Assembly (NCBI GenBank): GCA_964349465.1
Contig: CAYGGC010000001.1
Coordinates: 33,428 to 97,427, forward strand
Reading direction: 5' to 3'
DNA length: 64,000 nucleotides
Origin: an uncultured Gammaproteobacteria bacterium
GTDB taxonomy: Bacteria > Patescibacteriota > Patescibacteriia > SBBC01 > CAIJZX01
Part shown: piece by piece, positions 1-64,000 of the stretch
Layout of the letters: every line of letters starts with the position of its first letter
Position numbering within the stretch: position 1 is the first letter of the stretch
Program-made: the position numbers and the translations under genes
Notes under the pieces: model-generated
Told to the model about the DNA's origin: nothing
Database searches by the model: none
Seen by the model: the letters and a program-made list of their open reading frames with translations, nothing else

Positions 1-207
1 AACGATCAAGCGGTCACGGCGTATGAACGGGCGATTACCATGATCCCAACAGATGCTGCGCCGTACCTGGCTTTAGCTGATCATTACACCCAAGCCGGAC
101 AGTCTGACCTGGTCAAGTCAACCCTCGAACGCGGCGCGGCGAAAGCGGCGGATCCGAGCGTGATTCAACAACGACTTGAAGCGCTCAAAACGCCGGTGAT
201 AGAGTAG
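1..207 (+). CDS. 3' fragment of a CDS entering from upstream; last 68 codons, TPR-like helical sequence (…AYERAITMIPTDAAPYLALADHYTQAGQ…), stop TAG 205-207
   Basis: Open frame 1 from window edge to TAG; followed by hairpin terminator. Confidence 0.35.
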   Translation, partial: NDQAVTAYERAITMIPTDAAPYLALADHYTQAGQSDLVKSTLERGAAKAADPSVIQQRLEALKTPVIE

Positions 208-218
208 ACAATACAAAC

Positions 219-252
219 TAAAAACACCCCCGTTCCGACGGAGGTGTTTTTA
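219..252. terminator. Bidirectional rho-independent terminator: AAAAACACC-cccgttccgacgg-aGGTGTTTTT, between convergent upstream CDS (+) and topA (-)
   Basis: 9-bp stem flanked by A-run on one side and T-run on the other; overlaps topA stop codon. Confidence 0.5.
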
Positions 253-2865
253 GGTAGCTTTTCTGACTCGTCGTTTTGGTCGCTTCGGCTTACTCGCGCG
301 TTCTCGGATCAAGGTGACCGCTTGGTCGAGGGTGATTGTTTCTGGTGCTAGGTCGGCTGGAATTGTGGCATTCGTCTCACCGTCACTGACGTAGGCGCCA
401 TAGCGACCATCCAGCACCTTAATCGGTTTTTTAGAATCGGGGTCAGCGCCGAGCTCTTTCAGCGCTTTGGCTTGCCGTCGGCCGCGGCCTTTCTTTTCTT
501 GCGCAAGGAGTTCAACGGATTGCTCGAGGGTGATCGTGAGCGGATCCATCTCTGGGGGAATGCTTCGTGTATCGGTGCCGGCCTTGATGTACGGTCCGAA
601 CCGACCATTGGCAGCCATGATCGCGTCCTCGGTGCCTGGTCGAACCCCGACGTTACGCGGTAGGGCTAACAATTGTAGCGCTTGTTCAAGGGTGACTGTT
701 TCGGGGGTCATCGATTTCAGTAGGGAAGCCATCTTCGGTTTTTCTGGTTCAACTGGTTTTGACTCGCCCTTTTTACGTCGAGGTTTTTTTACCGGTTTGC
801 CGTTCTCATCTTTCTCGACCACTGGCTTCGGGGGCAGTTCCCCAAGTTGAATGTATGGGCCGAATCGTCCGACCTTGACGTAGACTTTTTTCCCAGTGAC
901 TGGATCAGTGCCGAGAGACTTTGGCCCTTCGGCCGCTTTTGTGAGCAGTTCGAGCGCGGCCGGAACGGTTAATTCATCAGGGGTGGAGGAGTCGGGAATG
1001 CTGGCCGTTTTTTCGTTCCAGCGCAAGAATGGACCGTAGCGCCCGATCCGAACCTCAATCGGGAAGCCATCATGTTCACCGATCGTGACACCGCTGGTCA
1101 AACGCGGGTCAATCGTATCTTTGACGTGATCAAGCGTCGGTTTCAGACCGTTCTCGTGATCGCCAAAGTAGAAATGACGCAGATAGGTTTTATCGTCTGC
1201 TTCACCGCGAGCAATTTCATCGAGATGATCTTCCATTGTGGCGGTGAAGGAATAATCAACCAACGTCCCTAAATAGGTTTCGAGCATGTTAACGACGGCG
1301 AAGGCGGTAAAGGTTGGGACGAGGGCCGTACCTTTTTTGAAGACGTATTCTCGGCGTTGAATGGTGTCGATAATGCTGGCGTAGGTGCTCGGTCGTCCAA
1401 TCCCGCGCGATTCCAGTTCTTTCACCAGACTCGCTTCCGTCAGTCGGGCCGGCGGTTGCGTGACGTGGTCTTTCGCGTCGAGGTTGACGACCGTGAGTGG
1501 GTCAGCCGGTTTCATTGGCGGCAGAACGACATCTTGCTCAGCGAGCTCAGCAGTTGGATCATCGCTACCTTCAACATAGGCGCGGCGATACCCATCGAAA
1601 TCAATGACTTTTCCTCGGGCGGCAAAGGTGGCTGGGCCGAGGGTAATATGGACCGCCATGCGTCGTCCGTTGCTATCGGCCATTTGTGACGCCACCGTTC
1701 GTTTCCAAATCAGTTCATAGAGCTTGTATGCTTCGCTATCAACCTTGCCTTGGACCTCATCAATCGGTTGGAACGATTCACCGGCCGGGCGAATAGCTTC
1801 ATGAGCTTCCTGGGCGTTTTTGACTTTCGTTTGGTACTGGCGAGCGGCGGGTGGTAGATACGCGTCACCGTACTGCGTGGTGATCCACTTCCGAGCAGCA
1901 TTGACCGCTTCATCAGATAACAGCGTTGAATCGGTACGCATGTAGGTGATAAACCCGTTTTCATACAACTGCTGAGCGATTTGCATCGTCCGGCGGGCCG
2001 TGAAGCGGAGCTTACGGTTCGCTTCTTGTTGGAGGGTGCTGGTCGTAAACGGAGCGTAGGGTTTTTCTGTAAACTGTTTTTCTTCGACTGAAGCGACGGA
2101 AGCTGTTGATTGACGGAGTTGTTCGGCGAGCGAGCTGGCTTTGGCTTGATCGAGCCAAATAACTTTCGTGTTCTTCAGCTGCCCAGTGGTCTGGTCAAAA
2201 TCTTTTCCGAGCGCGATGGTTTGTTGGTCGACGGAAATGAGTTCAGCCGGAAATTCTTTTCCGTCGGGGGTCGAGAAGACGGCCGCTAAATCCCAATATT
2301 GCGCCGGGCGGAAAGCGAGGCGTTCTTTTTCGCGTTCGACGAGGAGGCGAATCGCGACGCTTTGGACGCGACCGGCCGAAAGTCCGGGACGAATTTTTCG
2401 CCAGAGAATTGGAGAGACCTCATAGCCGTAGAGCCGGTCGAGCAAGCGCCGGGCTTCCTGGGCCTTGACCATATGCATGGCGAGGGGGCGGGGGTTGTCG
2501 ATCGCGTTTGCCAAGGCTCGCTTGGTGACTTCATGAAAGACAATCCGCTTAACCTTATCGGTTGGGATTTTTAAGAGTTCGGCGAGGTGCCAAGAAATTG
2601 CTTCACCTTCGCGGTCTTCGTCAGTCGCGAAGTAGATTTCATCTGCAACTTTCGCTCGTTTGCGCAGGTCAGCGACGACGTCCTTGCTTTTGGTGGGAAT
2701 TTCGTATTCGGCCGCGAAATCATGGGCAATATCAATCCCCATATCGCTTTTTGGTAAATCACGGACATGCCCAAAAGACGACCGCACGTCATAGCCCCGG
2801 CCGAGGTATTCAGAAATCTTTTTCGCTTTAGTAGGTGACTCGACGATGACGAGGGACTGGCTCAT
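250..2865 (-). CDS. topA: DNA topoisomerase I (type IA), with C-terminal lysine-rich repeat region
   Basis: N-terminal TOPRIM motif [12 protein letters not shown]…[15 protein letters not shown]; 871 aa; conserved dprA-topA synteny. Confidence 0.95.
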
Positions 2866-3953
2866 GAAGTCAGAGAGTAATACATTCCGCCGTGATGGGC
2901 AACTCGGCCGTCCAGTTCAAGCAACACCAAAGCCGCCGATATGACACTGGCCTCCAGTCTACACGATGCCACGAGAACGTCAACATGTTGCGGCTCATGG
3001 GTTAAGTGGTCGACGATGGTGGCCTGGACCGGGTCAGTTGGTCTTGTTCGGTTGTCCGCGTTGCTGGGACGAGCACTCGAAAGCGAAAATACTTCGAGAA
3101 TATCGTTGGCGGTGTGTACCGCTTTAGCTCCTAGCTGGATCCAATGAATAGGTCCGACGGATTGTGGTGAAGTAATCGGGCCAGGTACGGCGAGGACCTC
3201 TCGATTTTGGTCGACGGCGTACTTGGCAGTAATCAACGCGCCGGATTTTTCGCCGGCTTCAACGATCAAGACAGCGGGGGACAACCCCGAAATAATTCTA
3301 TTCCGTTGCGGAAAATGTTCTCGTTTTGGGGCCGCGCCGAGCGGAAATTCGCTGATGACGGCGCCGCCGGCGGCAATAATCTGCTCGGCTAGGCCATGGT
3401 TCTGCCAGGGGTAGATCCGGTCGACGCCGCAACCGAGGACGGCCACGGTGGGAACGCGCTCCGTCAGCGCGATGGTGTGGGCTAGACCGTCGATGCCGAG
3501 GGCAAGCCCGGACACAATCCCAATTCCAGTACGAGTTACTGGTCTCATCAAGATCTCCGTGACTGTTTTCCCGTATGGCGTAGGCTGGCGAGTTCCGACG
3601 ACACCAAGGAGGGTAGCCGAGAGGGCCGCGATCCGTCCCCGAACATAGAGCAGGGGCGGCGGCGCGGGTATTTCTTTCAGGAGTAACGGATACTCCGGAT
3701 CGAGAATGGTAATAATCTGAATCCGGTACTTTTCTAAGGTCGCCCGGGCCGCCGCCAGATCAATCGGCGATACACCATGGAGAATATCGGCTTGGCGATC
3801 CTGGTCGATACCAGCTAACCGTAGATTATCGACGGTCCAATGGCTGAGTGGCTGTTGGAGTAGGCTACTGGTCAGAAGCCTCAAAAAATTTTTTGGCGTT
3901 AAGCTGGGAAGTTGATGAAGAGCGGCGAGGAGGTCGGCTGGGTATATTGACAT
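2862..3953 (-). CDS. dprA: DNA processing protein DprA/Smf
   Basis: Rossmann-like DprA core ([11 protein letters not shown]…[12 protein letters not shown]…); 4-bp overlap with topA start. Confidence 0.9.
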
Positions 3954-4030
3954 AGAGAATAGAGGGAGTAGGGTAAGAAAATTGTTCCTTATGTAGTTGA
4001 TCGCGACTTTTTCCGGAGGGAGGTCGAGCA

Positions 4031-4444
4031 GTGATGAACGTGTTTGCGGTAACGGTCCGTTCCGGTCGGGTTGATGTCGAGATCGATCGGTATACCTTCA
4101 GCTTCGTAGTCGACCGCGGTCCGCGTGGTCAGGTTGAGATGGCTGAAGTGAGCTGCTGTGTTCATGGTCGGCGTGACTCAGGTATCGATCGTCACGACCT
4201 CGTCGCTCAACAGGCGCGTCGGATAGCCTGGGCACACCTCACACTGGTGTTCAGGCGGTGGTTTCTTGAGCATCCGACCGAGCGTCTCGAAACGCTTGAT
4301 CAGGAAGTGCTCTGGCTCGATCCCGCGCTTCCGCGGCTGACCAACGCCGAACGGGCGACGAACCTGGCCAAGCTTGATCAGCTGGTTAGCGGGCTGGCTG
4401 AAGCCATGAAGATGCCTACCCGGCCCGCGCCAAGACTCTCCTAA
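4031..4444 (+). CDS. Hypothetical Arg-rich 137-aa protein, no recognisable family; lone plus-strand ORF in the dprA-mfd gap
   Basis: ORF immediately followed by its own intrinsic terminator; could still be spurious in GC-rich DNA. Confidence 0.3.
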   Translation: MMNVFAVTVRSGRVDVEIDRYTFSFVVDRGPRGQVEMAEVSCCVHGRRDSGIDRHDLVAQQARRIAWAHLTLVFRRWFLEHPTERLETLDQEVLWLDPALPRLTNAERATNLAKLDQLVSGLAEAMKMPTRPAPRLS

Positions 4445-4463
4445 ATATACGGGAGAGTTTTTC
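4434..4463 (+). terminator. Rho-independent terminator GACTCTCC-taaatatac-GGGAGAGTTTTT; stop codon of ORF 4031-4444 lies in the loop
   Basis: 8-bp perfect stem + T5 on plus strand only. Confidence 0.5.
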
Positions 4464-4583
4464 TATACGAAAAACGGCGGACACGTGTGTGCCAGCCACC
4501 AATACTGAAAGACTACTCTGGGATACCTTTTTTGACAAGTCTAGCCCGCCGTTCTTGTCGGGTGTGTCGGTCGATGTGATATG

Positions 4584-7500
4584 CTACGAGGCGCTCGTGA
4601 CGTCGTCTGCACTAGCCGCCGAGTGCTTAGCTTGGTGAGGCGTCGCGTGCCCCGTTCCGGTCGTCTCGTCAAAAATCTTGATCACTGATTTGAGCTCGTT
4701 CAGCCATCGGATTCCCAGTTGGTCACGATCGATTTTAATAAATTCCGGAGTAAAGTCCCAGGCTTGATTTCGTTCCAACAGCTTGCCAATTTGCTCGGGG
4801 GTGATCATGTGTCCAAATGACACCACAATTTTTTGCTTTTTTAGACCATCAATTGAAAAGTCGGTTTGTTGAATTGCAGTGATCGGGGATTGCTGGGCTA
4901 AGATTTTTAACTCTAACGCCTCAAACAGATTAGTGAGCGGTTCAGGGAGTGCGCGTTGTTTAAATTCTTCTTTTCGGAACTCCTCGAGCTCATCAACTGT
5001 TTCAATGGCGGCAAGTCGCTGGTACAGTCGTAGTCGCTTCGGCTCGCTGTCAATAAAGTCTTTCGGGATAGCAATCTCCATCGGCAGGTCGATCAAAATG
5101 TCGCGGGTGGCGCGTGGCGGTTTGCCGGTTCGGAGCTCTTCAACCGCCTGGGCGAGGAGACGCGCGTACAGGTTTAATCCGACGGCGGTGACGTGTCCAT
5201 GTTGCTTTTTGCCAAGAATATTTCCCGTGCCGCGAATTTCTAAGTCACGCATCGCGAGCCGGAAACCGCTTCCAAGCTCCTTCGCTTCCATCAGGGCCTG
5301 GAGTCGTTTTTGTGGTCGACCAGTGACCTTGGTTTGGCGATAGAGGAAATAGGCATAAGCCTGCCGATCACCGCGGCCGATGCGGCCTCGAAGTTGATAG
5401 AGCTGGGCGAGGCCAAAGTCGGCAGCTTTATCGACAATCATTGTGTTGACGTTTGGCAAATCAAGGCCATTTTCAATAATCGTTGAGGCTAAGAGAATAT
5501 CGAGGTGTTGGTTATCAAATTGTTCCATGACATGCGACAATTTGCGTTCATCCATTTGTCCATGAGCAATGCCAATCGTCACGCCAGGCATCATTTTTTC
5601 CAAGCGCTTCTTTTCTAATTCCATCGACTCAACGTCGTTGTGGACAAAGTAGACCTGACCCTTTCGATTGAGCTCACGGCGAACAGCATCCTGAACGACT
5701 TCGTCGCTGTACGGCATGATATTTGTTTCGATCGGCCGGCGACCGTCGGGCGGAGTTTCGATGACGCTAATATCACGCAGTCCGGACAAGGCAAAATTGA
5801 GTGTGCGGGGGATCGGAGTAGCGGTTAAGGTCAGCACATGGGCTTCCTTGCGGAATTCCTTGAGCTTCTCTTTATGACGGACGCCGAAGCGTTGTTCTTC
5901 GTCGACGATAATCAGCCCGAGGGATTTGAATTGGATGTCTTGCGAGAGGAGGCGGTGGGTGCCGATAACGATATCAACGGTTCCATTGGCCAGTCCGGCG
6001 AGAACCTCAGCGTCATTTTCGTCGGATTCAAATCGGGAGAGCGCTCGAACGACGACCGGAAAATCTTTGAGACGGTTTTTAAATGTATCGTAATGTTGTT
6101 GAGTGAGAATGGTGGTTGGTGACAAGAGTGCAACCTGTTTTTTGTTCATGGCCGCGCGGAAGGCCGCCCGAATGGCCACTTCGGTTTTCCCAAAGCCGAC
6201 GTCACCGCAAACAAGGCGATCCATCGGAACGTCGCGTTCAAGATCGCTGAGCGTTTCTTGTAAGGTTCGTTCCTGGTCGGAGGTTAATTCGTAGGGGAAC
6301 TTTTCCGAGAGGGAAGCTTCCGCCCCAGGAACGGTTAACAGTTTCGGCGCGTGGGCGAGTTCGCGTTGGGCATATAAATCTAACAGTTCTTTCGCAACCA
6401 AACTGGCATCCTGCTGGATTTTCTTGGTGACGCTGGCCCATGACGAACTCGATAGCGAATGGATTTTTGGGTTGGGGCTGCCGATGTAGCGAGTAATTTT
6501 GTCGGCCGTTTCAACCGGCACGTAGAGCCGATCACCAGCAGCGTATTCGAGCACGAAATATTCGCGCGAGTGGCCGTTGACCTGCTGCAGACGCATGCCG
6601 ATAAATCGGCCAATCCCATGATCGAGGTGGACGATATTATCGCCGGCTTCGAGATCGCCAAGAAAAACATCTTCCACGCGGCGGCGATTGGCCTTTGAGC
6701 GCTCATCGCGTCCGAAGAGTTCATCGTCCGTAAGATAGACAAGTTTTTCTGATGGAGCGATAAAGCCTTGACTGAGTTCGGTGGTTGGCTGAACTATAAT
6801 TTTTTTACGGGAAATTTTATGTCGTTCGAGTTGCCCTAACAGCTCACCCTCACGATGAGACTGAATAATGACGCGGTAGTCGTCGGCGAGAAACTTCCCG
6901 ATATCTTTGGCAGCGAGTTGCCATTGGCCGTGATAAAATGGCGCCGATCGCCAATCAAGCTTCGCTGCACCGTCGCCGCCGAACGGTTCGACCGCGACCT
7001 GTTTATAGTTTTTGACGGCGTCTTTTCCGCGTGGCAGCGAATCGAGTAGGGAGCTGCGCGGGACGATAATAAGTGTTCGGAGTGGCTGAAGATAAGCGAG
7101 AAGGCTGATACGGGGATCGACTTGGCTTAAGGTTTTTGGCGCGCAGGCGAGCCGTTCGATTGAGACTGGTTTTTTTGTGCCATCAAGCGGGGTGATAGAA
7201 CTGACAGTTTGACCCTCGATATCGAGGCGGTAGGCCAGAGCTGAGCCGACCGGCCAGACATCGAGCAGGTCGCCGCGCTTTGACCATTGGCCTGGTTGGT
7301 TGACCGGCGTTGAGGGAATGTACCCGAGGTCGCCGAGCCGATCGATAAATGTCGTGAGTCCAAGTTTCGCGCCAACCTCGGCGTTAGCAAATTGTTCGTA
7401 GAGTTCGTTGGGATGAGGCAGGGATTCTGCGAAGGCGCTTTGCTGGGCGATGAGAATAACCGGCTCATGTCGGAGGAGGCGATCAAGTAAAGCACCGTCA

Positions 7501-7805
7501 ATTGGCGGGACAGCGATGACGGGACGATGTGGTTTTGCCGCTAACCACGTCTGTAACCCCTGGACCACGAGTTGCTGTTCCCGTTCGGATCCAACCAGGT
7601 AGACGAGTTGCCAAGCGGGCGGTAATTCCCCGAAAAGTTTACTGAACGCAAAGACTTCGGCCACTGGATGGGGGAGGCCGACGAACCGGCCTGAGCCGGT
7701 AGTCGTAAGTTGTTCGGTCAATAGCCGAAACGGCCCGTCGACCACTGTGTCACGTGAACGAGGCACAAACAGGTAGTTGTGATATCTATTCACATGATAG
7801 CGCAA
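4584..7805 (-). CDS. mfd: Transcription-repair coupling factor Mfd; annotated start codon is TTG, an in-frame GTG 4 codons downstream is an alternative
   Basis: 1073 aa; superfamily-2 helicase motifs (TATPIPRTL, DEEQRFGV), TRCF C-terminal domain. Confidence 0.95.
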   Translation of the reverse strand: MRYHVNRYHNYLFVPRSRDTVVDGPFRLLTEQLTTTGSGRFVGLPHPVAEVFAFSKLFGELPPAWQLVYLVGSEREQQLVVQGLQTWLAAKPHRPVIAVPPIDGALLDRLLRHEPVILIAQQSAFAESLPHPNELYEQFANAEVGAKLGLTTFIDRLGDLGYIPSTPVNQPGQWSKRGDLLDVWPVGSALAYRLDIEGQTVSSITPLDGTKKPVSIERLACAPKTLSQVDPRISLLAYLQPLRTLIIVPRSSLLDSLPRGKDAVKNYKQVAVEPFGGDGAAKLDWRSAPFYHGQWQLAAKDIGKFLADDYRVIIQSHREGELLGQLERHKISRKKIIVQPTTELSQGFIAPSEKLVYLTDDELFGRDERSKANRRRVEDVFLGDLEAGDNIVHLDHGIGRFIGMRLQQVNGHSREYFVLEYAAGDRLYVPVETADKITRYIGSPNPKIHSLSSSSWASVTKKIQQDASLVAKELLDLYAQRELAHAPKLLTVPGAEASLSEKFPYELTSDQERTLQETLSDLERDVPMDRLVCGDVGFGKTEVAIRAAFRAAMNKKQVALLSPTTILTQQHYDTFKNRLKDFPVVVRALSRFESDENDAEVLAGLANGTVDIVIGTHRLLSQDIQFKSLGLIIVDEEQRFGVRHKEKLKEFRKEAHVLTLTATPIPRTLNFALSGLRDISVIETPPDGRRPIETNIMPYSDEVVQDAVRRELNRKGQVYFVHNDVESMELEKKRLEKMMPGVTIGIAHGQMDERKLSHVMEQFDNQHLDILLASTIIENGLDLPNVNTMIVDKAADFGLAQLYQLRGRIGRGDRQAYAYFLYRQTKVTGRPQKRLQALMEAKELGSGFRLAMRDLEIRGTGNILGKKQHGHVTAVGLNLYARLLAQAVEELRTGKPPRATRDILIDLPMEIAIPKDFIDSEPKRLRLYQRLAAIETVDELEEFRKEEFKQRALPEPLTNLFEALELKILAQQSPITAIQQTDFSIDGLKKQKIVVSFGHMITPEQIGKLLERNQAWDFTPEFIKIDRDQLGIRWLNELKSVIKIFDETTGTGHATPHQAKHSAASADDVTSAS

Positions 7806-7870
7806 AAAAATGAATTTGGCAAGCCCAGCACCACTTTTACGAAACTAAAGTGGTGCTGGGCAAGGCTTGC
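7804..7870 (-). terminator. Strong hairpin (19-bp near-perfect stem, GCAAGCCCAGCACCACTTT/AAAGTGGTGCTGGGCTTGC) followed by U7 on the minus strand, ending exactly at the mfd start
   Basis: Inverted repeat 7819-7870 plus A-run 7805-7811 on plus strand (T-run on minus). Confidence 0.5.
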
Positions 7871-8334
7871 TACTCCTCACTTGAAGAAAATGACTTGGAC
7901 GAGACCTTGACAAACATTCATTTCGATGCTAAGGTGTCGCCTTCCTTCGTGCTCTTTCGTGACGGTCAGCACCTACCTACGGGCGAGAGTTTCCGGTTGA
8001 GGCAACCCCTCCTACCGCTTTAGCCGGGGACGTTATTCAGTCAGGGTTTTCCCTGGCTGGCTAGCACCTGGCCCGTAGATAGGTGACGACGGTGGTCAGT
8101 GCTTTTGTCGTCAATCGTTCTTTTGCGGTGGCCCGGGGCACGCTAAGAGTGCTGATACCCTTTTCTGGCGGTATCTCCCCAACGTGCGGATGTTTGCCAA
8201 AAAATCAGGCACCCAATCAAAGGGGATCCTGGCCACTCATTTTTGCTCGGCTAGTTGCAAGCGGCTCGGATTGTTTTAGAGGACTGGATGCCTCTCTGTC
8301 TGACTCCCGCTCTGTCGACTAGCTGGGCTCTTTT

Positions 8335-8871
8335 TTATTTTTCTGAACGAGAACTAAGGTCGCTAAGTAGCTCAGTTACGGCTTGATCGATAGCTGCCCG
8401 CACGAGTTCTCGATCTGGTGCTGGCAGGGTTTGTAAGACATAATCCTCCGTTGGGATCACATCACTTTTACCAATGCCAATCCGAATGCGCGCAAAGTCT
8501 TTGGTGCTCAAGGCATCGATAATGGACTGGACGCCGTTATGACCAGCGCTCGAGCGACTGTGTTGTCGTTTCACTTCACCGGGCGGAAAGTCGAGCTCGT
8601 CATGAATCACAACAAGGTCACGATGAAGATCCGCACCGTCGAGAGAAATGTTTTTGTAGGTCAAAAAATCTTTGAGCGCATCGCCACTCCGGTTCATGTA
8701 TGTTTGTGGCTTCACAAGCCAGTGGTCGCCGGTTCGCACGGCGAGGACATCACGCTCCTGCGACCAAGAAACGGCGAGAGCTTCAGCGAGCTGATCGAGG
8801 ACAGCGAAGCCAACATTATGGCGTGTGCCAGTATAATCCGGTCCAGGATTTCCTAGTCCAACAATGATCAT
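8335..8871 (-). CDS. pth: Peptidyl-tRNA hydrolase
   Basis: MIIVGLGNPGPDYTGTRHNVGF… canonical Pth N-terminus; 178 aa. Confidence 0.95.
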   Translation of the reverse strand: MIIVGLGNPGPDYTGTRHNVGFAVLDQLAEALAVSWSQERDVLAVRTGDHWLVKPQTYMNRSGDALKDFLTYKNISLDGADLHRDLVVIHDELDFPPGEVKRQHSRSSAGHNGVQSIIDALSTKDFARIRIGIGKSDVIPTEDYVLQTLPAPDRELVRAAIDQAVTELLSDLSSRSEK

Positions 8872-10394
8872 TGGTTCGTATTTTGGCTGGTCTGATTGGT
8901 TGGAACTTGATCCTGACCAAGAATAAGGATCAGCCGTGGCCCAGGTACCGCTTGGTTCTGATTGGCTTGGTTGGCATTGGTTGTTGAATCGAGGGAAGTG
9001 CGAAGCGTGGTGTCACCAGTCAACACCTCCCACTCAGTCAGAGTCATCGATCGACGGGCTTGACCATAGAGGCTCAGGAGCTTGGCCGTGACCGGAGCTC
9101 GTCCTGTGCTCTGATCAATCACAACGGTTTGGGGGACGGAGACATTCCGAACGGTGGTGGGTGAAGCGTCTAAACCAAGGCTGAGCAAGCCCTTCGCGAC
9201 TGCGTCGGCTAAACCGGTCGCGGTCGTGGCGTTAACGACCGTGATCGTGGCTTGTTCAGCGTCAGTCGCGGCGAAGGAAAAAATATTCTTTATAAAGAAG
9301 CGAATGTCGCCATACGTATCGTCGCGGGGGATAAGGATAAAGGCCCCGCCTAGTCCAGTGGCGTTTTTGACTAAACCATTGACGCTCGCGTCAATGACAC
9401 GATTGATAATTTGGGAAGTTTTCACGTCGCCAGCGAGTTTCGCTAAGCGGACGATTTCCCACACCTCCATATTTGTTTGACTGTGTGTCCCGAGGCTTTG
9501 GAGGATATCGCTAATTTTCAAGGGATTCGAGAGTGTCCCGAACGAGAGCAGTTTTTCTTTTAAGGCGTAGATGACTTTTTGCTGTCGGGCGGCGCGGGCG
9601 AAATCCGAACCTTCGCCGTTTGTCCCATGACGTGATCGCGAGAATTTGAGCGCCGTGGCGCCGGTCATCGTCTGCGTTCCAGCTTTGAAGGAAATGGGGT
9701 CATACCCATAGTTATTGTCCGGGTAGAGCGGATCGTAGAAGGTGGTGTCGACGGTAATCGTGACGCCACTGACGCGGTCGATGACTTCCGCGAAGCCAGT
9801 GAAATCAACTCGCGCGTAATACTGGATTGGCTGGTCGATGAGATCGCTGACGACTTTGACGGCCAGCGCCTCGCCGCCACCCGGATAGTCATTATCGCGG
9901 CCGATTGAAAGAACGCTATTAATTTTACGGAAATCGTATCCCGGAATATCGACGACGAGATCGCGGGGGACAGAAATCATCGCCAACTGGTCTGTTGACG
10001 GACGGTAGCTCATCACCATCATCGTATCCGTTAGGTAAGGCCCTTCATGTCCTGGTCCACCGATACCCATCAGGAGGATATTAATCCGATCGTCGGCTTC
10101 GCCTTTGAGTTGTTCATCATTTTGCGTGACGAGATGTGTCAGTTGCTGGAAAAAACCGACGCGGCGGTTTGAGCCATCAAGTGATTTCGTGTTGATGACC
10201 GCGATCGCGCGGTAGAGGATCCAGCCAGTGACCACAAGGGCAATAACCGCGACGACGCTCATCGTTAAAACTGTCCATCGAATCCGATGGTGGCGGACAG
10301 GAAGTCGCTGACCGGGGCGCAGCTGGTTTTCCGAAGACGGAAGCGGGCTCGGCGCTGGAGAGACCGGCTGAGGTGATGGGGTTGGGGTAGGCAT
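8868..10394 (-). CDS. LytR-CpsA-Psr (LCP) family cell-envelope polymer transferase; Pro-rich N-terminal tail, one TM. The ORF track extends to 10568, but that would overrun the divergent promoter, so Met-59 (10394) is the proposed start
   Basis: LCP domain motifs (INILLMGIGGPG…ISVPRDL…); TM helix WTVLTMSVVAVIALVVTGWILY. Confidence 0.85.
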   Translation of the reverse strand: MPTPTPSPQPVSPAPSPLPSSENQLRPGQRLPVRHHRIRWTVLTMSVVAVIALVVTGWILYRAIAVINTKSLDGSNRRVGFFQQLTHLVTQNDEQLKGEADDRINILLMGIGGPGHEGPYLTDTMMVMSYRPSTDQLAMISVPRDLVVDIPGYDFRKINSVLSIGRDNDYPGGGEALAVKVVSDLIDQPIQYYARVDFTGFAEVIDRVSGVTITVDTTFYDPLYPDNNYGYDPISFKAGTQTMTGATALKFSRSRHGTNGEGSDFARAARQQKVIYALKEKLLSFGTLSNPLKISDILQSLGTHSQTNMEVWEIVRLAKLAGDVKTSQIINRVIDASVNGLVKNATGLGGAFILIPRDDTYGDIRFFIKNIFSFAATDAEQATITVVNATTATGLADAVAKGLLSLGLDASPTTVRNVSVPQTVVIDQSTGRAPVTAKLLSLYGQARRSMTLTEWEVLTGDTTLRTSLDSTTNANQANQNQAVPGPRLILILGQDQVPTNQTSQNTNQ

Positions 10395-10561
10395 GGCGGA
10401 AGAAAATCCTGGTGAGTATAGCGAGGAACGAGAGGGTTGGCAACGCACGAGGGTAGCTTCGGAGAAGGAGGGGTAAAAAAGTCCCCCCGGCAGTCTTTTT
10501 TCTTGGTAACTCAAGACATTCTGTGGACTGATCTTAGCCAAAAAAATTAAAAAAAACGTAT

Positions 10562-10590
10562 TTGACATTCACTATCGAAAATCGTACAAT
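10562..10590 (+). promoter_or_regulatory. Consensus sigma70-type promoter TTGACA-17-TACAAT driving the giant surface-protein gene; divergent from LCP gene
   Basis: Perfect -35/-10 hexamers with 17-bp spacer; ATG 10607 lies ~10 nt after predicted TSS (short/leaderless). Confidence 0.5.
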
Positions 10591-10606
10591 ATATTTAGCA
10601 ATTTTC

Positions 10607-13600
10607 ATGGAAAAAAGAAAACTTCAACGATTTTTTTATCGGTTCTACCCCCGGCGACTGCAACGACGGAGTTTTGTTGTGTCCGCCTCGCGACGACCAG
10701 TGTTTTCCGATCTTCCGAAATTTCTCACGATCCGACAAACGGCGAAAATTCTTCATGTTCATCCAAATACGCTTCGAGCCTGGGACCGAAAAGGGAAATT
10801 GCGCGCTGTCCGTTTCGGTTCACGGCATGATCGTCGGTATTTGCGAGATGAAGTCGCGGCGGCTTGGGCGTTAACCTACGGACGTACGCCGATTGCTCGT
10901 CCGAACTTTGCTCTGCCACCACTTCGTCGGTATGCGCCGGCGCTTGGCCTGTTCTTATTGTTGCTCGGGTCTGGTTGGGCAGAGTTCTCGTCGGCCGCCA
11001 CCGAACCGGCGACCGTTGAAGTGTACGCACAACCCCGTGAATGCTCCGGTTGGGTGCAAGCGAGTGCTGCGACGAAGATTGAGCTTTCTCCAAAAAGTGA
11101 TTTCAATAAATTTAGCATCGCCAATTCAGCGCAAATACGAAGCCAAGATTTGGGCTTCACGACGGATGCTGGCGCGGCGACTGCGACGTTCGATCGTGTA
11201 GATCCTGAATTAACATGTGCACATTTCTCACTAGACGAAAAACTCACTGGTTCATTAAGCGGAACCACCGTAAGAATTTTCTTGGGTACAAACGGCCAGC
11301 TTAATTCAACCGATGCGCTGAAAGTCTCTTGGTCCCTTGATGGCAAAGACTGGGCGCTCGTTGCAACCGAGTCGGTTAAGCGAGAAGAGCAGCAACCGAT
11401 TGTCATCGATCTTCCGGCCGTCACCGACAGCCAGCGACTCGCCGATCTTCGTGTTCGCCTACAGCCTGATTTTTCCTTGAATGGAGATTCGTCGGTGTTT
11501 GTCGATGGTGTCCGTGTTGAAGCGCGTCTACATCCCCCGGAGCCGACGCCGAGTGTTCAAAGTGCCCCTGCGCGACAAAAAGAATTAGACCGATTAACGG
11601 CCTTCTCTAAAGCTAGCTACGAGTCGGATGATCAGCCGGAGGTGACCGTTCCGAAACAACAAACCAAACGACGTTTTCTATTTGGAAAAAAAGTTGAAAC
11701 GTGGAAGCTCAAAGACGTGAGCCTGATTGATAGCAAGAGCGAATCGATGTCGGTTGATTATCGATCGGTTGACCAGGTTTCCGGTGATGATACTAACGCT
11801 CGGCTTCGGTTACGTATGAGCAGCCAGCATCCGGGAAAATATATTTTACGCATCACAATGATTTCGCCGACGGGGACCATCGAAGTGGTTGAAAAAACGT
11901 TTTTGTGGGGCGTTTTAGCGGTGAATATTACTCGAGCGAACCCAGCTGTGGGTCAGACGCAGCTTGTTGGTATTGGTGTGCTGGATGATACCGGACGGAC
12001 GATTTGTGACGCATCGGTTCAGGCAACGGTAACCGACCCGAAAGGAAGAAAAACTCAGTTTGAGACAAGAAACGGATCACTCAAGACAAACCCCACCTGT
12101 GTTGATAAGGGTGTCACCAACGAGGCGGACTACCATTTCGCCCTAACGCTTGAACAGGCCGGTGTCTACCGTGTTTCGGTGACAGCAGATACAACAGTCG
12201 GCGAGCGTAAAATTGAAGAAAATTTTATTACCGAGGCGACCCAGCCGTTTACCGTCGAGCGGGTTGATTACCCGACGCGGATCTTTCCGCCAGCGGAATA
12301 TCCGGTGCGCATCGCGATCACACCGAAGAAGGATTATCTCGGCCTTGTCACGGAAGAAATCCCGACCGATTTTACAATCACCAATATTTTTCCGGCCGGG
12401 ACGCTCCGCACCGTTGGCACAACAGTCAAAAAACAATTTATTGAATGGCTGGTCGAGTGGAAAGCCGGGCAGACGTATTACCTGACGTATACGTTCGACG
12501 CACCGGATATTTCGCCGGCCTTGTTCCTAACCGGTCCGTTGACAATCGGCGGATCGTTTATCGCCGCCCCGGATTTTCAGGAATCACGCCAGTGGCAGAT
12601 TGCCTCCGACGCGATTAGCGCAAACGGTAACTTCTACTACGGCGATACGACGAACGCCGGTAAAATCAAAATGACGCCGTTCACAACCGCGTCCACCTAT
12701 GGCACTGAAGTAAACGTCAACCTTGGACCGGCGGTCAACATTATGCACGTCGTCGCGAAGACCGCCCCGACCCGGGAAGAAAAAATGATTGGCTATATTT
12801 CCGGTAACCCGACGACTGACGGTCGGCTCGATATCGTAACCGGCACGACTGGATTCGAAGCGGCCGGCGACTACACCCTTCGTTGGACCGCGACCAGCGT
12901 GACTGATGGCCAAGATTGTGACGCGGCCCCGACGGCCGGGACGTGTACCCAAGCGTTCGACCTGGGCTACGAACAGCTCTCCGGCCGCGGCCTAGTTGTT
13001 TATGCTGGTGACGCTGACGCGAGTGGCGCCCCAGATGCGGACAAAATCTATTACGCGTTGTGGGACGGTTCGGCCTGGTCACCGGACACGACCCCGAACA
13101 CCCCGAGCGCGACGAATGAACTCAGCTTGCCCGGAACCGGCGCGACACCGCGGTGGATTCGCGTCGTCCCGGCCGGCGATAACCTGGCGGATGAGCGGTC
13201 TAACCGAGCGGTCGTACTGGTGGCCGACAGTGACGACGACCTGTACGCGTACTATTGGGACGGTTCCACGTTCGACGCCGGGACCGAGCTCTTTACCACA
13301 CTCGGCAACTGCGCCTCCGCTCGCTGTTTCGACGGTAACTGGCAAGGAAATAACACTTTCATCGTCAACTACACGAACAGTGGAGTCAGCGAAGTGCGCT
13401 ACCAAAAATACTCAGTTGGTTCGGGTTGGGGCGGGGATACACAAGCCTTTACGACAGCCGCGACTCCGTCATTCCTCTTTTCTGCGGCTGATCCGACGAG
13501 CTCTCGGATCATGATTGCCAACTTTACTAGTGGTAATGATACCCGAGGCGCGGTCTGGCGAGCTGACGATGCGACTGACGGTTGGACGGTCTGCGCCTCG

Positions 13601-16600
13601 GGTGGTTGTCCGGATACGGCGGCGGAAGGTATCGGTGGACCGCAGGCCGGGATCGCATTCGAGCGATTCAGCGGCGAAGCTCTCCATGTCTTTAACGACG
13701 CCGCCAACGGTACGGCTCAGGGTAATATATACATGACGTACACACCGACCTCGACCTGGAGCGCCACCTCGACGACTGGTATTACCCCAAGCGACGACCA
13801 TCAATTCACCAAGCTGATTCCTTCACCGAACAGTGATGATATTATGGTTATCGCTGGTGACGTCGACTGCGACGTTGACGCGACAATGTGGGGTGGTTCC
13901 GCGCCGAGTACGGTTGGTTCGAACTTCGAGTTGTTGTTGTCGAGTTCGAATGGTTCATGCGCGAACTCTGTTCCGATTGCAGGCATGATGACGACGGGTG
14001 GTATTGATTTCGCTTGGAATATCTACTCCCCGTGGGGGTTGAACTGGCGGTGGACCGGCGATACGACAACGGCGAACCCGGGGTCGTACTTGGCAAACGA
14101 AAATGTGACCCCGACTGGCGTCGCTGACGCGACGACCGTTCGTTTGCGTTATGGCTTTGTGAACCGTGGGACAACGGCGCAGGCGCTTTCGGCCGAGGGC
14201 CGGAAAAAATTGCAATATACGAGTGACGACCCGGAAACGTTAACCGCGACGTGGGCTGACGTCGACGCTGATGATGGGGCCGGGATCTGGCGATATAACA
14301 ATTGTACGGCCGGAACTGACGATAGCGCGATTCCATCAGCGGTTCTGACCGCTCCGAGCGGCGGTTCAAATATCGTCGGTGATTTTATCGAAGGGTCGGG
14401 GAACATTACCCAGACCCACAGTGCCGGTCCGGCCGTCGCGATTGAAAATGATTATTGTATCGAGTCAAACGGTGCGACCGGAAGTACGACATACTATTTC
14501 CGCGCGTTTGATAACGAACAGCAGACTCCAGTCTGGCGCGAGCAAGACAACGACGGTGCGAACGACTGCGCGACCGCCGCTTGTACCTATCCAAGCTTGT
14601 CGACCGCCGCCCAGACGATTACGGTCAGTGGCACCTGCGACGCCTACGACCAAACGACGAACTGTGCCGACCTCGGTGATATCCGGGTCGCCGTCGGTGG
14701 TACGCTCCAATCTCAACTTGATACCCAGGGCGGCGGCGGACCTGGTGGCACCGACGGGACATTCTCGATCACCAGTGTTCCAAAACCTTCAGCGAACGCG
14801 ATTGTGACTGTCTTCGTTGATGGTGCGCCGGCGACGGCTAGTAATCGTGCTGTTGCGATCACTAAGTACGATGGCTCGGGTAGCATCAGCGGACTACAGT
14901 TGTTCAAAGAGCACCTAACAATCGGGTCGGCTGATACAGCCGCGACGCTAACCAGCGCGGAACTTGGATCATACGATAATTCTGTTTCGAGTAGTGACGC
15001 GGATGTTTTTCACGATTACAACGGTTCAACGACGTTTACCGTTGACTCAACCGGTTTTTCAACCCAGGAAGAACTGTATATCGGTTCCGGCTGGACCTAC
15101 CGCCCGGATTCCGGCGGCGGTGATACATTAACGACAACCAGCATCGAAATTGCGGCTGGAACATTAACCCTCGACAGCAATACGTTCAACGTCGGTGGTA
15201 GTTTCGATAACGACGGCGTTCTAACCGCCTCGACCTCGACCACGAACTTTACCGCCGCTTCCGGCACAAACACGATTGACGCCGATGGGACGGCCGCCGA
15301 GGCATTTTACAACGTTGTCTTTAATGATTCCGCTGGGTCCGCGACGTATCAACTCACGACCGTATTTGACGCGGATAATAACGTCACAATTACCGGTGGC
15401 AACTTTGACGCGAACTCGAACGCCGTGACGGTTGGCGGGAGTTGGGATAATGACGATACGTTTACGTCGGGCACGCAGACAACGACGTTTAACGCCCCCT
15501 CGGGGACCAAAACGATTGACGCTGACGGTACCGGCGCGGATTCATTTTCAAGTATCGTTTTCAATGACGCTGCCGGATCAGCAGTTTTCCAATTAACGAC
15601 CGCGATGGACGTGAATGTCGACTTGACGATCACTGGAGGAAACTTGCAGGCTCAGGGAAATCAAATTAACATTGGTGGCGTATTCGATAATGACGACACC
15701 TATACCCATGGCAACAACCTGATTGTTTTTGACGCTACGTCTGGTACGAAAAGTATGGATACTGATGGGACCGGAACCGAGGCACTCTACGATGTAACGT
15801 TTAATGACGGCGGCGGTTCAGCAACATTTGAGTTTTCCCAAGCTCTGGATATTGATCATAACGTGACTATTACGGGCGGCACCTTCTCCCGTACAGGCTC
15901 GTTTACAGTTGGGGGTAGTTGGGATAATGACGATTATTTCTTTGGGGATGGGGTTAATAATATTACCTTTGACGCGACATCCGGCACGGTGGCCATTGAC
16001 GCTCGTGGGAATTATGTTGAGTTTAGTCAGGCGGATTTTAGTATGCGGGTTGTGTTGAATGATGGCGGCGGTTCTGCGGTCTTTCAAATGACCACAGACG
16101 CGATTATTTCTAATGGTCTAGCTATTACCGGTGGCGAACTACAAGCCCAAGGACATTATATTGATCTCTGGGATGGAATTTTTGACAACGATGATACGTT
16201 TACTCACGGAAATGGCACCATCTATCTTGAAGCTAGCTCCGGAACGAACATCCACGACTTCGACGGAACCGGAACTGATGCGTTGTATAATCTTCAAATT
16301 GACGATGGCGGAGGAACGGCGACACACCAACTCTCGACCCTCCTCGACGTCGATAATAACTTAACGATTGTCGGCGGAACGCTCAACGCGAACAGTCAGG
16401 CGATCACTGTCGGTGGCAACTGGGATAACGACGATACGTTTACGTCCGGCACGGCGACCGTGACGTTCGATGCATCTGATACTGATAACACGATCGACGC
16501 TGACGGGACCGGGACGGATACGTTCTCCTCGGTGACCTTCGCAGGTGGTGATGGGAGCGGAACGTGGACTCTTACTACCGCGATGGATGTCACGGTGGCG

Positions 16601-19600
16601 ATGAATGTTGATACGAGCGATATTCTCTCGATCGATTCCGGGATGACACTCTCGCTTAATCGAACTACGACGGCCCAATCCCTGACCCTCAACGGGACAA
16701 TTCAGGGTGCCGGTCGGTTGACCTACCAACTCCCGACCAGCGTCGCAACCTTCCCGACGACCGGGACGATTAGTTCGATTTTGCGGTTTGATGCGACGAC
16801 GGACGTCCAGACCGTTCCAGAGCGAACGTATGGGGGTAATGTTGAATTGTATGAAGCGACTGGCGGGTGTGCATCCCGGACGTTTACTTTAGCTACAACC
16901 GCCGGGCAGACTCTCAACTTCAGCGGCGACCTGTCCTTGATCGAGGGTAACTGCGGCGGCGTTCCAGTGGCCGGCAATACAAATAATCCAATTGTGAACA
17001 TTACGGGTAACTTGACCCAAAACGCGAGTACGAATAGTAGCAGCATCACCGGCGGTACTCAAACCTGGACAGTTTCTGGATCAATTGATCTCCAAGATGG
17101 TGCCGCATCTTCGAGCATCACTAATCTGACCTTGAATGGTACAACAAAAACAATTGCGGTGGTCGGGTCACTTGACGTGACGGGCACCTTGACGATTGAC
17201 GGATCGTATACTGTAACTGCCAGTGCGACTAGTAATCTTTATGTTAGTGGAACCCTGATTGTTAACACCGGTAAAACTTTAGCCATCAATAGTGGCCAGT
17301 CGTTCCTCTGCGGCGGAACAGTGACACTCACCGGTACGGCACAAATATCCGGAGCCGGCACACTCACAGTCGCCTCTTCCAGCCTTGGTACTGGCGGGAC
17401 TCTTTCATCCATTGTCCGATTCGATGTATCAGGGGGTGATGTCACGATGCCAAATCGGACCTATGGTGGAGCGGTGGAGGTTTTCATGGACGATTCTGCC
17501 ACCGCCGCTCATAAGGTCATTATGGCCGGCGGAACACAAACACTACAGTCAAGTCTGTATGTCATTGATAATAGTAACACCTACAATCTCACCCTTGACG
17601 CCTCGAACGGCGGCGCGAACAACCCGACGGTTACAGTGACTGGTGATGTTGATTTTACCGGAACCGGGACGGGTTCCGAAGCGCTGATTACCGGCACGGG
17701 TACCTGGACCGTTGGTGGAAATATCGACTTTACGGGCGGGACGTTTACAGCCACGAGCGGCAACACGATGGAGATGACCGGTGCAAGTAAGACAATCACG
17801 ACGGCCGGGAGTGCACTTCATCACCTCACCGTCTCCGCGGGAAGTGTCACGGCCTCCGGAGCGACAACATTAAACGGCAATATGTTGATCTCTGGCGGGT
17901 CGTTCGCTGGTCCGGCCGCCGCGTTTAACGTCGCCGGGAACTGGACGAATTCGGGTGGTACCTATGTCGAGGGGACCGGAACAGTCACATTGAATGGCGC
18001 AACGTCAACGACGCTGAATTCTGGATGTAGTAACACGGACTCCTGCGCGAATAATAATTTTTACAACCTCGAAATTAATAAGACTGACGCGGCTGATGGA
18101 AATGACAACGTCACACTCGATACGAATGGTATCAATGTCGCGAATACGCTAACGATCACCGACGGCGAACTTGTGCAGGGCGCTCTCAATGTCCGGGCGG
18201 AAGGGGCGACGGCGGTTTCGATCGTGTCGACGGGTAAATGGAGCAATATTTCCACCGGTGACATTAAGCTCGGCGGAACGGCAACGAATAACGGGACCTG
18301 GTTGCTCGACGTTGGCGGGAATAGCGACGGTTGTGGTGGTGGTGATACCGATGATATAACCCTGACCACGACCGATGGAGCGACGCAACGATCGTTGGCT
18401 GGCTCTGGAACGTTTACTTGGTATGACGTCTCGGTCTCCTACATGAATGCGACGGTGGCGATTACGGTGAACGGCGGAACGAATGTGAGTAACAATGCCG
18501 GGAGCTTTACGTTTAATGCATGCGGTATCACCATTACCGGTACCATTTATTCTAATTCTGGCGGTGAGGCATCCGCCGTTTATAACTGCAGCTCGGATAA
18601 CCTTACTATCCATACTTCAATTTCCGGTGGCACATCGAGCAATGGAACGTGTACAGCCGTCGGCGGGACGTTCTCGATTGTTACGAACGGCCCTCCGTCA
18701 TCGGCTGGTGACCCGATCGTGTTATGGATTGATTCGGTTGAAACACCGAAGGCGACGACGGTGACCCTGGCGGCCGATACGAGTTCGAATATTTCTGGTC
18801 TCAATCTTATTCAGGATCGATTGATTCTGACGCACGAAAACGGCGGGCCGATGACGAACGCGAAATTGTCGACGGGGGATAATGGTAATGCTGGGATTCG
18901 CTATGCGGTCAGTGGCAGCAATTTGACCGTGGAAAGCGGAATGGAGCTGCATGTCGCGAGTACCAAGGCGTACACCCCGGGCGGGATGGTTACGACGACG
19001 GCTTCGGCGAGTCCATCAAGTGCGGCTGGCGATGTTCACGTCGTTGGGACAATGACGATGGGTACGTATGCGCTCTCCGTTGGCGGTGACCTAACGAACG
19101 GCGGGACGCTGTCCTTAAGCAGCGGTCAAACGACGACGATGACTGCCACCGGGTCTGGATTTACCATCACAGCCGGCGGCGCTTCATTCCAAGGCCTGAC
19201 CTTCAATGGCGCGAGCGGTGGGTGGACGAACAGTGGCGCGTTGACCGTCTCGGAAATTTGGACCGGGACGGCCGGTGGCTTCACGCAGGCCAACTCGACG
19301 ACAATAACCGTCAACGGAACCGCCTTTAGTTTGGCGAACGGCTTTACCTGGACGAAAGCAACGAGCGGCGCGAATTTGATCCTGGAGAATGCGACGAATC
19401 TCGATTTTACTGATAGCAATACAACCAAACAAGACCTCGGTGCCGTTCAGATCGGCGCCAGTCCCGGCGTGACAACGCTAAAGTCGGATATGAGCGCGAC
19501 GACCGTGACAATCCCAACGAGCGATACACTCAATACCAAGGGCTGGGACATTACGGCCAGCGGCGCGTTCGACTGTCAGGGGACCTGCACCTTAAACCTG

Positions 19601-22600
19601 ACCGATACGGCACCGAATAATGAAACTGACGGTACGATTATCGATGTCGGCGGCGACTTCACAATGTCCTCGAGCGCCACGTTTACGTCGTACTCAAATT
19701 CAACCGTCTATCTTAATTCGACGTCCGGGACTGATTCGAACCGAACATTTACAACCGGCGGAAAAGCCTACAATAATGTTGAATTGAAAAACGCTGGCGC
19801 GACGAATGACGATATTACGATTTCCGGTACGCCGTTTGATATTAACGGCACGCTCACGTTGACTGACGGTCAGGTTCGGCTCGATACGAACGATCCGAAT
19901 GTCACCCTGAACGGTAATCTTTCCATTAACGCCAATGCGACAGTCACGAAAGCCGATAACGGAACTGCGACCTGGACCTTCGACGGCGCGACCTCGCCGA
20001 CGACGTGGACCGACGGGACGGGGAGCGGCGGGCAGGATATTGGTTTAGCGATAATCAGCGGGACGACGAAGACGGTTAACCTCGCTTCGAGCGCGAAAGC
20101 GACGAAATTGACGATCGCCGCTAGTCAGGTATTTGGACTTGGGTCATCGGGGTATACTTTTACACTGACAGGGAGTGGGTTCACGCCAAACCATCCGTTA
20201 CAAAACAGTGGTACGTTGAATGAGGGGACAAACTCAACCGTGAAATTTACCGGGACATCTGATTCAGACATTGACCCCGAAGCGTTTCATCATTTAGAAA
20301 TTTCGCCTAGCGGCGCTGGGAGCCCAACCTTTACCTTCGATGTTGCGGAAACCGCAAATCCAACGACGGTCGCCGGAAATATGACTATTGGCGATTCAAC
20401 CAACGCTGTGTCTGTCCAACTTGGTACCTTTTCAGAACTAACCGTCGATGGAAATATCACGATTAGTACCAACGGAACCCTGCTTGGAAGTACTGATGTT
20501 GGGCTGAATCTTGGCGGCTCTTATACAAATAATGGCACTTTTACCGATGCTGGAAATGGAATTAATTTTACAGCCACAACTACCGGAAAGACGATCGCTG
20601 GTAATTTAACAGGTTCAAATAAGTTTTTTGCGATATTTTCCGGAAGCGGTGGAGAATGGACGAATACCAGCGCAGCTGAATTTACTGATCTCGCCATGCT
20701 TGATGGAACATTAGCAGGATCGAATAATATTACCGTTAATGGCGGGACCACAGGTACTGCAGGAATAATAAATCGCTCAGGTGGCACATTTACTCTTAAT
20801 CCTGCAAGCACATCCAGCTTCGGCCCTTCAACCGCCTCAACGTCTTGGACCTTTAACAACCTAACGTTTACCACAACGGCTGGATCGCAGATTACAACTA
20901 CTGTTACAACCTGCTCGACCTGTACATTTACGGTTAACGGGGCAATGAGTGTTGACGCAAAAGTAACTCTGACCATCGCTTCAAGTTCATGGACGGTTGT
21001 TGGGTCGTTAACAACAACAACAACTGGAGCGATTGCGTATACTGGGACACCAACCGTAACGGTGCAAGGCACGGCGCTCGGGGGCGGCACGGGGAATATC
21101 TACTTTTACAATCTCACAAAATCTGGCGCTGGCACGACGACCTGGAGCGGTACCGGGGTGAATGCCGTTCGGAATACCCTGACGCTGTCAGCTGGGACGC
21201 TGGTTGCGCCGAGTAACACACTCTATGTCAACACGTTTACCGAAAGTGGCGGTGCCTTTACACATAACTCGGGCACCGTGATGTTCAATACTGAGGCGAA
21301 CCAGACCCTGACCGCCTCCTCGACGTTTAATAACGTGACGTTCAACGATGGCTTAGTTGGTTGGTGGAATCTTGATGAAACTGCCGGTACGTCCGCCGCG
21401 GATAGTTCTGGGTATGGTCACACCGGAACCCACACAAACACGCCGACGATTAGCACCGATGTACCGACCGTAAACTTTGCCAATTCCCGAAGCTTGGATT
21501 TTAATGGCACAACACAATATGTCGATCTTGGGACGGCGCCGTTTATTAACACCGAATTCGCCGATAAAATTACGTTATCAGCGTGGGCAAAACCAGCAAA
21601 TTTAACAAACTCTGGGACGATTATTGGAAAATCCTTTGACACGAATCATAGTTCTCCTTTTTACCACTGGAACCTCTTTCAAACAGGCAGCCAGATTTGT
21701 TTTCGAGTTGGGAGTACAAATATTTGTAGCGCAACAAGTACGTTAACGACAAGTTGGCAATTGATCACTGGTGTCTACGATGGATCGAATATGTATCTCT
21801 ATCGCAATGGCACGCAGGTGGCGACAACCGCGAAAACAGGGAATGTCGGAAATGGGCTGCAAAGCGCACGAATCGCCGGTCGTGATACGCCGGGTGCCGG
21901 TTTATCGGAATACTTTGCTGGGAAAATTGATGATGTGCGTATTTATCGTCGTGCTTTATCCTCAGGCGAAGTGACGACGTTAAGCAACGGCGACGAATGG
22001 GGATTAACTGGCGCGACCTGGACTCTCGGCGCTGATCTAACGCTCGCCGGGACGCTCGGAATAAAAACCGGTACACTTGATACACATGTCACCAACAATC
22101 GGTCGATCACGGTCGGCAGTAGTTGGTTGAATGACGGGGGCGTCTTTACCGCTCGGGCCGGGACAGTGACGATGAATGCGGGCTCGTCGGGCAAAACAAT
22201 TACCGCCGGTCAGCAAAGTTTCTATCTCCTCAATCTCAATAACGCTAGTGGTGGCTGGACAATGAGTGAGGTCTATACGACCCCGACGATAACCGTGAGT
22301 AATAATATGGTTATTACGGCCGGAACGCTGACCTCGTTAGCGGGCACGCTGTCGGTCGGCGGAGATTTTAATAATGCCGGAACGTTCACGCATAACTCCG
22401 GAACCGTGACGATGACTGGGAGCTCGAAAAATATTACGGGTGGATCGGCGACGACCTTTAATAATCTCACGATTTCTGGCACAACCGGGGTTGACGCGGC
22501 GGGGAGTGATGCGACTGTTGCTAGCCAATTAACCGTCGACAATACCAAGACGCTGACGATCAACAGCGGTCGAACAGTGACACTCTCCGGTACGAGCGGA

Positions 22601-25600
22601 ACAACACTGTCCCTCGTCGGAACGATTACCGGTGCGGGGCGATTGACCTATAAAAATAACGCCACCGCCTTCCCCGCGACTGGCACCATCTCTTCCATTC
22701 TCCGCATGGATGCGACGGCCGGTGACCAATCGATTGGCGGTACCAACTCCGCAACGCGAACATTCGGCGGGTTAGTTGAAATATATTCGAACTCTGCCGG
22801 CACGGCAAAAACAGTAACGCTGGAAAACGGGACTGCTCGAACATTTGCCTTCTCCGGTGCGCTCAATATTATTGCTGACAATACACAAGATCTGACCTTA
22901 ACGGCGGATACCGCTACTGATCCTACTGTCACGGTTACTGGCGATATTGATTTTACTGGAACCGGTGGGGGATCCGAAATTTTGGTGGCTGGTTCTGGAA
23001 CATGGACGGTATCCGGAAATGTTGATTTCACAGCTGGTACCTATACTTCTACCAGCGGAAATAAACTGGTCATGAATGGGACATCAAAAACGTTAACTTC
23101 CGCGTCGCAGGCACTGTATGACTTTGAAGTGTCGGCTGGTACGGTAGCTATTTCTGATGCCACAACTATTTCTCGCGATATGATTCTCAGTGGCGGGACA
23201 CTCACGGGCCCAAGCGGACTGACGGTGAGTGTCGGGCGTGACTGGACGAAGACGAGTGGTTCCTATACAGCAAATACTGGAACTGTTGCCTTAACAACCT
23301 CGACATCGGCAACAATTAGCGGCAGTAACACCTTCTACAATTTGTCTGTTACTGGTATCGGCGCAGCAAAAACTGTGTTAACGGTGGCGGCGACGACGCA
23401 AACCGTTACTGGCACGTGGACGGTGACGGGAGCTTCAGGGCAATTGGTAACTATTAATGCGGCTACAGCAGCACAGTGGAACGTCAACCCAACCGCTGCC
23501 AGTCTTGATTATGTTGATATTTCCTACACAAATAACCAAGGATCGACAATTTGTGCAACTCATTCACAGTCTACCAGTGGAAATAATACAGCGATCACGG
23601 TGACTGCTGGGGCGGGTTGTGGAATTACCATCTCTGGAGTCATTCGTCAAAGCTCCAATGAAACTTCGGCCTATGATTGTTCAGCCAATACGTTGACCAT
23701 CGGAGCTGTTGTGAACGGAGGAACAAGTGCGACCGCTGATTGTACACTGAATACCGGTGTCTACTCGATTAATGCCGCCAACGCGCCATCTGCGGCCGGC
23801 GATCCAATCGTGGTCTATATTAATAATGGAGAAACGCCGATAGGTACAACCGTTTCTCTGTCAGTTGATACATCTTCAAATATTACCAACCTAGATATTA
23901 TTGACGGCCGTTTAGTCACAACGTATGAAAATGCCGGACCGATGACCAACGCAAAAATGGCCACTGGTGATAACGGGAATGCTGGTATTAGGTATTCCGT
24001 GGCCACAGGAAATCTTACCGTCGAGTCTGGAATTGAATTACATGTGAAGAGTGGAAAGACGTTTACACCGGGCGGCACAGTAACGACAACCGCTACTGGT
24101 ACAACAGCTGGGCCTGCAGGTGACCTTCATATTGCTGGAACCTTAACTATGGGCACAAATGCCTTAACCGTTGGTGGTGATTACAATAATGCTGGTACGT
24201 TCAATAAAACGAATACGCAAACGACGACCTTAGCGGCAACTGGCACCGGCTTCACGATTACACCTGGAACAGGCGATATGAATAATTTGACTGTCAGTGG
24301 CGACGCCGGTGGAAATGGAACATATACATTGTCTGGCGCAAATTTGACGGTCGATGGAATTTTGAATGTTAACACTGGTGACACGTTAGCAATTGATACC
24401 AGTCGAACGCTGACAAATTCTGGCTCAACAGACGCTAGCATTAGTGGCACGATTTCTGGTGCTGGAACATTACGATTTGTGAATGGATCTGGCGGTCCAG
24501 GTACGGGCGGTACCATTTCGGTATTAACTCTATTTGATGCTTCGAGCGGTGATATTGCGTCTACAACGGTTGATGCACGCACATATAGTGCAACAGTGGA
24601 ATTGTATGCGAGCTCGTCGAGTGATCGTACAATTACACTCCCATCGTCAACAATAACGTTGTCTGGGTCTTCCTCACATCTCCACATGAAAGCTGATGGC
24701 GCCGGCGACCTCACTGTCGACGGTGCCGCAAATAATCCAACCGTAACGGTTGGTGGAGATATTGCCCTTAACGGTACTGGTGGCGGCGTTGAAGCGTGGG
24801 TGGCCGGAGATAATACGTGGACTTCGTCTGGCAACGTTGATACGGCCCAAGGCTTTTATGCTCCGCATATGGCGGTTCTCAATCCAACCTGGGATAATTA
24901 TGGCTACGAACAGGATGATTATGCTGATGATGGCTTCGGTGGTTGTGATTTCTTAGGCACAAGCTCAAATGCGGGCACAAGTTCTTCGACCTCGCTTACT
25001 CAGGGGTATACAACTGGAGCCTCAACGTCATGTTCGCCATCGGGCACTGATTTCCGCTACCGATCATATTTAAAGTTTAACCTCTCTGGTATTTCAAACA
25101 CAAACACGGTAACTCGTGCAGACCTTCAGATTCATGCTTCAGCTGCCGGTGGAGCCTTTACGGTGTATCGCTCAAATAATGATGCGCCGGATGGTGTGGC
25201 AGCGGGTAGTTTGTATGCAGTGGGCTTAAGTACTGGCTTAAATAGCGTGTATAGTTATGCCACTGGAGTCAACATGATCCCAATGGCACTTGATGGCATG
25301 GCAAATATCCAAAGTTCACTTGGAAATGCCGCCTATGCGGTTGTGCTTGATGGTAGTTCAAGCCTCTCGACTTTGACTTCAACAGATAGTGCCACCAATA
25401 AACCTAAACTTCGAGTCGGATATGTCACCACAGCAACGACTCCGACCTTAGTCATGAATGGAACTGGAACGCTCTCTGGTGGAACGCAGTCTGGTTTTTA
25501 TAACTTGACGATGTCAGGGACAAACACCTTTAACGCCTCTCATGAGGCAAATATTTACAATACTCTGACCTTGTCTGGCTCGATTACGACCAACTCCGCT

Positions 25601-27124
25601 CCGGTGGTTATGGCTGGTTCTGCTTCAACCGTTATAGGTGGGAATAATACCTTAGGCAACCTGACGGTCAGTGGCGGAACCACGACCTTGACGACGTCTG
25701 ACCTCACGACGTCGCTCAATGTGCAACTCCTAAGCAGTGGTACTCTCTCCATCGCTTCGGGCCGAACCTTCACCGCGCAAGGCAATGTGCTTTTGAACTC
25801 GGGGACAACAATCTCGGGCGCTGGGACACTGACGATGACCTCAACATCATCGGGCCCAGGAACGGCCGGGACGTTATCCTCGGTTGCGCGTTATGATGCG
25901 ACGGGTGGAAATATCGCGAACACAACCCTTGATGCGCGAACCTATGGGGGAGCGGTGGAGTTCTATAGCAATAGTGGGAGCGCACGGACTGTGACCGCGC
26001 CGAGCTCCGGTACGTTTATATTCTCCTCAAGCGTTACGACTTCAAGTGTCGGTGGCAATACCTTGACGGTCGACCTTGACGATACAACTGATCCGACGGT
26101 GACGATTGCGGGGGCGACGACCCTTGGCGCGAATACGACAATGCAAGCACCAAGCAGTACCACTCTGACGCTGAACGGGAACTATACCAACAATGGAACA
26201 TTTACTGACAACAGTGGCACGGTCGCGTTGGCCGGATCTGCTCAACAAACCCTCTCGGGGACGATGACTGGATCGTCGGACTTCAATAACTTGACGGTCA
26301 CAAACGCTTCAGGATCAAATCCGGAATCAAGTCCATCGGTCATTTTCGGTGCGGCTGCCAGCGCGGCCGGGACGTTTACCGCGACAACAGCGGATACGAA
26401 ACTTCGTTTCACCTCGAGTGCGACCTACACCTTCTTGAATGTGACAATGAATGGGCAGGCCATCGGCACACGCGTCTACTTACGGAGCTCAAGCACGGGT
26501 ACACAATGGAACCTTGTCTCGACCGGAACCCAAACTGTTTCCAATACAGACGTGCGTGATTCGAACGCGTGCGGTGGAGATACGATCGATGCGATCGATG
26601 GGACGAGTCAAGACTCAACCCATAACGATTGCTGGAACATCAATACGATTAGTATGTCGATCTCGGATACGACGATTGGCTTCGGTGCCTGCACCTCGGG
26701 ATCCGCTAGATATGCGACAGGGGATACAAATGGGGCGTCGAGCGATAGTGCGGATGCACATACTATTTCCGTCGCGACAAACGCCCGAGGTGGGTATAGC
26801 CTGACGGTCACCGGCTCAACGCTGACCGGTACCGGTGGAACGATTACGGCGCTCGGCGGTTCGGCCACGGCTTCAAGTCCCGGATCCGAACAATTCGGAG
26901 CGCGGGCGATAAAGAATAGCGGCACGGGAACGGTGAGTAGCCCGTTCGACACCGCGAACTGGGCGTTTACCCCAAGCACGACGCAAACGGTCGCCAGCTA
27001 TACCGGAGCATCATCGAGTTACTCTGCCGCCTACGGTCTGCGCTATATTTGTAACGTGGCTGGAACAACGGAAGCGGGGAGTTATTCGACTGATCTGACG
27101 TACATTCTTACGGCGACGTTCTAG
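10607..27124 (+). CDS. Giant (~5,500 aa) repeat-rich cell-surface protein: N-terminal cytoplasmic excisionase/MerR-type HTH, single TM/signal anchor, then a huge extracellular region with beta-helix-like Thr/Gly/Asn-rich repeats, a LamG domain, a DNRLRE-like domain and a C-terminal ~150-aa domain shared with the next gene (ORF track starts at TTG 10562)
   Basis: Uninterrupted 16.5-kb ORF; HTH LTIRQTAKILHVHPNTLRAWDRKGKLRAVRFG; hydrophobic APALGLFLLLLGSGWA; multiple internal repeats. Confidence 0.85.
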   Translation: MEKRKLQRFFYRFYPRRLQRRSFVVSASRRPVFSDLPKFLTIRQTAKILHVHPNTLRAWDRKGKLRAVRFGSRHDRRYLRDEVAAAWALTYGRTPIARPNFALPPLRRYAPALGLFLLLLGSGWAEFSSAATEPATVEVYAQPRECSGWVQASAATKIELSPKSDFNKFSIANSAQIRSQDLGFTTDAGAATATFDRVDPELTCAHFSLDEKLTGSLSGTTVRIFLGTNGQLNSTDALKVSWSLDGKDWALVATESVKREEQQPIVIDLPAVTDSQRLADLRVRLQPDFSLNGDSSVFVDGVRVEARLHPPEPTPSVQSAPARQKELDRLTAFSKASYESDDQPEVTVPKQQTKRRFLFGKKVETWKLKDVSLIDSKSESMSVDYRSVDQVSGDDTNARLRLRMSSQHPGKYILRITMISPTGTIEVVEKTFLWGVLAVNITRANPAVGQTQLVGIGVLDDTGRTICDASVQATVTDPKGRKTQFETRNGSLKTNPTCVDKGVTNEADYHFALTLEQAGVYRVSVTADTTVGERKIEENFITEATQPFTVERVDYPTRIFPPAEYPVRIAITPKKDYLGLVTEEIPTDFTITNIFPAGTLRTVGTTVKKQFIEWLVEWKAGQTYYLTYTFDAPDISPALFLTGPLTIGGSFIAAPDFQESRQWQIASDAISANGNFYYGDTTNAGKIKMTPFTTASTYGTEVNVNLGPAVNIMHVVAKTAPTREEKMIGYISGNPTTDGRLDIVTGTTGFEAAGDYTLRWTATSVTDGQDCDAAPTAGTCTQAFDLGYEQLSGRGLVVYAGDADASGAPDADKIYYALWDGSAWSPDTTPNTPSATNELSLPGTGATPRWIRVVPAGDNLADERSNRAVVLVADSDDDLYAYYWDGSTFDAGTELFTTLGNCASARCFDGNWQGNNTFIVNYTNSGVSEVRYQKYSVGSGWGGDTQAFTTAATPSFLFSAADPTSSRIMIANFTSGNDTRGAVWRADDATDGWTVCASGGCPDTAAEGIGGPQAGIAFERFSGEALHVFNDAANGTAQGNIYMTYTPTSTWSATSTTGITPSDDHQFTKLIPSPNSDDIMVIAGDVDCDVDATMWGGSAPSTVGSNFELLLSSSNGSCANSVPIAGMMTTGGIDFAWNIYSPWGLNWRWTGDTTTANPGSYLANENVTPTGVADATTVRLRYGFVNRGTTAQALSAEGRKKLQYTSDDPETLTATWADVDADDGAGIWRYNNCTAGTDDSAIPSAVLTAPSGGSNIVGDFIEGSGNITQTHSAGPAVAIENDYCIESNGATGSTTYYFRAFDNEQQTPVWREQDNDGANDCATAACTYPSLSTAAQTITVSGTCDAYDQTTNCADLGDIRVAVGGTLQSQLDTQGGGGPGGTDGTFSITSVPKPSANAIVTVFVDGAPATASNRAVAITKYDGSGSISGLQLFKEHLTIGSADTAATLTSAELGSYDNSVSSSDADVFHDYNGSTTFTVDSTGFSTQEELYIGSGWTYRPDSGGGDTLTTTSIEIAAGTLTLDSNTFNVGGSFDNDGVLTASTSTTNFTAASGTNTIDADGTAAEAFYNVVFNDSAGSATYQLTTVFDADNNVTITGGNFDANSNAVTVGGSWDNDDTFTSGTQTTTFNAPSGTKTIDADGTGADSFSSIVFNDAAGSAVFQLTTAMDVNVDLTITGGNLQAQGNQINIGGVFDNDDTYTHGNNLIVFDATSGTKSMDTDGTGTEALYDVTFNDGGGSATFEFSQALDIDHNVTITGGTFSRTGSFTVGGSWDNDDYFFGDGVNNITFDATSGTVAIDARGNYVEFSQADFSMRVVLNDGGGSAVFQMTTDAIISNGLAITGGELQAQGHYIDLWDGIFDNDDTFTHGNGTIYLEASSGTNIHDFDGTGTDALYNLQIDDGGGTATHQLSTLLDVDNNLTIVGGTLNANSQAITVGGNWDNDDTFTSGTATVTFDASDTDNTIDADGTGTDTFSSVTFAGGDGSGTWTLTTAMDVTVAMNVDTSDILSIDSGMTLSLNRTTTAQSLTLNGTIQGAGRLTYQLPTSVATFPTTGTISSILRFDATTDVQTVPERTYGGNVELYEATGGCASRTFTLATTAGQTLNFSGDLSLIEGNCGGVPVAGNTNNPIVNITGNLTQNASTNSSSITGGTQTWTVSGSIDLQDGAASSSITNLTLNGTTKTIAVVGSLDVTGTLTIDGSYTVTASATSNLYVSGTLIVNTGKTLAINSGQSFLCGGTVTLTGTAQISGAGTLTVASSSLGTGGTLSSIVRFDVSGGDVTMPNRTYGGAVEVFMDDSATAAHKVIMAGGTQTLQSSLYVIDNSNTYNLTLDASNGGANNPTVTVTGDVDFTGTGTGSEALITGTGTWTVGGNIDFTGGTFTATSGNTMEMTGASKTITTAGSALHHLTVSAGSVTASGATTLNGNMLISGGSFAGPAAAFNVAGNWTNSGGTYVEGTGTVTLNGATSTTLNSGCSNTDSCANNNFYNLEINKTDAADGNDNVTLDTNGINVANTLTITDGELVQGALNVRAEGATAVSIVSTGKWSNISTGDIKLGGTATNNGTWLLDVGGNSDGCGGGDTDDITLTTTDGATQRSLAGSGTFTWYDVSVSYMNATVAITVNGGTNVSNNAGSFTFNACGITITGTIYSNSGGEASAVYNCSSDNLTIHTSISGGTSSNGTCTAVGGTFSIVTNGPPSSAGDPIVLWIDSVETPKATTVTLAADTSSNISGLNLIQDRLILTHENGGPMTNAKLSTGDNGNAGIRYAVSGSNLTVESGMELHVASTKAYTPGGMVTTTASASPSSAAGDVHVVGTMTMGTYALSVGGDLTNGGTLSLSSGQTTTMTATGSGFTITAGGASFQGLTFNGASGGWTNSGALTVSEIWTGTAGGFTQANSTTITVNGTAFSLANGFTWTKATSGANLILENATNLDFTDSNTTKQDLGAVQIGASPGVTTLKSDMSATTVTIPTSDTLNTKGWDITASGAFDCQGTCTLNLTDTAPNNETDGTIIDVGGDFTMSSSATFTSYSNSTVYLNSTSGTDSNRTFTTGGKAYNNVELKNAGATNDDITISGTPFDINGTLTLTDGQVRLDTNDPNVTLNGNLSINANATVTKADNGTATWTFDGATSPTTWTDGTGSGGQDIGLAIISGTTKTVNLASSAKATKLTIAASQVFGLGSSGYTFTLTGSGFTPNHPLQNSGTLNEGTNSTVKFTGTSDSDIDPEAFHHLEISPSGAGSPTFTFDVAETANPTTVAGNMTIGDSTNAVSVQLGTFSELTVDGNITISTNGTLLGSTDVGLNLGGSYTNNGTFTDAGNGINFTATTTGKTIAGNLTGSNKFFAIFSGSGGEWTNTSAAEFTDLAMLDGTLAGSNNITVNGGTTGTAGIINRSGGTFTLNPASTSSFGPSTASTSWTFNNLTFTTTAGSQITTTVTTCSTCTFTVNGAMSVDAKVTLTIASSSWTVVGSLTTTTTGAIAYTGTPTVTVQGTALGGGTGNIYFYNLTKSGAGTTTWSGTGVNAVRNTLTLSAGTLVAPSNTLYVNTFTESGGAFTHNSGTVMFNTEANQTLTASSTFNNVTFNDGLVGWWNLDETAGTSAADSSGYGHTGTHTNTPTISTDVPTVNFANSRSLDFNGTTQYVDLGTAPFINTEFADKITLSAWAKPANLTNSGTIIGKSFDTNHSSPFYHWNLFQTGSQICFRVGSTNICSATSTLTTSWQLITGVYDGSNMYLYRNGTQVATTAKTGNVGNGLQSARIAGRDTPGAGLSEYFAGKIDDVRIYRRALSSGEVTTLSNGDEWGLTGATWTLGADLTLAGTLGIKTGTLDTHVTNNRSITVGSSWLNDGGVFTARAGTVTMNAGSSGKTITAGQQSFYLLNLNNASGGWTMSEVYTTPTITVSNNMVITAGTLTSLAGTLSVGGDFNNAGTFTHNSGTVTMTGSSKNITGGSATTFNNLTISGTTGVDAAGSDATVASQLTVDNTKTLTINSGRTVTLSGTSGTTLSLVGTITGAGRLTYKNNATAFPATGTISSILRMDATAGDQSIGGTNSATRTFGGLVEIYSNSAGTAKTVTLENGTARTFAFSGALNIIADNTQDLTLTADTATDPTVTVTGDIDFTGTGGGSEILVAGSGTWTVSGNVDFTAGTYTSTSGNKLVMNGTSKTLTSASQALYDFEVSAGTVAISDATTISRDMILSGGTLTGPSGLTVSVGRDWTKTSGSYTANTGTVALTTSTSATISGSNTFYNLSVTGIGAAKTVLTVAATTQTVTGTWTVTGASGQLVTINAATAAQWNVNPTAASLDYVDISYTNNQGSTICATHSQSTSGNNTAITVTAGAGCGITISGVIRQSSNETSAYDCSANTLTIGAVVNGGTSATADCTLNTGVYSINAANAPSAAGDPIVVYINNGETPIGTTVSLSVDTSSNITNLDIIDGRLVTTYENAGPMTNAKMATGDNGNAGIRYSVATGNLTVESGIELHVKSGKTFTPGGTVTTTATGTTAGPAGDLHIAGTLTMGTNALTVGGDYNNAGTFNKTNTQTTTLAATGTGFTITPGTGDMNNLTVSGDAGGNGTYTLSGANLTVDGILNVNTGDTLAIDTSRTLTNSGSTDASISGTISGAGTLRFVNGSGGPGTGGTISVLTLFDASSGDIASTTVDARTYSATVELYASSSSDRTITLPSSTITLSGSSSHLHMKADGAGDLTVDGAANNPTVTVGGDIALNGTGGGVEAWVAGDNTWTSSGNVDTAQGFYAPHMAVLNPTWDNYGYEQDDYADDGFGGCDFLGTSSNAGTSSSTSLTQGYTTGASTSCSPSGTDFRYRSYLKFNLSGISNTNTVTRADLQIHASAAGGAFTVYRSNNDAPDGVAAGSLYAVGLSTGLNSVYSYATGVNMIPMALDGMANIQSSLGNAAYAVVLDGSSSLSTLTSTDSATNKPKLRVGYVTTATTPTLVMNGTGTLSGGTQSGFYNLTMSGTNTFNASHEANIYNTLTLSGSITTNSAPVVMAGSASTVIGGNNTLGNLTVSGGTTTLTTSDLTTSLNVQLLSSGTLSIASGRTFTAQGNVLLNSGTTISGAGTLTMTSTSSGPGTAGTLSSVARYDATGGNIANTTLDARTYGGAVEFYSNSGSARTVTAPSSGTFIFSSSVTTSSVGGNTLTVDLDDTTDPTVTIAGATTLGANTTMQAPSSTTLTLNGNYTNNGTFTDNSGTVALAGSAQQTLSGTMTGSSDFNNLTVTNASGSNPESSPSVIFGAAASAAGTFTATTADTKLRFTSSATYTFLNVTMNGQAIGTRVYLRSSSTGTQWNLVSTGTQTVSNTDVRDSNACGGDTIDAIDGTSQDSTHNDCWNINTISMSISDTTIGFGACTSGSARYATGDTNGASSDSADAHTISVATNARGGYSLTVTGSTLTGTGGTITALGGSATASSPGSEQFGARAIKNSGTGTVSSPFDTANWAFTPSTTQTVASYTGASSSYSAAYGLRYICNVAGTTEAGSYSTDLTYILTATF
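10730..10880 (+). other. Excisionase/MerR-type helix-turn-helix DNA-binding domain at N-terminus of the giant protein (cytoplasmic side of the TM segment)
   Basis: Motif …LTIRQTAKILHVHPNTLRAWDRKGKLRAVRFGSRHDRRYLRDEV… matches the HTH_17/excisionase family pattern. Confidence 0.55.
18515..19010 (+). repeat. Intragenic duplicated segment, copy 1 (~165 aa, NACGITITGTIYSNSGG…TTTASAS); ~65% aa identity to copy 2 at 23607-24100; GC ~52%
   Basis: Direct comparison of translated segments; third-position G/C rich. Confidence 0.6.
21330..21985 (+). other. LamG (concanavalin A-like lectin) domain within giant protein
   Basis: LVGWWNLDETAGTSAADSSGYGHTGT…LDFNGTTQYVDLG…ITLSAWAKP…WQLITGVYDGSNMYLYRNG…FAGKIDDVRIYRRALSSGEV matches the LamG family pattern. 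Confidence 0.65.
23607..24100 (+). repeat. Intragenic duplicated segment, copy 2 (GAGCGITISGVIRQSSNE…TTTATGT); GC ~45%, A/T-rich third positions, unlike copy 1
   Basis: Same amino-acid block encoded with different codon preference. Confidence 0.6.
24900..25440 (+). other. DNRLRE-like carbohydrate-binding-type domain within giant protein
   Basis: …FRYRSYLKFNLSGISNTNTVTRADLQIHASAAGG…KPKLRVGYV pattern. Confidence 0.4.
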
Positions 27125-27164
27125 GAGTAATGGTCAAGAGGGAGGGCTACGGAGTGACCCCCTT

Positions 27165-27193
27165 TTGACGTTTCCTAAAAATTGTGCTATACT
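27165..27193 (+). promoter_or_regulatory. Promoter TTGACG-17-TATACT upstream of the 360-aa secreted protein gene
   Basis: Good -35/-10 with 17-bp spacer, 70 bp upstream of ATG 27265. Confidence 0.45.
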
Positions 27194-27264
27194 ACATACA
27201 TATCAACATATCCCCTAAAGGCTGGGGATTTAAAAACCCATATTTTTAGCCAAAAAACACACTC

Positions 27265-28347
27265 ATGATACACCTTATGAACAAGTCCCAACGACGCGCA
27301 ATTTCGATAATTGCGATGTTTGCAGTTCTGTTTGGTGCAAATTTCGGCTTTGTAGGCATCGCGAACGCCGCAACGGTGACGAGCTTTAAAGACGTCCAAA
27401 CGACGCTCGTTGATTCGGCTAATTCAAACCACACCATTTCATGGGTTTCTCCGAGTGGGGTAGCAAACGCGTCGACAATTGTCCTCACTTTTGCGACAGG
27501 CTTCAGTTTAACTGGGGTGATTGAAAACGATATCGACATTGCCGGTTCAACGGAGGGAGAACTAACGACCGCAGCTGATTGTACCGGCGCTGAAAATGCT
27601 GGCGTCGTTCCATCAGGACAAACAATCACGATTACACTGTGTACTGGTGATGGTGGAGACTTTACAAACTCGGAGACCATTACGGTCGAAATCGGGACGA
27701 ACGCAACCGCGTCGGGGACTGGCGCGAACCAAATTAATAACCAAACGGAAGCGCAAAACAACTCTGATCCAAAAATTACCTTGACCTCGGGTGCCAGCGA
27801 TACTGGAAGCTTGTCGGTCGAAGTGATTGCCGATGATAGCGTGAACGTAACGGCGACGGTTGATCCTTCGATTACCTTTTCTATTTCTGACACAACGATT
27901 GGTTTTGGAACGTTGACCACTGGTGCGGCTCGATACGCCAACGGCGCAGCGAGTGGCTCAGCCTCGGTTACCCCCGCTCATACGTTAACAGCTGGTACGA
28001 ATGCGGCGTCTGGGGTGGCGGTTACGTACAATGGTGCGTTGTTAACGAGTGCCAGCAATAACATTGATGCGGCCTCGATCACGGGCGATGCGGATGGTAC
28101 ACCAGGGACCGAACAGTTTGCAATTAGTTTTGATGATAACGGTTCGGCCTTCACAATGGTCAGCGCCTACGATGAAGCTTCGAATAACTCGACTTTCGTC
28201 GCCAGCACAACGACAACCATCTTCTCCACGACCGCGCCGGTTGCTTCCACGGCCGTTGATGCACACTATCTCAGCAACATTGCCGCAAACACTCCGGCTG
28301 GTAGCTATTCAACAGATATTACCTATATTGCGACCGGTACGTTCTAA
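27265..28347 (+). CDS. Secreted 360-aa protein; signal peptide; C-terminal ~150 aa homologous to the C-terminus of the giant protein (…DTTIGFG…ARYA…AGSYSTDITYIATGTF), possibly WxL-like
   Basis: N-terminal signal (AMFAVLFGANFGFVGIANA); clear alignment of C-terminal domains of the two proteins. Confidence 0.8.
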   Translation: MIHLMNKSQRRAISIIAMFAVLFGANFGFVGIANAATVTSFKDVQTTLVDSANSNHTISWVSPSGVANASTIVLTFATGFSLTGVIENDIDIAGSTEGELTTAADCTGAENAGVVPSGQTITITLCTGDGGDFTNSETITVEIGTNATASGTGANQINNQTEAQNNSDPKITLTSGASDTGSLSVEVIADDSVNVTATVDPSITFSISDTTIGFGTLTTGAARYANGAASGSASVTPAHTLTAGTNAASGVAVTYNGALLTSASNNIDAASITGDADGTPGTEQFAISFDDNGSAFTMVSAYDEASNNSTFVASTTTTIFSTTAPVASTAVDAHYLSNIAANTPAGSYSTDITYIATGTF

Positions 28348-28386
28348 TCGGTCGATCTTTCATCCGACATTTTAACGCCAAACGCC

Positions 28387-29391
28387 ATGCGCCAACGCAC
28401 TGCTCTCCTCGTCTCGCTCAGTGTGTTCCTCGCCGGCGTTTTTGGTGTTGGTTCGGCTCAGGCGCTAACGCTTGTTCCCCCGAGTCTTGAATACACATCA
28501 GCGAAGGGTCAGGTTATTGAGTCACGCGTCAAATTATTGAACAATGAAAATCGGACGCTGGTTTTGACACCCTCCACCGCCAATTTCGGCGCGAAAGATG
28601 AAACTGGCGAACCGGATTTTAAGTTTGACGCGCCTTCAGCTGATCTCTCAGCTTGGATCCAGATTGATAAAGCGCAATTAACACTTGATCCGGGTGAAAC
28701 AAAAGAAGTCCCGTTTACGATCGCCGTTCCGACCGACGCTGAACCAGGTGGTCATTACGCTGGGATTTTTTTCGCCAGCGGTGGCACGGCCACTGGTGGT
28801 GGACAAATCGGGGTTCAGTCGAAGCTCGGGACCCTTGTCATTTTGACGGTTGACGGGAATATTCGTGAACAAGCGGCCATTAGCTCGGTTAAACTTGACG
28901 GTCCTTCAAGCTTGAGCCGTCCTCCAGTCAACCTGAATGTACGAATTAAGAACAGCGGTAACGTTCATGTGAAACCAAAAGGCAAGGTCACTATTTTAAA
29001 TATGTTTGGTGGGGAAGTTGAAACGATTACCCTCCCGCAGGACAAGAATGTGTTGCCGGGCCAAACACGTCTCTTTGAAGTGTCTTGGGCGAAACGTTCG
29101 ACCGAGGCGAAGAAAGGAAATTTCTTCCAAGAAATTGGCGCTGAATTCTCTAACTTCGCACTTGGAACATACACGGCAAACGTTGAAGCAACCTATGGGC
29201 AAAACGATAAAACGATGATTGGGAAGGTCCAATTCGTGATTATCCCATGGCACGCTCTATTAGTTCTGTTCTTGGGCTTAGTGCTGATCATCATCGTCTT
29301 TACGGTTGGTCTCAAATCCTACAATCAAATGGTGATTCGCAAGGCGCAGGCCGCGATGACCAAATCGACGCCGCCGGAAATAAAGAAATAA
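28387..29391 (+). CDS. Cell-surface protein with signal peptide and C-terminal TM anchor + short basic tail; architecture resembles DUF916/DUF3324 (CscA-like) proteins of WxL loci
   Basis: Signal peptide, beta-rich ectodomain, C-terminal helix IIPWHALLVLFLGLVLIIIVFTVGL then KSYNQMVIRKAQ…. Confidence 0.75.
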   Translation: MRQRTALLVSLSVFLAGVFGVGSAQALTLVPPSLEYTSAKGQVIESRVKLLNNENRTLVLTPSTANFGAKDETGEPDFKFDAPSADLSAWIQIDKAQLTLDPGETKEVPFTIAVPTDAEPGGHYAGIFFASGGTATGGGQIGVQSKLGTLVILTVDGNIREQAAISSVKLDGPSSLSRPPVNLNVRIKNSGNVHVKPKGKVTILNMFGGEVETITLPQDKNVLPGQTRLFEVSWAKRSTEAKKGNFFQEIGAEFSNFALGTYTANVEATYGQNDKTMIGKVQFVIIPWHALLVLFLGLVLIIIVFTVGLKSYNQMVIRKAQAAMTKSTPPEIKK

Positions 29392-29397
29392 ATATCG

Positions 29398-30252
29398 ATG
29401 GGGTGGAGATCGTTAACGATCCGTGGGGCGCTGATCTTAATCAGCGTTTTTACGATTTTTTCCTGGCCGAGTGACGCCAAGGCATTTGATGTTACAGTGA
29501 CGGCGACGGTTGTTGATGAAAGTTCGACGCCCCCGGCAAATCCGGTTGTTGAGTTTAAGGGCGTGGCAGCGCCACGAGGTGTGGTGTCGGTGGCGCGAAA
29601 TGGTGTAGTGATTATGACAAGTCCAACCGGCGATTCGGCAGCGTTTGATATTGTAATCGCCGATCAACCAGTAGGTCAGCAGATCTACGATATTACGGCG
29701 GTTGACAATGATGGGCGGTCGTTAACGCCGATGACCTTTGCACTAAATCTCAGCCTTGGTTCAACGACGATTATTCTCGGAATTTTTCTCGGGCCATCCA
29801 TCACGATTGATAAACCGGAAGTGAAGTTGGGCGAAACCGTAACCGTGGCCGGTGCGACGTTGCCGAACAGTACGGTGACCGTGACGGTGAATTCAGTCCA
29901 GGTCAAAAACTATAGTTTTTTGGCCGACGCGAATGGTCGGTGGCAGAAAGATATCAATACCGCCGATATTGGAGTTGGTAGTCATACCGCGAAGGCGCAA
30001 GCGACGATGTCTGGAACTGGCGTATCGGAATTTAGTTCGAGCGTCGCGTTCGCGGTCAACCCCCTCGGACAATGCGATGCAAAAAAAAGTTCCGATTTGA
30101 ACTGTGACGGACGGGTGAACTTAACGGACTTTAGTATCTTGTTATTCTTCTGGCAGCAGCGAAATCCGGCGAATGCTCGGGCTGACGTTAACGCCGATAG
30201 CCGGGTGACCATCGTTGATTTTAGTATCATGTTGTTCCAATGGACCGGATAA
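29398..30252 (+). CDS. Secreted Ig-like protein with C-terminal type-I dockerin module (two Ca-binding repeats)
   Basis: DLNCDGRVNLTDFSILLFFW and DVNADSRVTIVDFSIMLFQW = canonical DxNxDGxVNxxD dockerin repeats. Confidence 0.8.
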   Translation: MGWRSLTIRGALILISVFTIFSWPSDAKAFDVTVTATVVDESSTPPANPVVEFKGVAAPRGVVSVARNGVVIMTSPTGDSAAFDIVIADQPVGQQIYDITAVDNDGRSLTPMTFALNLSLGSTTIILGIFLGPSITIDKPEVKLGETVTVAGATLPNSTVTVTVNSVQVKNYSFLADANGRWQKDINTADIGVGSHTAKAQATMSGTGVSEFSSSVAFAVNPLGQCDAKKSSDLNCDGRVNLTDFSILLFFWQQRNPANARADVNADSRVTIVDFSIMLFQWTG

Positions 30253-31358
30253 TTCTTCGTGGAGCTATACTCGGACTGGCGCTGTTTGTGCTTCAGGTTC
30301 CAGCTGTTCGTGCAGTTGGACCAGCGGTTCGGTTAGTTGGACCATCTGGACAAGTTGAAGCTGGAACTATCTGGCCAGTTGAGGTCCGAGTTGATACCGC
30401 CGGCCTGAATATCAACGCAGCAGAGATTCATTTGTCGGTCATCGGGGTGGGCACGGAAATTACTCGCTTGGGTCGCGAATCATCGATTTTAACGCTCTGG
30501 CCAGAAGTCCCGAGTATCAATGCCGCGACAGCCAAATTTGTTGGTGGGCGACCAGGCGGGGTCGTCGCCGTCGACGCGCTCGTCGGAACGATGTTTGTTG
30601 TTGCTCGCCAGGCCGGTCCGGTGACGATCAACCTGAACTCGGTCACGAGTGGATTGTACCGGCACGATGGTAACGGTACGCGCGTCCAAACTGAGCCTGC
30701 TAGCCTTGAGGTGCAAGTGGCGGACGATCTGGTGCCGGCGTTAGCAATTACCTCGACGACCCATCCAACCGAATCGACCTGGGGCCGAGTTGGGGAAATT
30801 GATGTCGCGTGGGAAGCGTTGCCAGACGAGCAGTTTAGTTACCGACTTTCTAATGATATTGGGGTAGTTCCAGACGATGACATCGATAGCGGTCTCGTTC
30901 CGTTGCGGTTTGATGGACTCGACGATGGGGTCTGGTACTTCGTGATCAAACGCCGCTTACCTGGAGAACCATGGTCATCGGTTTTTCAACGACGCTTCCT
31001 ACTTGATCGAACTCCGCCGGAACCGTTCACTGTTCGTCAACCAGCTTCAAAAACAGTTGCCGGCCGCGCCCTCCTGACTTGGACCGCCTTGGACCGGACC
31101 GCTGGCGTGACGGCCTATCAGGCTACGGTCAACGGACGCGTGGTTGGGGAAGTTGTTAGTCCGTTGGCCCTTCATCCAGATTGGCGTGGTCAGACAATTC
31201 AGATCGTGGCGATCGATGCGGCCGGAAATCAGCGCCTGAGCGAGCCGTGGTTGTACGGGAAACGCCAAGTGGCTATGCCGTGGTGGGCTTGGACCGTGAT
31301 TGGTGTAGTTTTTCTGGGACTCGTCTTCGAGGTCGGTCGCGTAGTCCGACGTCGTTAG
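30240..31358 (+). CDS. Cohesin-domain protein paralog 1: signal peptide, cohesin-like N-domain, Fn3-like middle domain, C-terminal TM anchor
   Basis: Cohesin-like N-domain (…LVGPSGQVEAGTIWPVEVRVDTAGLNINAAEIHLSV…); DRTPPEPFTV; C-terminal TM WWAWTVIGVVFLGLVF. Confidence 0.75.
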   Translation: MDRIILRGAILGLALFVLQVPAVRAVGPAVRLVGPSGQVEAGTIWPVEVRVDTAGLNINAAEIHLSVIGVGTEITRLGRESSILTLWPEVPSINAATAKFVGGRPGGVVAVDALVGTMFVVARQAGPVTINLNSVTSGLYRHDGNGTRVQTEPASLEVQVADDLVPALAITSTTHPTESTWGRVGEIDVAWEALPDEQFSYRLSNDIGVVPDDDIDSGLVPLRFDGLDDGVWYFVIKRRLPGEPWSSVFQRRFLLDRTPPEPFTVRQPASKTVAGRALLTWTALDRTAGVTAYQATVNGRVVGEVVSPLALHPDWRGQTIQIVAIDAAGNQRLSEPWLYGKRQVAMPWWAWTVIGVVFLGLVFEVGRVVRRR

Positions 31359-31383
31359 CTATTTTGTGGTATACTCATAGCCT

Positions 31384-32769
31384 ATGGAGGCGCGTCGAGG
31401 CATGGTTTATCGAGCGGTCGCCTGGCGCAGCGGAGTCATCGTTAGCGCCATGCTCTGGTGCTTTTTTGCGAACACGCACTCAGCGCATGCTGCCGCCTCA
31501 TTAAAAATTACCCCCGCCTCAGGGACGTACGAGGTGGGAGCGTTGGTTGACGTTTCCTTCTTACTTGATACGGGCGGAGATGCCGTGAACGCGGTTCAGG
31601 CCGACATTCAATTTCCGGCCGATAAGTTACAGGTTGTGAATCCAGTCGCGAGCACCTCGTTTATTTCCGTCTGGGTCACAACGCCGACCTATTCGAATAC
31701 TGACGGGACTTTAAAGTTTCAGGGCGGCTTACCAAGTCCAGGGATTAAAACGAGCGGTGGTGTTATTAGTACCGTTTCATTTCGTGTGAAGGCGGCGGGT
31801 CGTGCGACGATTACGTTCGCATCCACCTCAAAAGTTTTACGGAACGATGGTGAGGGAACAAATATTCTTAGTTCAACCGGGACGGCGGATTTTACCTTGA
31901 AAGTCCCGCCGCCTGAGGGTCCGGTGGTAAAAAGCCCAACCCATGGTGATCTCAATCGTTGGTACAATTCCCCCCAAGTCCAGTTTGTGTGGGACTCGGT
32001 CGACGGTGCGAGTGGCTACAGTTATTCCTTCGATCAGAACGCGAAAGTAACCCCTGACGAAACGATTGAAGGAATAACAGCGGCCACCAGCATGAAGGCG
32101 ACTGGGGATGGTGTATGGTTTTTTCATATCCGAGCGAAGACGGACACCTGGGGCGGAACGACGAGTTTTCCGGTCCAAATCGATACGACCCCGCCGGCCA
32201 GTTTTACGCCCACGTTTGATCATGACCTGATTACCATCGAAGATGTTGGGACCCTGCGGTTTGTTACGACCGACGGCGCTTCAGGTCTTGATTACTATGA
32301 AGTAAAGCAGGTCACCTTGACCGGGGATGCGGCGACAAATAGTTTGTTTGTGGAATCGAGCAGTCCTTACGTTATCCCAAAACTGGGAGCAGGAAAATAT
32401 GAATTTATCGTGCGTGCATTCGACCGCGCCGGAAATACAACCGAAGGCAAGGGGCAGCTGGAAGTTATTGCTAGCGGCGTGCCCTTCTATGCCCGAGTTC
32501 CGATCCTGCGCGACCCAGCGGTGGCAAACGGGGCGCTTGTTGTCCTGGGATCGCTCTTTGTCGGGGCCGCTTCGATGCTGGTCCTTCGGCGGGTCCGTGT
32601 CCGTTCAACCTTCCAGCATGATTTTGAGCGGCTCGAACGAGACGCGCATCGAAAGGCTGAGCAACTGCAACGCGAACTTGAACAGCTGCGTTCGGCCCAG
32701 CGACTGGTGCAGAGTGATCTTGGGCCCGACCCCGGACTATCTCCTCAGCCTCATCAGCCGCCACGATGA
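31384..32769 (+). CDS. Cohesin-domain protein paralog 2 (cohesin + Fn3-like + TM + coiled-coil/Pro-rich cytoplasmic tail)
   Basis: ASLKITPASGTYEVGALVDVSFLLDTGGDAVNAVQADIQFPADKLQVV cohesin signature; paralogous to neighbours. Confidence 0.8.
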   Translation: MEARRGMVYRAVAWRSGVIVSAMLWCFFANTHSAHAAASLKITPASGTYEVGALVDVSFLLDTGGDAVNAVQADIQFPADKLQVVNPVASTSFISVWVTTPTYSNTDGTLKFQGGLPSPGIKTSGGVISTVSFRVKAAGRATITFASTSKVLRNDGEGTNILSSTGTADFTLKVPPPEGPVVKSPTHGDLNRWYNSPQVQFVWDSVDGASGYSYSFDQNAKVTPDETIEGITAATSMKATGDGVWFFHIRAKTDTWGGTTSFPVQIDTTPPASFTPTFDHDLITIEDVGTLRFVTTDGASGLDYYEVKQVTLTGDAATNSLFVESSSPYVIPKLGAGKYEFIVRAFDRAGNTTEGKGQLEVIASGVPFYARVPILRDPAVANGALVVLGSLFVGAASMLVLRRVRVRSTFQHDFERLERDAHRKAEQLQRELEQLRSAQRLVQSDLGPDPGLSPQPHQPPR

Positions 32770-34421
32770 AATATTTTTTTACCATCCTTATCAGCGTATT
32801 TGCGAGTCTACTGACGACGTCGTTTGCTTCGGCCGCGACGCTGTCACTCAGTCCGGCATCGACTACGACACAGGTCGGCCAAACGGTTGTGACGACTGTG
32901 CGCGTGAACGCGGCTGGGACGACGATCAACGCGGCTGAGGCGACAATTTCTTTTCCGTCGGATCTGTTGAAGTTGGTTAGCGTGAGTAAGTCGGGCACGA
33001 TCTTTAAGTTTTGGACCGTTGAACCGAGCGGCTCGAATAGTTCTGCGCGGGTCATTTTTTCTGGTGGTTTGCCGAGTCCAGGCTATTCCGGCAGCGCTGG
33101 GACGATTGTCAAAGTTACGTGGCAGGCCTTAGCAGTGGGAACAGCAAACATCTCCGTGACTGGCGGGAAAGTGTTGGCGAATGATGGGCTAGGCACGAAT
33201 GTTCTCACCGGACAGTCTGGTGCGTCATACACGATTCAAGCAACCACGACGATCCCAACCAAGCCGACTGGTCCGGTTGCGCCAGCATTGAGTTCGCCGC
33301 AGTTTTCTAGTCAGCAGCAGTGGTACGCCGAAAAAAATGCCACTATTACGTGGACCCGACCGACCGGCATTGAAGGGGTAAGTTATGAATTGAATCGTGA
33401 GTCTACCACGGTGCCAGACGAGACGTTTGAAAATAATTCCGGCAGTACAACAGTAGAGTTAACCGAAGATGGGGCTTGGTATTTTCATCTGCGAGCGAAA
33501 TACGCGACGGGCTGGAGCAGTGTTGCTCGATTAAAGCTACAGCGCGATACGACGCCGCCGGAACCGTTTGAGATTTCGGTTGAACGAGATCGTGGCTTAG
33601 CTGACCCGAGCCCGACGCTCTCGTTTGCCGCGACGGATGGATTGAGCGGTATTGTTGGGTATACCGCGGCGGTCAATGGATTGCCCGGGGTGCCGGTGAC
33701 GAGTCCGTATACAATGACGGTTGAGCAGGCTGGTGAATACCACGTGGTCATCACCGCCACTGATGGCGCTGGCAACTCCCGGGCGAGCGATGTGACGTTT
33801 TCGGTTGAAGGGTATGCGGTTCCGAAAATAACATATGTTTCCACGCCCCTTATCCTTCTGCAGACCCTGACCGTCCGTGGTACGGCTCAGGCTGGGGATC
33901 AGGTCAATATCTTTCTCGATGGCGAATTACTGGACTCAACCTACGCCGGTGCCCCCAATGTCGCGGCAACTGATGGTACCAACGTACGGCTGACCTGGAA
34001 TTTTACATCTGAAAAAACATTTAGCCCTGGTAAACATCGTTTAACCGTTACTGCTACCGGTGCCGACGGGCAAACAAGCTTGGCGAGCGATCCAGTAACT
34101 TTTTTCGTTCGTGGCACAACACTTGAGTTTAACGGACGCCCGATTGCGACCTTTGCGGCGATACCGATTCTTGGTATCGCGATGATTCTGTTTTTCACCT
34201 TGATCGCCTTTGTGATGAGCCAGCTCTGGATGACCACTCGTCGACTTGAGCGCCGGGAAAAGGTTGTTGACCAGGAACTTCAGGAGCTTCGGACGGCGGT
34301 AGAAAAAGGTCATGTTCCAGACACAGCGCTGAAACAGGCGATCACCATGATTGACGATGATCTCGTTGGGCGTCGACGGACTCCGAAGCGCGCACCGCGA
34401 CGGCGTACAAAAAAAACATGA
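32766..34421 (+). CDS. Cohesin-domain protein paralog 3 (cohesin + Fn3-like + Ig-like + TM + basic tail)
   Basis: ATLSLSPASTTTQVGQTVVTTVRVNAAGTTINAAEATISFPSDLLKLVSV cohesin signature; 4-bp overlap with paralog 2. Confidence 0.8.
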   Translation: MKYFFTILISVFASLLTTSFASAATLSLSPASTTTQVGQTVVTTVRVNAAGTTINAAEATISFPSDLLKLVSVSKSGTIFKFWTVEPSGSNSSARVIFSGGLPSPGYSGSAGTIVKVTWQALAVGTANISVTGGKVLANDGLGTNVLTGQSGASYTIQATTTIPTKPTGPVAPALSSPQFSSQQQWYAEKNATITWTRPTGIEGVSYELNRESTTVPDETFENNSGSTTVELTEDGAWYFHLRAKYATGWSSVARLKLQRDTTPPEPFEISVERDRGLADPSPTLSFAATDGLSGIVGYTAAVNGLPGVPVTSPYTMTVEQAGEYHVVITATDGAGNSRASDVTFSVEGYAVPKITYVSTPLILLQTLTVRGTAQAGDQVNIFLDGELLDSTYAGAPNVAATDGTNVRLTWNFTSEKTFSPGKHRLTVTATGADGQTSLASDPVTFFVRGTTLEFNGRPIATFAAIPILGIAMILFFTLIAFVMSQLWMTTRRLERREKVVDQELQELRTAVEKGHVPDTALKQAITMIDDDLVGRRRTPKRAPRRRTKKT

Positions 34422-35122
34422 ACACCTCGTCAAATGTGTGGCTGGTTATTCCGACCTATAATGAGCGGTCGAACCTTGAGGCGCTTGTCCGGCGGATTAC
34501 CACCGCTGGCTCATGGAATATTCTGATTGTTGACGATGCGTCGCCGGACGGGACGGGCGCGTTGGCTGATGATTTGTCACAACGTTGGCCGCAGTTGGCT
34601 GTCCTCCATCGACCGAAGAAGGAAGGACTTGGCCCGGCCTATCGGCATGGCCTACGTGAAGCGCTTGATCGAGGGGCAGAGCTCGTGATTCAGAGCGACG
34701 CGGACTTATCGCATCCACCGGAACTGATTCCGACGATGATTGAGCGCCTTCAGACGACTGATCTCGTTATTGCCTCACGATATGTGGCGGGCGGTCGAAT
34801 GAATATTGGTTGGCAGCGGCGCTGGATTAGTTTGATTGGGAACGTCTACATTCGATTCATGCTGGGTTGGTCGGTTCGAGACTGGAGTACTGGGTTTAAG
34901 GGTTGGCAGGCGGGGATGCTCGATCAGGTTCTGAAAGCGCCATTACGAACCTCCGGCTATGCTTGCTTAATGGAGATGACGTGGTGGGCAAGAAAGTTCG
35001 GTGGGCGAGTCGCCGAGGTACCGCTTGATTTTGTTGATCGGACAGCCGGCGACTCAAAATTTTCCATCCGTATTATTCTTGAGGATATCAAGATGGCCTG
35101 GGAATTGCGTTGGCGACGGTAA
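34418..35122 (+). CDS. GT2 polyprenyl-phosphate mannosyltransferase (Dpm1-like dolichol-/undecaprenyl-phosphate mannose synthase)
   Basis: LVIPTYNERSNL…IVDDASPDGT…QSDADLSHPP motifs; translationally coupled to cohesin paralog 3. Confidence 0.9.
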   Translation: MNTSSNVWLVIPTYNERSNLEALVRRITTAGSWNILIVDDASPDGTGALADDLSQRWPQLAVLHRPKKEGLGPAYRHGLREALDRGAELVIQSDADLSHPPELIPTMIERLQTTDLVIASRYVAGGRMNIGWQRRWISLIGNVYIRFMLGWSVRDWSTGFKGWQAGMLDQVLKAPLRTSGYACLMEMTWWARKFGGRVAEVPLDFVDRTAGDSKFSIRIILEDIKMAWELRWRR

Positions 35123-35125
35123 GAC

Positions 35126-35154
35126 TTGCCAAGCGGACAAAAAACTGGTATACT
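35126..35154 (+). promoter_or_regulatory. Promoter TTGCCA-17-TATACT upstream of tRNA-Val
   Basis: Hexamers with 17-bp spacer ~110 bp upstream of tRNA. Confidence 0.4.
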
Positions 35155-35265
35155 GTTCCTGTTCTTGCGCAAGATTAGCCAAAAACATTGGGTCCAGAAC
35201 CCAATCGAAGAGGCTCATAAAATCTGCGGAGCCGGAGCAGGCCTCGCGCTGTGTCCATCGGACTA

Positions 35266-35342
35266 GGTCGCATAGCTCAGTTGGTTAGAGCGTTCCGTTC
35301 ACATCGGAAAGGTCCCTGGTCCGAGTCCAGGTGCGACCACCA
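35266..35342 (+). tRNA. tRNA-Val (anticodon CAC), CCA encoded
   Basis: Manual cloverleaf: acceptor GGTCGCA/TGCGACC, D-arm GCTC…GAGC, anticodon stem TTCCG/CGGAA loop TTCACAT, T-arm CCTGG-TCCGAGT-CCAGG, discriminator A, CCA. Confidence 0.9.
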
Positions 35343-35353
35343 GAAAAATTCTC

Positions 35354-36055
35354 ATGCCCTCCACACCACCAAACCCAGCCCCACAAAATCCGCTCGGCGA
35401 CCCTCGCGCTTTCCAAGGGACCAGCACCAATCTAAAAAAATTAGCGGCCGGCGAAAAGCGTTCGGATTTTTTGCCGAGTTTTAGTAAAGGGTTCGGCGGG
35501 TTCGTGTGGGAAATGGCGAAGATTATTATCATTGCCTTGATTATCATCAAGCCGATTCATGCCTACGTTCTTCAACCATTCTATGTCAAAGGCGCATCGA
35601 TGGAACCGACGTTCTTTAACAACGAGTATCTTATTATCGACGAACTGTCCTATCGGTTTCATGAACCGCGTCGTGGGGATGTCATTGTGTTGCATAATCC
35701 CGTCCTGAATGATGAGTTTTTGATTAAGCGGATCATCGGTTTACCCGGCGAGCGACTCGTTATTGATCAGGAAGGTATTCGTGTTGCCTCAAGCCCCACC
35801 GGAGAATTACGCGCCCTGGATGAGCGGGCATACCTCTCGGCGAATGTGGTCACGAGCGCGGCGGTCGATGTTATTCTCGGAAATGAAGAATACTTTGTCA
35901 TGGGTGATAACCGTCCGGCGAGCCTTGATTCGCGTAGCTTTGGTCCGGTCCAGCGAGAAACGATCGTTGGCCGAGCTGGAGTTCGGGCTTGGCCAGTCCA
36001 TCGGGCCCGCACCTTCCCCACACCTAAAATTCCTTTACTTACCCCGACTCGTTAG
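35354..36055 (+). CDS. lepB: Signal peptidase I (S26 family); true start may be internal (Met at 35513)
   Basis: GASMEPTF (Ser box), LIKRIIGLPGE, YFVMGDNRPASLDSR motifs. Confidence 0.85.
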   Translation: MPSTPPNPAPQNPLGDPRAFQGTSTNLKKLAAGEKRSDFLPSFSKGFGGFVWEMAKIIIIALIIIKPIHAYVLQPFYVKGASMEPTFFNNEYLIIDELSYRFHEPRRGDVIVLHNPVLNDEFLIKRIIGLPGERLVIDQEGIRVASSPTGELRALDERAYLSANVVTSAAVDVILGNEEYFVMGDNRPASLDSRSFGPVQRETIVGRAGVRAWPVHRARTFPTPKIPLLTPTR

Positions 36056-36066
36056 TCTCTATTTGT

Positions 36067-37473
36067 ATGGCCAAAGAAATTACTCCGCCGCAGTTACTGC
36101 GTGGCATGAAAGATATATTACCGAACGACCAACCATACTGGTGGAAAATTTTTGATTTAGTGCGCGTCGCGGCCCGAGACTATGGTTTCGAACGGATTGA
36201 AACCCCCGTGCTTGAGTCGACCTCACTCTATACGCGTTCGGTGGGTGATTTGACGGACATTGTTCAGAAAGAGATGTACACCTTTACCGACAAGAGCAAT
36301 GACAATGTCACACTACGCCCAGAAGGCACCGCTGGGGTGGTTCGGTCCTATATCGAACACGGGATGCTCAACTTGCCACAGCCAGTCAAAATGTGGTATT
36401 TCATGCCATTTTTTCGTCATGATCGACCACAAGCCGGACGCTACCGACAGTTCTGGCAGTTTGGCTTCGAGGTTCTTGGCGCCCCGCAACCGGTCATTGA
36501 TGCTCAGCTGATTCTCTTAGCGCGTTCGATTTATAAGAGCGTTGGGATCGAGACTACGATTCAGATTAATAGCATCGGTGACCCGTCTTCACGAACGGCC
36601 TATATTAAGGCCCTCCAGGCTTTTTTCAAAACGAAAAAGTCGGAATTGACCGATGAGCACAAACTCCTCCTGCAAAAAAATCCTTTACGATTGCTCGATA
36701 GTAAGGACGCCGTCATTCAAGAATTACTGACCGATGCGCCGCAGATTGTCGATTACCTCGATGAGGCCTCACGCGCCCATTTTGTTCAGGTGCTTGAGTA
36801 TCTCGATGAGTTAGAGGTGTCCTATGTTCTGAACCCGCGCCTGGTTCGGGGTCTGGATTATTATAATCGCACGGTGTTTGAAGTTTGGCCAGTTGGTGAT
36901 GATGGTGCGCAAAGCGCTTTAGGCGGCGGGGGACGCTATGATTCCTTAGTCCAAACCCTCGGTGGTCGCGAGACCCCAGCGGCTGGATTTGCCGGCGGCG
37001 TCGAACGGATTATTTTGAAGATGAAAGAACAGCAATTACCGCCGGCGCCGCTTGACCGGCCGGAGATTTACCTCGCCCAACTCGGGGAACCAGCCCGGAA
37101 AAAAATGTTGCGGTTGTTCGAAGGATTACGGGCTGAAGATATTCGCGTCGCCGAGAGCCTGACGAAGGATGGGTTAAAACAGCAGCTCGAAGTGGCGAAT
37201 CGGATTGGCGCGCACTATACGCTCATCATCGGTCAAAAAGAATTGATGGATGATACAATTTTGATTCGGGACATGGAAAACGGCATTCAAGAAATCGTTG
37301 ATTATAATAAGGCTGTGGGTGAAGTAAAAAAACGCTTGGAAAAAAATCGCGCGAACGGGACGATGCCGGTGACTGGGATGGTTCAGCCAGAACGGTTAGA
37401 TCGCTATCAGGCCGCGGTGCCGGATGATACGGCCGATGAGCCTGACCACAGCGCCCAACCAGACGAAGAGTAG
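36067..37473 (+). CDS. hisS: Histidine--tRNA ligase
   Basis: MAKEITPPQLLRGMKDILP… class II aaRS HisRS motifs; 468 aa. Confidence 0.95.
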   Translation: MAKEITPPQLLRGMKDILPNDQPYWWKIFDLVRVAARDYGFERIETPVLESTSLYTRSVGDLTDIVQKEMYTFTDKSNDNVTLRPEGTAGVVRSYIEHGMLNLPQPVKMWYFMPFFRHDRPQAGRYRQFWQFGFEVLGAPQPVIDAQLILLARSIYKSVGIETTIQINSIGDPSSRTAYIKALQAFFKTKKSELTDEHKLLLQKNPLRLLDSKDAVIQELLTDAPQIVDYLDEASRAHFVQVLEYLDELEVSYVLNPRLVRGLDYYNRTVFEVWPVGDDGAQSALGGGGRYDSLVQTLGGRETPAAGFAGGVERIILKMKEQQLPPAPLDRPEIYLAQLGEPARKKMLRLFEGLRAEDIRVAESLTKDGLKQQLEVANRIGAHYTLIIGQKELMDDTILIRDMENGIQEIVDYNKAVGEVKKRLEKNRANGTMPVTGMVQPERLDRYQAAVPDDTADEPDHSAQPDEE

Positions 37474-37474
37474 T

Positions 37475-37825
37475 ATGCAGGATCCACAATGCATTTTCTG
37501 CAAAATCGCGGCGGGAGAAATCCCGAGTACCGCGGTTTTTGCTAATGATGAACTCTATGCTTTTCCGGATATCAACCCAAAAGCCCCAGTTCACTTGCTT
37601 ATTATTCCGAAGGATCATGCGATGCGATCAATCGCTGAAATGACCGATGATCAACAGGCCTTGGTTGGCCGGATGATTGGTCTGGCGAAACGCCTTGCGG
37701 AAGAACGAGGGATCGCGACTGACGGCTACCGTCTCGTCTTTAATGTCCGGCACCACGCCGGCCAGGAAGTTGATCATGTCCACCTTCATCTGCTCGGTGG
37801 GCAGCCTCTCGGGCCATTGGGTTAG
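37475..37825 (+). CDS. HIT-family (histidine triad) nucleotide hydrolase
   Basis: CIFCKIAAGEIPS… and HVHLHLLGG histidine triad. Confidence 0.85.
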   Translation: MQDPQCIFCKIAAGEIPSTAVFANDELYAFPDINPKAPVHLLIIPKDHAMRSIAEMTDDQQALVGRMIGLAKRLAEERGIATDGYRLVFNVRHHAGQEVDHVHLHLLGGQPLGPLG

Positions 37826-37972
37826 GAGATACATCAGGTTCTTGCCCTCAGGCCGGTCGGGCCCGTTTTTGTGATGGGTCAGTCACATTTGACACACTCG
37901 GTCGAGAATGGTATAGTCGACCTGTGATTTTTCATATGAGTAGACTATCTTTCGAAGGAGGTGTTGTGATTC

Positions 37973-38251
37973 ATGGTTGAAGTAAAAAAGCGAAATAACG
38001 AGTCGACGGAAAGCCTCCTCCGGCGATTTTCCAAGCGCGTTCAACAGAGCGGCGTGCTTTTGCGTGCAAAAAAGCGCCGTTTCTACGAAAAAGGCAAGAA
38101 CAAGCGAGCTTTGCGCGCCGACGCGCTTCGCCGGATTAATATCCGCGGCGAACGCGAAATTCTCCGGAAACTCGGGAAACTCGAAGAATACGATCTCAAA
38201 AAGCGCGGACCGCGTCGTAAACCGTTACCACGCGTAACCATTCCGCAATAA
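37973..38251 (+). CDS. rpsU: 30S ribosomal protein S21 (with basic C-terminal extension)
   Basis: …LLRRFSKRVQQSGVLLRAKKRRFYEKGKNKR… S21 signature. Confidence 0.85.
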   Translation: MVEVKKRNNESTESLLRRFSKRVQQSGVLLRAKKRRFYEKGKNKRALRADALRRINIRGEREILRKLGKLEEYDLKKRGPRRKPLPRVTIPQ

Positions 38252-38264
38252 TCCCTCTCGCCAT

Positions 38265-38705
38265 ATGGCCTTGATGGAACAAATCGAAAACGACTACAAA
38301 GAGGCGTTTAAGGCCCACCAGACGGCGAAAGTCAGTATGCTCCGGATGGTCAAATCAGCCTTGAAAAACGTCGAAATCGCCGTTCGTCACAATCTGACCG
38401 ACGAAGAAATCATCGCCGTGATGACCAAAGAGGCGAAACGTCGCCGTGAATCTATAGCGATGTTTCAAGAGGCTGGTCGGACTGAGCTGGTCGATCAAGA
38501 AAACGCCGAGCTCCAAGAGTTGATGCTCTATCTACCAACACAAATGAGCGATTCGGAAGTCGAAGCGCTTGTCGTGGCCGTCATAAGCGAACTGAAAGCG
38601 ACGGCAAAAGATTTTGGTCAGGTGATGAAAACCGTGACCGAACGATCGAAAGGCCAGGCCGATGGCAGTCGCGTCGCGCCGGTCGTCAAAAAACTTCTCA
38701 AGTAA
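38265..38705 (+). CDS. yqeY: GatB/YqeY-domain protein
   Basis: Conserved rpsU-yqeY pairing; YqeY-like sequence over full length. Confidence 0.85.
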   Translation: MALMEQIENDYKEAFKAHQTAKVSMLRMVKSALKNVEIAVRHNLTDEEIIAVMTKEAKRRRESIAMFQEAGRTELVDQENAELQELMLYLPTQMSDSEVEALVVAVISELKATAKDFGQVMKTVTERSKGQADGSRVAPVVKKLLK

Positions 38706-38730
38706 ATCAATTCAAAACTCTTCCCGTTTC

Positions 38731-41700
38731 ATGCGTCGTATTTCCATGCGCCGACAGCATGCCTGGGTCCTGACCGGACTCATCCTCGTCACCGTTCTCG
38801 CGGTGGCGGGGCTTGGGGTTGCGTCGCGAGCTTCGGCCCAGACGACGTTTAGCGTCGAATCGATTGGCGGCCAAATTGGTCTCGGCGACGCCGATCTTCG
38901 TCAGGTTGTCTTGAACGTTATCCGCTGGGTGCTCGGAATTCTCACGCTGACCGCGGTCGTCTATATGATGTATGGCGGCTATTTATGGCTGACGGCGGCG
39001 GGGAACGAGAAGCGGGTCGAAAAAGCGAAACAGGTTATTCTCCAAGCCGCAATTGGGTTAGTGATTGTCTTGCTGGCCTGGGCGATTGTGCTTTTCGTGA
39101 CTCGCTCGTTAGCGAATGTGACAAACACCAGTAATCCAGATGGCGGAAGTACCGGTGGAACCTGTAACCCATTGATTGAAGAGTGCGGAGAAGTGACCGC
39201 TTTTGACGTAACTAATATCGCGAGTTGTGCAGTCGGCGATGCGAACAGTAACGTTCCGCGTTCGAGCGCGATCCAGTTGACCTTTAACGCGAACCTGAAA
39301 GACGGAGCGGTCCAACAAGCTGTTGCAGACGACGTGACAAACGCAAATCCGCCGAACCTCATCGTCCAAAAGTGCGCGAATAATGATTGTGCAAACCCAG
39401 CGAACCTGAGCACCCCGGTGCCACTCGAAAATCAACGTTTTATTTCCGGAACGAAGCCAACGACGACCGGCACGCCACCGCAAGCTGACTGGACCCAAAA
39501 GGGGAAGGTCGTGACCTTTTATCATGTGGCGAATGATACGCTGGCCGCGGATGCGCGACTGTTTGAGCCGAACCAAAAATATCTCCTGACGATTCCGGCG
39601 AAAGATGCGAGCAAGGCGTTGCTTGATGTGAACGATCGGAAAGTCCAAAACTGTCGCCGACAGACGTCGGATATTGCCGGTCTGCCTGGGTGCGACGCGT
39701 CGGGAACCGATCGGATTACTTGGGAATTTACGACTGGGGCCGATACGGATGGTCCAGCCCTCAGTGTCGCGTCAGCCTACCCATCATTTGCCTATCAAAC
39801 GTCGACCGTTTCGCCAAATCGTTCTGTCGATCGCTCGAGCTTCCTGTCGATTCAATACAATACCCCGATAGATTTTAATACGCTCACGGCCGATAATTTT
39901 AAAGTGTTTAAATGCGGCACGACAAATATCCCATCGGCAACGAATGACTGGAACGAATGCGATGATGAAACGGCTAATCAAATCCCGTCGAGCAACTTCG
40001 TGGTTGAGCCCCGACCGGATGGTCGCGGTGGCCTTCTTCGACTCGTCAGCCCAGCGCTGTATGAGGCTTTTACCTGGTACAAAGTCGAAGTCAGCAATGT
40101 TCGAAGCCTCTGTGGCCGCGTGCAAGAACCTCCGACGAAAACCTGGGTGTTCCAAACGAACGACGCTGTCCCAGGGGTGAAAAAAGTGTATCCGCGTGAT
40201 GGGTACCAAAACGCTTGCCCAGCGACGAAGGTGTTTATTCAGTACGCGACCTCGATGTGGGACGGCTCGTCGTTTGACTGTAATGTCGGCGGTGGGAGCT
40301 ATGTCTCGCGCGGCCTGATGACGAATAATCCGGGCCGGACACTTATTCCCTCGAGTGTCTTTGATGCGAACGATCCGAAGACCTGCACGATGTATGAATT
40401 TAGTTCGACCTCGACGTTACTGCCGCCGAACACGAATTTTGAAGCGCGGGTCGAATCCGATTTGGTCATTGATACGAATGGCCGAAAACTCAACTATGGC
40501 TATACCGTCGCGGGGAGCACCAGTGAAGGGCCATGGGCCTTTAAGACGGCCACGGCGTCGACCTGCGCTCAGGAACCTGTCATCATCAAAGTTTCTCCGG
40601 GGCAAGGGCCGGACGGGTTATGTTTATCCGTGATTGGCGACTACTTTGAAAAAGTGAACCTTGCGGATACAAACACCGATCGTCCTGATGCTGGCGACGG
40701 CTTAACCTTACGAGCGCGGAACCAGACCGCCGATACGTGGACGAATGATTTTATTGTCTCGAGCGTTGACGCTGGTCCGACGGGCGGGGGACTCACCCGT
40801 AACGCGTCGCATCCGTATGTCGTAACGGTCAATTACCCCGCGCCGATTGGTCCGCTGGTCAGCTCGCCGGAAAATTTTTATCTCACTGATGATCCGGCTT
40901 CGCAGGGCCCATGTCTCACGAAAATTTCTCCGACCCAAGGACCGGTGAATACGACGGTGGTCGCGACCGGAAAACGGCTTGGGACCGGTGGCCAGGTTGA
41001 ATACAGCACAAAAATTCCTCCTAACTGGACCGTGGCTGGTTCATGGACCGACACACGAATTGATGGTATCAACGTCGACCCTGGGTCGCCCGGTGGCCGT
41101 GGTGACGTGACGGTGGTAACCGGTGGGCAAGTGAGTAACCCGTTGCCATATACAGTGAAGACAGTTGTTGACGCTCCAGGAACAGCGCCTCGGGTTGTTG
41201 AGACGACGACCTGTAGCTCAACGACGACCCCGAGTCCGAATCCGCGACGCGATGAAGCTGCGGCTTGTATAAACGCTTGGCCGTCGGCTCGCTTTACGGT
41301 TGAGATGGACCCAGCAACATTGAATCAAACGAATATTCGTCTTGAATCATGCGATGCTGGTTACACCACTTGTGCGCCGGTTGTAGCGGTAGTGGACGCA
41401 GATGCAAACAATCGTGGTTTCAAGATAAAACCCACGGCCAACCTCCTCCCAGCGACGGCCTATCGGGTGACGATTTCTGGCGTCACGAGCGCTGACGCCG
41501 TGCCGATGGCTGGAATCTACCAATGGCGATTTACGACGAAAGCCGGGAATGTTGAATGTCCGATCGATCGCCTGGTTATCAATCAAAGCGACCGCGTCTT
41601 TAATCGCGCCTTTACTCTCGGGTTACCAACTAGCGTAACCGATAGCGCCTGCAATGAAATTGACGGTAGTGGGCTAACCTATGCGTGGAATAATTCCGAT

Positions 41701-44325
41701 CCGACCATTTGCGCACTTATCCCTGGGCATACCGGCTATCAAAATATTTGTCGCAGTGACGACCCGTTGGTGGTCGAAGGTGAAACACGTGTGCGCGCGA
41801 GCCTGCCGAGCGAAAACATTACCTCTAACGAAGTGAAAATTACTGCTGATCTGGTGGCGTGTGAAACTTCCGCCCAATGCGCCTGCGGTGGAAACTTGTC
41901 CTCACAATGCGTTGGAGGAAAATGCCAACCGGTTGTGACCTCAATCAGTCCGAACAACGGTCGGGTTGGTACCTGGGCGACGATCGAAGGGTGTTGGTTC
42001 GGAACCTACAATGCGGCGAATAGCAAAGTAGTCTTTTCTGACAACAAAGAAGGTATTGTCCCCGTCTCTGCTTCAAATGCCTGTACGGCCGGAAATACCT
42101 GGACGAACACGCAAATTATCCGTGAAGTTCCGACACTTGAAGAACCAACGAATGATGTGACGAATGACGCGGTGACTGGACCGGTTCGGGTTGTTCGTCG
42201 CGATCAGGTTTCGGTGAGTAGTAGTCCATTGGAATTTCAGATTAGTCCGGAAGAATACCCGAAAATTTGTCGAATTGATCCGAGCTCGCGCCGGCCGGGT
42301 GAAGTCGCGACGGTCTATGGAAAAGATTTAGGGACGGACCAGGGGAGTGGCGACAGTCTGACCTTGTCAGATGATGATACGACGACGGTGACGCCCTTCG
42401 CGGGCTATCCGCAGTGGGACGCTGATCGAATTGGTGTGGTGGCGCCAAATCCTGGCGTTGGCTTGAATGTCTATGGCGCCGGAAAAGTACGCGTGACGCA
42501 CCTTGGAAAAACCTCTAACCCACTAGCGATGACGCTCGTCGATCCAACCGCTGGCGGTGGAACCGGATCTTGTGCGGCTGCCGATCTTTGTGTGGATGAT
42601 TCAACGTGCGGGACAGGTCGCGGCTGCGGCTTCGATCATTGCTGTGCGACCCGCCCAGTCGTGACCGCGACGCGGCCGTTGGCTGGGGAAACGGATGTTT
42701 GCCGGAATACGCAAGTGCAAGTTGATTTTAGTCAGCCACTCTTACCAGCCTCTGTCACGTCGGCCACGTTCCGCTATCTTGATGGTGCACAAGTCGTCCA
42801 GGGCAAAGTCGGGCTCTTGAGTAACCGAACAACGGTGACCTATACGCCGGGCCTACTTTCACCGAACAGTATCCAGAGTTTGAAACTTACCCCAGCAGAT
42901 GGGCAATCAACCTTACTCCGTGGCGTCACTGGGGTACTCGCGGATATTCCGTCATCCTTCTCTCTCGGCTTTACCTCGAGCGCGGCGATCTGCGCGCTTG
43001 ATCGCGTGGTGGTCACGCCGGCCAGTAAAATTCTGACTGCGACCGGACAAACGTACTCGCCGGATCCGCTCGCGCAAGCCTTCAGTGGTCGTCGTTCGGC
43101 GCCGCTCAGCGAGGTGCCTGGTGTGTATGAATGGGATTGGCGCTGGGAACGGGTTGGCGGCAGCGATGCTATCGCGACCGTGCAGAATCAGAATTCTCCG
43201 ACGACGACCATTCAGGCGGGGACGACGCGTGGAAAAATTGCCGCGAAAGCGACGGCGAAAGTCACGGTCGACAATAACAATAACGCCACGGTCAATCGTG
43301 AAGCCTCCGGTCAAACGAGCGTGACGGTTGATTTCTGTGAAAACCCTTGGGTCTTTACTGATCAAGCGGCGAATTGCACGGCGAATCCAAATCCTGGGTC
43401 GACTGCCGAAGACGCCTGCCCAAGTTTCCACATGAAACTCTATTATTGCGCGAGTGCCTCGGAACCGTTACTCAACCATCAAGCGATCGAGGGTCGAAAC
43501 CGCGTCGATCCCGCTCGGAAGAAAAGCTTCTTCTTTAAGGAATCTGAAGCTAGTCAGGACGCTATTGGGGTACTGGTTTTTGCCAACCCGGAACTGTTAT
43601 CACCGTACGATTGGTTCAAAGATCGTTTCCCCGGCGTCAACCCAGGCTCCTCCACGACGATTGGTGGATACCCAGCGGTGCGGACGGGCACAACGGCGTA
43701 TATTGGTGTGACGGATTTGACCGACGCTGGTCAGTTGGCCGGGTATATGTTTGTCATCGATTTTAATTCCAATAGCGCTTCATCGTCGACCCAGTCTATC
43801 TACAATCGCATCCTCAGCACCATTGAATTTAATGCGACCCAGTCTCTGAGTGATGACGACCGAGCTGCGATCGTAAGTGATACGCAACGGGTCCAGGATC
43901 TCCGCAGCATTAAGTCCCTATTGGAAGTGTATAAAACAGCGAATAGTCGTTACCCAGATCTTCCGGCGGGTTCCTTTATTCCGGGCTTTACCACCTCAAC
44001 CTGGCCGTCGTGGCAACGCGAGTTGGCGAATGCCCTTGGTCGAACTCTGCCGAGCGACCCGACCAATGGATTTGCGCCAGGCGTCTGTCAGGCCCCATAT
44101 GAAGCGGCGAGTTGCTGGGCCGAGTCAACCCGACAATTTCAATGCCCGGTTGGGTCACAGATCTACTCCTACAAAACCCTGAATGGGGGATCGAGTTACG
44201 AGTTGTTCGCGAATTTGAAATATACCGGTGCTGGCGGATTCAATAATTTTACGGGGAACCCGTGTACCGGCCTCGGTACAAATAATAGTACCTGCGCCTG
44301 CTTTAACTATCGAGTTACGCCATGA
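38731..44325 (+). CDS. Large (~1,865 aa) surface protein: N-terminal CPR-type 'T4SS_pilin'-like module (signal peptide + two hydrophobic helices) followed by numerous IPT/TIG- and Ig-like domains and Cys-rich segments (ORF track start 38662 overlaps yqeY)
   Basis: N-terminus LNVIRWVLGILTLTAVVYMMYGGYLWLTAAGNEKRVEKAKQVILQAAIGLVIVLLAWAIVLFV; repeated …ISPxxGxxGTxxTIxGxxFG motifs. Confidence 0.8.
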   Translation: MRRISMRRQHAWVLTGLILVTVLAVAGLGVASRASAQTTFSVESIGGQIGLGDADLRQVVLNVIRWVLGILTLTAVVYMMYGGYLWLTAAGNEKRVEKAKQVILQAAIGLVIVLLAWAIVLFVTRSLANVTNTSNPDGGSTGGTCNPLIEECGEVTAFDVTNIASCAVGDANSNVPRSSAIQLTFNANLKDGAVQQAVADDVTNANPPNLIVQKCANNDCANPANLSTPVPLENQRFISGTKPTTTGTPPQADWTQKGKVVTFYHVANDTLAADARLFEPNQKYLLTIPAKDASKALLDVNDRKVQNCRRQTSDIAGLPGCDASGTDRITWEFTTGADTDGPALSVASAYPSFAYQTSTVSPNRSVDRSSFLSIQYNTPIDFNTLTADNFKVFKCGTTNIPSATNDWNECDDETANQIPSSNFVVEPRPDGRGGLLRLVSPALYEAFTWYKVEVSNVRSLCGRVQEPPTKTWVFQTNDAVPGVKKVYPRDGYQNACPATKVFIQYATSMWDGSSFDCNVGGGSYVSRGLMTNNPGRTLIPSSVFDANDPKTCTMYEFSSTSTLLPPNTNFEARVESDLVIDTNGRKLNYGYTVAGSTSEGPWAFKTATASTCAQEPVIIKVSPGQGPDGLCLSVIGDYFEKVNLADTNTDRPDAGDGLTLRARNQTADTWTNDFIVSSVDAGPTGGGLTRNASHPYVVTVNYPAPIGPLVSSPENFYLTDDPASQGPCLTKISPTQGPVNTTVVATGKRLGTGGQVEYSTKIPPNWTVAGSWTDTRIDGINVDPGSPGGRGDVTVVTGGQVSNPLPYTVKTVVDAPGTAPRVVETTTCSSTTTPSPNPRRDEAAACINAWPSARFTVEMDPATLNQTNIRLESCDAGYTTCAPVVAVVDADANNRGFKIKPTANLLPATAYRVTISGVTSADAVPMAGIYQWRFTTKAGNVECPIDRLVINQSDRVFNRAFTLGLPTSVTDSACNEIDGSGLTYAWNNSDPTICALIPGHTGYQNICRSDDPLVVEGETRVRASLPSENITSNEVKITADLVACETSAQCACGGNLSSQCVGGKCQPVVTSISPNNGRVGTWATIEGCWFGTYNAANSKVVFSDNKEGIVPVSASNACTAGNTWTNTQIIREVPTLEEPTNDVTNDAVTGPVRVVRRDQVSVSSSPLEFQISPEEYPKICRIDPSSRRPGEVATVYGKDLGTDQGSGDSLTLSDDDTTTVTPFAGYPQWDADRIGVVAPNPGVGLNVYGAGKVRVTHLGKTSNPLAMTLVDPTAGGGTGSCAAADLCVDDSTCGTGRGCGFDHCCATRPVVTATRPLAGETDVCRNTQVQVDFSQPLLPASVTSATFRYLDGAQVVQGKVGLLSNRTTVTYTPGLLSPNSIQSLKLTPADGQSTLLRGVTGVLADIPSSFSLGFTSSAAICALDRVVVTPASKILTATGQTYSPDPLAQAFSGRRSAPLSEVPGVYEWDWRWERVGGSDAIATVQNQNSPTTTIQAGTTRGKIAAKATAKVTVDNNNNATVNREASGQTSVTVDFCENPWVFTDQAANCTANPNPGSTAEDACPSFHMKLYYCASASEPLLNHQAIEGRNRVDPARKKSFFFKESEASQDAIGVLVFANPELLSPYDWFKDRFPGVNPGSSTTIGGYPAVRTGTTAYIGVTDLTDAGQLAGYMFVIDFNSNSASSSTQSIYNRILSTIEFNATQSLSDDDRAAIVSDTQRVQDLRSIKSLLEVYKTANSRYPDLPAGSFIPGFTTSTWPSWQRELANALGRTLPSDPTNGFAPGVCQAPYEAASCWAESTRQFQCPVGSQIYSYKTLNGGSSYELFANLKYTGAGGFNNFTGNPCTGLGTNNSTCACFNYRVTP

Positions 44326-44810
44326 ACCCTGACGACGTCACCTCATCAAACCCCCCATCGTTATTGGCTGGACGACGAAAATGGGCTATACTAGTAGCTG
44401 TTCTGCTGATGATCGCCACGATGATCGTTGTGATTGTCCAACAGCGCGCCGCTCCGGTTACCGAGCCAACGAATACCGGTTCGACGAATGCTGCCGAAAC
44501 GACACCGAGTGCAAAACGATCAAACACATCGCAACAGGTGACAATCCCGCAGGTAGCCGACGCGGATAAGGATGGTTTATCCGACCAGCGTGAGGCGCAA
44601 CTGAAGACCAATCCAAAACTTGCGGATACCGACGGTGATACGCTCAGCGACTACGATGAGGTGATGGTTTACATGACCGACCCCACTAAGCAGGATTCGG
44701 ACGGCGATACCTTCCCAGATGGCGACGAAGTCCGGACCGGAAATAATCCGAACGGAACCGGTACGTTGCTCAACCTTCCCCAAACATTATCAAATATCAA
44801 CGCTCAATAA
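44322..44810 (+). CDS. Membrane-anchored protein with thrombospondin type-3-like Ca-binding repeats (DxDxDGxxDxxE)
   Basis: N-terminal TM (WAILVAVLLMIATMIVVIV); DADKDGLSDQRE / DTDGDTLSDYDE / DSDGDTFPDGDE repeats. Confidence 0.65.
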   Translation: MNPDDVTSSNPPSLLAGRRKWAILVAVLLMIATMIVVIVQQRAAPVTEPTNTGSTNAAETTPSAKRSNTSQQVTIPQVADADKDGLSDQREAQLKTNPKLADTDGDTLSDYDEVMVYMTDPTKQDSDGDTFPDGDEVRTGNNPNGTGTLLNLPQTLSNINAQ

Positions 44811-44821
44811 CCACCACGCCT

Positions 44822-45925
44822 ATGTTCGAGAACACTCCTCCGCAGTCCGGCTTGCCTTCGTCGGCTCCGAGCCCGATGCCGGGCATGCCTACTTCCGCGC
44901 CGAGCCAACCAGCCCCATTGCCGCAACCGAAAGTGTTCACGATGCCGGAAAAATTCCGGAGCACGGGTGGCAGTCCGAAGTCAGGTGGTTCACGAGGGAC
45001 AAAACGGTTGATGATTATTTTGATTATCGTGACCGTCGTGGCTGGACTCACTGTTGGTGGACTGTATGTCTTCAACAATGTCCTCAACCAGGACACGGCG
45101 AACGACAACGCAAACACCAACACCGTCGTTGATGAGAATTTGAACGTGGTGAATACGAATACGACGGACGAAAATCTGAATAGCGAGAACAGCAACTTGA
45201 ATGGTGTGACGAACGAGAATGTGAACGCAACCGCTAACCTGAATACGTCTTTGAATAGCAATACAAATAGCGCTACCACCAACACGAACGCTACTACGAA
45301 TGGCAACACGAACACTTCAACAGTGGCCACGAGCCCACTGCCGTCGAGCACCGATACCGATGCTGACGGCCTAACTGATATTGAAGAAACCGTGTATGGC
45401 ACGAACGCTAGTCAGCCAGACTCAGACGGTGATTCCTTTATCGATGGCAAAAAGACTGATACGACGGGCACGATTGGCGAGGTGTTTAATGGATATAATC
45501 CGGCCGGCGACGGACGTCTTGAGGGCTCTGCCCTGGTAAAGCGCCAAGAGAATGCCACGAAAGAGTATAGCCTGCTCCTGCCAACGCCATGGACGGCGGT
45601 GACCGATTCCGCTGGCGGAGTCTTAATTAACCCGTCACAGTCAACCGGCGAACTGTTTCAAGTCCGGGTTGATGCCAATCCAAGCAAGCTGACACCACAA
45701 CAGTGGTACCTCGCCGCGAACCCATCGGCCAACGCGGCGGAACTTACTTCAATTACGGTCAACGCTCTTGAAGGCTTGTATTCCGAAGACCAAAGCACCG
45801 TCTATCTTTTCCGCGATACGAAGGTCTACATGATTCAGTATTCAACTGGATCGCTGACCCAGGTCAACTATCGAACAACCTTCGATATGATTGTACGGAG
45901 CTTCAAACTTGTCGCCGCGAGCTAA
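44822..45925 (+). CDS. Membrane-anchored protein with Pro-rich N-terminus, Asn/Thr low-complexity linker, TSP3-like repeats and a C-terminal globular domain
   Basis: TM LMIILIIVTVVAGLTVGGLYVF; DTDADGLTDIEE / DSDGDSFIDG repeats. Confidence 0.7.
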   Translation: MFENTPPQSGLPSSAPSPMPGMPTSAPSQPAPLPQPKVFTMPEKFRSTGGSPKSGGSRGTKRLMIILIIVTVVAGLTVGGLYVFNNVLNQDTANDNANTNTVVDENLNVVNTNTTDENLNSENSNLNGVTNENVNATANLNTSLNSNTNSATTNTNATTNGNTNTSTVATSPLPSSTDTDADGLTDIEETVYGTNASQPDSDGDSFIDGKKTDTTGTIGEVFNGYNPAGDGRLEGSALVKRQENATKEYSLLLPTPWTAVTDSAGGVLINPSQSTGELFQVRVDANPSKLTPQQWYLAANPSANAAELTSITVNALEGLYSEDQSTVYLFRDTKVYMIQYSTGSLTQVNYRTTFDMIVRSFKLVAAS

Positions 45926-46352
45926 GCGGAATAATTCCGCGGACATCACCGTTACGTTCCGGGTTGCGGCCGGCCTCTCGGCCGGCCGTGTCCGCGCTTG
46001 GGCGCAGGCCGCAAGGCAGCGACTGCCATCGCGTCACGGGCACCTCTCCATCGTTTTTGTTGGGCCGGTCGCAAGCCGTCGGTTAAATCGACAGTACCGC
46101 GGCAAAGATCGGGCCACGAATGTCCTCAGCTGGTTATGGCCCGAGAATGGACAGCCCAGTGGGGAAGAGGAGTGGGGTGAGATTGTCCTCTGTCCGGCTG
46201 TCGTTCGACATGAGGCCCCAGCGTATCAGCGATCGTATGCACAGCACGTTCAGCGACTCATTGAACACGGTCTTATTCACTTGCTCGGTCTTGACCACGA
46301 AACTTCGGCAGAACAACGTCGCTGGCAACGCTACGAACGACGGCTTCCATAA
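45891..46352 (+). CDS. ybeY: Endoribonuclease YbeY (rRNA maturation factor)
   Basis: HGLIHLLGLDHE zinc-binding motif; ybeY-dgkA synteny. Confidence 0.85.
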   Translation: MYGASNLSPRAKRNNSADITVTFRVAAGLSAGRVRAWAQAARQRLPSRHGHLSIVFVGPVASRRLNRQYRGKDRATNVLSWLWPENGQPSGEEEWGEIVLCPAVVRHEAPAYQRSYAQHVQRLIEHGLIHLLGLDHETSAEQRRWQRYERRLP

Positions 46353-46356
46353 TTCT

Positions 46357-46728
46357 ATGATCATCAGTCCCGCCCGATTCTGGAAAAGCTTCCGCTACGC
46401 TCGTCATGGCCTGGCCCGAGCGATGGCGACCGAGCATAGTTTCCGGATTCACGTCCTCGTCGCGATCGTCGTTGTTTTAGGAATTCTGTTGCTGAAACTC
46501 AACCGGGCTGAAGCGGCCGTTTTAATACTGTTGGTCAGCTCAATCCTGACGCTCGAACTGGTGAATACTGTTGTGGAGCGTTTTGTTGATATGCTCGAAC
46601 CACGGATGCACCCGTACGTCGGCGTCATTAAAGACCTGATGGCCGCCGGAGTGCTGATTACCTCAATTGCCGCCGCCGTCATCGGCATCGTTATTTTTTG
46701 GCCCTACCTGACCCCGCTTTGGGCCTAG
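46357..46728 (+). CDS. dgkA: Diacylglycerol/undecaprenol kinase DgkA family (3 TM)
   Basis: Three-TM DgkA-like membrane protein (…ELVNTVVERFVDM…); ORF track 46120 start overlaps ybeY in another frame, Met at 46357 used. Confidence 0.85.
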   Translation: MIISPARFWKSFRYARHGLARAMATEHSFRIHVLVAIVVVLGILLLKLNRAEAAVLILLVSSILTLELVNTVVERFVDMLEPRMHPYVGVIKDLMAAGVLITSIAAAVIGIVIFWPYLTPLWA

Positions 46729-46735
46729 AGGAGGA

Positions 46736-46756
46736 CTGAACACTTGTAGTGTTCAG
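46736..46756. promoter_or_regulatory. 21-bp palindrome CTGAACACT-tgt-AGTGTTCAG immediately after dgkA stop, ~85 bp upstream of ftsA
   Basis: Perfect 9-bp inverted repeat; near-identical copy at 48091-48111. Confidence 0.4.
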
Positions 46757-46839
46757 TGGGTTTTCCACAGCCCTCGTCATAGACGCGAAAATGGTTTATA
46801 CTTTACAAGTCAGTAGTTTCATGTCCTTGTACTATCGTT

Positions 46840-48084
46840 ATGGCTCGATCTGAGCTTTTCACCGGTCTTGATATCGGTTCATCTGCAATTCGCGTTGTCG
46901 TCGCCCAGCGTCAGCCCGGCGGGGACGGCCTCCATGTTCTTGGCGCTGCCGAAGGACCAGCTGAAGGCATGTCGAAGGGGAGTATTACTAGTATTGAAGA
47001 TGCGGTTTCTTCGATTTCTGCTACGCTCGAAAAAGCTGAACGGATGACCGGGGTGCCAGTAGAGCACGCGACGGTTTCGATTAACGGTACTCATGTTGTT
47101 TCGCAGGAAAGCCACGGCATTGTCGCCGTGGCCAAAGCTGATGGGGAAATCAAGCAGAATGATGTTGATCGCGTGATTGAAGCGGCCCAAGCTGTCGCCA
47201 CTCCGCCGAACTACGAAATCCTTCATGTCGTGCCACGTGCCTACACCGTCGATAACCAGCATGGAGTGAAGGATCCGATTGGGATGAGTGGAATGCGTCT
47301 CGAAGTCGATACGCAGATTATCCAAGGCCTGACCGCTCAAATTAAAAATCTGCAAAAAGCGATCTACCGCACCGGCGTCAATATTGATGACATGGTGTTG
47401 TCTGTTTTAGCCTCGTCGTTAGCCTGTGCCTCAAAGCGGCAGAAGGAACTCGGCGTAGCGGTCTTGAACATCGGTTCGGCGACGACATCGTTAATGGTCT
47501 TCGAAGAAGGGGACGTCATGCACACAAAGATTTTACCGGTTGGCGCCAGTCATATCACCAATGACGTCGCGATTGGGTTACGCATCTCGATCGATCTGGC
47601 TGAAAAAGTGAAACTTGAATATGGCACGGCGATGCCGGATGACGTCCAGAAGCGGGAAGAAATTAATCTCTCCGAGCTTGGCGGCGATGACCTGACTGTT
47701 TCCCGCCGACATATTTCCGAAATTATTGAAGCCCGCGTTGAAGAAATGTTAAAAATGATCGACCGTGAGTTGCAACAGATTGACCGCTCTGGGTTGCTCC
47801 CAGCTGGAATCATCATTACCGGTGGTGGGGCGAAACTGCCGGGCTTGGTCGACTTAGGTAAGCGCGAATTCCGCTTGCCGGTTGGGATCGGTTTCCCGCA
47901 AGGTTACTCGAGCGCCATCGATAAAATTCAAGATCCCTCATTCGCAACCGCCCTCGGGCTGGCGAGCTGGAGCGCCGACGTTCAAGACCAAGGCGGGATG
48001 ATGGGAAATATCGGCGATCGCTTCTCGGCGGTCGGCGATACGGTCGGAACGATCCGGCGCTGGGTCAAGGGGTTACTCCCATAG
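46840..48084 (+). CDS. ftsA: Cell division protein FtsA
   Basis: Actin-like ATPase; LFTGLDIGSSAIRVVVA… canonical FtsA N-terminus. Confidence 0.95.
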   Translation: MARSELFTGLDIGSSAIRVVVAQRQPGGDGLHVLGAAEGPAEGMSKGSITSIEDAVSSISATLEKAERMTGVPVEHATVSINGTHVVSQESHGIVAVAKADGEIKQNDVDRVIEAAQAVATPPNYEILHVVPRAYTVDNQHGVKDPIGMSGMRLEVDTQIIQGLTAQIKNLQKAIYRTGVNIDDMVLSVLASSLACASKRQKELGVAVLNIGSATTSLMVFEEGDVMHTKILPVGASHITNDVAIGLRISIDLAEKVKLEYGTAMPDDVQKREEINLSELGGDDLTVSRRHISEIIEARVEEMLKMIDRELQQIDRSGLLPAGIIITGGGAKLPGLVDLGKREFRLPVGIGFPQGYSSAIDKIQDPSFATALGLASWSADVQDQGGMMGNIGDRFSAVGDTVGTIRRWVKGLLP

Positions 48085-48090
48085 GCGGAA

Positions 48091-48111
48091 CTGAACACTA
48101 AAAGTGTTCAG
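48091..48111. promoter_or_regulatory. Second copy of palindrome CTGAACACT-aaa-AGTGTTCAG, right after ftsA stop and upstream of ftsZ promoter (TTGCGG-17-TATACT)
   Basis: Same 9-bp arms as 46736-46756. Confidence 0.4.
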
Positions 48112-48168
48112 ATATCCACCGTCACCCTTTTGCGGTGCTTTCATCAATTTGCTATACTCCGTTCGCCC

Positions 48169-49362
48169 ATGCCACCACGAAACTCTATGGAAGTAAAACC
48201 TCAAATCGAAACCTTCGCCAAGATTAAAGTTGTTGGTGTTGGTGGTTCGGGTGGTTCGGCCTTAAATCGAATGATGCAGCATAAAATTCGCGGCATCGAT
48301 TTTGTGGCGGTCAATACGGACGCTCAGGCGCTGCACCACAACGCAGCGCCGCAAAAAATCCATATTGGAAAAACAACAACCCGTGGACTCGGAGCCGGGA
48401 TGGATCCGGAAACCGGTCGAAAGGCGGCCGAAGAGGATAGCGAAGAAATCCATGACATGCTCAAGGGCAGTGATATGGTTTTTATTACCTGCGGACTTGG
48501 TGGTGGAACCGGAACTGGCGCCGCGCCACTCGTCGCCGAATTAGCCAAAGATGTTGGCGCCCTCACGGTCGCCGTTGTGACCAAGCCATTTTCCTTCGAA
48601 GGAGCGCAGCGCAAACAACTCGCCGATTCGGGGTATCTCGAATTGGCGGAAAATGTTGATACGATTATTACGATCCCGAACGATCGACTGTTACAAATCA
48701 TCGACAAAAAAACCTCACTCCTCGAAGCCTTTCAGGTTGTTGATGATGTTCTTCGCCAAGGGATTCAAGGTATCGCCGAGCTGATTACTGTCCCGGGCTT
48801 GATCAACGTCGACTTTGCTGATGTGAAAGCGATCATGAAAGAACAGGGGACAGCGCTGATGGGGATTGGCCGAGCAACCGGCGAAACCCGCGCGGTTGAT
48901 GCGGCCAAGAACGCGATTGATTCGCCGCTCTTGGAAGTGCCGATCGATGGTGCGAAAGGTATTCTCTTTACCGTCACTGGTGGCCCAAGCTTGGGGATGT
49001 ATGAAGTGAATGAAGCCGCTCGCATTATTACTCAGTCGGCCGACCCGGCAGCAAAAATCATCTTCGGCGCGATTATTGATGAGGCCATGAAAGATGAAGT
49101 GAAGGTCACGGTCATTGCGACCGGCTTCGGCAAAGGCGCGAACCGACCGACCAAGAAGGCCATCACTGGTGGATCAATGATGCCATTTGAGCAACCAAAA
49201 CCGATGATGGACAAGCCAAAGCCACAGCCGGTAGTCTCTGCCCCGATGCCGACCACGAGTGCACCAAGTATGCCCACCTCGCGTCCGATTGTCTCATCGG
49301 CAAAACCAAAAGAAGAGGATGACCTGGAAATTCCAGCGTTCATCCGAAAAAAAATGATGTAG
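48169..49362 (+). CDS. ftsZ: Cell division GTPase FtsZ (ORF track start 48130; ATG 48169 sits ~9 nt after a TATACT -10, possibly leaderless)
   Basis: GGGTGTG tubulin signature, KIKVVGVGGSGGSALNRM. Confidence 0.95.
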   Translation: MPPRNSMEVKPQIETFAKIKVVGVGGSGGSALNRMMQHKIRGIDFVAVNTDAQALHHNAAPQKIHIGKTTTRGLGAGMDPETGRKAAEEDSEEIHDMLKGSDMVFITCGLGGGTGTGAAPLVAELAKDVGALTVAVVTKPFSFEGAQRKQLADSGYLELAENVDTIITIPNDRLLQIIDKKTSLLEAFQVVDDVLRQGIQGIAELITVPGLINVDFADVKAIMKEQGTALMGIGRATGETRAVDAAKNAIDSPLLEVPIDGAKGILFTVTGGPSLGMYEVNEAARIITQSADPAAKIIFGAIIDEAMKDEVKVTVIATGFGKGANRPTKKAITGGSMMPFEQPKPMMDKPKPQPVVSAPMPTTSAPSMPTSRPIVSSAKPKEEDDLEIPAFIRKKMM

Positions 49363-49380
49363 GTCGTTGACCTGGTAGCA

Positions 49381-50880
49381 ATGTCAATCAATCCACGGAC
49401 GTCAGGGAGTCGAACGCTCCGGCGAGTTGCTTGGGTGGGTTTTTTCGTATTGGGGTTGGTCGCCGTGACATGGGCGATCGCGAGTATCCGCATCGACGAA
49501 GTCTTTACCGCTCACGCCCAAGACACCGGGAATATGTGGCAGACGATGTGGAATGTCGGCCATGGTCACGGTTTCACTATGACCTTTTCAAATACCGGTG
49601 AGCAAGTATCACGCCTAGCGATTCACGCCGACTACCTCCTGATTCTGCTGGCGCCGCTGAGCTGGTTCGCGACGTCAGACGCATTGGTCGCTCTGCAAGC
49701 GCTTGCTGCGGTGGCTGGGGCGTGGTTTTTATGGTCGGCTGTTATCGCGATCACGTCCCGGCCTAGCCTTGGTTACGCCTTAGCGGCAGGGTATCTTCTG
49801 TCCGGGGCGGTCGTCTATCCGGTGCTGTGGCAAGTGCATCCGGTCACGTTCCTATTTCTCTTTGGGCTAGCTGGGATTGAGGCGATTGTTCTCCGCCGAC
49901 GGGCGTGGGTGCTCGTGATGTGGTTTGGGTTGGCCCTGATCACAAAAGAGAATGTTGGGTTCTTGATCGGACCGATCTGGTGGTATTTTTTACGCGCGTA
50001 TGACCGGCGCCGTTTGGCGTGGTGGCTCCTTGGCATTGGTCTAGCGTGGTCAACTGCGCATTTCGCTTGGTTTATTCCGGCCGCGAGAACCGACGGCACG
50101 AACCATTTTGCGTGGGCAATGTATTACGGCAGTTTGGGTGAGACGCCCGGAGAAATTCTTCGACGACTCTTGCAGGGTGGAGAACTTGGTTGGCGGCTGA
50201 TGCGGCCTGACCATGTCGTGACCGCATTGGCGATGATCCTGCCGATGGTGGGCCTTGCCTGCTTGAGCCCAGTCGCGCTTCTCGCCCTTCCGGCTTTATT
50301 GCCGCACTGGCTGAGTGATACCAAGACGGTCCATACTATTTTCCATATTGCCCATGTTCCGGCCATGGTTGTGCTTCTGATTGCTGGACTGGACGGACTG
50401 CGACGTTGGCGACGGATTGCGCAGTGGCGTTGGCTACCACTCGCGGTTATTCTGGGCAGTGTGGCGATGTCAGTTGCGATGAGTCCATATCCTTGGAGCT
50501 GGCAGTGGCAACCGGAGATGTGGACGCGCGACCCCGGTCGGATGAGTGTCTTAGCCCAGCGTCAACTATTACCACCAACCGCTAGCGTCAGTTTTACGCG
50601 GGAGCTTGGGCCGCAGTGGCGATCCTACGAATACAGCGCCTTATTTCCACAGGCCTGGATGTCGGTTGAGTATATCGTGCTCCATGAGCCGGTCTGGTGG
50701 AATCAACAGCCGAATACTGACAAGACCGTCTATCAGTGGTATCGTGAATTCCTTGATCGTTCCGTGGCCTTTGAGCGCCTGTACCAGTCAGGCACCGATC
50801 GGATCTATCGTCGAATACCCGGATCTCAACTCGAGTCAGTGCCTGGGGAATATCTGCCGGGTACATATAACTTCTACTAA
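49381..50880 (+). CDS. DUF2079-like polytopic membrane protein, paralog 1
   Basis: …WNVGHGHGF… and …HADYLLILLAPLSWF… signature shared with the next gene. Confidence 0.75.
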   Translation: MSINPRTSGSRTLRRVAWVGFFVLGLVAVTWAIASIRIDEVFTAHAQDTGNMWQTMWNVGHGHGFTMTFSNTGEQVSRLAIHADYLLILLAPLSWFATSDALVALQALAAVAGAWFLWSAVIAITSRPSLGYALAAGYLLSGAVVYPVLWQVHPVTFLFLFGLAGIEAIVLRRRAWVLVMWFGLALITKENVGFLIGPIWWYFLRAYDRRRLAWWLLGIGLAWSTAHFAWFIPAARTDGTNHFAWAMYYGSLGETPGEILRRLLQGGELGWRLMRPDHVVTALAMILPMVGLACLSPVALLALPALLPHWLSDTKTVHTIFHIAHVPAMVVLLIAGLDGLRRWRRIAQWRWLPLAVILGSVAMSVAMSPYPWSWQWQPEMWTRDPGRMSVLAQRQLLPPTASVSFTRELGPQWRSYEYSALFPQAWMSVEYIVLHEPVWWNQQPNTDKTVYQWYREFLDRSVAFERLYQSGTDRIYRRIPGSQLESVPGEYLPGTYNFY

Positions 50881-50882
50881 CT

Positions 50883-52430
50883 ATGGTGTTGCCGTGGCGT
50901 CGAATGAGCCCCCCAATCTTGCTTGTCTGGGTTGGCATTGTCGCGTATACCCTGGCCTTGTCCTGGTTTTCTTTGGGCCGGGCCCATAACTTCAATGCCG
51001 GTTGGTATGATTTGGGTATTATGTCCCAGACGGTCTGGAATGTTGGGCATGGCCATGGGTTTATGTTCACCAACCCGGAGCTTGGCCCGAATGGCCAGCA
51101 TGGAGTTCTCATGGCGCGGTCGGCGATTCACGCTGATTATTTCCTGATGCTCTTGGCTCCGCTGAGCTGGTTTGGTTCGACGAGCGACAATCTCCTCGTC
51201 GCGCAAACAATTATTCTGGCTCTCGGGGCCTGGCCACTGTTTTTATTGACGAGACGGTTAACTGGACGACCTTGGCTCGGTGCGTTATTGGCCTGGGTGT
51301 ATTTGCTCTATCCGCCGCTCCAAGGCGCGAACCTGTTTGACTTTCACTCGGTGACGTTGTCCGTAACCTTCTTCTTAGCCGCGGCTGAGGCGGTTGTGGC
51401 CAAGCGTCATCGCTGGTTTTGGGTGTGGGTTGGACTGTCGCTGATCACCAAAGAGCAGGTCGGAGTGACGATCGGTCTCCTTGGCGGAGCGTTGTATTGG
51501 TGGAGTGGGGAGCGACGCCGAGCGTTCTGGGCACTAGCTATTCCGTGGGCCTGGACGCTACTCCAGTTGTTTGTCGCGATTCCGCTGTCTCGCCCAGGCC
51601 AAACGAGCCACTTTATCTACCAGAAGTTTTATGATGTTGAAGGGGAGAGCCCGCGTACAATCCTAAAAACGATAGTGAACCCACGCCGTGCGTGGGATTT
51701 ATTGGCGACGAAGACCCACTTGAATGCGGCTTGGCAGCTCGCGTTACCCCTCGGGCTCCTTCTTCCGTTACTTAGTCCGATTGTCTTGCTTGCCTTACCC
51801 GAAGTACTTCTCTATTGGCTCTGGGACACGCCGAACCCGCAAACCCTCTTTTTTCATTACCACGCTTTGTTTATTCCCTTCCTGTTCTTGGCGCTGGTTT
51901 TCAGCTGGCGTAATTTGCAGACACTTGTGACTCGTTGGTGGCCTCGGGGTCGCTTGATTATGAGTATTATCTGGATAGTGGCCGTGATAGGTGGGACTGG
52001 AGTGGCCGTTTGGAAATACAGTCCGTGGCCATGGAGCACCCAGACCCGTTGGCCGCTGGTCGATTGGAAAGAACGCTTAGCGCCGCAAGCCCGAGAGGCG
52101 CTGGCGATGATCCCGGCCTCGGCGCATGGCGTGGCGATTACTCAAAACCTCGGCGCCTTCATCAACGAGCACCCCATGGTCCAAATCGTTCCGAATGGCC
52201 TCGGGCAAGTTGATTATGTCATGGTGCTTCAGCGGAATTTTGACGCAAATACAAAGACTGATGGACGTCGCCGGTCCGAAAAAGTCATGCTTGAACAACT
52301 GATTCCATATCTACAGGCCTCGTCGGGGTATCGGCAGCTATACCATGCTGATCGGGTCTGGTTATTTCAACGAATTGGGCCATTGACCGAGCCTGAACCA
52401 ACGTGGCCAGAGAACATCCTCGGGCGGTAG
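50883..52430 (+). CDS. DUF2079-like polytopic membrane protein, paralog 2 (tandem duplicate)
   Basis: …VWNVGHGHGFMF…AIHADYFLMLLAPLSWF…; ~40% identical to paralog 1. Confidence 0.75.
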   Translation: MVLPWRRMSPPILLVWVGIVAYTLALSWFSLGRAHNFNAGWYDLGIMSQTVWNVGHGHGFMFTNPELGPNGQHGVLMARSAIHADYFLMLLAPLSWFGSTSDNLLVAQTIILALGAWPLFLLTRRLTGRPWLGALLAWVYLLYPPLQGANLFDFHSVTLSVTFFLAAAEAVVAKRHRWFWVWVGLSLITKEQVGVTIGLLGGALYWWSGERRRAFWALAIPWAWTLLQLFVAIPLSRPGQTSHFIYQKFYDVEGESPRTILKTIVNPRRAWDLLATKTHLNAAWQLALPLGLLLPLLSPIVLLALPEVLLYWLWDTPNPQTLFFHYHALFIPFLFLALVFSWRNLQTLVTRWWPRGRLIMSIIWIVAVIGGTGVAVWKYSPWPWSTQTRWPLVDWKERLAPQAREALAMIPASAHGVAITQNLGAFINEHPMVQIVPNGLGQVDYVMVLQRNFDANTKTDGRRRSEKVMLEQLIPYLQASSGYRQLYHADRVWLFQRIGPLTEPEPTWPENILGR

Positions 52431-52527
52431 GTTGTCCACAGGTAGATGGGGAGTGAAGCGTCGGAAAATATCGTGAATCTATCTCCCGAGGCGTTTTTAC
52501 AGGAGGTTTTTTCATTTTTTCCGATTC

Positions 52528-52582
52528 TTGACCCACCCCTAGATGTAGTAGTATACTACCCCCACGCAGTACTAGATGTAGT
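52528..52582 (+). promoter_or_regulatory. nrdR promoter TTGACC-18-TATACT overlapped by palindrome GTAGTATACTAC and two direct repeats CTAGATGTAGT spaced 33 bp: candidate NrdR/other operator
   Basis: Hexamers and repeats read directly; located ~165 bp upstream of nrdR ATG 52748. Confidence 0.45.
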
Positions 52583-52747
52583 GGTCATATCGAAAACGCG
52601 ATTGACCGCCTTCAAACAAAACCTCAAGAACATTCACACTCACGTCCCTGCCCAGCGGGCCCCGGTTCCCCGCCTCTCTGGCTGCTTTTGCTGGTCGTTT
52701 CAGCTCGTCTGAATTGCCTGACGCAGCGGAGTTTTCTCTATCTTCAG

Positions 52748-53221
52748 ATGAAGTGCCCATCCTGCCACAATAGCGATACGAGCGTCACTGATTCCCGCGT
52801 GACGGAAGAAGGTTTAGCGATCCGTCGTCGCCGCGAATGCGATAAATGCGGGTATCGATTCTCAACGGTCGAAGAAGTGGAAATTCTTAACTTGACGGTG
52901 GTCAAGCGGGATGGCGCTCGGGAGCCGTACGATCGCGATAAGGTTGAAGCTGGTGCGCGGAAAGCCCTGGAGAAGCGTCCGATTACTGGTGACACGTTGA
53001 AAAAGTTAATTGGCCAGATTGAACGAGATATCCAGGTTCGTGGCCGAACCGAAATTACGTCGCAACAGATTGGGGAGATCGTCATGAAACGATTACAGCG
53101 TATTGATCAGGTTGCCTACATCCGCTTTGCCTCAGTCTACCGTCAATTCCAAGATATCGAATCCTTTAAGCGCGAACTGAATCGGTTGACCGGCCCACGT
53201 CGACCAAATAAAAAAACCTAA
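52748..53221 (+). CDS. nrdR: Transcriptional repressor NrdR (zinc ribbon + ATP-cone)
   Basis: [18 protein letters not shown]…[12 protein letters not shown]…. Confidence 0.9.
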
Positions 53222-53342
53222 CTCTATTTATTTCAAACTAAACCGTCCGTCCATGCCTGACTCCACGATCGCCTCGGATCGCCTCCGATCCGCCTCATCG
53301 ACCACTCGCACCGCCGCTGTTCCAAAACGGACCGGACCGGGC

Positions 53343-56300
53343 ATGAAAATTCGTCGCCTGTTTACGATGGTGGGACATGATCCGCTCGAGCAGCTTCAAT
53401 ACGAGCTTCGCTCATCGATCATCAAAAATCCGGATGGGAAGATCGTGAAAGAAATAAAGAACGTTGAAGTCCCGGTCACCTGGAGTCAGGTCGCGACCGA
53501 TATTTTAGCGCAAAAGTATTTCCGCAAAGCCGGTGTGCCACAGAAAGACGCGACCGGGAACCCGATGATCGGTGTGGACGGTCAAGCGGTGCTTGGTTCG
53601 GAAACGAGCGCGAAACAGGTGATTCGCCGCTTAGCTGGAACCTGGAGATTCTGGGGTGAAAAGTACGGCTACTTTTTTTCGAAGGAAGACGCGCAGGCCT
53701 ATCAAGACGAGATGGAGCACATGCTTATCCGCCAAATGGGTGCCCCAAACTCGCCACAATGGTTTAATACCGGCTTGAACTGGGCGTATGGCATCACCGG
53801 CAGCCCACAAGGCCACTACTATATTGAACCGGAAACCGGCGTTCTGAAGAAATCAGAAGACGCCTATACCCACCCGCAACCACACGCCTGTTTTATTCAG
53901 AAAGTGAATGACGACCTGGTGAATGAGGGTGGGATTTTTGATCTCGTAACGCGTGAAGCGCGTTTGTTTAAATTTGGTTCAGGCACGGGAAGTAATTTCT
54001 CTAATCTCCGCGGCGCGAAAGAAAAACTGTCCGGCGGTGGTACGAGCTCGGGGCTCATGTCATTCTTGCGGATCTTTGATCGCTCCGCGGGGGCGATTCA
54101 ATCCGGCGGTACGACCCGTCGAGCAGCGAAAATGGTAATCATTAACGCTGACCACCCGGATATTGAAGAATTTATAAATTGGAAAGTGATTGAAGAACAA
54201 AAAGTGGCGGCACTGGTTTCGGGGAGTAAAACAAACGCGAAATACCTGAACGAAATCATGCAGACCGCTGCGACCGAGAACACGACGGATTACCATAAGA
54301 ACGAACCGTTGAAAAAAGTGGTTCGGGCGGCGCTCCAGCGCAACGTACCGCTCAATTACATTGTTCGCGTGCTCGCGCTCGTTGAACAAGGTCACGCGAC
54401 GATTGATTTCCGAACATATTCAACCCACTTTGAGGGTGATGCGTACAACACCGTTTCCGGACAGAACTCGAACAACTCGGTCCGCGTGACAAATGAGTAT
54501 ATGGGCGCGGTCGAACGGAACCAAGATTGGAATTTAACTTCTCGTACCAATGGCTCGGTCATGAAGACATTGAAGGCTCGCGAACTGTGGGAAGAAATTG
54601 GGTATGCCGCGTGGGCTTGCGCCGACCCAGGTTTGCAATTTGATACAACCGTGAACGAATGGCACACCTGCCCTGAGGATGGTCGGATTAATGGTTCGAA
54701 TCCGTGCTCGGAATATATGTTCTTGGATGATACGGCCTGCAACCTCGCTTCAATCAACTTGGCGCATTTCTATAATGCTGAGAACGGGCAATTTGACACC
54801 GAGGGCTTTAAACACGCCGCCCGGATTTGGACGATCACGCTGGAAGTTTCCGTGTTGATGGCGCAATTCCCGAGTAAGGAAATTGCCGAGCTGTCGTATA
54901 TTTTCCGGACGCTTGGACTTGGGTATGCGAACCTCGGGACGGTCTTGATGATGATGGGCGTGCCGTACGACTCGCCGCAAGCTTTATCGATTGCTGGCGC
55001 CATTAGCGCAATTATGACCGGCGAAGCGTATGCAACCTCGGCCGAAATGGCGAGTCACCTCGGCGCTTTTCCGGGTTACGAACGGAACCGTGAACACATG
55101 CTCCGCGTTATTCGGAACCATCGCCGCGCCGCCTACAACGCTCCTGAAGGCGAGTACGAAGGGCTGACAATCAAACCGATGGGAATTAATCCCGAACACG
55201 CCTCTGACGCCCTGGTGAAATCCGCTCGTGAAACGTGGGACCGGGCCTTGCAATGGGGGAAGGAGCATGGCTTCCGCAACGCCCAAGTGACCGTCATCGC
55301 GCCAACCGGAACGATCGGCTTGATCATGGACTGTGATACGACCGGCGTCGAACCAGATTTCGCGATTGTGAAATTCAAGAAACTCGCCGGCGGCGGATAT
55401 TTCAAAATCGTTAACCAATCCGTTAACAAAGCCTTGAAGCGCCTCGGGTACTCGGAACAGCAGATTAAGGACATTGAAAACTATTCGCGTGGGGCCGGAA
55501 CCCTCGTCGGCGCACCATTCATCAATCACGAAACCTTGAAGACAAAAGGTTTGAATAGCGAAGATCTGGCCAAGATGGAGCTCTCGCTCGACGGCGCCTT
55601 CGATATCCGGTTCGTCTTAAACCCGCTAACCTTCGGTGAAGAAACCATGAAGCGCCTTGGTCTCGGCGCACACGCGAACGAAAGCGCCTTCAACGTGCTC
55701 GAAGCGCTCGGCTTCACAAAAGAACACATCAACGCTGCCAATGAATATGTGACCGGGACGATGACCACTGAAGGCGCGCCGCACCTCAAGACTGAACACT
55801 ATCCGATTTTCGATTGCGCGAATAAGTGCGGCACGAAGGGGGAGCGCTATATTGCCTACAACGCTCACGTGAAAATGATGGCCGCGGTGCAACCGTTCAT
55901 TTCTGGCGCGATCTCAAAAACGATCAACATGCCGTCGAACGCGACGATCGAAGAAGTAAAACAAGTCTATTGGGATTCGTGGAAAATGATGATCAAAGCT
56001 GTCGCGCTCTATCGCGATGGATCAAAACTTTCTCAGCCCCTCAATAGCACCTCGGAAGAGGACGAAGTGGCGATGCTGGGTGATGAGGAAGACAACGTTG
56101 CCGAAGTAACCCCGCAGATGGTCAACGCTGTTGCGACCGTGAACGCGGTGAAGCGAAAACTGCCTTCGAAGCGCGTCGGCTGGACGCAGGAAGCGGTCGT
56201 CGGTGGACACAAAGTCTTCGTTCGGACCGGCGAATATGATGATGGTCGACTCGGCGAAGTCTTCATCGATATGTATAAAGACGGCGCGGCCTATCGCTCC

Positions 56301-56759
56301 CTGATCAACTGCTTCGCGATTTCGATTTCGAAAGGCTTACAACACGGCGTACCGCTCGAAGAATACGTTGATACCTTTACCTTCACGCGGTTTGAACCCG
56401 CCGGTCCGGTCCAAGGTCATCCGAACCTGAAAATGTCGACCAGTATTCTTGATTACATTTTCCGTCTTCTGGGCTACGAGTATCTCAACCGTGATGATCT
56501 TGTCCAAGTCAAACCAGAAGCGGGTGAACATCCGGTGCAGGTCCAGCTGCCAACGATGCAACCGGTCGTGGCTGAAAAACCCCGTAGCCAAGCAACCAGC
56601 GCTGTCTCGATGAGCCCGTCCGAACCGGATTCACGCTCAACTGCCCGCGCTCAAGGCTTTACCGGTGATACTTGTACCAACTGTGGTTCAATGAAAATGA
56701 AACGCAACGGCTCGTGCATGGTCTGCATCGAGTGCGGAACCACCACCGGCTGTAGCTAA
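53343..56759 (+). CDS. nrdJ: Class II (adenosylcobalamin-dependent) ribonucleotide reductase NrdJ, long form with C-terminal Cys4 zinc ribbon (ORF track start 53253)
   Basis: N-terminus …[13 protein letters not shown]… typical of NrdJ; …[22 protein letters not shown] at C-terminus. Confidence 0.9.
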
Positions 56760-56788
56760 TATTATTCACTAACTTCCGAACGGAATGG

Positions 56789-57622
56789 TTGAACCGCTCG
56801 AAACACTGGACAAGAGAAATGGGAATATGGTTTCGTCCTAAGGACCCCTCAGCTAAACGTAAAAATGTTCAGAAGAAGCGCCAAAGCACCTCCAGCCTTG
56901 GTGCTTCTGGTAAAGTGCTAGCGAGTGTTTCAATTATTTTCAGTGGGCTGTTCGCTGCAATCGTCGCCCCGATTTTGACACCGTTTGCACAGGCCTACTA
57001 TAACAAGCATTTTGGACCTCCCAAAACTTACGTTTCTTTGACCGGAAACGAACCAACGGTGTTTGGCCAGCCCAAAGGGTGTATTAACTGGTCGTTGTCA
57101 GTGATGAAGTTGCTGAGCGAATGTGAGAACGGATATTTATTGTCAGTCGACGGGGTGCCAGAAAAATCTCGAGTGGATTTCGAAATTATCCCGTGCTCCG
57201 ATAAGTTGAACACATATATAATTTTGGAAAACGGGTTTATGTTATTTATAGGTGACGGTGACCGTCGGTCGGTGATTCTAAAAAAAATGAACGCCGATGG
57301 AACATGGAGCTATTGGAAACCGGATGGCTACGAAAAGGAGAAAGTGTTTCTTCCTTCCGAAATTCCAATCAACCACGCCTTACGTGGAGCTATAGATATT
57401 GATGCAAAACCCAAGGAATCTGGTTCTCGAGAGGTTGAGCTTTCCATGCGCTTTTATGATGCTGACGGGGCGTTGATTGAATCAGGTGAAATTACATGGA
57501 ACTTTACGCTCACACATAGTTTTGACTCCGATGCGCGAGTTGGAATTGGCCTGGCGGATCCGTATCTAAACACCTCTCCATGCGTAAAAATTAATACATT
57601 TAAGGTGACTAGCCGAGACTAA
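56789..57622 (+). CDS. Hypothetical membrane-anchored protein; markedly lower GC than flanks
   Basis: Hydrophobic segment LASVSIIFSGLFAAIVAPIL; AT-rich codons; no family recognised; stop overlaps btuR start. Confidence 0.6.
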   Translation: MNRSKHWTREMGIWFRPKDPSAKRKNVQKKRQSTSSLGASGKVLASVSIIFSGLFAAIVAPILTPFAQAYYNKHFGPPKTYVSLTGNEPTVFGQPKGCINWSLSVMKLLSECENGYLLSVDGVPEKSRVDFEIIPCSDKLNTYIILENGFMLFIGDGDRRSVILKKMNADGTWSYWKPDGYEKEKVFLPSEIPINHALRGAIDIDAKPKESGSREVELSMRFYDADGALIESGEITWNFTLTHSFDSDARVGIGLADPYLNTSPCVKINTFKVTSRD

Positions 57623-58197
57623 TGCCTCTACGCGCTCCAAAAACCCTCCGTGCCGCTGACCGTGGTCTCACCCATGCCTATATTGGTGACGGCAAAGGAA
57701 AAACCACCGCCGCGGTTGGTACTGCAGTCCGGGCGGTTGGGTACGGTTGGAAGGTGTGTTTTCTCCAGTTCGTCAAGGAGGCAGCCTGGCCGAGCGGGGA
57801 GCGGCAATCGCTCCGCAAACTTGGGATCGAAGTCCTCGTCGTCGGCGAGGGATTCTTTAAAATCCTGAATGATCGGAAACCCGAGGAGGTGCATAAAGCG
57901 ACCGCCCTGAAAGCCCTCGAGGTCTTGCGGGAAAAAGTTTTCTCTGGGCAGTATAAGTTAGTTGTCGCCGATGAACTCGGTTCAGCGATTGACGAAGGGA
58001 TTCTCGAAAAAAAGTTGGTGGAAAAATTCATGAAGGATCGAGCGAAGGATAAGGTTGCAAAAATGGTTCATCTGATTTGGACCGGCCATAAAAAAATTCC
58101 ATCACTTTTGAAATATGCCGATTTGGTGACGGAAATGAAGATGGTCAAGCACCCATACTATAAAGGTATTATTGCGACCAGAGGCCTAGATTACTAA
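57622..58197 (+). CDS. btuR: Cob(I)yrinic acid a,c-diamide / cob(I)alamin adenosyltransferase (CobA/CobO/BtuR family)
   Basis: GDGKGKTTAAVGTAVRAVGYGWKVCFLQFVK P-loop and C-terminal VKHPYYKGIIATRGLDY characteristic of the family. Confidence 0.85.
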   Translation: MPLRAPKTLRAADRGLTHAYIGDGKGKTTAAVGTAVRAVGYGWKVCFLQFVKEAAWPSGERQSLRKLGIEVLVVGEGFFKILNDRKPEEVHKATALKALEVLREKVFSGQYKLVVADELGSAIDEGILEKKLVEKFMKDRAKDKVAKMVHLIWTGHKKIPSLLKYADLVTEMKMVKHPYYKGIIATRGLDY

Positions 58198-58207
58198 ACT
58201 GTGAGCT

Positions 58208-58510
58208 ATGAAATACAATAAACTTGTCCGCGATAACATCCCAGCCATCATCAGTGCTAAAGGCGGTACAGCGGTGACGCACATTGCAACGCCCGAGGAA
58301 TACGACGAAAAAGTACGGACAAAACTCCAGGAAGAAGTAACGGAATTTTTGGAGAGTAATAACCCCGAGGAGCTCGCTGATGTCCTGGAAGTTCTCTATG
58401 CAATTGCCGGCCGACTCGGTCACACGAAAGAAACCCTTGAAACACTGCGGCGACAAAAAGCCGATGAGCGGGGTGGGTTTCAAGAAGGTATTATCCTTGA
58501 GGAATCGTAG
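58208..58510 (+). CDS. Small MazG-like nucleoside triphosphate pyrophosphohydrolase domain protein
   Basis: MKYNKLVRDNIPAII…ELADVLEVLYAIA…ADERGGFQEGIILEE. Confidence 0.8.
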   Translation: MKYNKLVRDNIPAIISAKGGTAVTHIATPEEYDEKVRTKLQEEVTEFLESNNPEELADVLEVLYAIAGRLGHTKETLETLRRQKADERGGFQEGIILEES

Positions 58511-58524
58511 AGCAAACATCTAGT

Positions 58525-58700
58525 TGACGGTGAGCCGCTCTTTCGCTACACTCGAACCTCGGTAAGCCGGTGTCATTCCGGCAGGGTCCCGCCACCGTAT
58601 ACTCGGACGCCGTTCTGCCCTTGTCGATGGGTAGAAAAAGACAAGACCTTCGTGGAAAGGCAGCAATCTTCGTGCACGGATTGCCTGCTACATCACGTTG
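58525..58700 (+). promoter_or_regulatory. Probable cobalamin (AdoCbl) riboswitch in the 5' leader of the DUF4430 lipoprotein operon
   Basis: GGUAAGCCGGUGUCAUUCCGGCAGGGUCCCGCCACCGUAUAC fits the B12 element core (…GGUG.AA.UCC…CCCGCnACUGU… with B12-box GCCACCG); downstream GUGGAAAGGCAG; 223-nt untranslated gap. Confidence 0.5.
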
Positions 58701-58733
58701 GCGGGTAGTTTATTTATAACCCCCAACAAACGT

Positions 58734-59102
58734 ATGAAGAAGAAAATCCTTATCCCAGTTCTGGCGCTCGCCCTCTTCGGCGCGTCATGCTGGACACAGT
58801 CGGTCAACATCAATTCAAGGACGCTCAACGAAAACGGTAACACGAACACCGTCGCCTGTGCCGCCGCCGCGGGCAATCCGTCGTATGCTGGTCAAGACGG
58901 GAAAAATGCTTTAGAATTACTGCAAGCAGATCATCAGGTCGACGTCAGCGCCGAGGGCTTCGTTAACGCCATCGACGCGAAGAAGCCGGCCGATCGTCAA
59001 TTCTGGGCCTTCTATGTCAATTGCAAACAAGCCGAAGTCGGCGCCAAAGACTATCAAACGAAAACCAGCGACCTTGTCGAGTGGAAGCTTGAAAGTTTCT
59101 AA
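58734..59102 (+). CDS. DUF4430-like (transcobalamin-like) lipoprotein, putative surface B12-binding protein
   Basis: Lipobox LALALFGAS-C; …ELLQADHQVDVSAEGFVNAIDAKK…QFWAFYVNCKQAEVGAKDYQTKTSDLVEWKL pattern of DUF4430. Confidence 0.75.
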   Translation: MKKKILIPVLALALFGASCWTQSVNINSRTLNENGNTNTVACAAAAGNPSYAGQDGKNALELLQADHQVDVSAEGFVNAIDAKKPADRQFWAFYVNCKQAEVGAKDYQTKTSDLVEWKLESF

Positions 59103-59190
59103 GCAACCACGTCGTTCGACGCGCTCGGCAAAACCTCGCCTGACGAAGGTGAGGAAAGCTTTACCGTCTCAAACGAATACCGCCAACACC

Positions 59191-59727
59191 ATGGCGATGA
59201 CGACGGCAGTTCCCGAGCGCCCGAGCCATGGCCCGATCACTCCAGTCATGCCGAGTGCTCGGTTAGCCTTACCGACGGAGGAGTTGAACGCGAGTGCAGG
59301 ACCACTCGATTGGAAAGCGCTCGTGATGGCTGGGTTACTCGCTCTGGGTTTTTCCTCGACCTTTCTTGGGCCGGCCTTGCGCATTCAAACTGATCAACGG
59401 ATCGGCGGCCAGATTCTTGGCGAAAGCGATAGTCAGCCGCTCACGATTCCCGTGACGGTTGAACGAAATGACCAAGTGGCCACCATTGTGACGAAGCCGT
59501 CAACCGGGACGATGACCGACGCGTTGGCTCGCGCTGCCGCCAAGCTCGGCGGGACGTTACGGTACGACAGCCGCGGGTCATCAATCTACCTGACCGAATA
59601 TTTGTCGACGAAAAACACCGCCGAAGCGGCCTGGGTCGTGCGTCATAACGATGTCGTCGTGACGGACCTCAGTTCAGTGCTACTACGGCAAGGTGACACA
59701 GTGACGATTAGCTCGCGGCGACCATGA
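59191..59727 (+). CDS. Single-TM membrane protein with beta-rich extracytoplasmic domain (possibly second DUF4430-like module); ORF track start 59014 overlaps previous gene in another frame
   Basis: TM WKALVMAGLLALGFSSTFLG; …AWVVRHNDVVVTDLSSVLLRQGDTVTI. Confidence 0.5.
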   Translation: MAMTTAVPERPSHGPITPVMPSARLALPTEELNASAGPLDWKALVMAGLLALGFSSTFLGPALRIQTDQRIGGQILGESDSQPLTIPVTVERNDQVATIVTKPSTGTMTDALARAAAKLGGTLRYDSRGSSIYLTEYLSTKNTAEAAWVVRHNDVVVTDLSSVLLRQGDTVTISSRRP

Positions 59728-60290
59728 GCCTATCTCCGAAGCGTTCGGTTCTGACGATCGGCCTATTCCTTATCACCGCTGGGATTGTTTTGCGTGTTGC
59801 ACGGCATTACGGCTTGATCGAGCTGCCGCCGAACTTCGCGCCCGTGAGCGCGATCGCGATGTTTGGCGCGGTTCTGTTACCGCGCCGCTGGGCGGTGATT
59901 ATCCCTTTTGTTCTGATGTTCGCGAGCGATTGGCTGATCGGGTTTTACCTTCTGCCGATTATGCTGACGGTCTACGCGAGCTTTGGTGTGAGCATCGTGA
60001 TTGGTTGGTGGCTGCGACGACGCGTGACGACCGGCCGAGTGTTAGCGAGTAGCCTCGTTGGCTCGATTGTTTTTTTTCTCGCGACCAACGCGGCTGATTG
60101 GGGGTTTGGGAACTGGTACCCGCATACGATGGCCGGGTTACTCCAGGCCTATGCTGCCGGACTTCCATTCTTTCGAAATACGGTCCTCGGCGACCTGATC
60201 TACACGGGTGTTGCTTTTGGCGTCTACGGCGCTGTTATGGTATATTTCCGGCGTCGCGCCACCGTAACCGCGACCGTCAATGGCCAATAA
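59724..60290 (+). CDS. Small polytopic (5-6 TM) membrane protein; candidate ECF-type S component (substrate possibly cobalamin, by operon context)
   Basis: 188 aa, hydrophobic throughout; translationally coupled within riboswitch operon. Confidence 0.65.
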   Translation: MSLSPKRSVLTIGLFLITAGIVLRVARHYGLIELPPNFAPVSAIAMFGAVLLPRRWAVIIPFVLMFASDWLIGFYLLPIMLTVYASFGVSIVIGWWLRRRVTTGRVLASSLVGSIVFFLATNAADWGFGNWYPHTMAGLLQAYAAGLPFFRNTVLGDLIYTGVAFGVYGAVMVYFRRRATVTATVNGQ

Positions 60291-61179
60291 TATCCGTCGT
60301 TATCAACCACGTCGATCATCTGGCTCCAAGCCCTGGGCCCGGATTGTGATTGGTTTGCTGGTGATTGTGGCTTTGGTCTTCATCGGTCGTGCCGTTCTGA
60401 GTGGAAATGGACGCGAAAATACATCGGCGACGAATGAGCCGAGTATTACTCTCGTGAACGACGCTGTCGCGTCGAACACGAACGCCTCCGATCTCCCAGC
60501 GAACACGAACGTAGCCACGAAGGAGAACACAAATGCGACGACGACTGAACCGGAATTAACAACGGTGCCTGAAGGGGTTTGTGCCGAACCGATTGCGAAA
60601 TACGGAGACAACAAGGTCGCTGTGTTGACCTTTGAAATGTCCGCAGCGAATGATAACGCGAAACAACTTCTCGCCCAGTTGAAAAAAAACAACACCCCGG
60701 CAAGTTTTTTTGCCACCGGAACGTTCGCTGAAAAAAATCCTGACTTTCTCAAAAGTGTTGTGTCGGATGGGTATAGCGTCTATAACCGCGGATACGATAG
60801 CACCAACCTAACGACGCTCACCGCCGAGACGATTCCGGTCCAACTGACGAAGGCCGCAGCGGCGATTGAAGCGGCGACAGGATTATCACCGACGCCATAC
60901 CTTCGACCAGCTTTTAGTGACACCAATGAAACCGTTGTGAAGGCTGCGACAGAGGCAGGGTACTGTCTTATTCTCGGGACGATCGACGCCACTGATTGGC
61001 AAGATGGTGTGACCGCCGCGGCCGCGGTCGATCGTGTTATGGCGAAACTTCAGCCCGGGATGATTATTCAACTTCACGCTGGTTATGATATTACCGCGGC
61101 TACCGTCGCGGGTCTGGCGACGGAGATGAAGGCAAAAGGGTATAGTCTTGTGACTCTGCCAACGCTCCTGAACTCATAG
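60280..61179 (+). CDS. Membrane-anchored polysaccharide deacetylase (NodB/CE4) family homolog with non-canonical catalytic motifs
   Basis: …VAVLTFEMSAAN…ASFFATGTFAEKNP… resembles NodB motifs 1-2 but TFDD->TFEM and no H-x-x-x-H. Confidence 0.7.
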   Translation: MANNIRRYQPRRSSGSKPWARIVIGLLVIVALVFIGRAVLSGNGRENTSATNEPSITLVNDAVASNTNASDLPANTNVATKENTNATTTEPELTTVPEGVCAEPIAKYGDNKVAVLTFEMSAANDNAKQLLAQLKKNNTPASFFATGTFAEKNPDFLKSVVSDGYSVYNRGYDSTNLTTLTAETIPVQLTKAAAAIEAATGLSPTPYLRPAFSDTNETVVKAATEAGYCLILGTIDATDWQDGVTAAAAVDRVMAKLQPGMIIQLHAGYDITAATVAGLATEMKAKGYSLVTLPTLLNS

Positions 61180-61181
61180 AT

Positions 61182-61751
61182 ATGTTTACTGTCACGCGGC
61201 GCGTTAGTTTTTCCGTCGCGATCGCTCTACTCCTTGGCTGGGGAGCGATGTCGATCATGATTTTTCAATCGTCGAACTATTTATTGGCCGCCGAAACAAC
61301 CGATGAACACCGGGCGCAACCAGCAGCCGGAGTACGCCTGACGTTTCAAATCGACAAACGGATCTATCGGGGCGGGGAGCCAGTCCTAATTTCGTTACGC
61401 AATGATAGTCGAAAAGCAATTACGCTTGCCACGAACGCTGGTGGTTGTGGGTCTGGGTGGTGGTGGCTTCAACGGCAAGGTGCGGATGAATTAGAGTGGC
61501 GTGACGTGAGCCGCGGAAAAACGCCTTGCACCAGCGTTTCGAGTGGGCTTGAGTCTTTTTCCAAGGGTGCGTTGAAGACTGATGAATGGAATGGATTATT
61601 GATGACGGAAGCAATCGGCGAAGTTTTTGCGGAGGCACCGACTGGAACGTACCGGTTGGCAGCGCCATTTCTCGTTGGGGGAGAGGTGACCGAGACAGAT
61701 TGGAAGACGCAAAGCCGCTGGCGGTATTCGCCGGGGTTTACCATTCAATAA
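61182..61751 (+). CDS. Hypothetical secreted protein (signal peptide, Cys-containing)
   Basis: N-terminal hydrophobic segment; no family recognised. Confidence 0.6.
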   Translation: MFTVTRRVSFSVAIALLLGWGAMSIMIFQSSNYLLAAETTDEHRAQPAAGVRLTFQIDKRIYRGGEPVLISLRNDSRKAITLATNAGGCGSGWWWLQRQGADELEWRDVSRGKTPCTSVSSGLESFSKGALKTDEWNGLLMTEAIGEVFAEAPTGTYRLAAPFLVGGEVTETDWKTQSRWRYSPGFTIQ

Positions 61752-61754
61752 TCT

Positions 61755-61790
61755 TGACGAGTTGTAGGAACTACTACATACTGTAGTAGT
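61755..61790 (+). promoter_or_regulatory. htrA promoter region: TTGACG -35 followed by 21-bp palindrome ACTACTACA-tac-TGTAGTAGT overlapping the -10
   Basis: Perfect 9-bp inverted repeat 61770-61790, 22 bp upstream of htrA ATG. Confidence 0.4.
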
Positions 61791-61812
61791 AATTATCTTT
61801 CATCAGCACCCT

Positions 61813-63009
61813 ATGGAACCATCCATCCCATCTATCCCACCAACCCCGGTGCGTAACTCCTCACTCTTACTGACCATTGGACTGAGCTTGTTAATCGGCG
61901 GCGCGAGTGGTGGTCTGGTCGGCTATTCAGTCGCGAAGAATCCAAGCACAACGGCCATCGTCGGGACCCCAAAAACGATTGCGGTCGAAGAAGATTCGGC
62001 GACGGTTGATGTGGTGGCTAAGGCGAGTCCGGCGGTCGTGAGTATAATCATCACCAAAGACTACTCAAAAGTTTTTCAGAACAGTCCGTTTTCGCCCTTC
62101 GATGAATTCTTTTTTGGCTCGCGCACGCAACAGCCCGAAGGGAAGCAAGAAGTAGGCGGTGGAACCGGATTTATTGTTTCGGACGACGGTACGATTGTAA
62201 CGAACAAGCACGTCGTTGATGATGATGAGGCCGAATACACTGTGGTGCTCAATGATGGAAAACGGTATGACGCGAAAGTGGTCGCAAAAGATCCGACGAA
62301 TGATGTGGCGATTTTGAAAATTGAGGCGACGGATTTACCAACCCTAGCTCTCGGTGATTCCGATAAAGTCCAGAGCGGTCAATCAGTTCTGGCGATTGGG
62401 AATGCGCTTGGTCAGTACCGTAACACAGTGACCAAAGGCATTATCTCGGGGAAGTCGCGGACAATTACGGCCAGCGATGCGTCGGGGCAGAGTGAAACCC
62501 TTGAAGACGTGTTTCAAACCGATGCGGCAATCAATCCAGGAAATTCTGGTGGTCCGTTACTCGACTTGGCCGGTTCAGTGGTAGCAATTAATACCGCGGT
62601 CAGTCGCGATGGCCAGTTGATTGGCTTTGCTATACCGATTTCGGTCGTGAGGCGCGATCTTGATTCGGTCCGCACCAGTGGGAAAATTGTTCGGCCGTAT
62701 CTTGGGGTCCGCTATGTCGTAATTACTGACTCGCTGGCTGAAAAGAATAGTTTGCCGGTAAAAACCGGAGCCCTGGTTCAGCGCGGGACGAACGCCGACG
62801 AGCTTGCGGTTATTCCGGCTAGTCCGGCTGATAAAGCGGGGATTGTCGAAAATGATATTCTAACGAAAATCAACAGCAAAGAAATTAATAGTGACCACTC
62901 GCTGGTTGGTTTGCTGAGCGCTTTCAAGCCCGGTGACAAAATTACGGTCGAAGTCTACTCGAAGGGAGTAAAAAAGGATGTGACGGTTACTCTCGAAGAA
63001 AAGACCTAG
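61813..63009 (+). CDS. htrA: HtrA/DegP-family serine protease (trypsin-like domain + PDZ)
   Basis: GTGFIVSDDGTIVTNKHVV, DVAILKI, GNSGGPL catalytic triad contexts. Confidence 0.9.
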   Translation: MEPSIPSIPPTPVRNSSLLLTIGLSLLIGGASGGLVGYSVAKNPSTTAIVGTPKTIAVEEDSATVDVVAKASPAVVSIIITKDYSKVFQNSPFSPFDEFFFGSRTQQPEGKQEVGGGTGFIVSDDGTIVTNKHVVDDDEAEYTVVLNDGKRYDAKVVAKDPTNDVAILKIEATDLPTLALGDSDKVQSGQSVLAIGNALGQYRNTVTKGIISGKSRTITASDASGQSETLEDVFQTDAAINPGNSGGPLLDLAGSVVAINTAVSRDGQLIGFAIPISVVRRDLDSVRTSGKIVRPYLGVRYVVITDSLAEKNSLPVKTGALVQRGTNADELAVIPASPADKAGIVENDILTKINSKEINSDHSLVGLLSAFKPGDKITVEVYSKGVKKDVTVTLEEKT

Positions 63010-63048
63010 CCCAATCATCACAGCGCCCCACCGTTCGGCGGGGCGCTG

Positions 63049-63369
63049 TTGTTTTTACCGATAGTCTTGTATACTCAAGTAAAGGTTTATCCACAAACAG
63101 AAAAACATATGGAGTCACGACGAAGTTCTATGCTGAATGCGCCAATGGTTATCGCCTTAATGGCGTTCGCGATCGTGGCTTTTCTGTTTTTGATTGACAC
63201 ATCAATCAGCCCTAATAACTCTAACACAACAACGACCACGTCTACTCAGAAAAAAGTGGCCCCGACGACAAATGATAATCAGAATCTCAACACTGCGGAT
63301 ACGACGGAAGGGACGTTTGAGACGAACCTGAACGTGAATTCAGCGAGTGACGATTTGTCGGCGGAATAA
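63049..63369 (+). CDS. Small hypothetical membrane protein (one TM, Asn/Thr-rich tail)
   Basis: TM MVIALMAFAIVAFLFLI; followed by strong terminator. Confidence 0.5.
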   Translation: MFLPIVLYTQVKVYPQTEKHMESRRSSMLNAPMVIALMAFAIVAFLFLIDTSISPNNSNTTTTTSTQKKVAPTTNDNQNLNTADTTEGTFETNLNVNSASDDLSAE

Positions 63370-63377
63370 TCTTCGAT

Positions 63378-63414
63378 AAAAAACGGGCGCCTTCCTGGTT
63401 GCCCGTTTTTGTTT
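63378..63414 (+). terminator. Rho-independent terminator AAAAACGGGC-gccttcctggtt-GCCCGTTTTTGTTT
   Basis: 6-8 bp GC stem + T-run, directly before prfB. Confidence 0.6.
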
Positions 63415-63433
63415 GTCGTGATAGGCTGAGCTC

Positions 63434-64000
63434 ATGACTGACCTCGTGCGGCACCTCGACGAACTCCAGCGCAAGATTACGGCCGCGCGGGGCTTACTTT
63501 GACTTCGGTCAATTACGACAACGGGCCGGTGAACTAGAGGAGGCGATGAGCCAGCCGGATTTTTGGTCGGACCGGGCGACGGCTGAGACGGCTAGTCGCG
63601 AACTGAGCAGCCTAAAAAACACGATCGATGGTTGGGAGTCGCTTGAACGTGACGTAGTGAGCTGGAAAGAGCTAGCCGAGCTGGTTGATGAAAGTCAGCG
63701 ATCTGAAGTCGAAACGCATCTTGCGGAGCTGGCTGAACGGTATCAACAACTCGAGTTTCAGTTACTCCTCTCAGACGACTATGATACTGCCAATGCGATT
63801 GTGGCGATTCACGCCGGGACGGGCGGGACGGACGCGATGGATTGGGCGGCTATACTTGAACGCATGGTTCTGCGATTTTGTGAACAACGGGGATGGAAAA
63901 CGAAAGTGGTTGATCGTTCAGTTGGACAAGAAGCGGGGATTAAGAGCGTTACCTTCGAGGTGCTGGGTCAGCATGCCTACGGGTATTTGAAATCCGAGGC
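63434..64000 (+). CDS. prfB: Peptide chain release factor 2 (5' part; continues beyond window) with programmed +1 ribosomal frameshift at CTT TGA C (63497-63503)
   Basis: Frame 0 MTDLVRHLDELQRKITAARGLL-stop; +1 frame continues DFGQLRQRAGELEEAMSQPDFWSD…IHAGTGGTDAMDWAAILERM…; SD-like GGGG upstream of shift site. Confidence 0.9.

Follow-up and report, generated by a model that had tools for sequence, protein, structure and literature searches.

The 64-kb window analysed here, that is, the whole stretch of DNA, encodes a giant surface protein of 5,520 aa (10562..27124; this and all features below are on the + strand) followed by a protein of 360 aa (27265..28347), and the initial annotation had proposed that the two share a C-terminal module in the manner of WxL-type pairs. 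The locus raises the question of whether such a module serves to bind the cell wall or to assemble the two proteins into something larger.

Identity and Distribution of the Shared C-Terminal Domain

The proposed similarity is borne out by a formal comparison. With the last 199 aa of the giant as query and the 360-aa protein as subject, BLASTP returned a single collinear alignment of 159 C-terminal aa with 65/159 identities (41%), 2 gaps, and E = 1e-24, which reaches the final residue of both proteins. The C-terminal strings quoted in the initial annotation are identical to the translated ORFs. The domain already has a name, NCBIfam NF058581 (CPR_Pam_pilin_C), and an experimentally supported role. 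The giant's domain (aa 5361–5520; 26642..27121) scores 65.4 bits and that of the 360-aa protein (aa 202–360; 27868..28344) 59.7 bits, which barely exceed the curated cutoff of 55 and mark the two as distant members of the family; the model is also matched by 41/41 homologues of the 360-aa protein (best E 8e-23). On these matches, we identify the shared ~160-aa module as the C-terminal domain (CTD) of the Pam-type pilins of CPR/Patescibacteria.

The Pam pilus of these ultra-small bacteria was described recently in a 2026 preprint (bioRxiv 10.64898/2026.03.03.709456), in which cryo-EM structures of PamA and PamB reveal filaments formed by strand donation, the CTD being a truncated Ig-like domain that accepts the donor strand of a neighbor. 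Because NF058581 describes the part of a Pam pilin that accepts the donor strand, the role of the shared module by analogy points to fiber polymerization and not to non-covalent cell-wall binding.

Recurrence of the domain at other C-termini, also raised in the initial annotation, is not seen within the window, where only the giant and the 360-aa protein carry it, but is extensive beyond it, with 1,264 clusters (50% identity, E ≤ 1e-3) retrieved by a profile of the domain. Among the 144 best-scoring proteins matching a local linker+CTD model, the domain ends ≤2 residues from the C-terminus in 143, and the N-terminal regions joined to it vary widely, from about 190 to >5,000 aa.

The 360-aa Protein Has the Architecture of a Complete Pilin

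The 360-aa protein has all the parts of a complete pilin: a Sec signal peptide (aa 1–35), a beta-sandwich (aa ~39–184), a linker strand, and the acceptor domain. The signal peptide is typical (FVGIANA/ATVTS, with a helix at 7–26 in the AF2 model), and the model (pLDDT 90.4) consists of two beta domains with an unstructured, highly conserved segment (aa 185–202) between them. Homologues number 428, and all source names among the 120 listed are Patescibacteria. The best PDB fold matches are generic two-Ig adhesins only, from a fold library that holds no Pam structures.

The linker, IADDSVNVTATVDP (aa 188–201; 27826..27867), is the counterpart of the strand that PamA/PamB donate and is a putative donor strand. 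It is almost invariant across 41 homologues, its hydrophobic residues alternate (V193/V195/A197/V199), and the monomer model assigns it no secondary structure. Given its high pLDDT there, the linker may pack onto its own domain. A promoter-like site (TTGACG-17-TATACT, 10/12, extended −10 TG; 27165..27193) lies in the 140-bp gap upstream of the pilin gene; the total of such sites across the region is no higher than in shuffles, and its position alone is suggestive.

The Giant Protein Lacks the Linker

A linker+CTD HMM matched the pilin at positions 1–190 and the giant at 31–190 only and, because the match starts at position 31, the giant carries the acceptor domain without the preceding donor strand. 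This division is general beyond this locus. Among the best representatives with the shared domain, the linker is present in 47/57 proteins of 320–400 aa and absent both from 28/34 proteins of 400–1,000 aa and from 28/32 proteins of at least 1,000 aa. A subunit with an acceptor but no donor strand could enter the fiber a single time, at its start, and would take the most distal place. The giant is T/G/S/A/N-rich and contains a concanavalin-A-like lectin domain (Laminin_G_3, PF13385, E 3e-24, 86.3 bits; aa ~3648–3804; 21503..21973). On the basis of this architecture, and by likeness to FimH/PapG or to PamT, an acceptor-only protein modeled as a tip nucleator (10.64898/2026.03.03.709456), the giant is probably the adhesin at the tip of a Pam pilus.

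The hydrophobic segment APALGLFLLLLGSGWA of the giant (aa 125–140; 10934..10981), followed by EFSSA/AT, is likely a signal peptide or a signal anchor behind a long N-region. If it is uncleaved, it would tether the N-terminus of the giant to the membrane, an arrangement at odds with a free position at the tip. A long basic/HTH region precedes this segment, and it includes an in-frame HTH_17/MerR-type helix-turn-helix toward the N-terminus (PF12728, 31.3 bits, GA 27; aa 54–100; 10721..10861). Giants encoded at other loci combine a basic tail with a hydrophobic segment but lack the HTH that is present here.

A WxLIP-like Protein Encoded Next to the Pilin

The next gene (28387..29391) encodes a 334-aa protein with a signal peptide, and its AF2 model (pLDDT 91.4) displays two Ig-like domains and a C-terminal TM helix (aa 288–309). 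Comparison with Firmicutes WxLIPs by hhalign gives a probability of 97.2% (E 3e-11, 201 columns), the best PDB folds found by Foldseek are 9i1y/9i25_C, "WxLIP from Enterococcus faecium" (E 1e-11), and Pfam WxLIP_PGBD is matched in 22/41 members of its family. Lower-ranked folds are RbmA and then the chaperone-usher chaperones CfaA/CsuC/Caf1M/FimC. We take these comparisons to identify a true homologue of WxLIP (DUF916-DUF3324-TM) that is similar in structure to the chaperone-usher chaperones.

The protein also resembles PamC and PamD, two chaperones of the FimC/PapD type that carry a TM helix at the C-terminus (10.64898/2026.03.03.709456), and we propose that it acts as a membrane-anchored chaperone. 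Because it resembles RbmA, the fold assigned to the proposed anchor PamR (10.64898/2026.03.03.709456), it could be an anchor instead of, or besides, a chaperone.

Dockerin and Cohesin-like Proteins Downstream

No clear PamR-like terminator was identified. A secreted 284-aa protein (29398..30252), whose operon position is conserved, is a candidate for this role; it has a signal peptide, an N-terminal strand, a Pro-rich spacer, an Ig-like domain, and a dockerin (aa 232–278; Pfam Dockerin_1, 35.8 bits, GA 22.9), and lacks an acceptor domain. Its mature N-terminus, FDVTVTATVVDES (29485..29523), repeats the linker-strand motif of the pilin. In the form [VIL]x[VIL][ST]Ax[VI], this motif is present in 24/25 non-identical orthologues, which are mutually related and hence not independent observations, compared with a background rate of 1.3% per window; it stands directly behind the signal peptide, with a Pro- or Gly-rich spacer coming next (24/25). 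The same motif is found in 28/37 pilin linkers and in 0/18 large linker-less proteins. The strand could also belong to the protein's own fold.

Three membrane-anchored proteins follow, each with a signal peptide and a C-terminal TM helix: a cohesin-like protein of 372 aa (30240..31358; helix aa 348–366; phmmer scores of 71–89 to the two cohesin proteins), a 461-aa protein with cohesin and Ig-like domains (31384..32769; helix aa 383–401; Pfam Cohesin 27.1 bits, GA 24.1), and a 551-aa protein with cohesin and Big_13/Ig-like domains (32766..34421; helix aa 463–488; Cohesin 25.6 bits, GA 24.1). Together with these proteins, the dockerin protein would serve as pilus terminator and anchor. A family-2 glycosyltransferase gene (34418..35122; Glycos_transf_2, E 1.6e-27) overlaps the 3′ end of the 551-aa gene; its membership in the module is uncertain, and loci L009–L011 have no glycosyltransferase at the corresponding position.

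About 30 loci from diverse Patescibacteria share one gene order: the giant (CTD without linker), one or more pilins, the WxLIP-like protein, the dockerin protein, and then the cohesin-like proteins with TM helices.

Proposed Assembly and Alternatives

We consider it probable, at about 0.72, that the locus encodes a Pam-type pilus with a giant tip adhesin, a polymerizing 360-aa pilin, a WxLIP-like chaperone, and dockerin–cohesin anchoring. The incomplete groove of each Ig-like CTD would be filled by a beta-strand from the next subunit (donor-strand exchange). The giant would start the fiber as its most distal subunit, placing the lectin domain at the tip, and the pilin would polymerize by donating IADDSVNVTATVDP while its own CTD accepts. 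Held in the membrane by its C-terminal helix, the 334-aa protein would cap the open groove of freshly exported subunits until displaced by the linker of the next pilin. More tentatively, growth would stop once the last pilin receives the strand-motif copy at the N-terminus of the 284-aa protein, whose dockerin, by binding the cohesin modules of the three membrane proteins, would then tether the fiber to the cell.

The alternative that ranks next, though we regard it as unlikely, is the reading of the initial annotation, in line with the WxL/WxLIP model of Hassan et al. 2023: the shared module would be a divergent WxL domain that fixes the giant and the 360-aa protein to the wall without a covalent bond, with the WxLIP-like protein stabilizing them there and no polymer formed. 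The locus has the make-up of a canonical WxL cluster, which combines one WxLIP with a small and a large protein that have a common C-terminal domain (PMC10599100), the WxLIP homology is solid, and PDB 9i25 captures an E. faecium WxLIP in complex with a long WxL domain. The terminal motif Y-S-T-x-I-T-Y-I-A also aligns with Y-x-T-T-L-T-W-x-L (hhalign E 0.01–0.04), and a greedy alignment places FG and G[WY]x[LI] in collinear order. However, neither CTD has any Pfam hit even at E ≤ 10, and Pfam WxL (PF13731) matches neither of them nor any of the 41 homologues; in profile–profile comparison, only the last 13–15 residues can be aligned to bona fide WxL domains (E 0.01–0.04, probability 1–4%), and HMM-against-sequence searches are not significant. 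Relatives of the domain form filaments by strand donation (10.64898/2026.03.03.709456), and neither the strict linker/no-linker split nor the strand motif repeated in the dockerin protein has a role in simple wall binding. What stands of the proposed WxL-type pair is thus a C-terminal module for assembly or attachment, the cluster layout, and the WxLIP homologue in the next gene, and not the assignment of the domain as WxL.

It is improbable that the giant stays outside the fiber, its acceptor domain permanently capped by the membrane-anchored WxLIP-like protein while the pilin builds separate fibers. The TM helix of the latter protein, its resemblance to RbmA, and the stability of the E. faecium complex (9i25), sufficient for crystals, are consistent with such capping, but in most loci with an upstream flank present the giant gene directly precedes the pilin gene, the two acceptor domains are alike (41% identity) and suited to insertion of the pilin linker, and the acceptor-only PamT was modeled at the tip (10.64898/2026.03.03.709456). 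Least probable is a sorting or secretion tag (cf. the T9SS C-terminal domain or PEP-CTERM) recognized by an export or attachment machine and later removed or buried, for while the domain is always at the extreme C-terminus of very different N-terminal regions and a signal peptidase I gene lies 230 bp downstream of the operon, that gene is not conserved beside the module in the other loci compared, no T9SS, sortase, or exosortase components occur among the neighboring genes, a 160-aa Ig-like domain far exceeds sorting signals in size, and in PamA/PamB the domain is built into the mature filament as a structured component (10.64898/2026.03.03.709456).

The WxL analogy is correct for the system as a whole and unproven for the domain itself. 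The WxL and Pam readings are not fully exclusive, as WxL clusters may work by strand donation too, and the 334-aa helper connects the Pam pilus with the WxL clusters that encode surface proteins in Gram-positive bacteria.

A Pam Pilin Domain Ends Two Adjacent Proteins

The gene for the 5,520-aa giant protein (10562..27124, + strand) is followed by that for a 360-aa protein (27265..28347, + strand), and the initial annotation had proposed that the two products share a collinear module at their extreme C-termini. When the last 199 aa of the giant were compared with the 360-aa protein by BLASTP, a single collinear alignment was obtained, which covers 159 aa at 41% identity with 2 gaps (E = 1e-24), extends to the final residue of each protein, and corresponds to nt 26642-27121 for the giant and nt 27868-28344 for the small protein. 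The C-terminal strings quoted in that annotation are present in both translations, and the sharing it described, now confirmed, is far beyond chance. No other open reading frame within the 64-kb window carries the domain.

Neither C-terminus matches a Pfam family, even at E ≤ 10, and a Pfam scan of 41 homologues returned no WxL domain (PF13731) at E ≤ 1, only scattered Ig-like noise. The NCBIfam model NF058581 (CPR_Pam_pilin_C, "Pam pilus system pilin subunit") scores 65.4 bits with the C-terminus of the giant and 59.7 bits with the 360-aa protein, both only just above its curated cutoff of 55 bits, and it is matched by 41/41 small-protein homologues (best E 7.9e-23). This model originates from a preprint on the Pam pilus of Ca. 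Mycosynbacter amalyticus (bioRxiv 10.64898/2026.03.03.709456). By its profile match, we identify the shared module as the Pam pilin C-terminal domain (CTD), that is, as one already known; the idea that it might be a novel anchoring or assembly domain does not hold for the domain as such. Sequence searches of the PDB gave no match for the 360-aa protein alone, and only spurious matches to repeat proteins for the CTD profile.

A reading of the CTD as a sorting signal is unlikely because the domain is a structural part of the solved Pam filaments. A recent duplication or an assembly artefact is excluded as the origin of the shared module, since the giant/pilin pair is kept across about 30 divergent loci.

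The Small Protein Resembles a Complete Pilin and the Giant an Acceptor-Only Subunit

In the filaments of Ca. [quoted passage not shown] The AlphaFold2 model of the 360-aa protein (pLDDT 90.4, from a 41-sequence alignment) begins with a signal-peptide helix, after which two beta domains (aa 39-184 and aa 203-358) are separated by a segment that lacks secondary structure (aa 185-202). Within the unstructured segment lies IADDSVNVTATVDP (aa 188-201), one of the most conserved stretches of the family, in which hydrophobic residues alternate (V193, V195, A197, V199) in the pattern expected of a donated edge strand; we refer to this putative donor as the linker. Since a signal peptide, a beta domain, a conserved linker and an acceptor domain are all found in the model, we regard the 360-aa protein as a complete PamA/PamB-type pilin. 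The same PamA/PamB/PamE-type architecture is not seen in the giant, which has neither the linker nor the sandwich. A Foldseek search of the pilin model against a PDB set without the Pam structures returned only generic two-Ig MSCRAMM and integrin folds, and neither a Pam nor a WxL chain was among the best 50 matches.

A local HMM of linker plus CTD matches the pilin over positions 1-190 and the giant over positions 31-190 only, and the residues that precede the giant's CTD (..DSTHNDCWNINT) are unrelated to the linker; the giant is thus predicted to carry an acceptor groove without a donor strand. The PamT model NF058579 (an equivalog with a cutoff of 240 bits) gave scores of 18.4 and 19.3 bits, far below that cutoff. 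The giant therefore appears to follow the logic of PamT, an acceptor with no linker, rather than to be a member of the PamT family.

Apart from the CTD, the giant is rich in T, G, S, A and N, shows no internal repeats at E 1e-5 in a self-BLAST, and contains a ConA-like lectin domain (Laminin_G_3) at aa ~3648-3804 (E 3e-24). Near its N-terminus, an in-frame HTH_17/MerR-type DNA-binding motif is detected at window positions 10721-10861 (giant aa 54-100; 31.3 bits, GA 27), and downstream of it lies a hydrophobic segment (aa 125-140). The motif could reflect a small regulator gene fused to the giant, a mis-called start, or the cytoplasmic domain of a signal-anchored protein. In two other loci, the giant encoded at the corresponding position starts with a basic tail and has no HTH; HTH regulator genes adjoin the cluster in Firmicutes WxL loci too. 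The ORF of a 565-aa LytR-CpsA-Psr family protein (8868-10568, − strand) runs divergently from the giant gene, and the two share 7 nt if the giant begins at its first possible start codon, so that the true start may be the ATG at 10607.

Possible regulatory signals flank the pilin gene. A promoter-like site (TTGACG-17-TATACT, 10/12 with TG) at nt 27165-27193, in the 140-bp gap before the gene, would fit stronger expression of the major subunit; promoter-like matches are no commoner in the region than in shuffles. A terminator-like hairpin at 28331-28354 spans the stop codon of the pilin gene and could attenuate read-through into the chaperone gene, as is the case downstream of the genes for major subunits in other pili; shuffled sequences contain at least as many hairpins of this type as the region does.

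Linker Presence Divides the CTD Family by Length

A search of 1.84 billion representative proteins with the CTD profile yielded 1,264 clusters at E ≤ 1e-3, of which 582 remain at E ≤ 1e-10. The CTD ends at most 2 residues from the C-terminus in 143 of the 144 best-scoring proteins that match the local linker-plus-CTD model. Among the best-scoring representatives, the linker is present in 47/57 of the CTD proteins of 320-400 aa, absent in 28/34 of those of 400-1,000 aa, and absent in 28/32 of those of at least 1,000 aa. From this correlation between length and linker, the family appears to split into two classes: polymerizable pilins and large acceptor-only proteins. Recurrence of the domain at the C-termini of other secreted proteins, proposed earlier as a check, is also evident from the profile search, as the CTD ends many other large secreted proteins.

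A total of 428 pilin homologues are detectable, and all are annotated as hypothetical. Every source name given (120 are listed) is that of Patescibacteria, including Kerfeldbacteria and Nomurabacteria, as would be the case for a family restricted to the CPR. The gene order, in which a giant with the CTD and no linker is followed by one or more pilins, a WxLIP-like protein, a dockerin protein and cohesin-like transmembrane proteins, is the same in three loci found through individual homologues and across 31 genome loci from the GTDB species collection, which were retrieved with a 10-sequence query and are CPR MAGs except for some automatically labelled assemblies. The WxLIP-like gene adjoins the pilin gene in every locus with its downstream flank present. 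Some related loci, namely L011 (11151-12080), L019, L023, L031, L032, L034, L036 and L040, carry more than one WxLIP-like gene (two or three) and as many as three pilin genes, an arrangement that recalls PamC plus PamD and PamA/B/E; the window has one of each.

The Adjacent Membrane Protein Is a WxLIP Homologue

The gene that follows the pilin (28387..29391) encodes a 334-aa protein in which a signal peptide is followed by a pair of Ig-like domains and, at the C-terminus, by a transmembrane helix; the AlphaFold2 model (pLDDT 91.4) shows a helix at aa 288-325. The best PDB folds for this model are 9i1y and 9i25_C, "WxLIP from Enterococcus faecium" (Foldseek E 1e-11), followed by RbmA and then by the chaperone-usher chaperones CfaA, CsuC, Caf1M and FimC (E 1e-8 to 1e-7). 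When the family profile was searched against PDB sequences, the top match was EfmWxLIP1 (E 0.04), and Pfam WxLIP_PGBD is matched by 22/41 members of the family. In addition, hhalign aligned the family with six bona fide DUF916/DUF3324 proteins from Enterococcus, Lactococcus, Lactiplantibacillus, Listeria and Vagococcus plasmids at a probability of 97.2% (E 3e-11) over 201 columns covering both domains. Given the agreement of the fold matches, the PDB profile match, the WxLIP_PGBD hits and the hhalign comparison, we assign the 334-aa protein as a WxLIP homologue.

[quoted passage not shown] The WxLIP-like protein might also act as an anchor, either alongside a chaperone function or in its place.

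A Second Copy of the Putative Donor Strand Precedes a Dockerin

The next gene (29398..30252) encodes a secreted 284-aa protein with a C-terminal dockerin (Dockerin_1, 35.8 bits, GA 22.9), and is followed by three genes for cohesin or cohesin-like proteins of 372, 461 and 551 aa, all of which have a signal peptide and, at the C-terminus, a transmembrane helix. Pfam Cohesin scores of 27.1 and 25.6 bits (GA 24.1) were obtained for the 461- and 551-aa proteins, respectively, which makes the neighboring dockerin and cohesin genes a candidate binding pair.

The mature N-terminus of the dockerin protein, FDVTVTATVVDES, is close to the pilin linker VNVTATVDPS. Expressed as the motif [VIL]x[VIL][ST]Ax[VI], the strand occurs directly after the signal peptide in 24/25 non-identical dockerin-protein orthologues and in 28/37 pilin linkers, and it is found in 0/18 large linker-less CTD proteins within the 30 aa before the CTD; the background is 1.3% per 70-aa window. 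The nominal binomial P for the orthologues is 1e-44, a value that reflects conservation rather than independent events because the orthologues are related. In these orthologues, a spacer separates the strand from the Ig-like domain; it is Pro-rich, except in two loci where it is long and Gly-rich. The intervening spacer argues that the strand is a free N-terminal extension, outside the Ig-like domain of the dockerin protein.

No separate RbmA-like terminator of the PamR type, with an N-terminal strand and a C-terminal transmembrane helix, was recognized in the operon. The position after the WxLIP-like gene is held by the dockerin protein with its strand motif, and RbmA appears among the fold matches of the WxLIP-like protein. 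Since the dockerin protein would donate a strand and has no groove of its own, it could end polymerization and couple the fiber, through its dockerin, to the membrane-anchored cohesin proteins. Tethering a pilus base would be a novel function for the dockerin-cohesin module.

Comparison with Pam, Chaperone-Usher and Cohesin-Dockerin Systems

The locus shares with the Pam system the CTD family and the pilin plan, in which a signal peptide and a beta-sandwich precede the linker strand and the acceptor domain. An acceptor-only subunit is also common to both, as is a chaperone-like protein that has two Ig-like domains and is anchored in the membrane by a C-terminal transmembrane helix; both systems are restricted to the CPR and have neither an usher nor a trans-envelope machine. 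The two differ, however, in several respects. The acceptor-only subunit is a 5,520-aa multidomain protein here, whereas PamT is a single domain of 241 positions. No RbmA-like transmembrane terminator was recognized, and we find instead the dockerin protein with its strand motif and three cohesin-like transmembrane proteins, and the neighboring genes include neither ATP synthase nor CorB genes. The named closest relatives are Kerfeldbacteria and Nomurabacteria, as opposed to Saccharimonadia and Microgenomatia; the former two lie outside the classes named as most populated in the preprint, which makes no mention of dockerin, cohesin, WxL or giant subunits (bioRxiv 10.64898/2026.03.03.709456). 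We therefore consider the locus a variant beyond those described there, with a giant acceptor-only subunit, a dockerin/cohesin set that would replace PamR, and a putative chaperone homologous to WxLIP.

The parallels with chaperone-usher pili (Fim, Pap, Csu, CFA/I, Caf1) are those of design: an Ig-like pilin domain that is incomplete until a strand is donated to it, a two-domain Ig-like chaperone fold, a tip adhesin composed of a receptor-binding part and a pilin domain, and a terminator that is unable to accept a strand. There is no detectable sequence similarity to these pili, and none of the operon or flanking products matches an outer-membrane usher. Unlike chaperone-usher pili, the present system has neither usher nor outer membrane, its chaperone is membrane-anchored, and the strand is donated by an internal linker, not by an N-terminal extension. 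CPR bacteria are not known to have an outer membrane. As a tip subunit, the giant would be ~20 times the size of FimH or PapG. The locus also resembles cellulosomes and other surface-protein systems in that the gene for a secreted protein ending in a type I dockerin lies beside those for membrane- or surface-anchored cohesin proteins. In contrast to cellulosomes, there are no glycoside hydrolases, and the cargo we propose would be the base of a pilus.

Relationship to WxL Clusters

A WxL cluster comprises one WxLIP, a small WxL protein and a large WxL protein, and AlphaFold2 predicts a hairpin strand of WxLIP inserted into WxL (Hassan et al., PMC10599100). The initial annotation had likened the giant and its neighbor to a WxL-type pair. 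At the level of the cluster this analogy holds, as a WxLIP homologue with a transmembrane helix (hhalign 97%) adjoins small and large secreted proteins with a common C-terminal domain, which is the csc-type layout apart from the domain being WxL; the CTD itself is not detectable as WxL. In place of the two Trp-x-Leu motifs, the CTD reads G-Y-x-x-T-Y and T-Y-I-[AL]-T, with Tyr for both Trp and no conserved Trp. Neither CTD is matched by PF13731, which recognizes eight verified WxL sequences from plasmid loci at E 1e-30 to 1e-72, and an NCBIfam scan shows no cross-match of the Pam models in WxL proteins.

Profile-profile comparison did not establish a relationship either. With CTD and WxL sets of 19×8, 142×8 and 142×128 sequences (the 128 from a profile search), run in local, global and greedy modes, hhalign aligned the last 13-15 residues alone (E 0.044, 0.022 and 0.01; probability 1-4%), pairing TEAGsYsTxiTYiaT with KxAxxYsTTlTWtLs; the terminal motifs are similar in the form Y-x-T-x-[LI]-T-[WY]-x-[LA]. 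The greedy alignment is collinear, with the "FG" after the first strand paired and G-Y-x-I-T set against G-W-x-L-S, and has no statistical support. Reciprocal HMM searches between CTD and WxL were not significant (best E of about 0.02). These failures constitute weak evidence against homology, because the small-WxL profile itself barely detects the long WxL protein of 9i25 chain A (E 0.019).

The csc clusters of Lactobacillales, Listeria and Bacillus encode a small WxL protein, a large WxL protein, a WxLIP (DUF916-DUF3324-TM) and a small LPXTG protein. They differ from the present locus in that the CPR "small" protein has an additional N-terminal beta-sandwich and in that the anchor is LPXTG/sortase there and, as proposed, dockerin-cohesin here; the scans of the operon products turned up neither an LPXTG protein nor a sortase, and the dockerin protein occupies a role equivalent to that of the small LPXTG protein. 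Furthermore, WxL proteins are described as peptidoglycan binders and not as fibers. In four Firmicutes plasmid loci (L003, L005, L006, L007), an N-terminal "[ST]xxGxIxF" strand and a Pro-rich spacer are common to the small WxL and small LPXTG proteins and absent from the large WxL protein, and the NCBIfam model EF0750_LPXTG matches the N-termini of 5/8 WxL proteins (best E 8e-7). This distribution suggests strand donation in WxL clusters. It parallels the CPR layout, as both systems would have a donor-plus-acceptor subunit, a large acceptor-only subunit, a subunit that joins a donor strand to an anchor, and a transmembrane chaperone. We found no literature tying WxL clusters to donor-strand fibers.

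It is possible, at a probability of roughly 0.4 for the whole reading with its role assignments, that Pam pili and the Firmicutes WxL/WxLIP (csc) clusters are two branches of an ancient group of usher-free, chaperone-assisted donor-strand-exchange fibers of single-membrane bacteria. If so, the "WxL cell-wall-binding domain" would be a strand-acceptor pilin domain, with small WxL proteins as polymerizing subunits, large WxL proteins as tip adhesins, the small LPXTG protein as a strand-donating terminator and WxLIP as a membrane-anchored chaperone. The present CPR lineage would then have a 5,520-aa tip adhesin, and a dockerin-cohesin tether in place of sortase.

Other Genes in the Neighborhood

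The gene for a family-2 glycosyltransferase (34418-35122) overlaps the end of the last cohesin gene and is followed 231 bp later by that for signal peptidase I (35354-36055), with a promoter-like site in the gap (35126-35154); neither is at this position in the related loci L009-L011. A pilus-linked role for the glycosyltransferase is conceivable because PamA Ser356 bears an unexplained density (bioRxiv 10.64898/2026.03.03.709456). Farther downstream, the N-terminus of a 1,887-aa protein (38662-44325) matches both T4SS pilin (PF18895, 35.8 bits) and the Mbov_0395 family of pilin-like conjugal transfer proteins. The protein also has Big_5 Ig-like domains and resembles a fusion of a VirB2-like pilin with a very large extracellular part. 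Tandem DUF2079 membrane proteins of 499 and 515 aa (49381-52430) are encoded immediately after ftsA and ftsZ. Finally, aa 309-381 of a 1,168-aa B12-dependent ribonucleotide reductase (53253-56759) weakly resemble YebC/PmpR (E 9e-6), perhaps through an inserted segment or by chance.

Proposed Assembly and Implications

The evidence shows the domain identity, the subunit architectures, which proteins have the linker, the WxLIP homology, the conservation of the operon and, on the dockerin protein, the copy of the strand; an assembly pathway built on these elements would run as follows. All parts would be exported by Sec, and the membrane-anchored chaperone would cover the open groove of each acceptor domain. 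The giant would be the first subunit, with the linker of the first pilin entering its groove, and further pilins would join at the base. The last pilin would be capped by the dockerin protein, which would dock onto the cohesin proteins, leaving a fiber whose distal end is formed by the 5,520-aa adhesin with its lectin domain.

The homology between the Pam-type chaperone and WxLIP ties a newly described CPR pilus to the WxL clusters, which are widespread, are associated with virulence in Enterococcus, Listeria and lactobacilli, and have an unsettled molecular mechanism. The connection suggests a strand-donation model for these clusters. CPR/Patescibacteria live attached to host cells, and their host recognition is poorly understood. 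The acceptor domain offers a simple sequence handle for finding giants among its 1,264 clusters, many of them of 1,000-3,500 aa, and if giants with variable N-terminal regions are indeed Pam-type tips, they would be prime candidates for the determinants of host specificity.

Follow-up and report, generated by a model that had tools for sequence, protein, structure and literature searches.

Four consecutive genes of a Candidatus Kerfeldbacteria-like Patescibacterium, one encoding a dockerin protein and three encoding membrane-anchored cohesin proteins, stand a slightly better than even chance of encoding the part of a Pam-type, donor-strand-assembled pilus that lies next to the cell. They lie on the forward (+) strand of the window, the whole 64-kb stretch of DNA analysed, at positions 29398–30252 (dockerin protein, 284 aa), 30240–31358 (cohesin paralog 1, 372 aa), 31384–32769 (paralog 2, 461 aa), and 32766–34421 (paralog 3, 551 aa). 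All four open reading frames described in an earlier note on this DNA are present, and an independent assembly carries the same gene calls. Upstream on the same strand lie a giant ORF of 5,520 aa with an uncertain true start (10562–27124; candidate pilus tip adhesin), a Pam-type shaft pilin of 360 aa (27265–28347), and a 334-aa protein, here called the T protein (28387–29391; candidate membrane-anchored chaperone). The 4-bp overlap that the note had seen in two of the three gene pairs is found in only one of them, between the 461-aa and 551-aa genes, whereas the dockerin gene overlaps the 372-aa gene by 13 nt and the 372-aa and 461-aa genes are separated by a 25-nt gap. A further 4-nt overlap connects the 551-aa gene to a gene for a family-2 glycosyltransferase of the polyprenyl-phosphate sugar synthase type (34418–35122, +; Pfam Glycos_transf_2, 1.6e-27; ArnC/AglJ/PpgS-like matches in NCBIfam). 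This gene is syntenic in Kerfeldbacteria (L001) and is not part of the cassette of other lineages; a possible accessory role in pilus glycosylation ties it only loosely to the system.

The dockerin domain is genuine. Pfam Dockerin_1 (PF00404, type I dockerin repeat) matches residues 232–278 with 35.8 bits against a curated gathering cut-off of 22.9 bits, and a precomputed match to the same model is recorded for nearly all members of the protein family. The family profile matches seven solved dockerins (4fl4_A, 2y3n_B, 1daq_A, 2mte_A, 4cj0_A, 1clc_A, and 5nrm_B) with E-values from 1.8e-6 to 1.9e-3 and with both repeats aligned, and the window protein is still found, at 3.7e-37, by a dockerin HMM from which its own sequence had been left out, which bears out the two calcium-binding repeats originally read at the end of this ORF. 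The module occupies 30073–30249, with calcium loops at 30094–30129 (residues 233–244, DLNCDGRVNLTD) and 30184–30219 (residues 263–274, DVNADSRVTIVD). Each repeat has a 12-residue EF-hand-like loop bearing D or N at positions 1, 3, 5, 9, and 12, and these positions are almost invariant among 83 orthologous modules: in the first and second repeat, respectively, D occupies position 1 in 83 and 82 modules and position 5 in 82 and 74, N occupies position 3 in 80 and 83, and N or D occupies position 9 in 83 and 76, while position 12 is D in all 83 modules for either repeat. Strong purifying selection acts on both calcium loops and on the helix positions; the near-symmetry of the two repeats resembles that of dockerins with a dual binding mode. 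AlphaFold2 models the Ig domains of the protein with confidence, leaves the N-terminal strand unstructured, and draws residues 226–284 as strands at low confidence (pLDDT 55–76) instead of the two-helix F-hand with calcium-binding geometry expected of a dockerin; a Foldseek search with this low-confidence dockerin model returned no dockerin match.

The remainder of the protein points to the pilus. From its N-terminus it consists of a signal peptide, a donor-like strand at the mature N-terminus (FDVTVTATVVDES, 29485–29523), two Ig-like stalk domains (about 29545–30060), and the dockerin; the window protein has neither a TM helix nor an acceptor domain, and no TM segment was found in any of 84 dockerin proteins. 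The motif VNVTATV in its N-terminal strand recurs directly before the acceptor domain of the neighbouring pilin. This pilin, like the giant protein, is recognized by the NCBIfam model NF058581 (CPR_Pam_pilin_C; 59.7 and 64.7 bits, respectively; cut-off 55 bits), and it comprises an N-domain, a donor linker SVNVTATVDPS (aa 192–202; 27838–27870), and an acceptor C-terminal domain (CTD) from 27871 onwards, which an HMM made from the locus CTDs alone finds at 5e-40. The position of the linker strand, together with the published architecture, suggests that it is the strand donated. In the giant protein, the last ~155 aa (about 26648–27121) form a Pam-type pilin acceptor domain, matched at aa 5365–5520 by a CTD HMM derived from other loci only (1.7e-28). 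Formulated as the 7-mer [VI]x[VI][ST]A[TSAV][VI], for which the background is 1e-5 per residue, the donor motif immediately precedes the acceptor domain in 46 of 66 pilins. Among 82 dockerin proteins, 38 show its strict form within their N-terminal region, and the others have looser variants or none; with a looser pattern the count rises to 49 of 82, against 4.1 expected. Upstream of the CTD it was found in none of 12 giant homologs and is also absent from the giant protein of the window, while T proteins (0/92) and cohesin proteins (2/199) lack it entirely or nearly so; in no protein of the cassette is the donor motif combined with a TM helix. The giant protein is acceptor only, the pilin donor and acceptor, and the dockerin protein a donor-like strand, a spacer, and a dockerin. 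At the start of long dockerin orthologs lies a domain that shares homology with the N-domain of the pilin encoded at the same locus (E 1e-20 to 7e-44), and a minimal ortholog of 155 aa (L090) is reduced to signal peptide, strand, Gly-rich linker, and dockerin. Given the donor motif and this homology, the dockerin protein appears to be a donor-only subunit of pilin descent and not the generic ligand it had first been taken for.

The T protein, encoded between pilin and dockerin genes, starts with a signal peptide, continues with two beta-sandwich domains, and closes with a TM helix (29254–29313). Its family profile finds EfmWxLIP1 (9i1y/9i25) as the best solved relative, weakly (E 1.3e-4); Pfam WxLIP_PGBD matches 11 of 21 T members and PapD_N one of 21, again weakly, and the NCBIfam Pam models give no match to the T protein at E-values up to 1. 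The weak WxLIP match and the architecture make it a candidate membrane-anchored chaperone of the PamC/PamD type. At the other end of the presumptive filament, the giant ORF starts with an HTH domain of cytoplasmic type, followed by a TM segment that plausibly ends at a signal-peptidase site, GSGWA/EF; should this segment stay uncleaved, the giant protein would be membrane-anchored and its assignment to the tip complicated. Neither the giant protein nor a 1,887-aa protein of the window, both mentioned in the earlier note as possible additional cargo, carries a dockerin, and the 64-kb window holds exactly one such module and no second. The giant protein is probably linked to the set, not by a dockerin but by way of its C-terminal acceptor domain and the chain of pilins; the 1,887-aa protein, whose N-terminus is T4SS-pilin-like, belongs to another system.

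The cohesin domains are likewise genuine. The three downstream proteins are paralogs (BLASTP E-values of 2e-19 and 3e-24 for the 372-aa protein against the other two, and 4e-55 with 34% identity between paralogs 3 and 2). Pfam Cohesin (PF00963; curated gathering cut-off 24.1 bits) matches the 461-aa and 551-aa proteins above threshold with 27.1 and 25.6 bits, the latter also being matched by Big_13. The 372-aa protein is without any Pfam match of its own, its positional ortholog in locus L003 showing a weak Cohesin match; a cohesin-domain HMM made without any window sequence finds all three paralogs (4e-73, 5e-30, and 1e-8; 4.6e-30 for the 551-aa and 1.2e-8 for the 372-aa protein). All three retain the invariant cohesin core residues, and the domains have the nine-stranded flattened beta-sandwich (jelly-roll) cohesin fold, which is distinct from generic Ig/Fn3 domains. 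The cohesin signature initially recognized in these genes denotes cohesins proper. The Fn3-like module, C-terminal TM helix, and basic tail described for each paralog are seen in all three: a D(T/R)TPP(E/A)(P/S)F junction precedes a further Ig-like domain, the TM helix, and the tail. In detail, the 372-aa protein has its cohesin at about aa 31–154 (about 30330–30701), Fn3/Ig-like domains, a TM helix at 31281–31337, and a short basic tail; the 461-aa protein has its cohesin at aa 38–173 (31495–31902), two Fn3/Ig-like domains, a TM helix at 32530–32586, and a long charged cytoplasmic helix; and the 551-aa protein has its cohesin at about aa 26–160 (about 32841–33245), three or more Ig-like domains, a TM helix at 34152–34217, and a long basic cytoplasmic tail. 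Cohesin proteins bear a TM segment, unlike dockerin proteins. The class of the 372-aa paralog occurs solely in the first position after the dockerin gene (37/37). The pairing of a single dockerin with two to five anciently diverged cohesin paralogs in fixed order is left unexplained by the model set out below.

At least 574 species genomes, almost exclusively of Patescibacteria, encode relatives of the dockerin protein. The cassette runs from the giant gene through one or more pilin genes, one or two genes for WxLIP-like TM proteins, and the dockerin gene to one to five, usually two to three, genes for cohesin-TM proteins. In all 76 related loci with enough downstream sequence, a cohesin gene directly follows the dockerin gene on its 3′ side (76/76), an adjacency far beyond chance. 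In 63 of 77 loci, the gene immediately 5′ of the dockerin gene encodes a T protein, and the order pilin, T, dockerin is found in 47 of 60; the flanks vary by lineage, and the pilin/T gene order is kept across those lineages. Conversely, loci selected through pilin homologs also contain dockerin and cohesin genes in five of six cases, the exception (L087) having pilins and T proteins with no dockerin or cohesin nearby. About 15 loci encoding a long dockerin protein have no HMM-detectable pilin or T genes, and a giant ORF and mid-size ORFs are still found upstream in them. The modular surface-display set postulated at the outset is real as to its module types; it is not free-standing but forms the distal part of a Pam-type pilus cassette.

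A model for these proteins can be outlined as follows. All components would be exported by Sec, and the acceptor grooves would be capped by the membrane-anchored T protein. The giant adhesin would be incorporated first as the tip, and pilins would then be added by donor-strand exchange to build the shaft. The groove of the last pilin is predicted to receive the N-terminal strand of the dockerin protein; this protein, itself lacking a groove, would end polymerization. Its calcium-dependent dockerin would then plug into the cohesin domains of the three paralogous single-pass membrane proteins, held above the membrane by their Ig/Fn3 stalks, and the pilus would be tethered non-covalently to the cell. 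Dockerin–cohesin binding within this set is a prediction of a genomic kind, drawn from the 76/76 adjacency.

Several other readings of the locus have to be weighed against this model. That the membrane cohesins present one or more dockerin cargos as a stand-alone display, functionally independent of the neighbouring pilus genes, would suit the adjacent cohesin and dockerin modules and the approximately 15 long-dockerin loci lacking detectable pilin or T genes. It is nonetheless improbable: there is a single dockerin in 64 kb, on a protein of Ig-like stalk domains with neither an enzyme nor a recognizable ligand-binding domain; the donor motif and, in long forms, the whole N-domain are common to dockerin protein and pilins; the order with pilin and T genes persists across lineages with differing flanks; and the exceptional loci keep their giant and mid-size ORFs upstream. 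We give equally little credence to the notion that there is no binding between the two module types, with the cohesin-like domains contacting another envelope component (S-layer, peptidoglycan, or pilin) and the dockerin serving only as a calcium-stabilized structural cap. Partners are unknown for many non-cellulosomal cohesin-like and dockerin-like modules, and AlphaFold2 did not reproduce the dockerin fold; the invariable adjacency with overlapping stop and start codons, however, argues for a co-evolving pair. Also against this notion stand the selection on the calcium loops and helix positions, the near-symmetry of the repeats, and the cohesin core residues kept by all three paralogs.

The geometry could also be reversed, with the dockerin at the free end of the filament binding either a host glycan or the cohesins of a different cell, be it kin or host, and the giant protein lying next to the cell through its N-terminal TM segment. 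The cytoplasmic-type HTH and TM segment at the start of the giant ORF would fit, and dockerin-domain proteins have been speculated to target host glycans in a study of a cultivated Saccharibacterium (PMC10633639). This arrangement appears highly improbable, since chaperone assembly at the membrane puts the subunit added last, the donor-only one, by the membrane in the Pam model; the cohesin genes belong to the same operon (76/76 adjacency) and their products are anchored in the membrane of the same cell; and the giant TM segment ends at the plausible GSGWA/EF site. Unlikely, finally, is a role of the cohesin-TM proteins as an assembly platform that recruits the dockerin protein transiently at the membrane instead of anchoring it permanently. 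Such a platform might place the terminator or initiator beside the T chaperones, an usher-like role in an organism without an outer membrane, and final tethering would fall to another component, unless the pili are shed. Published Pam pili indeed "appear easily untethered" (bioRxiv 10.64898/2026.03.03.709456). The several non-equivalent paralogs keep a fixed order in which the ~390-aa class invariably leads, an arrangement that suits a multi-component machine better than redundant anchors, and the long charged cytoplasmic helices of two paralogs could couple to cytoplasmic factors. Against the platform stands a cassette without another candidate anchor, in which no protein unites donor strand and TM helix; characterized cohesin–dockerin pairs, moreover, are of high affinity and long-lived, which fits tethering.

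The tethering model is best viewed against the Pam pilus of CPR bacteria, described in Candidatus Mycosynbacter amalyticus in a 2026 preprint that proposes an acceptor-only tip and a donor-only membrane-tethered terminator; in Saccharimonadia, the proposed terminator and tether is PamR, in which a strand at the N-terminus and two FnIII domains are combined with a TM helix (bioRxiv 10.64898/2026.03.03.709456). Both systems share an acceptor-only tip subunit, the lack of an usher, restriction to Patescibacteria, and one or two membrane-anchored two-domain proteins encoded beside the pilins. Several differences exist. PamR ends in a TM helix whereas the donor-only subunit described here ends in a dockerin and is followed by two to five separate cohesin-TM proteins; a single protein of PamR type, with N-terminal donor strand, two FnIII domains, and C-terminal TM helix, was not found in the cassette, and dockerin protein and cohesin-TM proteins would thus fulfil in two pieces the role proposed for PamR in one. 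The Pam tip is the small PamT; its counterpart here would be a giant protein, thousands of residues long (about 5,500 in the window), to which the acceptor domain is fused. Pam pili are known from Saccharimonadia or Microgenomatia, the present cassette from Kerfeldbacteria and other Parcubacteria-type groups, and cohesin and dockerin are never mentioned in the Pam preprint (bioRxiv 10.64898/2026.03.03.709456). The logic of chaperone–usher (Pap/Fim) pili is also shared, in that a tip adhesin comes first, shaft subunits donate and accept, and a PapH-like last subunit donates but cannot accept, which stops growth; here, however, there is neither an outer-membrane usher nor a periplasm, the chaperone candidates are membrane-anchored, and the terminator, in contrast to PapH, bears a dedicated protein–protein docking module. 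With the WxL/WxLIP clusters of Firmicutes, the T protein has in common the same two Ig-like domains and C-terminal TM helix at weak sequence similarity, and for WxLIP the insertion of a beta-hairpin into the partner protein has been predicted, a strand-complementation idea akin to the one put forward for PamC/PamD (PMC10599100); the window encodes no WxL-domain proteins, and the partners here would be pilin acceptor domains.

Among systems employing cohesins and dockerins, a cellulosome was considered and rejected, there being one cohesin per protein and one dockerin in 64 kb, on a non-enzymatic Ig-repeat protein; none of the 23 window proteins scanned is a glycoside hydrolase. In comparison with cellulosome anchoring (exemplified by SdbA/OlpB of C. 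thermocellum and ScaE of R. flavefaciens; type II/III), the locus lacks a tandem-cohesin scaffoldin, dockerin enzymes, and CBMs, uses a C-terminal TM helix in place of SLH domains or a sortase signal, and would tether a pilus rather than an enzyme complex. Non-cellulosomal cohesin–dockerin pairs, such as the GH84C/GH33 toxin complexes of C. perfringens and the cohesin of Archaeoglobus fulgidus, connect secreted glycoside hydrolases with each other or have no known partner, whereas the present pair resides in a pilus operon and its cohesin proteins are integral membrane proteins.

We regard the chances as about even that hundreds of Patescibacteria species have recruited a cohesin–dockerin pair to hold a donor-strand-exchange pilus non-covalently in a membrane socket, with the dockerin on a pilin-derived, donor-only terminator and the receptacle made up of anciently diverged single-pass cohesins. 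If true, this would be the first function of cohesin and dockerin in pilus biogenesis and anchoring. It would also constitute a second, modular way to hold a pilus without sortase-linked pili or an outer-membrane usher, and the pilus held in this manner would end in an adhesin of several thousand residues.

The four ORFs in which the earlier note had seen a dockerin-bearing protein followed by three cohesin paralogs lie on the forward strand at 29398–30252 (284 aa, the dockerin protein), 30240–31358, 31384–32769, and 32766–34421 (372, 461, and 551 aa, cohesin paralogs 1 to 3), and gene calls in an independent assembly are identical. The 284-aa protein terminates in two near-symmetric repeats, DLNCDGRVNLTDFSILLFFW and DVNADSRVTIVDFSIMLFQW, whose designation as dockerin repeats is borne out by Pfam Dockerin_1 (35.8 bits, gathering threshold 22.9). 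A profile of 45 orthologs aligns through both repeats with seven different solved dockerins (E 1.8e-6 to 1.9e-3), and among 83 orthologous dockerin modules the Ca-ligand positions 1, 3, 5, 9, and 12 hardly vary in either loop. AlphaFold2 renders residues 226–284 as strands at low confidence (pLDDT 55–76), and a Foldseek search with this model of the dockerin protein returned no dockerin, only tandem-Ig adhesin stalks such as Bap, SiiE, and the ice adhesin. The start of the first Ca-loop is flanked by cysteines at aa 226 and 236 (GQCDAKK...DLNCDG; 30073–30105). Across orthologs, both cysteines occur in 35, neither in 40, the second only in 8, and the first only in 0, a count compromised by the location of the first cysteine at the HMM edge, where trimming blurs it; the pattern hints at a possible disulfide clasp on the dockerin.

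The three proteins encoded downstream are paralogs (BLASTP E-values 2e-19, 4e-55, and 3e-24) whose homology extends from the N-domain through a second domain, with D(T/R)TPP(E/A)(P/S)F at its end, into another Ig-like domain; each has, as previously described, a C-terminal TM helix with a basic tail, and paralogs 2 and 3 carry long charged cytoplasmic helices. By Pfam Cohesin (threshold 24.1 bits), the cohesin-type N-domain proposed for all three is recovered in the 461-aa (27.1) and 551-aa (25.6) proteins and not in the 372-aa protein. An HMM built from relatives only, with the window sequence excluded, finds all three paralogs (4e-73, 5e-30, and 1e-8) and nothing further in the rest of the window. 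The AlphaFold2 model of the 461-aa protein (pLDDT 87, from a 52-sequence alignment) comprises a signal helix, a beta-sandwich at residues 38–173, two more beta domains, and a long helix at 378–445 formed by the TM segment and a cytoplasmic extension. Its best Foldseek match is the cohesin–FnIII double module of C. perfringens GH84C (2w1n, E 1.2e-10), and the single-domain matches listed are all cohesins, solved with dockerin or as the same cohesin alone (target-normalised TM 0.65–0.74). Pfam, the relatives-only HMM, and the fold thus identify the N-domains as cohesins rather than generic Ig domains. Since the 461-aa sequence on its own retrieved no cohesin from the PDB and the profile search gave a marginal cohesin match only (5g5d, E 0.033), this assignment rests on Pfam and fold; an NCBIfam scan of the cohesin proteins and of the T protein assigned no family. 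The 4-bp overlaps once ascribed to two of the three gene pairs reduce to one: the 461- and 551-aa genes overlap by 4 nt, the dockerin and 372-aa genes by 13 nt, and 25 nt separate the 372- and 461-aa genes. The 551-aa gene also overlaps the glycosyltransferase gene downstream, again by 4 nt.

Preceding the dockerin gene on the same strand are a 5,520-aa giant ORF (10562–27124), a 360-aa pilin (27265–28347), and the 334-aa T protein (28387–29391). The pilin matches NCBIfam NF058581, ‘Pam pilus system pilin subunit’, with 59.7 bits against a cut-off of 55, and the same family, which corresponds to the C-terminal acceptor domain of Pam-type pilins, matches the last ~130 residues of the giant protein (64.7 bits, same cut-off). 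Within the cassette, subunits are of three kinds with respect to the acceptor domain and the donor strand, the short motif that would fill a neighbor's acceptor groove. The giant protein has an acceptor only: its domain, ISMSISDTTIGFG, is present and HNDCWNINT stands where the strand would be. The pilin has both, SVNVTATVDPS (aa 192–202) directly preceding an acceptor domain that starts with ITFSISDTTIGFG. The dockerin protein has a donor-like strand only, the mature N-terminus reading FDVTVTATVVDES. The donor motif was searched as [VI]x[VI][ST]A[TSAV][VI], a pattern with a background of 1e-5 per residue as derived from 778,330 residues of other ORFs. It occurs within the 33 residues around the acceptor-domain start in 46/66 pilins and 0/12 giant proteins, and in the N-terminal region of 38/82 dockerin proteins; a looser pattern raises the last figure to 49/82, with 4.1 expected. 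T proteins (0/92) and cohesin proteins (2/199) yielded next to no matches. In short pilins (~210 aa) of other lineages, the donor strand directly follows the signal peptide.

The giant ORF begins, in frame and without a stop (10562–10990), with an excisionase/MerR-type HTH (core 10727–10801; Pfam HTH_17, 34.6 bits, cut-off 27), after which comes a TM- or signal-like segment at 10931–10987. At L087, an unrelated locus in another genome, a separate 66-aa HTH_17 gene (14663–14863) lies directly 5′ of another giant surface-protein gene, so that an HTH may be a conserved companion of giant adhesin genes, acting perhaps as a regulator or being cleaved off as an N-terminal fragment. A terminator-like hairpin (28331–28354) crosses the pilin stop codon, and the 140-nt gap 5′ of the pilin gene contains the best promoter-like site (27165–27193; 10/12, extended TG). 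These elements would be consistent with the shaft pilin being expressed above the level of the downstream genes, a weak hint given that promoter and terminator scans of 26900–36200 were at shuffle background (8 versus 7.2 and 13 versus 12.5).

In the T protein, a signal peptide precedes ~270 beta-rich residues, which lead into a C-terminal TM helix. The best solved relative of its family profile is EfmWxLIP1 (E 1.3e-4); Pfam WxLIP_PGBD is found in 11/21 family members, and PapD_N, weakly, in 1/21. WxLIP proteins combine two Ig-like domains with a TM helix, and insertion of a beta-hairpin into their partner has been predicted for them (PMC10599100). Cassettes contain one or two T genes, comparable to the PamC and PamD pair of the published Pam system. 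By inference only, T is a candidate chaperone.

Homologs of the 461-aa and dockerin proteins number in the hundreds within Patescibacteria, Ca. Kerfeldbacteria being closest (57–79% identity). With one genome scanned per species, relatives of the dockerin protein turned up in at least 574 genomes, labeled Kerfeld-, Paceibacterota, Parcu-, Komeili-, Uhr-, Giovannoni-, Nealson-, Zambryskii-, and others. Classification of the ORFs of 82 loci by HMMs for dockerin, cohesin domain, cohesin middle region, pilin acceptor domain, and T protein placed a cohesin gene directly 3′ of the dockerin gene in all 76 loci with room downstream, T directly 5′ of it in 63/77, and the order pilin, T, dockerin in 47/60. 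Consecutive cohesin genes form runs of two (29 loci) or three (21 loci) and, more rarely, of four (4 loci), five (2 loci), or one (1 locus); a ~390-aa class always occupies the first position, with longer forms after it. As flanking genes vary by lineage, the conserved unit is the cassette itself. A reverse search via distant pilin homologs encountered dockerin and cohesin genes in five of six loci, one of them in a complete Ca. Nomurabacteria genome. The sixth (L087, 9001–14317) is Pam-like: it has two pilin-type and three T-type genes, but neither dockerin nor cohesin genes occur within 9 kb, and it must use another tether, or none. At L086 (15722–17890) and L088 (8977–11133), two further cassette loci, the cohesin genes are followed by a 371-aa acceptor-domain protein devoid of the strict donor motif and another T protein, a pair that may represent an alternative tip or a second pilus type with the same anchor. 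Many TPA assemblies bearing this Patescibacteria-specific cassette (loci L005, L007, L012–L014, L018, L019, L021, and others) are titled ‘uncultured Gammaproteobacteria bacterium’, and some short contigs Pirellulales, Aminicenantia, or FCPU426; these titles are probably mislabelings or results of mis-binning. The modules and the cassette are described here with high confidence.

The architecture of the dockerin protein suggests that it is probably a donor-only pilus subunit. In its AlphaFold2 model, residues 22–49 are devoid of secondary structure (pLDDT about 60–66 at 21–40), and both Ig-like domains exceed pLDDT 90. Long dockerin proteins (~440–460 aa) of Kerfeldbacteria-like genomes have an N-terminal domain homologous to the N-domain of the pilins of their own locus (7e-44 for one such pair, at L011) and are thus pilins with the acceptor domain swapped for an Ig-Ig-dockerin module. 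A second long form bears a different N-domain, also present in one acceptor-bearing pilin (E 4e-9 to 3e-11). A natural minimal form of 155 aa (L090, 11118–11585) comprises a signal peptide, the donor-like strand GDVIITAQVGV, a Gly-rich linker, and a dockerin, dispensing with Ig domains; strand and dockerin would appear to be the parts always kept. No TM-like segment was found in any of 84 dockerin proteins.

The Pam pilus, described in a 2026 preprint from the Saccharimonadia bacterium Ca. Mycosynbacter amalyticus, grows by donor-strand exchange in the absence of an usher, with PamT, an acceptor domain only, at the tip, PamC and PamD as PapD-like chaperones with a C-terminal TM helix, and PamR (32.8 kDa; an N-terminal strand, two FnIII domains, and a TM helix) as the proposed growth terminator and pilus tether (10.64898/2026.03.03.709456). 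By analogy, the giant protein would be the tip adhesin and the 360-aa pilin would build the shaft. The dockerin protein would then give its N-terminal strand to the last pilin and, unable to accept a strand itself, would end growth, after which its dockerin would bind, in a Ca-dependent manner, the cohesin domains held on Ig/Fn3 stalks by the three TM paralogs. PamR would in this model be split into an adaptor, the dockerin protein, and a socket, the cohesin-TM proteins. We rate anchoring by binding of the dockerin to the adjacent cohesins as slightly favored. We read the locus as a Pam-type pilus with a putative cohesin–dockerin tether, a model that leaves unexplained why two to five distinct cohesin paralogs in fixed order accompany each dockerin and what purpose the long charged helices on the cytoplasmic side of paralogs 2 and 3 serve.

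The proposed tether mirrors the anchoring scaffoldins of the cellulosome; a cellulosome as such is rejected on the grounds that each protein has one cohesin, 64 kb contain one dockerin, and the dockerin protein lacks an enzyme. Delivery of the giant or the 1,887-aa protein as additional dockerin-borne cargo, as the earlier note had envisaged, is likewise rejected since six-frame searches of the window with the family HMM and a Ca-loop regular expression found no further dockerin. SEML1_0315, an essential ‘dockerin’ protein of the cultivated Saccharibacterium Southlakia (PMC10633639), is a stand-alone protein of 927 aa with unrelated neighbors and hence does not belong to this cassette. The Pam preprint nowhere mentions cohesin or dockerin (10.64898/2026.03.03.709456), and a full-text literature search retrieved no paper linking cohesin–dockerin to Patescibacteria surface systems or donor-strand pili; existing labels are automatic annotations only, e.g., ‘cohesin domain-containing protein’ or ‘dockerin type I repeat-containing protein’.

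Just 3′ of the cohesin genes, 34418–35122 encodes a family-2 glycosyltransferase of the polyprenyl-phosphate sugar synthase type (ArnC/AglJ/PpgS-like), syntenic in Kerfeldbacteria only. As PamA, the published Pam pilin, carries an O-linked sugar at Ser356 (10.64898/2026.03.03.709456), this enzyme may provide the lipid-linked donor from which the pilus is glycosylated. Next, at 35354–36055, comes a gene for signal peptidase I, as it does in the Kerfeldbacteria locus L001, and every cassette protein has a cleavable-looking signal peptide. The 1,887-aa protein (38662–44810) has an N-terminal T4SS-pilin-like/Mbov_0395 pilin-like segment and no dockerin; its gene is followed, with a 4-nt overlap, by that of a 162-aa protein with bacterial thrombospondin type-3 (Ca-binding) repeats. 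This pair, syntenic in L001, looks like part of a Patescibacteria T4SS-like surface apparatus unrelated to the dockerin.

Patescibacteria constitute a large share of bacterial diversity and, for the most part, presumably live attached to a host cell; to our knowledge, almost nothing is known of how their attachment organelles are built and held. The Pam pilus was structurally described only in 2026 and in one lineage (10.64898/2026.03.03.709456). The cassette points to related pili, each with a giant adhesin at its tip, in a far broader range of lineages, which would have solved the problem of anchoring by borrowing a cohesin–dockerin ‘plug and socket’. To date, cohesin–dockerin pairs have been described chiefly in cellulosomes and in a small number of toxin complexes; in resistance to force, certain pairs rank with the strongest known non-covalent bonds, as would befit a load-bearing tether. 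The model would give non-cellulosomal cohesin–dockerin pairs a concrete, testable role, for which the minimal dockerin protein of strand, linker, and dockerin offers a natural experimental construct, and it predicts a defined protein–protein interface whose disruption could detach the pili.

Follow-up and report, generated by a model that had tools for sequence, protein, structure and literature searches.

The region 52528-60290 of the window (the whole 64,000-nucleotide stretch of DNA analysed) is probably a locus for the salvage and use of corrinoids, organised in two units, in a Kerfeldbacteria-like member of the Patescibacteria; the uptake unit stands under a shortened cobalamin aptamer. 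Every element listed in an earlier, sequence-only reading of this DNA is present on the + strand, at its stated coordinates or close to them. Unit 1 consists of five genes (nrdR-nrdJ-orf267-cobA-mazG-like). Unit 2 has its own promoter and a structured leader followed by genes for a DUF4430 lipoprotein, a 178-aa TM-anchored protein and a DUF6580 membrane protein. The locus varies an arrangement that is already known; it does not represent a new kind of system. The features of unit 1 are the following.

52528-52557, +: putative sigma-70-type promoter of the nrdR-nrdJ unit (TTGACC, 18 nt, TATACT; consensus match only)
52536-52551 and 52569-52584, +: two NrdR-box-like sites, 33 bp apart
52748-53221, +: nrdR, transcriptional repressor of RNR genes (Zn-ribbon plus ATP-cone; TIGR00244)
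53253-56759, +: nrdJ, class II adenosylcobalamin-dependent ribonucleotide reductase, 1168 aa (NF005736)
56819-57622, +: orf267, rare ORF without known function, 267 aa, with an N-terminal TM helix
57622-58197, +: cobA, CobA/CobO/BtuR-type ATP:cob(I)alamin adenosyltransferase (PF02572 full length)
58208-58510, +: 100-aa all-alpha MazG-superfamily (COG4997-type) putative NTP pyrophosphohydrolase

The protein calls of the sequence-only reading were borne out by profile searches. For its nrdR and class II RNR, profile scores lay above the cut-offs: NrdR matched TIGR00244 at 3.6e-56 (189 bits, cut-off 124.65), together with PF22811 and PF03477, and NrdJ reached 1829 bits with the NCBIfam equivalog NF005736 (cut-off 1737), with additional matches to TIGR02504 (604 bits), PF02867 (2.3e-129) and the class II N-terminal domain PF08471 (9.6e-38). 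The corrinoid adenosyltransferase was likewise recovered, by PF02572 (1.4e-49, 169 bits, profile positions 2-172 of 172). Its translation contains the P-loop GDGKGKTT, and its scores with the NCBIfam equivalogs TIGR00708 (134 bits, below 167.75) and NF004637 (145 bits, below 185) were lower than required for these models.

The putative nrdR-nrdJ promoter overlaps the first NrdR box. The two boxes agree with the consensus acaCwAtATaTwGtgt at 10/16 and 11/16 positions, and a strict search allowing at most 3 mismatches gave none; tandem boxes with a spacing of 31-33 bp are present 5' of nrdR in nine related loci. Unit 1 would be transcribed from this promoter, overlapped by the tandem NrdR boxes.

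The orphan ORF named in the earlier reading also held up, with its start moved from 56789 to probably 56819, the position indicated by an identical database protein. Read from the TTG at 56789, orf267 has 277 aa. Its stop overlaps the start of cobA (TAATG). No family match was found in Pfam, NCBIfam or PHROG, only 14 relatives were detected among 1.84 billion representative proteins, and in close relatives the ORF is missing at the equivalent position. Two giant proteins contain 10 and 31 stretches, respectively, that match the C-terminal ~50 aa of orf267.

For the MazG-like protein, the earlier call agrees with the annotation of homologues but not with Pfam, where the MazG-like/PRA-PH matches (PF12643 and PF01503, both E 0.008) remained below gathering at 16.9 and 17.1 bits (thresholds 27 and 21.3). 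A PDB sequence search gave no match. Assignment to the MazG superfamily was made solely from the source annotations of the 274 homologues, which carry the JGI/NCBI names house-cleaning NTP pyrophosphatase or NTP pyrophosphohydrolase. Judging from annotation alone, the protein may act in dNTP sanitation. A MazG-like gene is found immediately 5' of the leader also in the related loci L081, L085, L089 and L100.

Unit 2 comprises the following features.

58524-58552, +: uptake-operon promoter (TTGACG, 17 nt, TACACT; consensus scan)
58561-58661, +: predicted cobalamin-type aptamer, 5'-truncated variant
58561-58563 with 58609-58611, +: aptamer P3
58566-58570 with 58578-58582, +: aptamer P4
58584-58593, +: aptamer P5/L5, GGGUCCCGCC
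58595-58597 with 58604-58606, +: aptamer P6
58601-58611, +: B12 box, ACUCGGACGCC
58613-58620 with 58629-58636, +: aptamer extra hairpin PX
58647-58660, +: aptamer P13 hairpin
58662-58733, +: expression platform
58659-58668 with 58679-58689, +: variable hairpin P14 of the platform
58697-58705, +: platform segment B, invariant GUUGGCGGG
58720-58727, +: platform segment C, invariant CCCCCAAC, 6 nt 5' of the AUG
58734-59102, +: DUF4430 (transcobalamin-beta-like) lipoprotein, 122 aa, predicted surface corrinoid binder (PF14478)
59191-59727, +: 178-aa protein with a short N-terminal tail, one TM helix and a predicted C-terminal transcobalamin-beta/DUF4430-like domain
59724-60290, +: DUF6580 membrane protein, 188 aa, six to seven TM helices, predicted corrinoid transporter (PF20221)

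The leader (58511-58733) had been read as a B12 riboswitch, and the motifs quoted for it, GGUGUCAUUCC at 58569-58579 and CCCGCCACCGU at 58588-58598, are both present. The call failed in the Rfam scan that had been named as its check and stood in substance, with a lineage-specific model and with covariation. When the window was scanned at Rfam gathering thresholds (RF00174, RF01482, RF01689), no matches were obtained; with RF00174 the leader aligned locally, over model positions 49-166, and scored 14.6 bits (cut-off 31.5). All nine window-type examples score under every Rfam gathering threshold, the best values for the other window-type leaders being 36.7 (threshold 50), 24.8 (36.5) and 23.7 (31.5).

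A covariance model, R1, was built from 13 relatives with the window left out. In the 64-kb window it gave a single match, at 58561-58661, which was full length and scored 98 bits (E 1e-21), a value that is inflated because the training sequences had been collected by a motif common to the window. Over 80 DUF6580 loci R1 produced 33 matches, all on the gene strand, and these included 8/8 of the DUF6580 loci with B12 riboswitches that pass Rfam's curated thresholds. The consensus structure (RNAalifold on a MAFFT alignment) is a P3-P4-P5-P6 four-way junction plus two hairpins. Compensatory changes were seen for 14 of the 25 pairs and 97.8% of cells were paired, as opposed to 34-54% in slid-alignment controls; none of 500 shuffles reached the observed values. 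Since the compensatory changes occur in P3, P4, P5 and P6, the four-way junction is backed by covariation. The MFE fold calculated from the predicted transcription start contains the same helices as the consensus (z = -2.3). The core sequences GGUGUCAUUCC (L4), GGGUCCCGCC (L5) and ACUCGGACGCC (B12 box) are invariant or nearly so among the 13 relatives. Sequence comparison thus identifies the leader as a cobalamin-type aptamer despite the negative Rfam result.

The aptamer is shortened at its 5' end. Transcription of the uptake operon is predicted to start near 58559. Nine independent sequences retain the -35 and -10 hexamers with a spacing of 16-18 nt and an unconserved spacer, and in the same sequences the promoter lies 7-11 nt 5' of GGYAW. 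Because the conserved promoter abuts the junction GGUAA, there is neither a 5' strand nor room for P1/P2, the closing helices of cobalamin riboswitches, which are absent from the window leader. The unit 2 transcript would begin right at the J3/4 sequence (GGUAA). P6 of the window is a 3-bp hairpin. In the L047-type relatives the P13 loop is CGGGRA, complementary to L5 UCCCG, whereas the window type has CGUGGA, which leaves only 3 bp of the canonical L5-L13 kissing interaction. With this pairing weakened, ligand-dependent switching could differ or be absent.

Downstream of the aptamer, the window type has an invariant GGCGGG, which is complementary to CCCGCC. Pairing between segments B and C was found in the MFE of 9/9 platforms of this type. 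In L001, L081, L093 and L100 the B-C loop holds inserted extra hairpins; the pairing itself shows a compensatory change, GGCAGG/CCUG, in L100. No Shine-Dalgarno motifs were seen in the genes of the source genome examined. We propose that, when corrinoid is ample, it would be bound by the aptamer, favouring a leader fold with GUUGGCGGG paired to CCCCCAAC immediately before the AUG; in an organism that initiates without Shine-Dalgarno sites, such pairing would block translation initiation and shut uptake off.

Two other readings of the leader were weighed against this one. The switch might act on transcription, with the CCUGCUAC/GUUGGCGGG hairpin and the following UAGUUUAUUUAU forming a weak intrinsic terminator once ligand is bound. 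The homologous segment of the 5'-hairpin type (L047, L092, L103), an 8-bp stem followed by the U-rich CGUUUU, would suit such a device, as would the conserved U-rich UUUAU after GGCGGG. The terminator scan was, however, negative both for 58685-58720 of the window and for L047, the U-tract is interrupted, and every MFE prediction has GUUGGCGGG paired to CCCCCAAC, close to the AUG; transcriptional control is therefore considered rather unlikely. That the leader is a mere riboswitch remnant lacking ligand sensing, with constitutive expression of the uptake genes from the 58524-58552 promoter, appears highly improbable. The sub-threshold Rfam score, the missing P1/P2 and P6 extension and the weakened L5-L13 complementarity are what such a remnant would display, but the invariant core nucleotides, the compensatory changes that keep P3, P4, P6 and PX across lineages with no more than 56-78% identity between their DUF6580 proteins, and the invariance of platform segments B and C are not expected of a decaying element. 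Translational control by a cobalamin-type aptamer is the preferred reading of the leader.

Among the proteins of unit 2, the DUF4430 lipoprotein proposed in the earlier reading was recognized by PF14478 (1.8e-9, 38.4 bits, gathering 23.8). It has a signal peptide, and the cysteine of its GASC lipobox is invariant in 6 orthologues. The true start of the gene is the ATG at 58734, in agreement with the L107 gene call. The middle ORF had been described as a small membrane protein. One TM helix supports this, but the boundaries are 59191-59727 and not 59014-59727, and the protein also appears to contain a transcobalamin-beta-like domain. This domain had no Pfam match and was missed by hhalign too. 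In the AF2 model it spans residues 81-178 (pLDDT 85-96), and its top Foldseek matches were the beta domain of human transcobalamin (5no0, 5np4), the bacterial DUF4430 structure 3u7z (TM 0.77, rmsd 2.3 Å), haptocorrin and intrinsic factor. As judged from the model, the 178-aa protein hides a transcobalamin-beta/DUF4430-like domain and is a putative second binder. Only 9 homologues were found among 5.8 billion proteins.

The DUF6580 protein matched a single Pfam family (PF20221, 1.3e-43). The earlier reading had likened one membrane protein to an ECF S component, and structural comparison agreed: with the AF2 model (pLDDT 94.6), the best PDB match in Foldseek was BtuM (8ovv, probability 1.0, TM 0.68/0.72, rmsd 3.6 Å over 185 columns), followed by the S-components FolT, PanT, ThiT and RibU. 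The family profile hit CbrT (6FNP_A, E 3.6e-6), with the common motif LR...PN(F/V)xP. PF12822 (ECF_trnsprt) did not match the DUF6580 protein, whereas it did match the CbrT fragment. The modelled structure identifies DUF6580 as an ECF S-component fold, a six-helix bundle; S-components are the membrane subunits by which ECF vitamin transporters bind their substrate. No cysteine occurs in the 188-aa sequence, nor among the conserved columns of the family alignment.

The link of the transport genes to B12 was supported by independent comparative evidence. Species-representative genomes contain at least 588 DUF6580 loci, and neighbourhoods were analysed for the best 80 of them. In this sample a DUF4430 gene was near DUF6580 in 49 loci (directly upstream in 37), nrdJ was on the same strand in 24 and cobA in 20, and a cobalamin-type aptamer was present in 32, always on the gene strand and in 30 cases upstream of DUF6580. 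At least one B12 marker was found in 59/80. In the L010 and L014 operons, which are under Rfam-certified AdoCbl riboswitches, transcobalamin-like binders are followed by DUF6580, and the L010 relative has the full alpha-toroid plus beta architecture in its binder. No ABC or ECF genes were detected among the eight ORFs scanned in these two operons. Similarly, neither ECF A/T genes nor cob/cbi biosynthesis genes were found among the genes of the 64-kb window scanned, i.e. those outside the giant ORFs 10562-27124 and 38662-44325.

These data suggest a pathway in which the DUF4430 lipoprotein and the membrane-anchored 178-aa protein would jointly capture corrinoid at the cell surface, DUF6580 would carry it through the membrane, CobA/BtuR would convert the imported cobalamin to AdoCbl, and NrdJ would use AdoCbl in the reduction of ribonucleotides. 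It is possible, if on balance doubtful, that DUF6580 is instead a conventional ECF S-component that, like CbrT, depends on an EcfA/A'/T module encoded elsewhere and is not a solitary BtuM-like carrier. The profile match is to CbrT, an ECF-dependent protein, and shared ECF modules are often encoded apart from S-component genes (Rodionov 2009, as related in PMC5997447). Yet the solitary BtuM was the best structural match (TM 0.68-0.72, as compared with 0.45-0.66 for ECF-dependent S-components), and the scans of the window genes and of the L010/L014 operons revealed no ECF A/T genes. That the DUF4430/DUF6580 unit imports not complete corrinoids but, for example, cobalt, a different tetrapyrrole or a lower-ligand base is very unlikely. 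The 21/80 best DUF6580 loci with no B12 marker within 5 kb would fit such a substrate, but both partners share the fold by which transcobalamin, haptocorrin and intrinsic factor bind cobalamin as a whole (PMC4350170), control apparently lies with a cobalamin-type aptamer, and the neighbouring genes code for an AdoCbl-using and an AdoCbl-making enzyme. Import of corrinoids by DUF6580 remains the favoured interpretation.

In many bacteria the B12 uptake proteins are still unidentified (PMC6072759). In the literature searched, no paper names DUF6580, candidate-phyla-radiation bacteria are nowhere linked to cobalamin riboswitches, and B12 uptake is not described for the huge and uncultivated Patescibacteria radiation. 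The present locus and its relatives offer a concrete predicted function for an uncharacterised Pfam family, DUF6580, and a predicted cryptic second cobalamin-binder domain. They also offer a putative riboswitch subtype that is systematically missed by Rfam-based annotation, so that B12 regulons and dependency estimates in these symbiont-like bacteria are probably under-counted. By implication, DNA synthesis in these cells would rely on corrinoids from neighbouring organisms. Tentatively, and at somewhat less than even chances, DUF6580 with anchored transcobalamin-beta-like binders may represent an unrecognised corrinoid uptake system that is free of an ECF module and widespread in Patescibacteria (at least 588 loci). 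DUF6580 would then be a third S-component-type B12 transporter besides CbrT and BtuM, having no cysteine ligand, and would here be coupled to a new minimal riboswitch class with a J3/4 start, no P1/P2 and SD-independent control of initiation.

The leader shares with the Rfam clan CL00101 (RF00174, RF01482, RF01689) the L4 sequence GGUG..A.UCC, the L5 sequence CCCGC, the B12 box AGUCNGAC, the P3-P6 four-way junction and the position upstream of B12 transport genes, and its type grades into Rfam-certified relatives (L006 47 bits, L005 36.5, L022 36.2). Unlike the clan members, the window transcript starts at J3/4 and lacks P1/P2 and the 5' hairpin, it has a 3-bp P6, an extra hairpin after the B12 box and the P13 loop CGUGGA, and its platform is predicted to sequester an SD-less initiation region. 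The PF14478 lipoprotein and the C-terminal domain of the 178-aa protein, which superposes also on 3u7z, resemble the beta domain of transcobalamin, intrinsic factor and haptocorrin; in TCN proteins DUF4430 is at the C-terminus (PMC4350170). In contrast to these proteins, both window binders consist of the beta domain only, and they are anchored by a lipid (DUF4430 protein) or by a TM helix (178-aa protein).

BtuM of Thiobacillus denitrificans is a solitary S-component-like B12 transporter (Rempel 2018, PMC6072759; PDB 8ovv), mostly proteobacterial and linked to BtuB, in which Cys80 is the cobalt ligand (PMC6072759). DUF6580 is likewise a small membrane protein without transport partner genes alongside, but it is only 17% identical and shows no sequence-level match. 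As it has no cysteine, the Cys80 cobalt ligation and decyanation chemistry of BtuM cannot apply.

The closest known analogue of the whole locus is the nrdJ-cbrS-cbrT-pduO cluster of the B12 auxotroph Lactobacillus delbrueckii, which encodes the ECF-CbrT transporter (Rodionov 2009; Santos 2018, PMC5997447) and would, by analogy, be functionally equivalent. Both group a B12-dependent class II RNR with a cobalamin adenosyltransferase and a small B12 transporter of the S-component type. L. delbrueckii must import B12, and the same reading is applied here. The two differ in that the transporter belongs to PF20221 (DUF6580) here and to PF12822 in CbrT, and the adenosyltransferase is of the CobA/BtuR type here and of the PduO type in L. 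delbrueckii. In addition, the present locus includes nrdR and two transcobalamin-beta-like surface proteins, and its uptake genes form a separate unit under putative riboswitch control.

The locus at 52528-60290 comprises two gene units separated by a leader, and the following features were assigned:

52528-52557, putative promoter (TTGACC, 18 nt, TATACT), overlapped by two NrdR-box-like sites
52536-52551 and 52569-52584, the NrdR-box-like sites, 33 bp apart
52748-53221, + strand, nrdR (TIGR00244, 189 bits, above the cut-off)
53253-56759, + strand, nrdJ, 1168 aa (NF005736, 1829 bits against 1737; class II N-terminal domain PF08471)
56789-57622, + strand, ORF without family match (56819-57622 by an identical database protein starting at residue 11; orf277 and orf267, respectively)
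57622-58197, + strand, CobA/CobO/BtuR adenosyltransferase (PF02572, 1.4e-49; P-loop GDGKGKTT)
58208-58510, + strand, MazG-like protein, 100 aa (MazG-like/PRA-PH Pfam matches sub-threshold, E 0.008)
58734-59102, + strand, DUF4430 protein (PF14478, 38.4 bits against 23.8; signal peptide, invariant lipobox cysteine)
59191-59727, + strand, 178-aa ORF (gene call preferred over a longer ORF from 59014)
59724-60290, + strand, DUF6580 membrane protein (PF20221, 1.3e-43)

The NrdR, class II RNR and DUF4430 lipoprotein named in the sequence-only reading are borne out by these matches. The corrinoid adenosyltransferase that it proposed stands by Pfam family and P-loop, but the protein scores below the NCBIfam equivalog cut-offs. 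Similarly, the MazG-like assignment is favoured by 274 homologues annotated by JGI/NCBI as MazG-superfamily house-cleaning NTP pyrophosphatases, whereas the Pfam matches remain sub-threshold; neither the protein nor its profile matched PDB sequences, and the gene lies directly 5' of the leader in close relatives only. The stop codon of orf267 overlaps the cobA start. This ORF, described earlier as an orphan, indeed has no family match (PHROGs was blank for four ORFs of no known function) but is no strict orphan, as 14 distant relatives were found. Its presence at this position is specific to the window genome. Since it is missing there in close relatives, orf277 was not counted with the B12 system; it is regarded as a passenger carried by a spacer of variable content. 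The nrdJ-cobA spacer is a variable hot spot, empty at one related locus (L083) and occupied by unrelated ORFs at three others (L081, L085, L089); the 267-aa protein of the window spacer is rare, and its C-terminal ~50 amino acids are repeated in two giant proteins, with 10 and 31 matched stretches.

A search with the strict NrdR-box consensus, allowing up to 3 mismatches, gave no matches, and the boxes were detected only via position-specific scoring combined with comparison with relatives. Tandem boxes with 31-33 bp spacing were found 5' of nrdR in nine related loci. In the window the repeat is CTAGATGTAGTRGT, in two copies 33 bp apart over the putative nrdR promoter, and the first copy (52536-52551) includes the perfect 12-bp palindrome GTAGTATACTAC.

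A B12 riboswitch had been proposed for the 223-nt leader between the MazG-like and DUF4430 genes. The Rfam check went against it: at gathering thresholds the whole window gave no hits, and with relaxed filters RF00174 gave only a local match of 14.6 bits against 31.5 in the leader. The B12-box placement of this relaxed match proved wrong after alignment of relatives. Leaders were gathered from close relatives, and metagenomes searched with the invariant P13 motif supplied more; thirteen aptamers, with the window left out, were aligned and used to build the covariance model R1. RNAalifold recovered from this alignment P3, P4, P5 and P6, that is, the cobalamin four-way junction, as well as a hairpin following the B12 box and the P13 hairpin. 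Compensatory changes occurred in 14 of the 25 consensus pairs. By pair counting 97.8% of the pairs were standard, none of 500 shuffles matched any observed measure, and slid controls were 34-54% paired.

On the 64-kb window R1 gave a single, full-length hit (58561-58661) of 98 bits, a score that is inflated because the training sequences were gathered by a motif that the window shares. The independent control for R1 is the recovery of Rfam-certified riboswitches lacking the gathering motif. Among the 80 best DUF6580 loci from species-representative genomes (L numbers denote these loci) R1 found 33 hits, all on the strand of the gene, and recovered all eight loci meeting the Rfam thresholds of RF00174, RF01482 or RF01689. 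The Rfam scores form a gradient, from 47.1 (L006), 36.5 (L005), 36.2 (L022), 26.5 (L047) and 19.9 (L002) down to the value of the window. Thus, against Rfam at its curated threshold, the comparative data identify the leader as a predicted B12-type riboswitch aptamer, and to that extent the riboswitch claim stands.

The poor Rfam scores are common to this type of leader: none of the nine reached gathering with any model. A promoter with the pattern TTGAC(A/G/T/C), 16-18 nt, TA-N3-T was present 7-11 nt 5' of J3/4 in nine independent sequences; its spacer is unconserved, and the J3/4 downstream reads GGUAA, GGCAA or GGUAU. At L081 and L089 this uptake-unit promoter falls within the preceding ORF. 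From the conserved promoter position the window transcript should start at ~58559. Canonical cobalamin riboswitches have P1/P2 helices and a 5' hairpin, and with this predicted start these could not form. A fold of 58511-58740, which included the promoter, gave misleading 5' pairing; this was mended by folding from the predicted start, and the MFE structure of the window RNA was then the comparative structure (z = -2.3). P6 is only a 3-bp hairpin in the window, and its extensions vary in length in relatives. The P13 loop is CGUGGA in the window and CGGGRA in relatives, so the canonical L5-L13 kissing interaction would be weakened.

In the expression platform P13 is followed by the variable hairpin P14, in which compensatory changes preserve the pairing; next come invariant CACGUUGGCGGG and invariant (A)CCCCCAAC, whose last base lies 6 nt 5' of the AUG. 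Pairing of GUUGGCGGG with CCCCCAAC was part of the MFE structure in all nine platforms. In four lineages the loop of this stem holds an additional hairpin, and at L100 a compensatory change pairs GGCAGG with CCUG. GGCGGG is complementary also to L5 (CCCGCC), imperfectly in L093 and L100. No Shine-Dalgarno-like purine-rich motif was present in the 30 nt upstream of the starts of the 32 window genes inspected, these regions being rich in C, A and U, and the sequences suggest SD-independent initiation genome-wide. Since these genes lack the motif, it is plausible that masking the bases immediately before the AUG would block initiation. The main rival is a switch by transcription termination. A terminator scan of the L047 leader found nothing, so no firm terminator claim is made for that subtype. 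We infer that the leader is an OFF switch acting at translation initiation, the exact alternative pairings being likewise predicted.

The uptake unit ends with the DUF6580 gene, whose product had been thought to resemble an ECF S-component. DUF6580 is named in no paper found in the literature searched, and the protein alone had no match among PDB sequences. Its AF2 model (pLDDT 94.6) matched BtuM best (8ovv, TM 0.68/0.72), followed by the S-components FolT, PanT, ThiT and RibU, and a profile of 51 members matched in its N-terminal half chain A of 6FNP (E 3.6e-6), which in this ECF-CbrT structure is the 182-aa CbrT. The resemblance is upheld, and DUF6580 is a remote relative of CbrT, although a separate family because CbrT falls in PF12822.

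The longer ORF from 59014 was rejected for the middle gene; its extension runs into the DUF4430 gene and is unconserved. The 178-aa protein has only nine homologues in 5.8 billion proteins. Pfam gave nothing useful for any of the nine members, and hhalign against the DUF4430 lipoprotein family returned a probability of 0.3, as the alignments lack sufficient depth. The C-terminal domain, for which the model is confident, superposes on the transcobalamin beta domain (apo and cyanocobalamin-bound), on haptocorrin, on intrinsic factor and on 3u7z, a bacterial DUF4430 structure (TM 0.77, rmsd 2.3 A); the kinship with DUF4430 is visible by structure only. Two small membrane proteins had been listed here. 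Both are membrane proteins, the 178-aa one being TM-anchored, but the latter also carries the transcobalamin-beta-like domain. The unit therefore encodes a lipid-anchored and a TM-anchored surface protein, both transcobalamin-beta-like, along with a carrier that resembles an S-component.

DUF6580 loci number at least 588, and conservation was counted in the best 80. A DUF4430 gene was present in 49 of these 80 (directly upstream in 37), nrdJ in 24 and cobA in 20 (both on the same strand), nrdR in 13 and a cobalamin-type aptamer in 32. At least one B12 marker was found in 59, and none in 21, several of them from other phyla. At L010 an Rfam-certified AdoCbl riboswitch (1912-2076) precedes a 625-aa protein (2125-4002), a second DUF4430 protein and DUF6580. 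The 625-aa protein joins an alpha/alpha-toroid (SQHop_cyclase_C/Prenyltrans) to DUF4430, in the same order as these domains have in transcobalamin and intrinsic factor of eukaryotes. L014 (2123-4956) has a similar arrangement, and no ABC/ECF genes were found among the ORFs scanned at these two loci. A second or sole aptamer lies 3' of DUF6580 at L055 (4013-4105, 5822-5922), L040 (6153-6231) and L062 (1268-1342), which implies further B12-regulated genes adjoining.

By protein relatives the organism is a member of the Patescibacteria near Kerfeldbacteria. The other window genes are housekeeping genes (TopA, DprA, Mfd, Pth, LytR, signal peptidase, HisRS, FtsA, FtsZ, two DUF2079) and genes of surface proteins. 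As had been claimed for B12 biosynthesis, no cob/cbi genes, and no ECF A/T genes either, were found among the window genes scanned, that is, all except the giant ORFs. These two + strand ORFs encode 5520 aa (10562-27124) and 1887 aa (38662-44325); with neighbouring dockerin (PF00404) and cohesin (PF00963) genes (29398-30252, 31384-32769) they look like giant surface proteins accompanied by a cohesin/dockerin pair, here in a bacterium with a tiny genome. The last 11 nt of the DUF6580 gene are shared with a polysaccharide deacetylase gene (region 60280-61751), after which come a conserved 189-aa ORF without known function and HtrA, an order kept in Kerfeldbacteria-like loci. A promoter-like site lies at 60217-60246. 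Co-transcription of the deacetylase with the riboswitch unit is uncertain because relatives show a gap of 55-60 nt here and their deacetylase is shorter.

BtuH of Bacteroides was dropped as a DUF4430/transcobalamin-like comparison, none of these terms occurring in the BtuH paper. Cys80 chemistry is a feature of BtuM (PMC6072759); the DUF6580 protein, in contrast, contains no cysteine, so this chemistry is inapplicable. The logic of clustering RNR, importer and adenosyltransferase is already documented: in the B12 auxotroph L. delbrueckii, nrdJ-cbrS-cbrT-pduO combines a B12-dependent RNR, a B12 importer and an adenosyltransferase (PMC5997447). Here, however, the importer is DUF6580 instead of CbrT and the adenosyltransferase CobA instead of PduO, the uptake genes stand under a cobalamin aptamer that is truncated and escapes Rfam, and transcobalamin-like binders are added.
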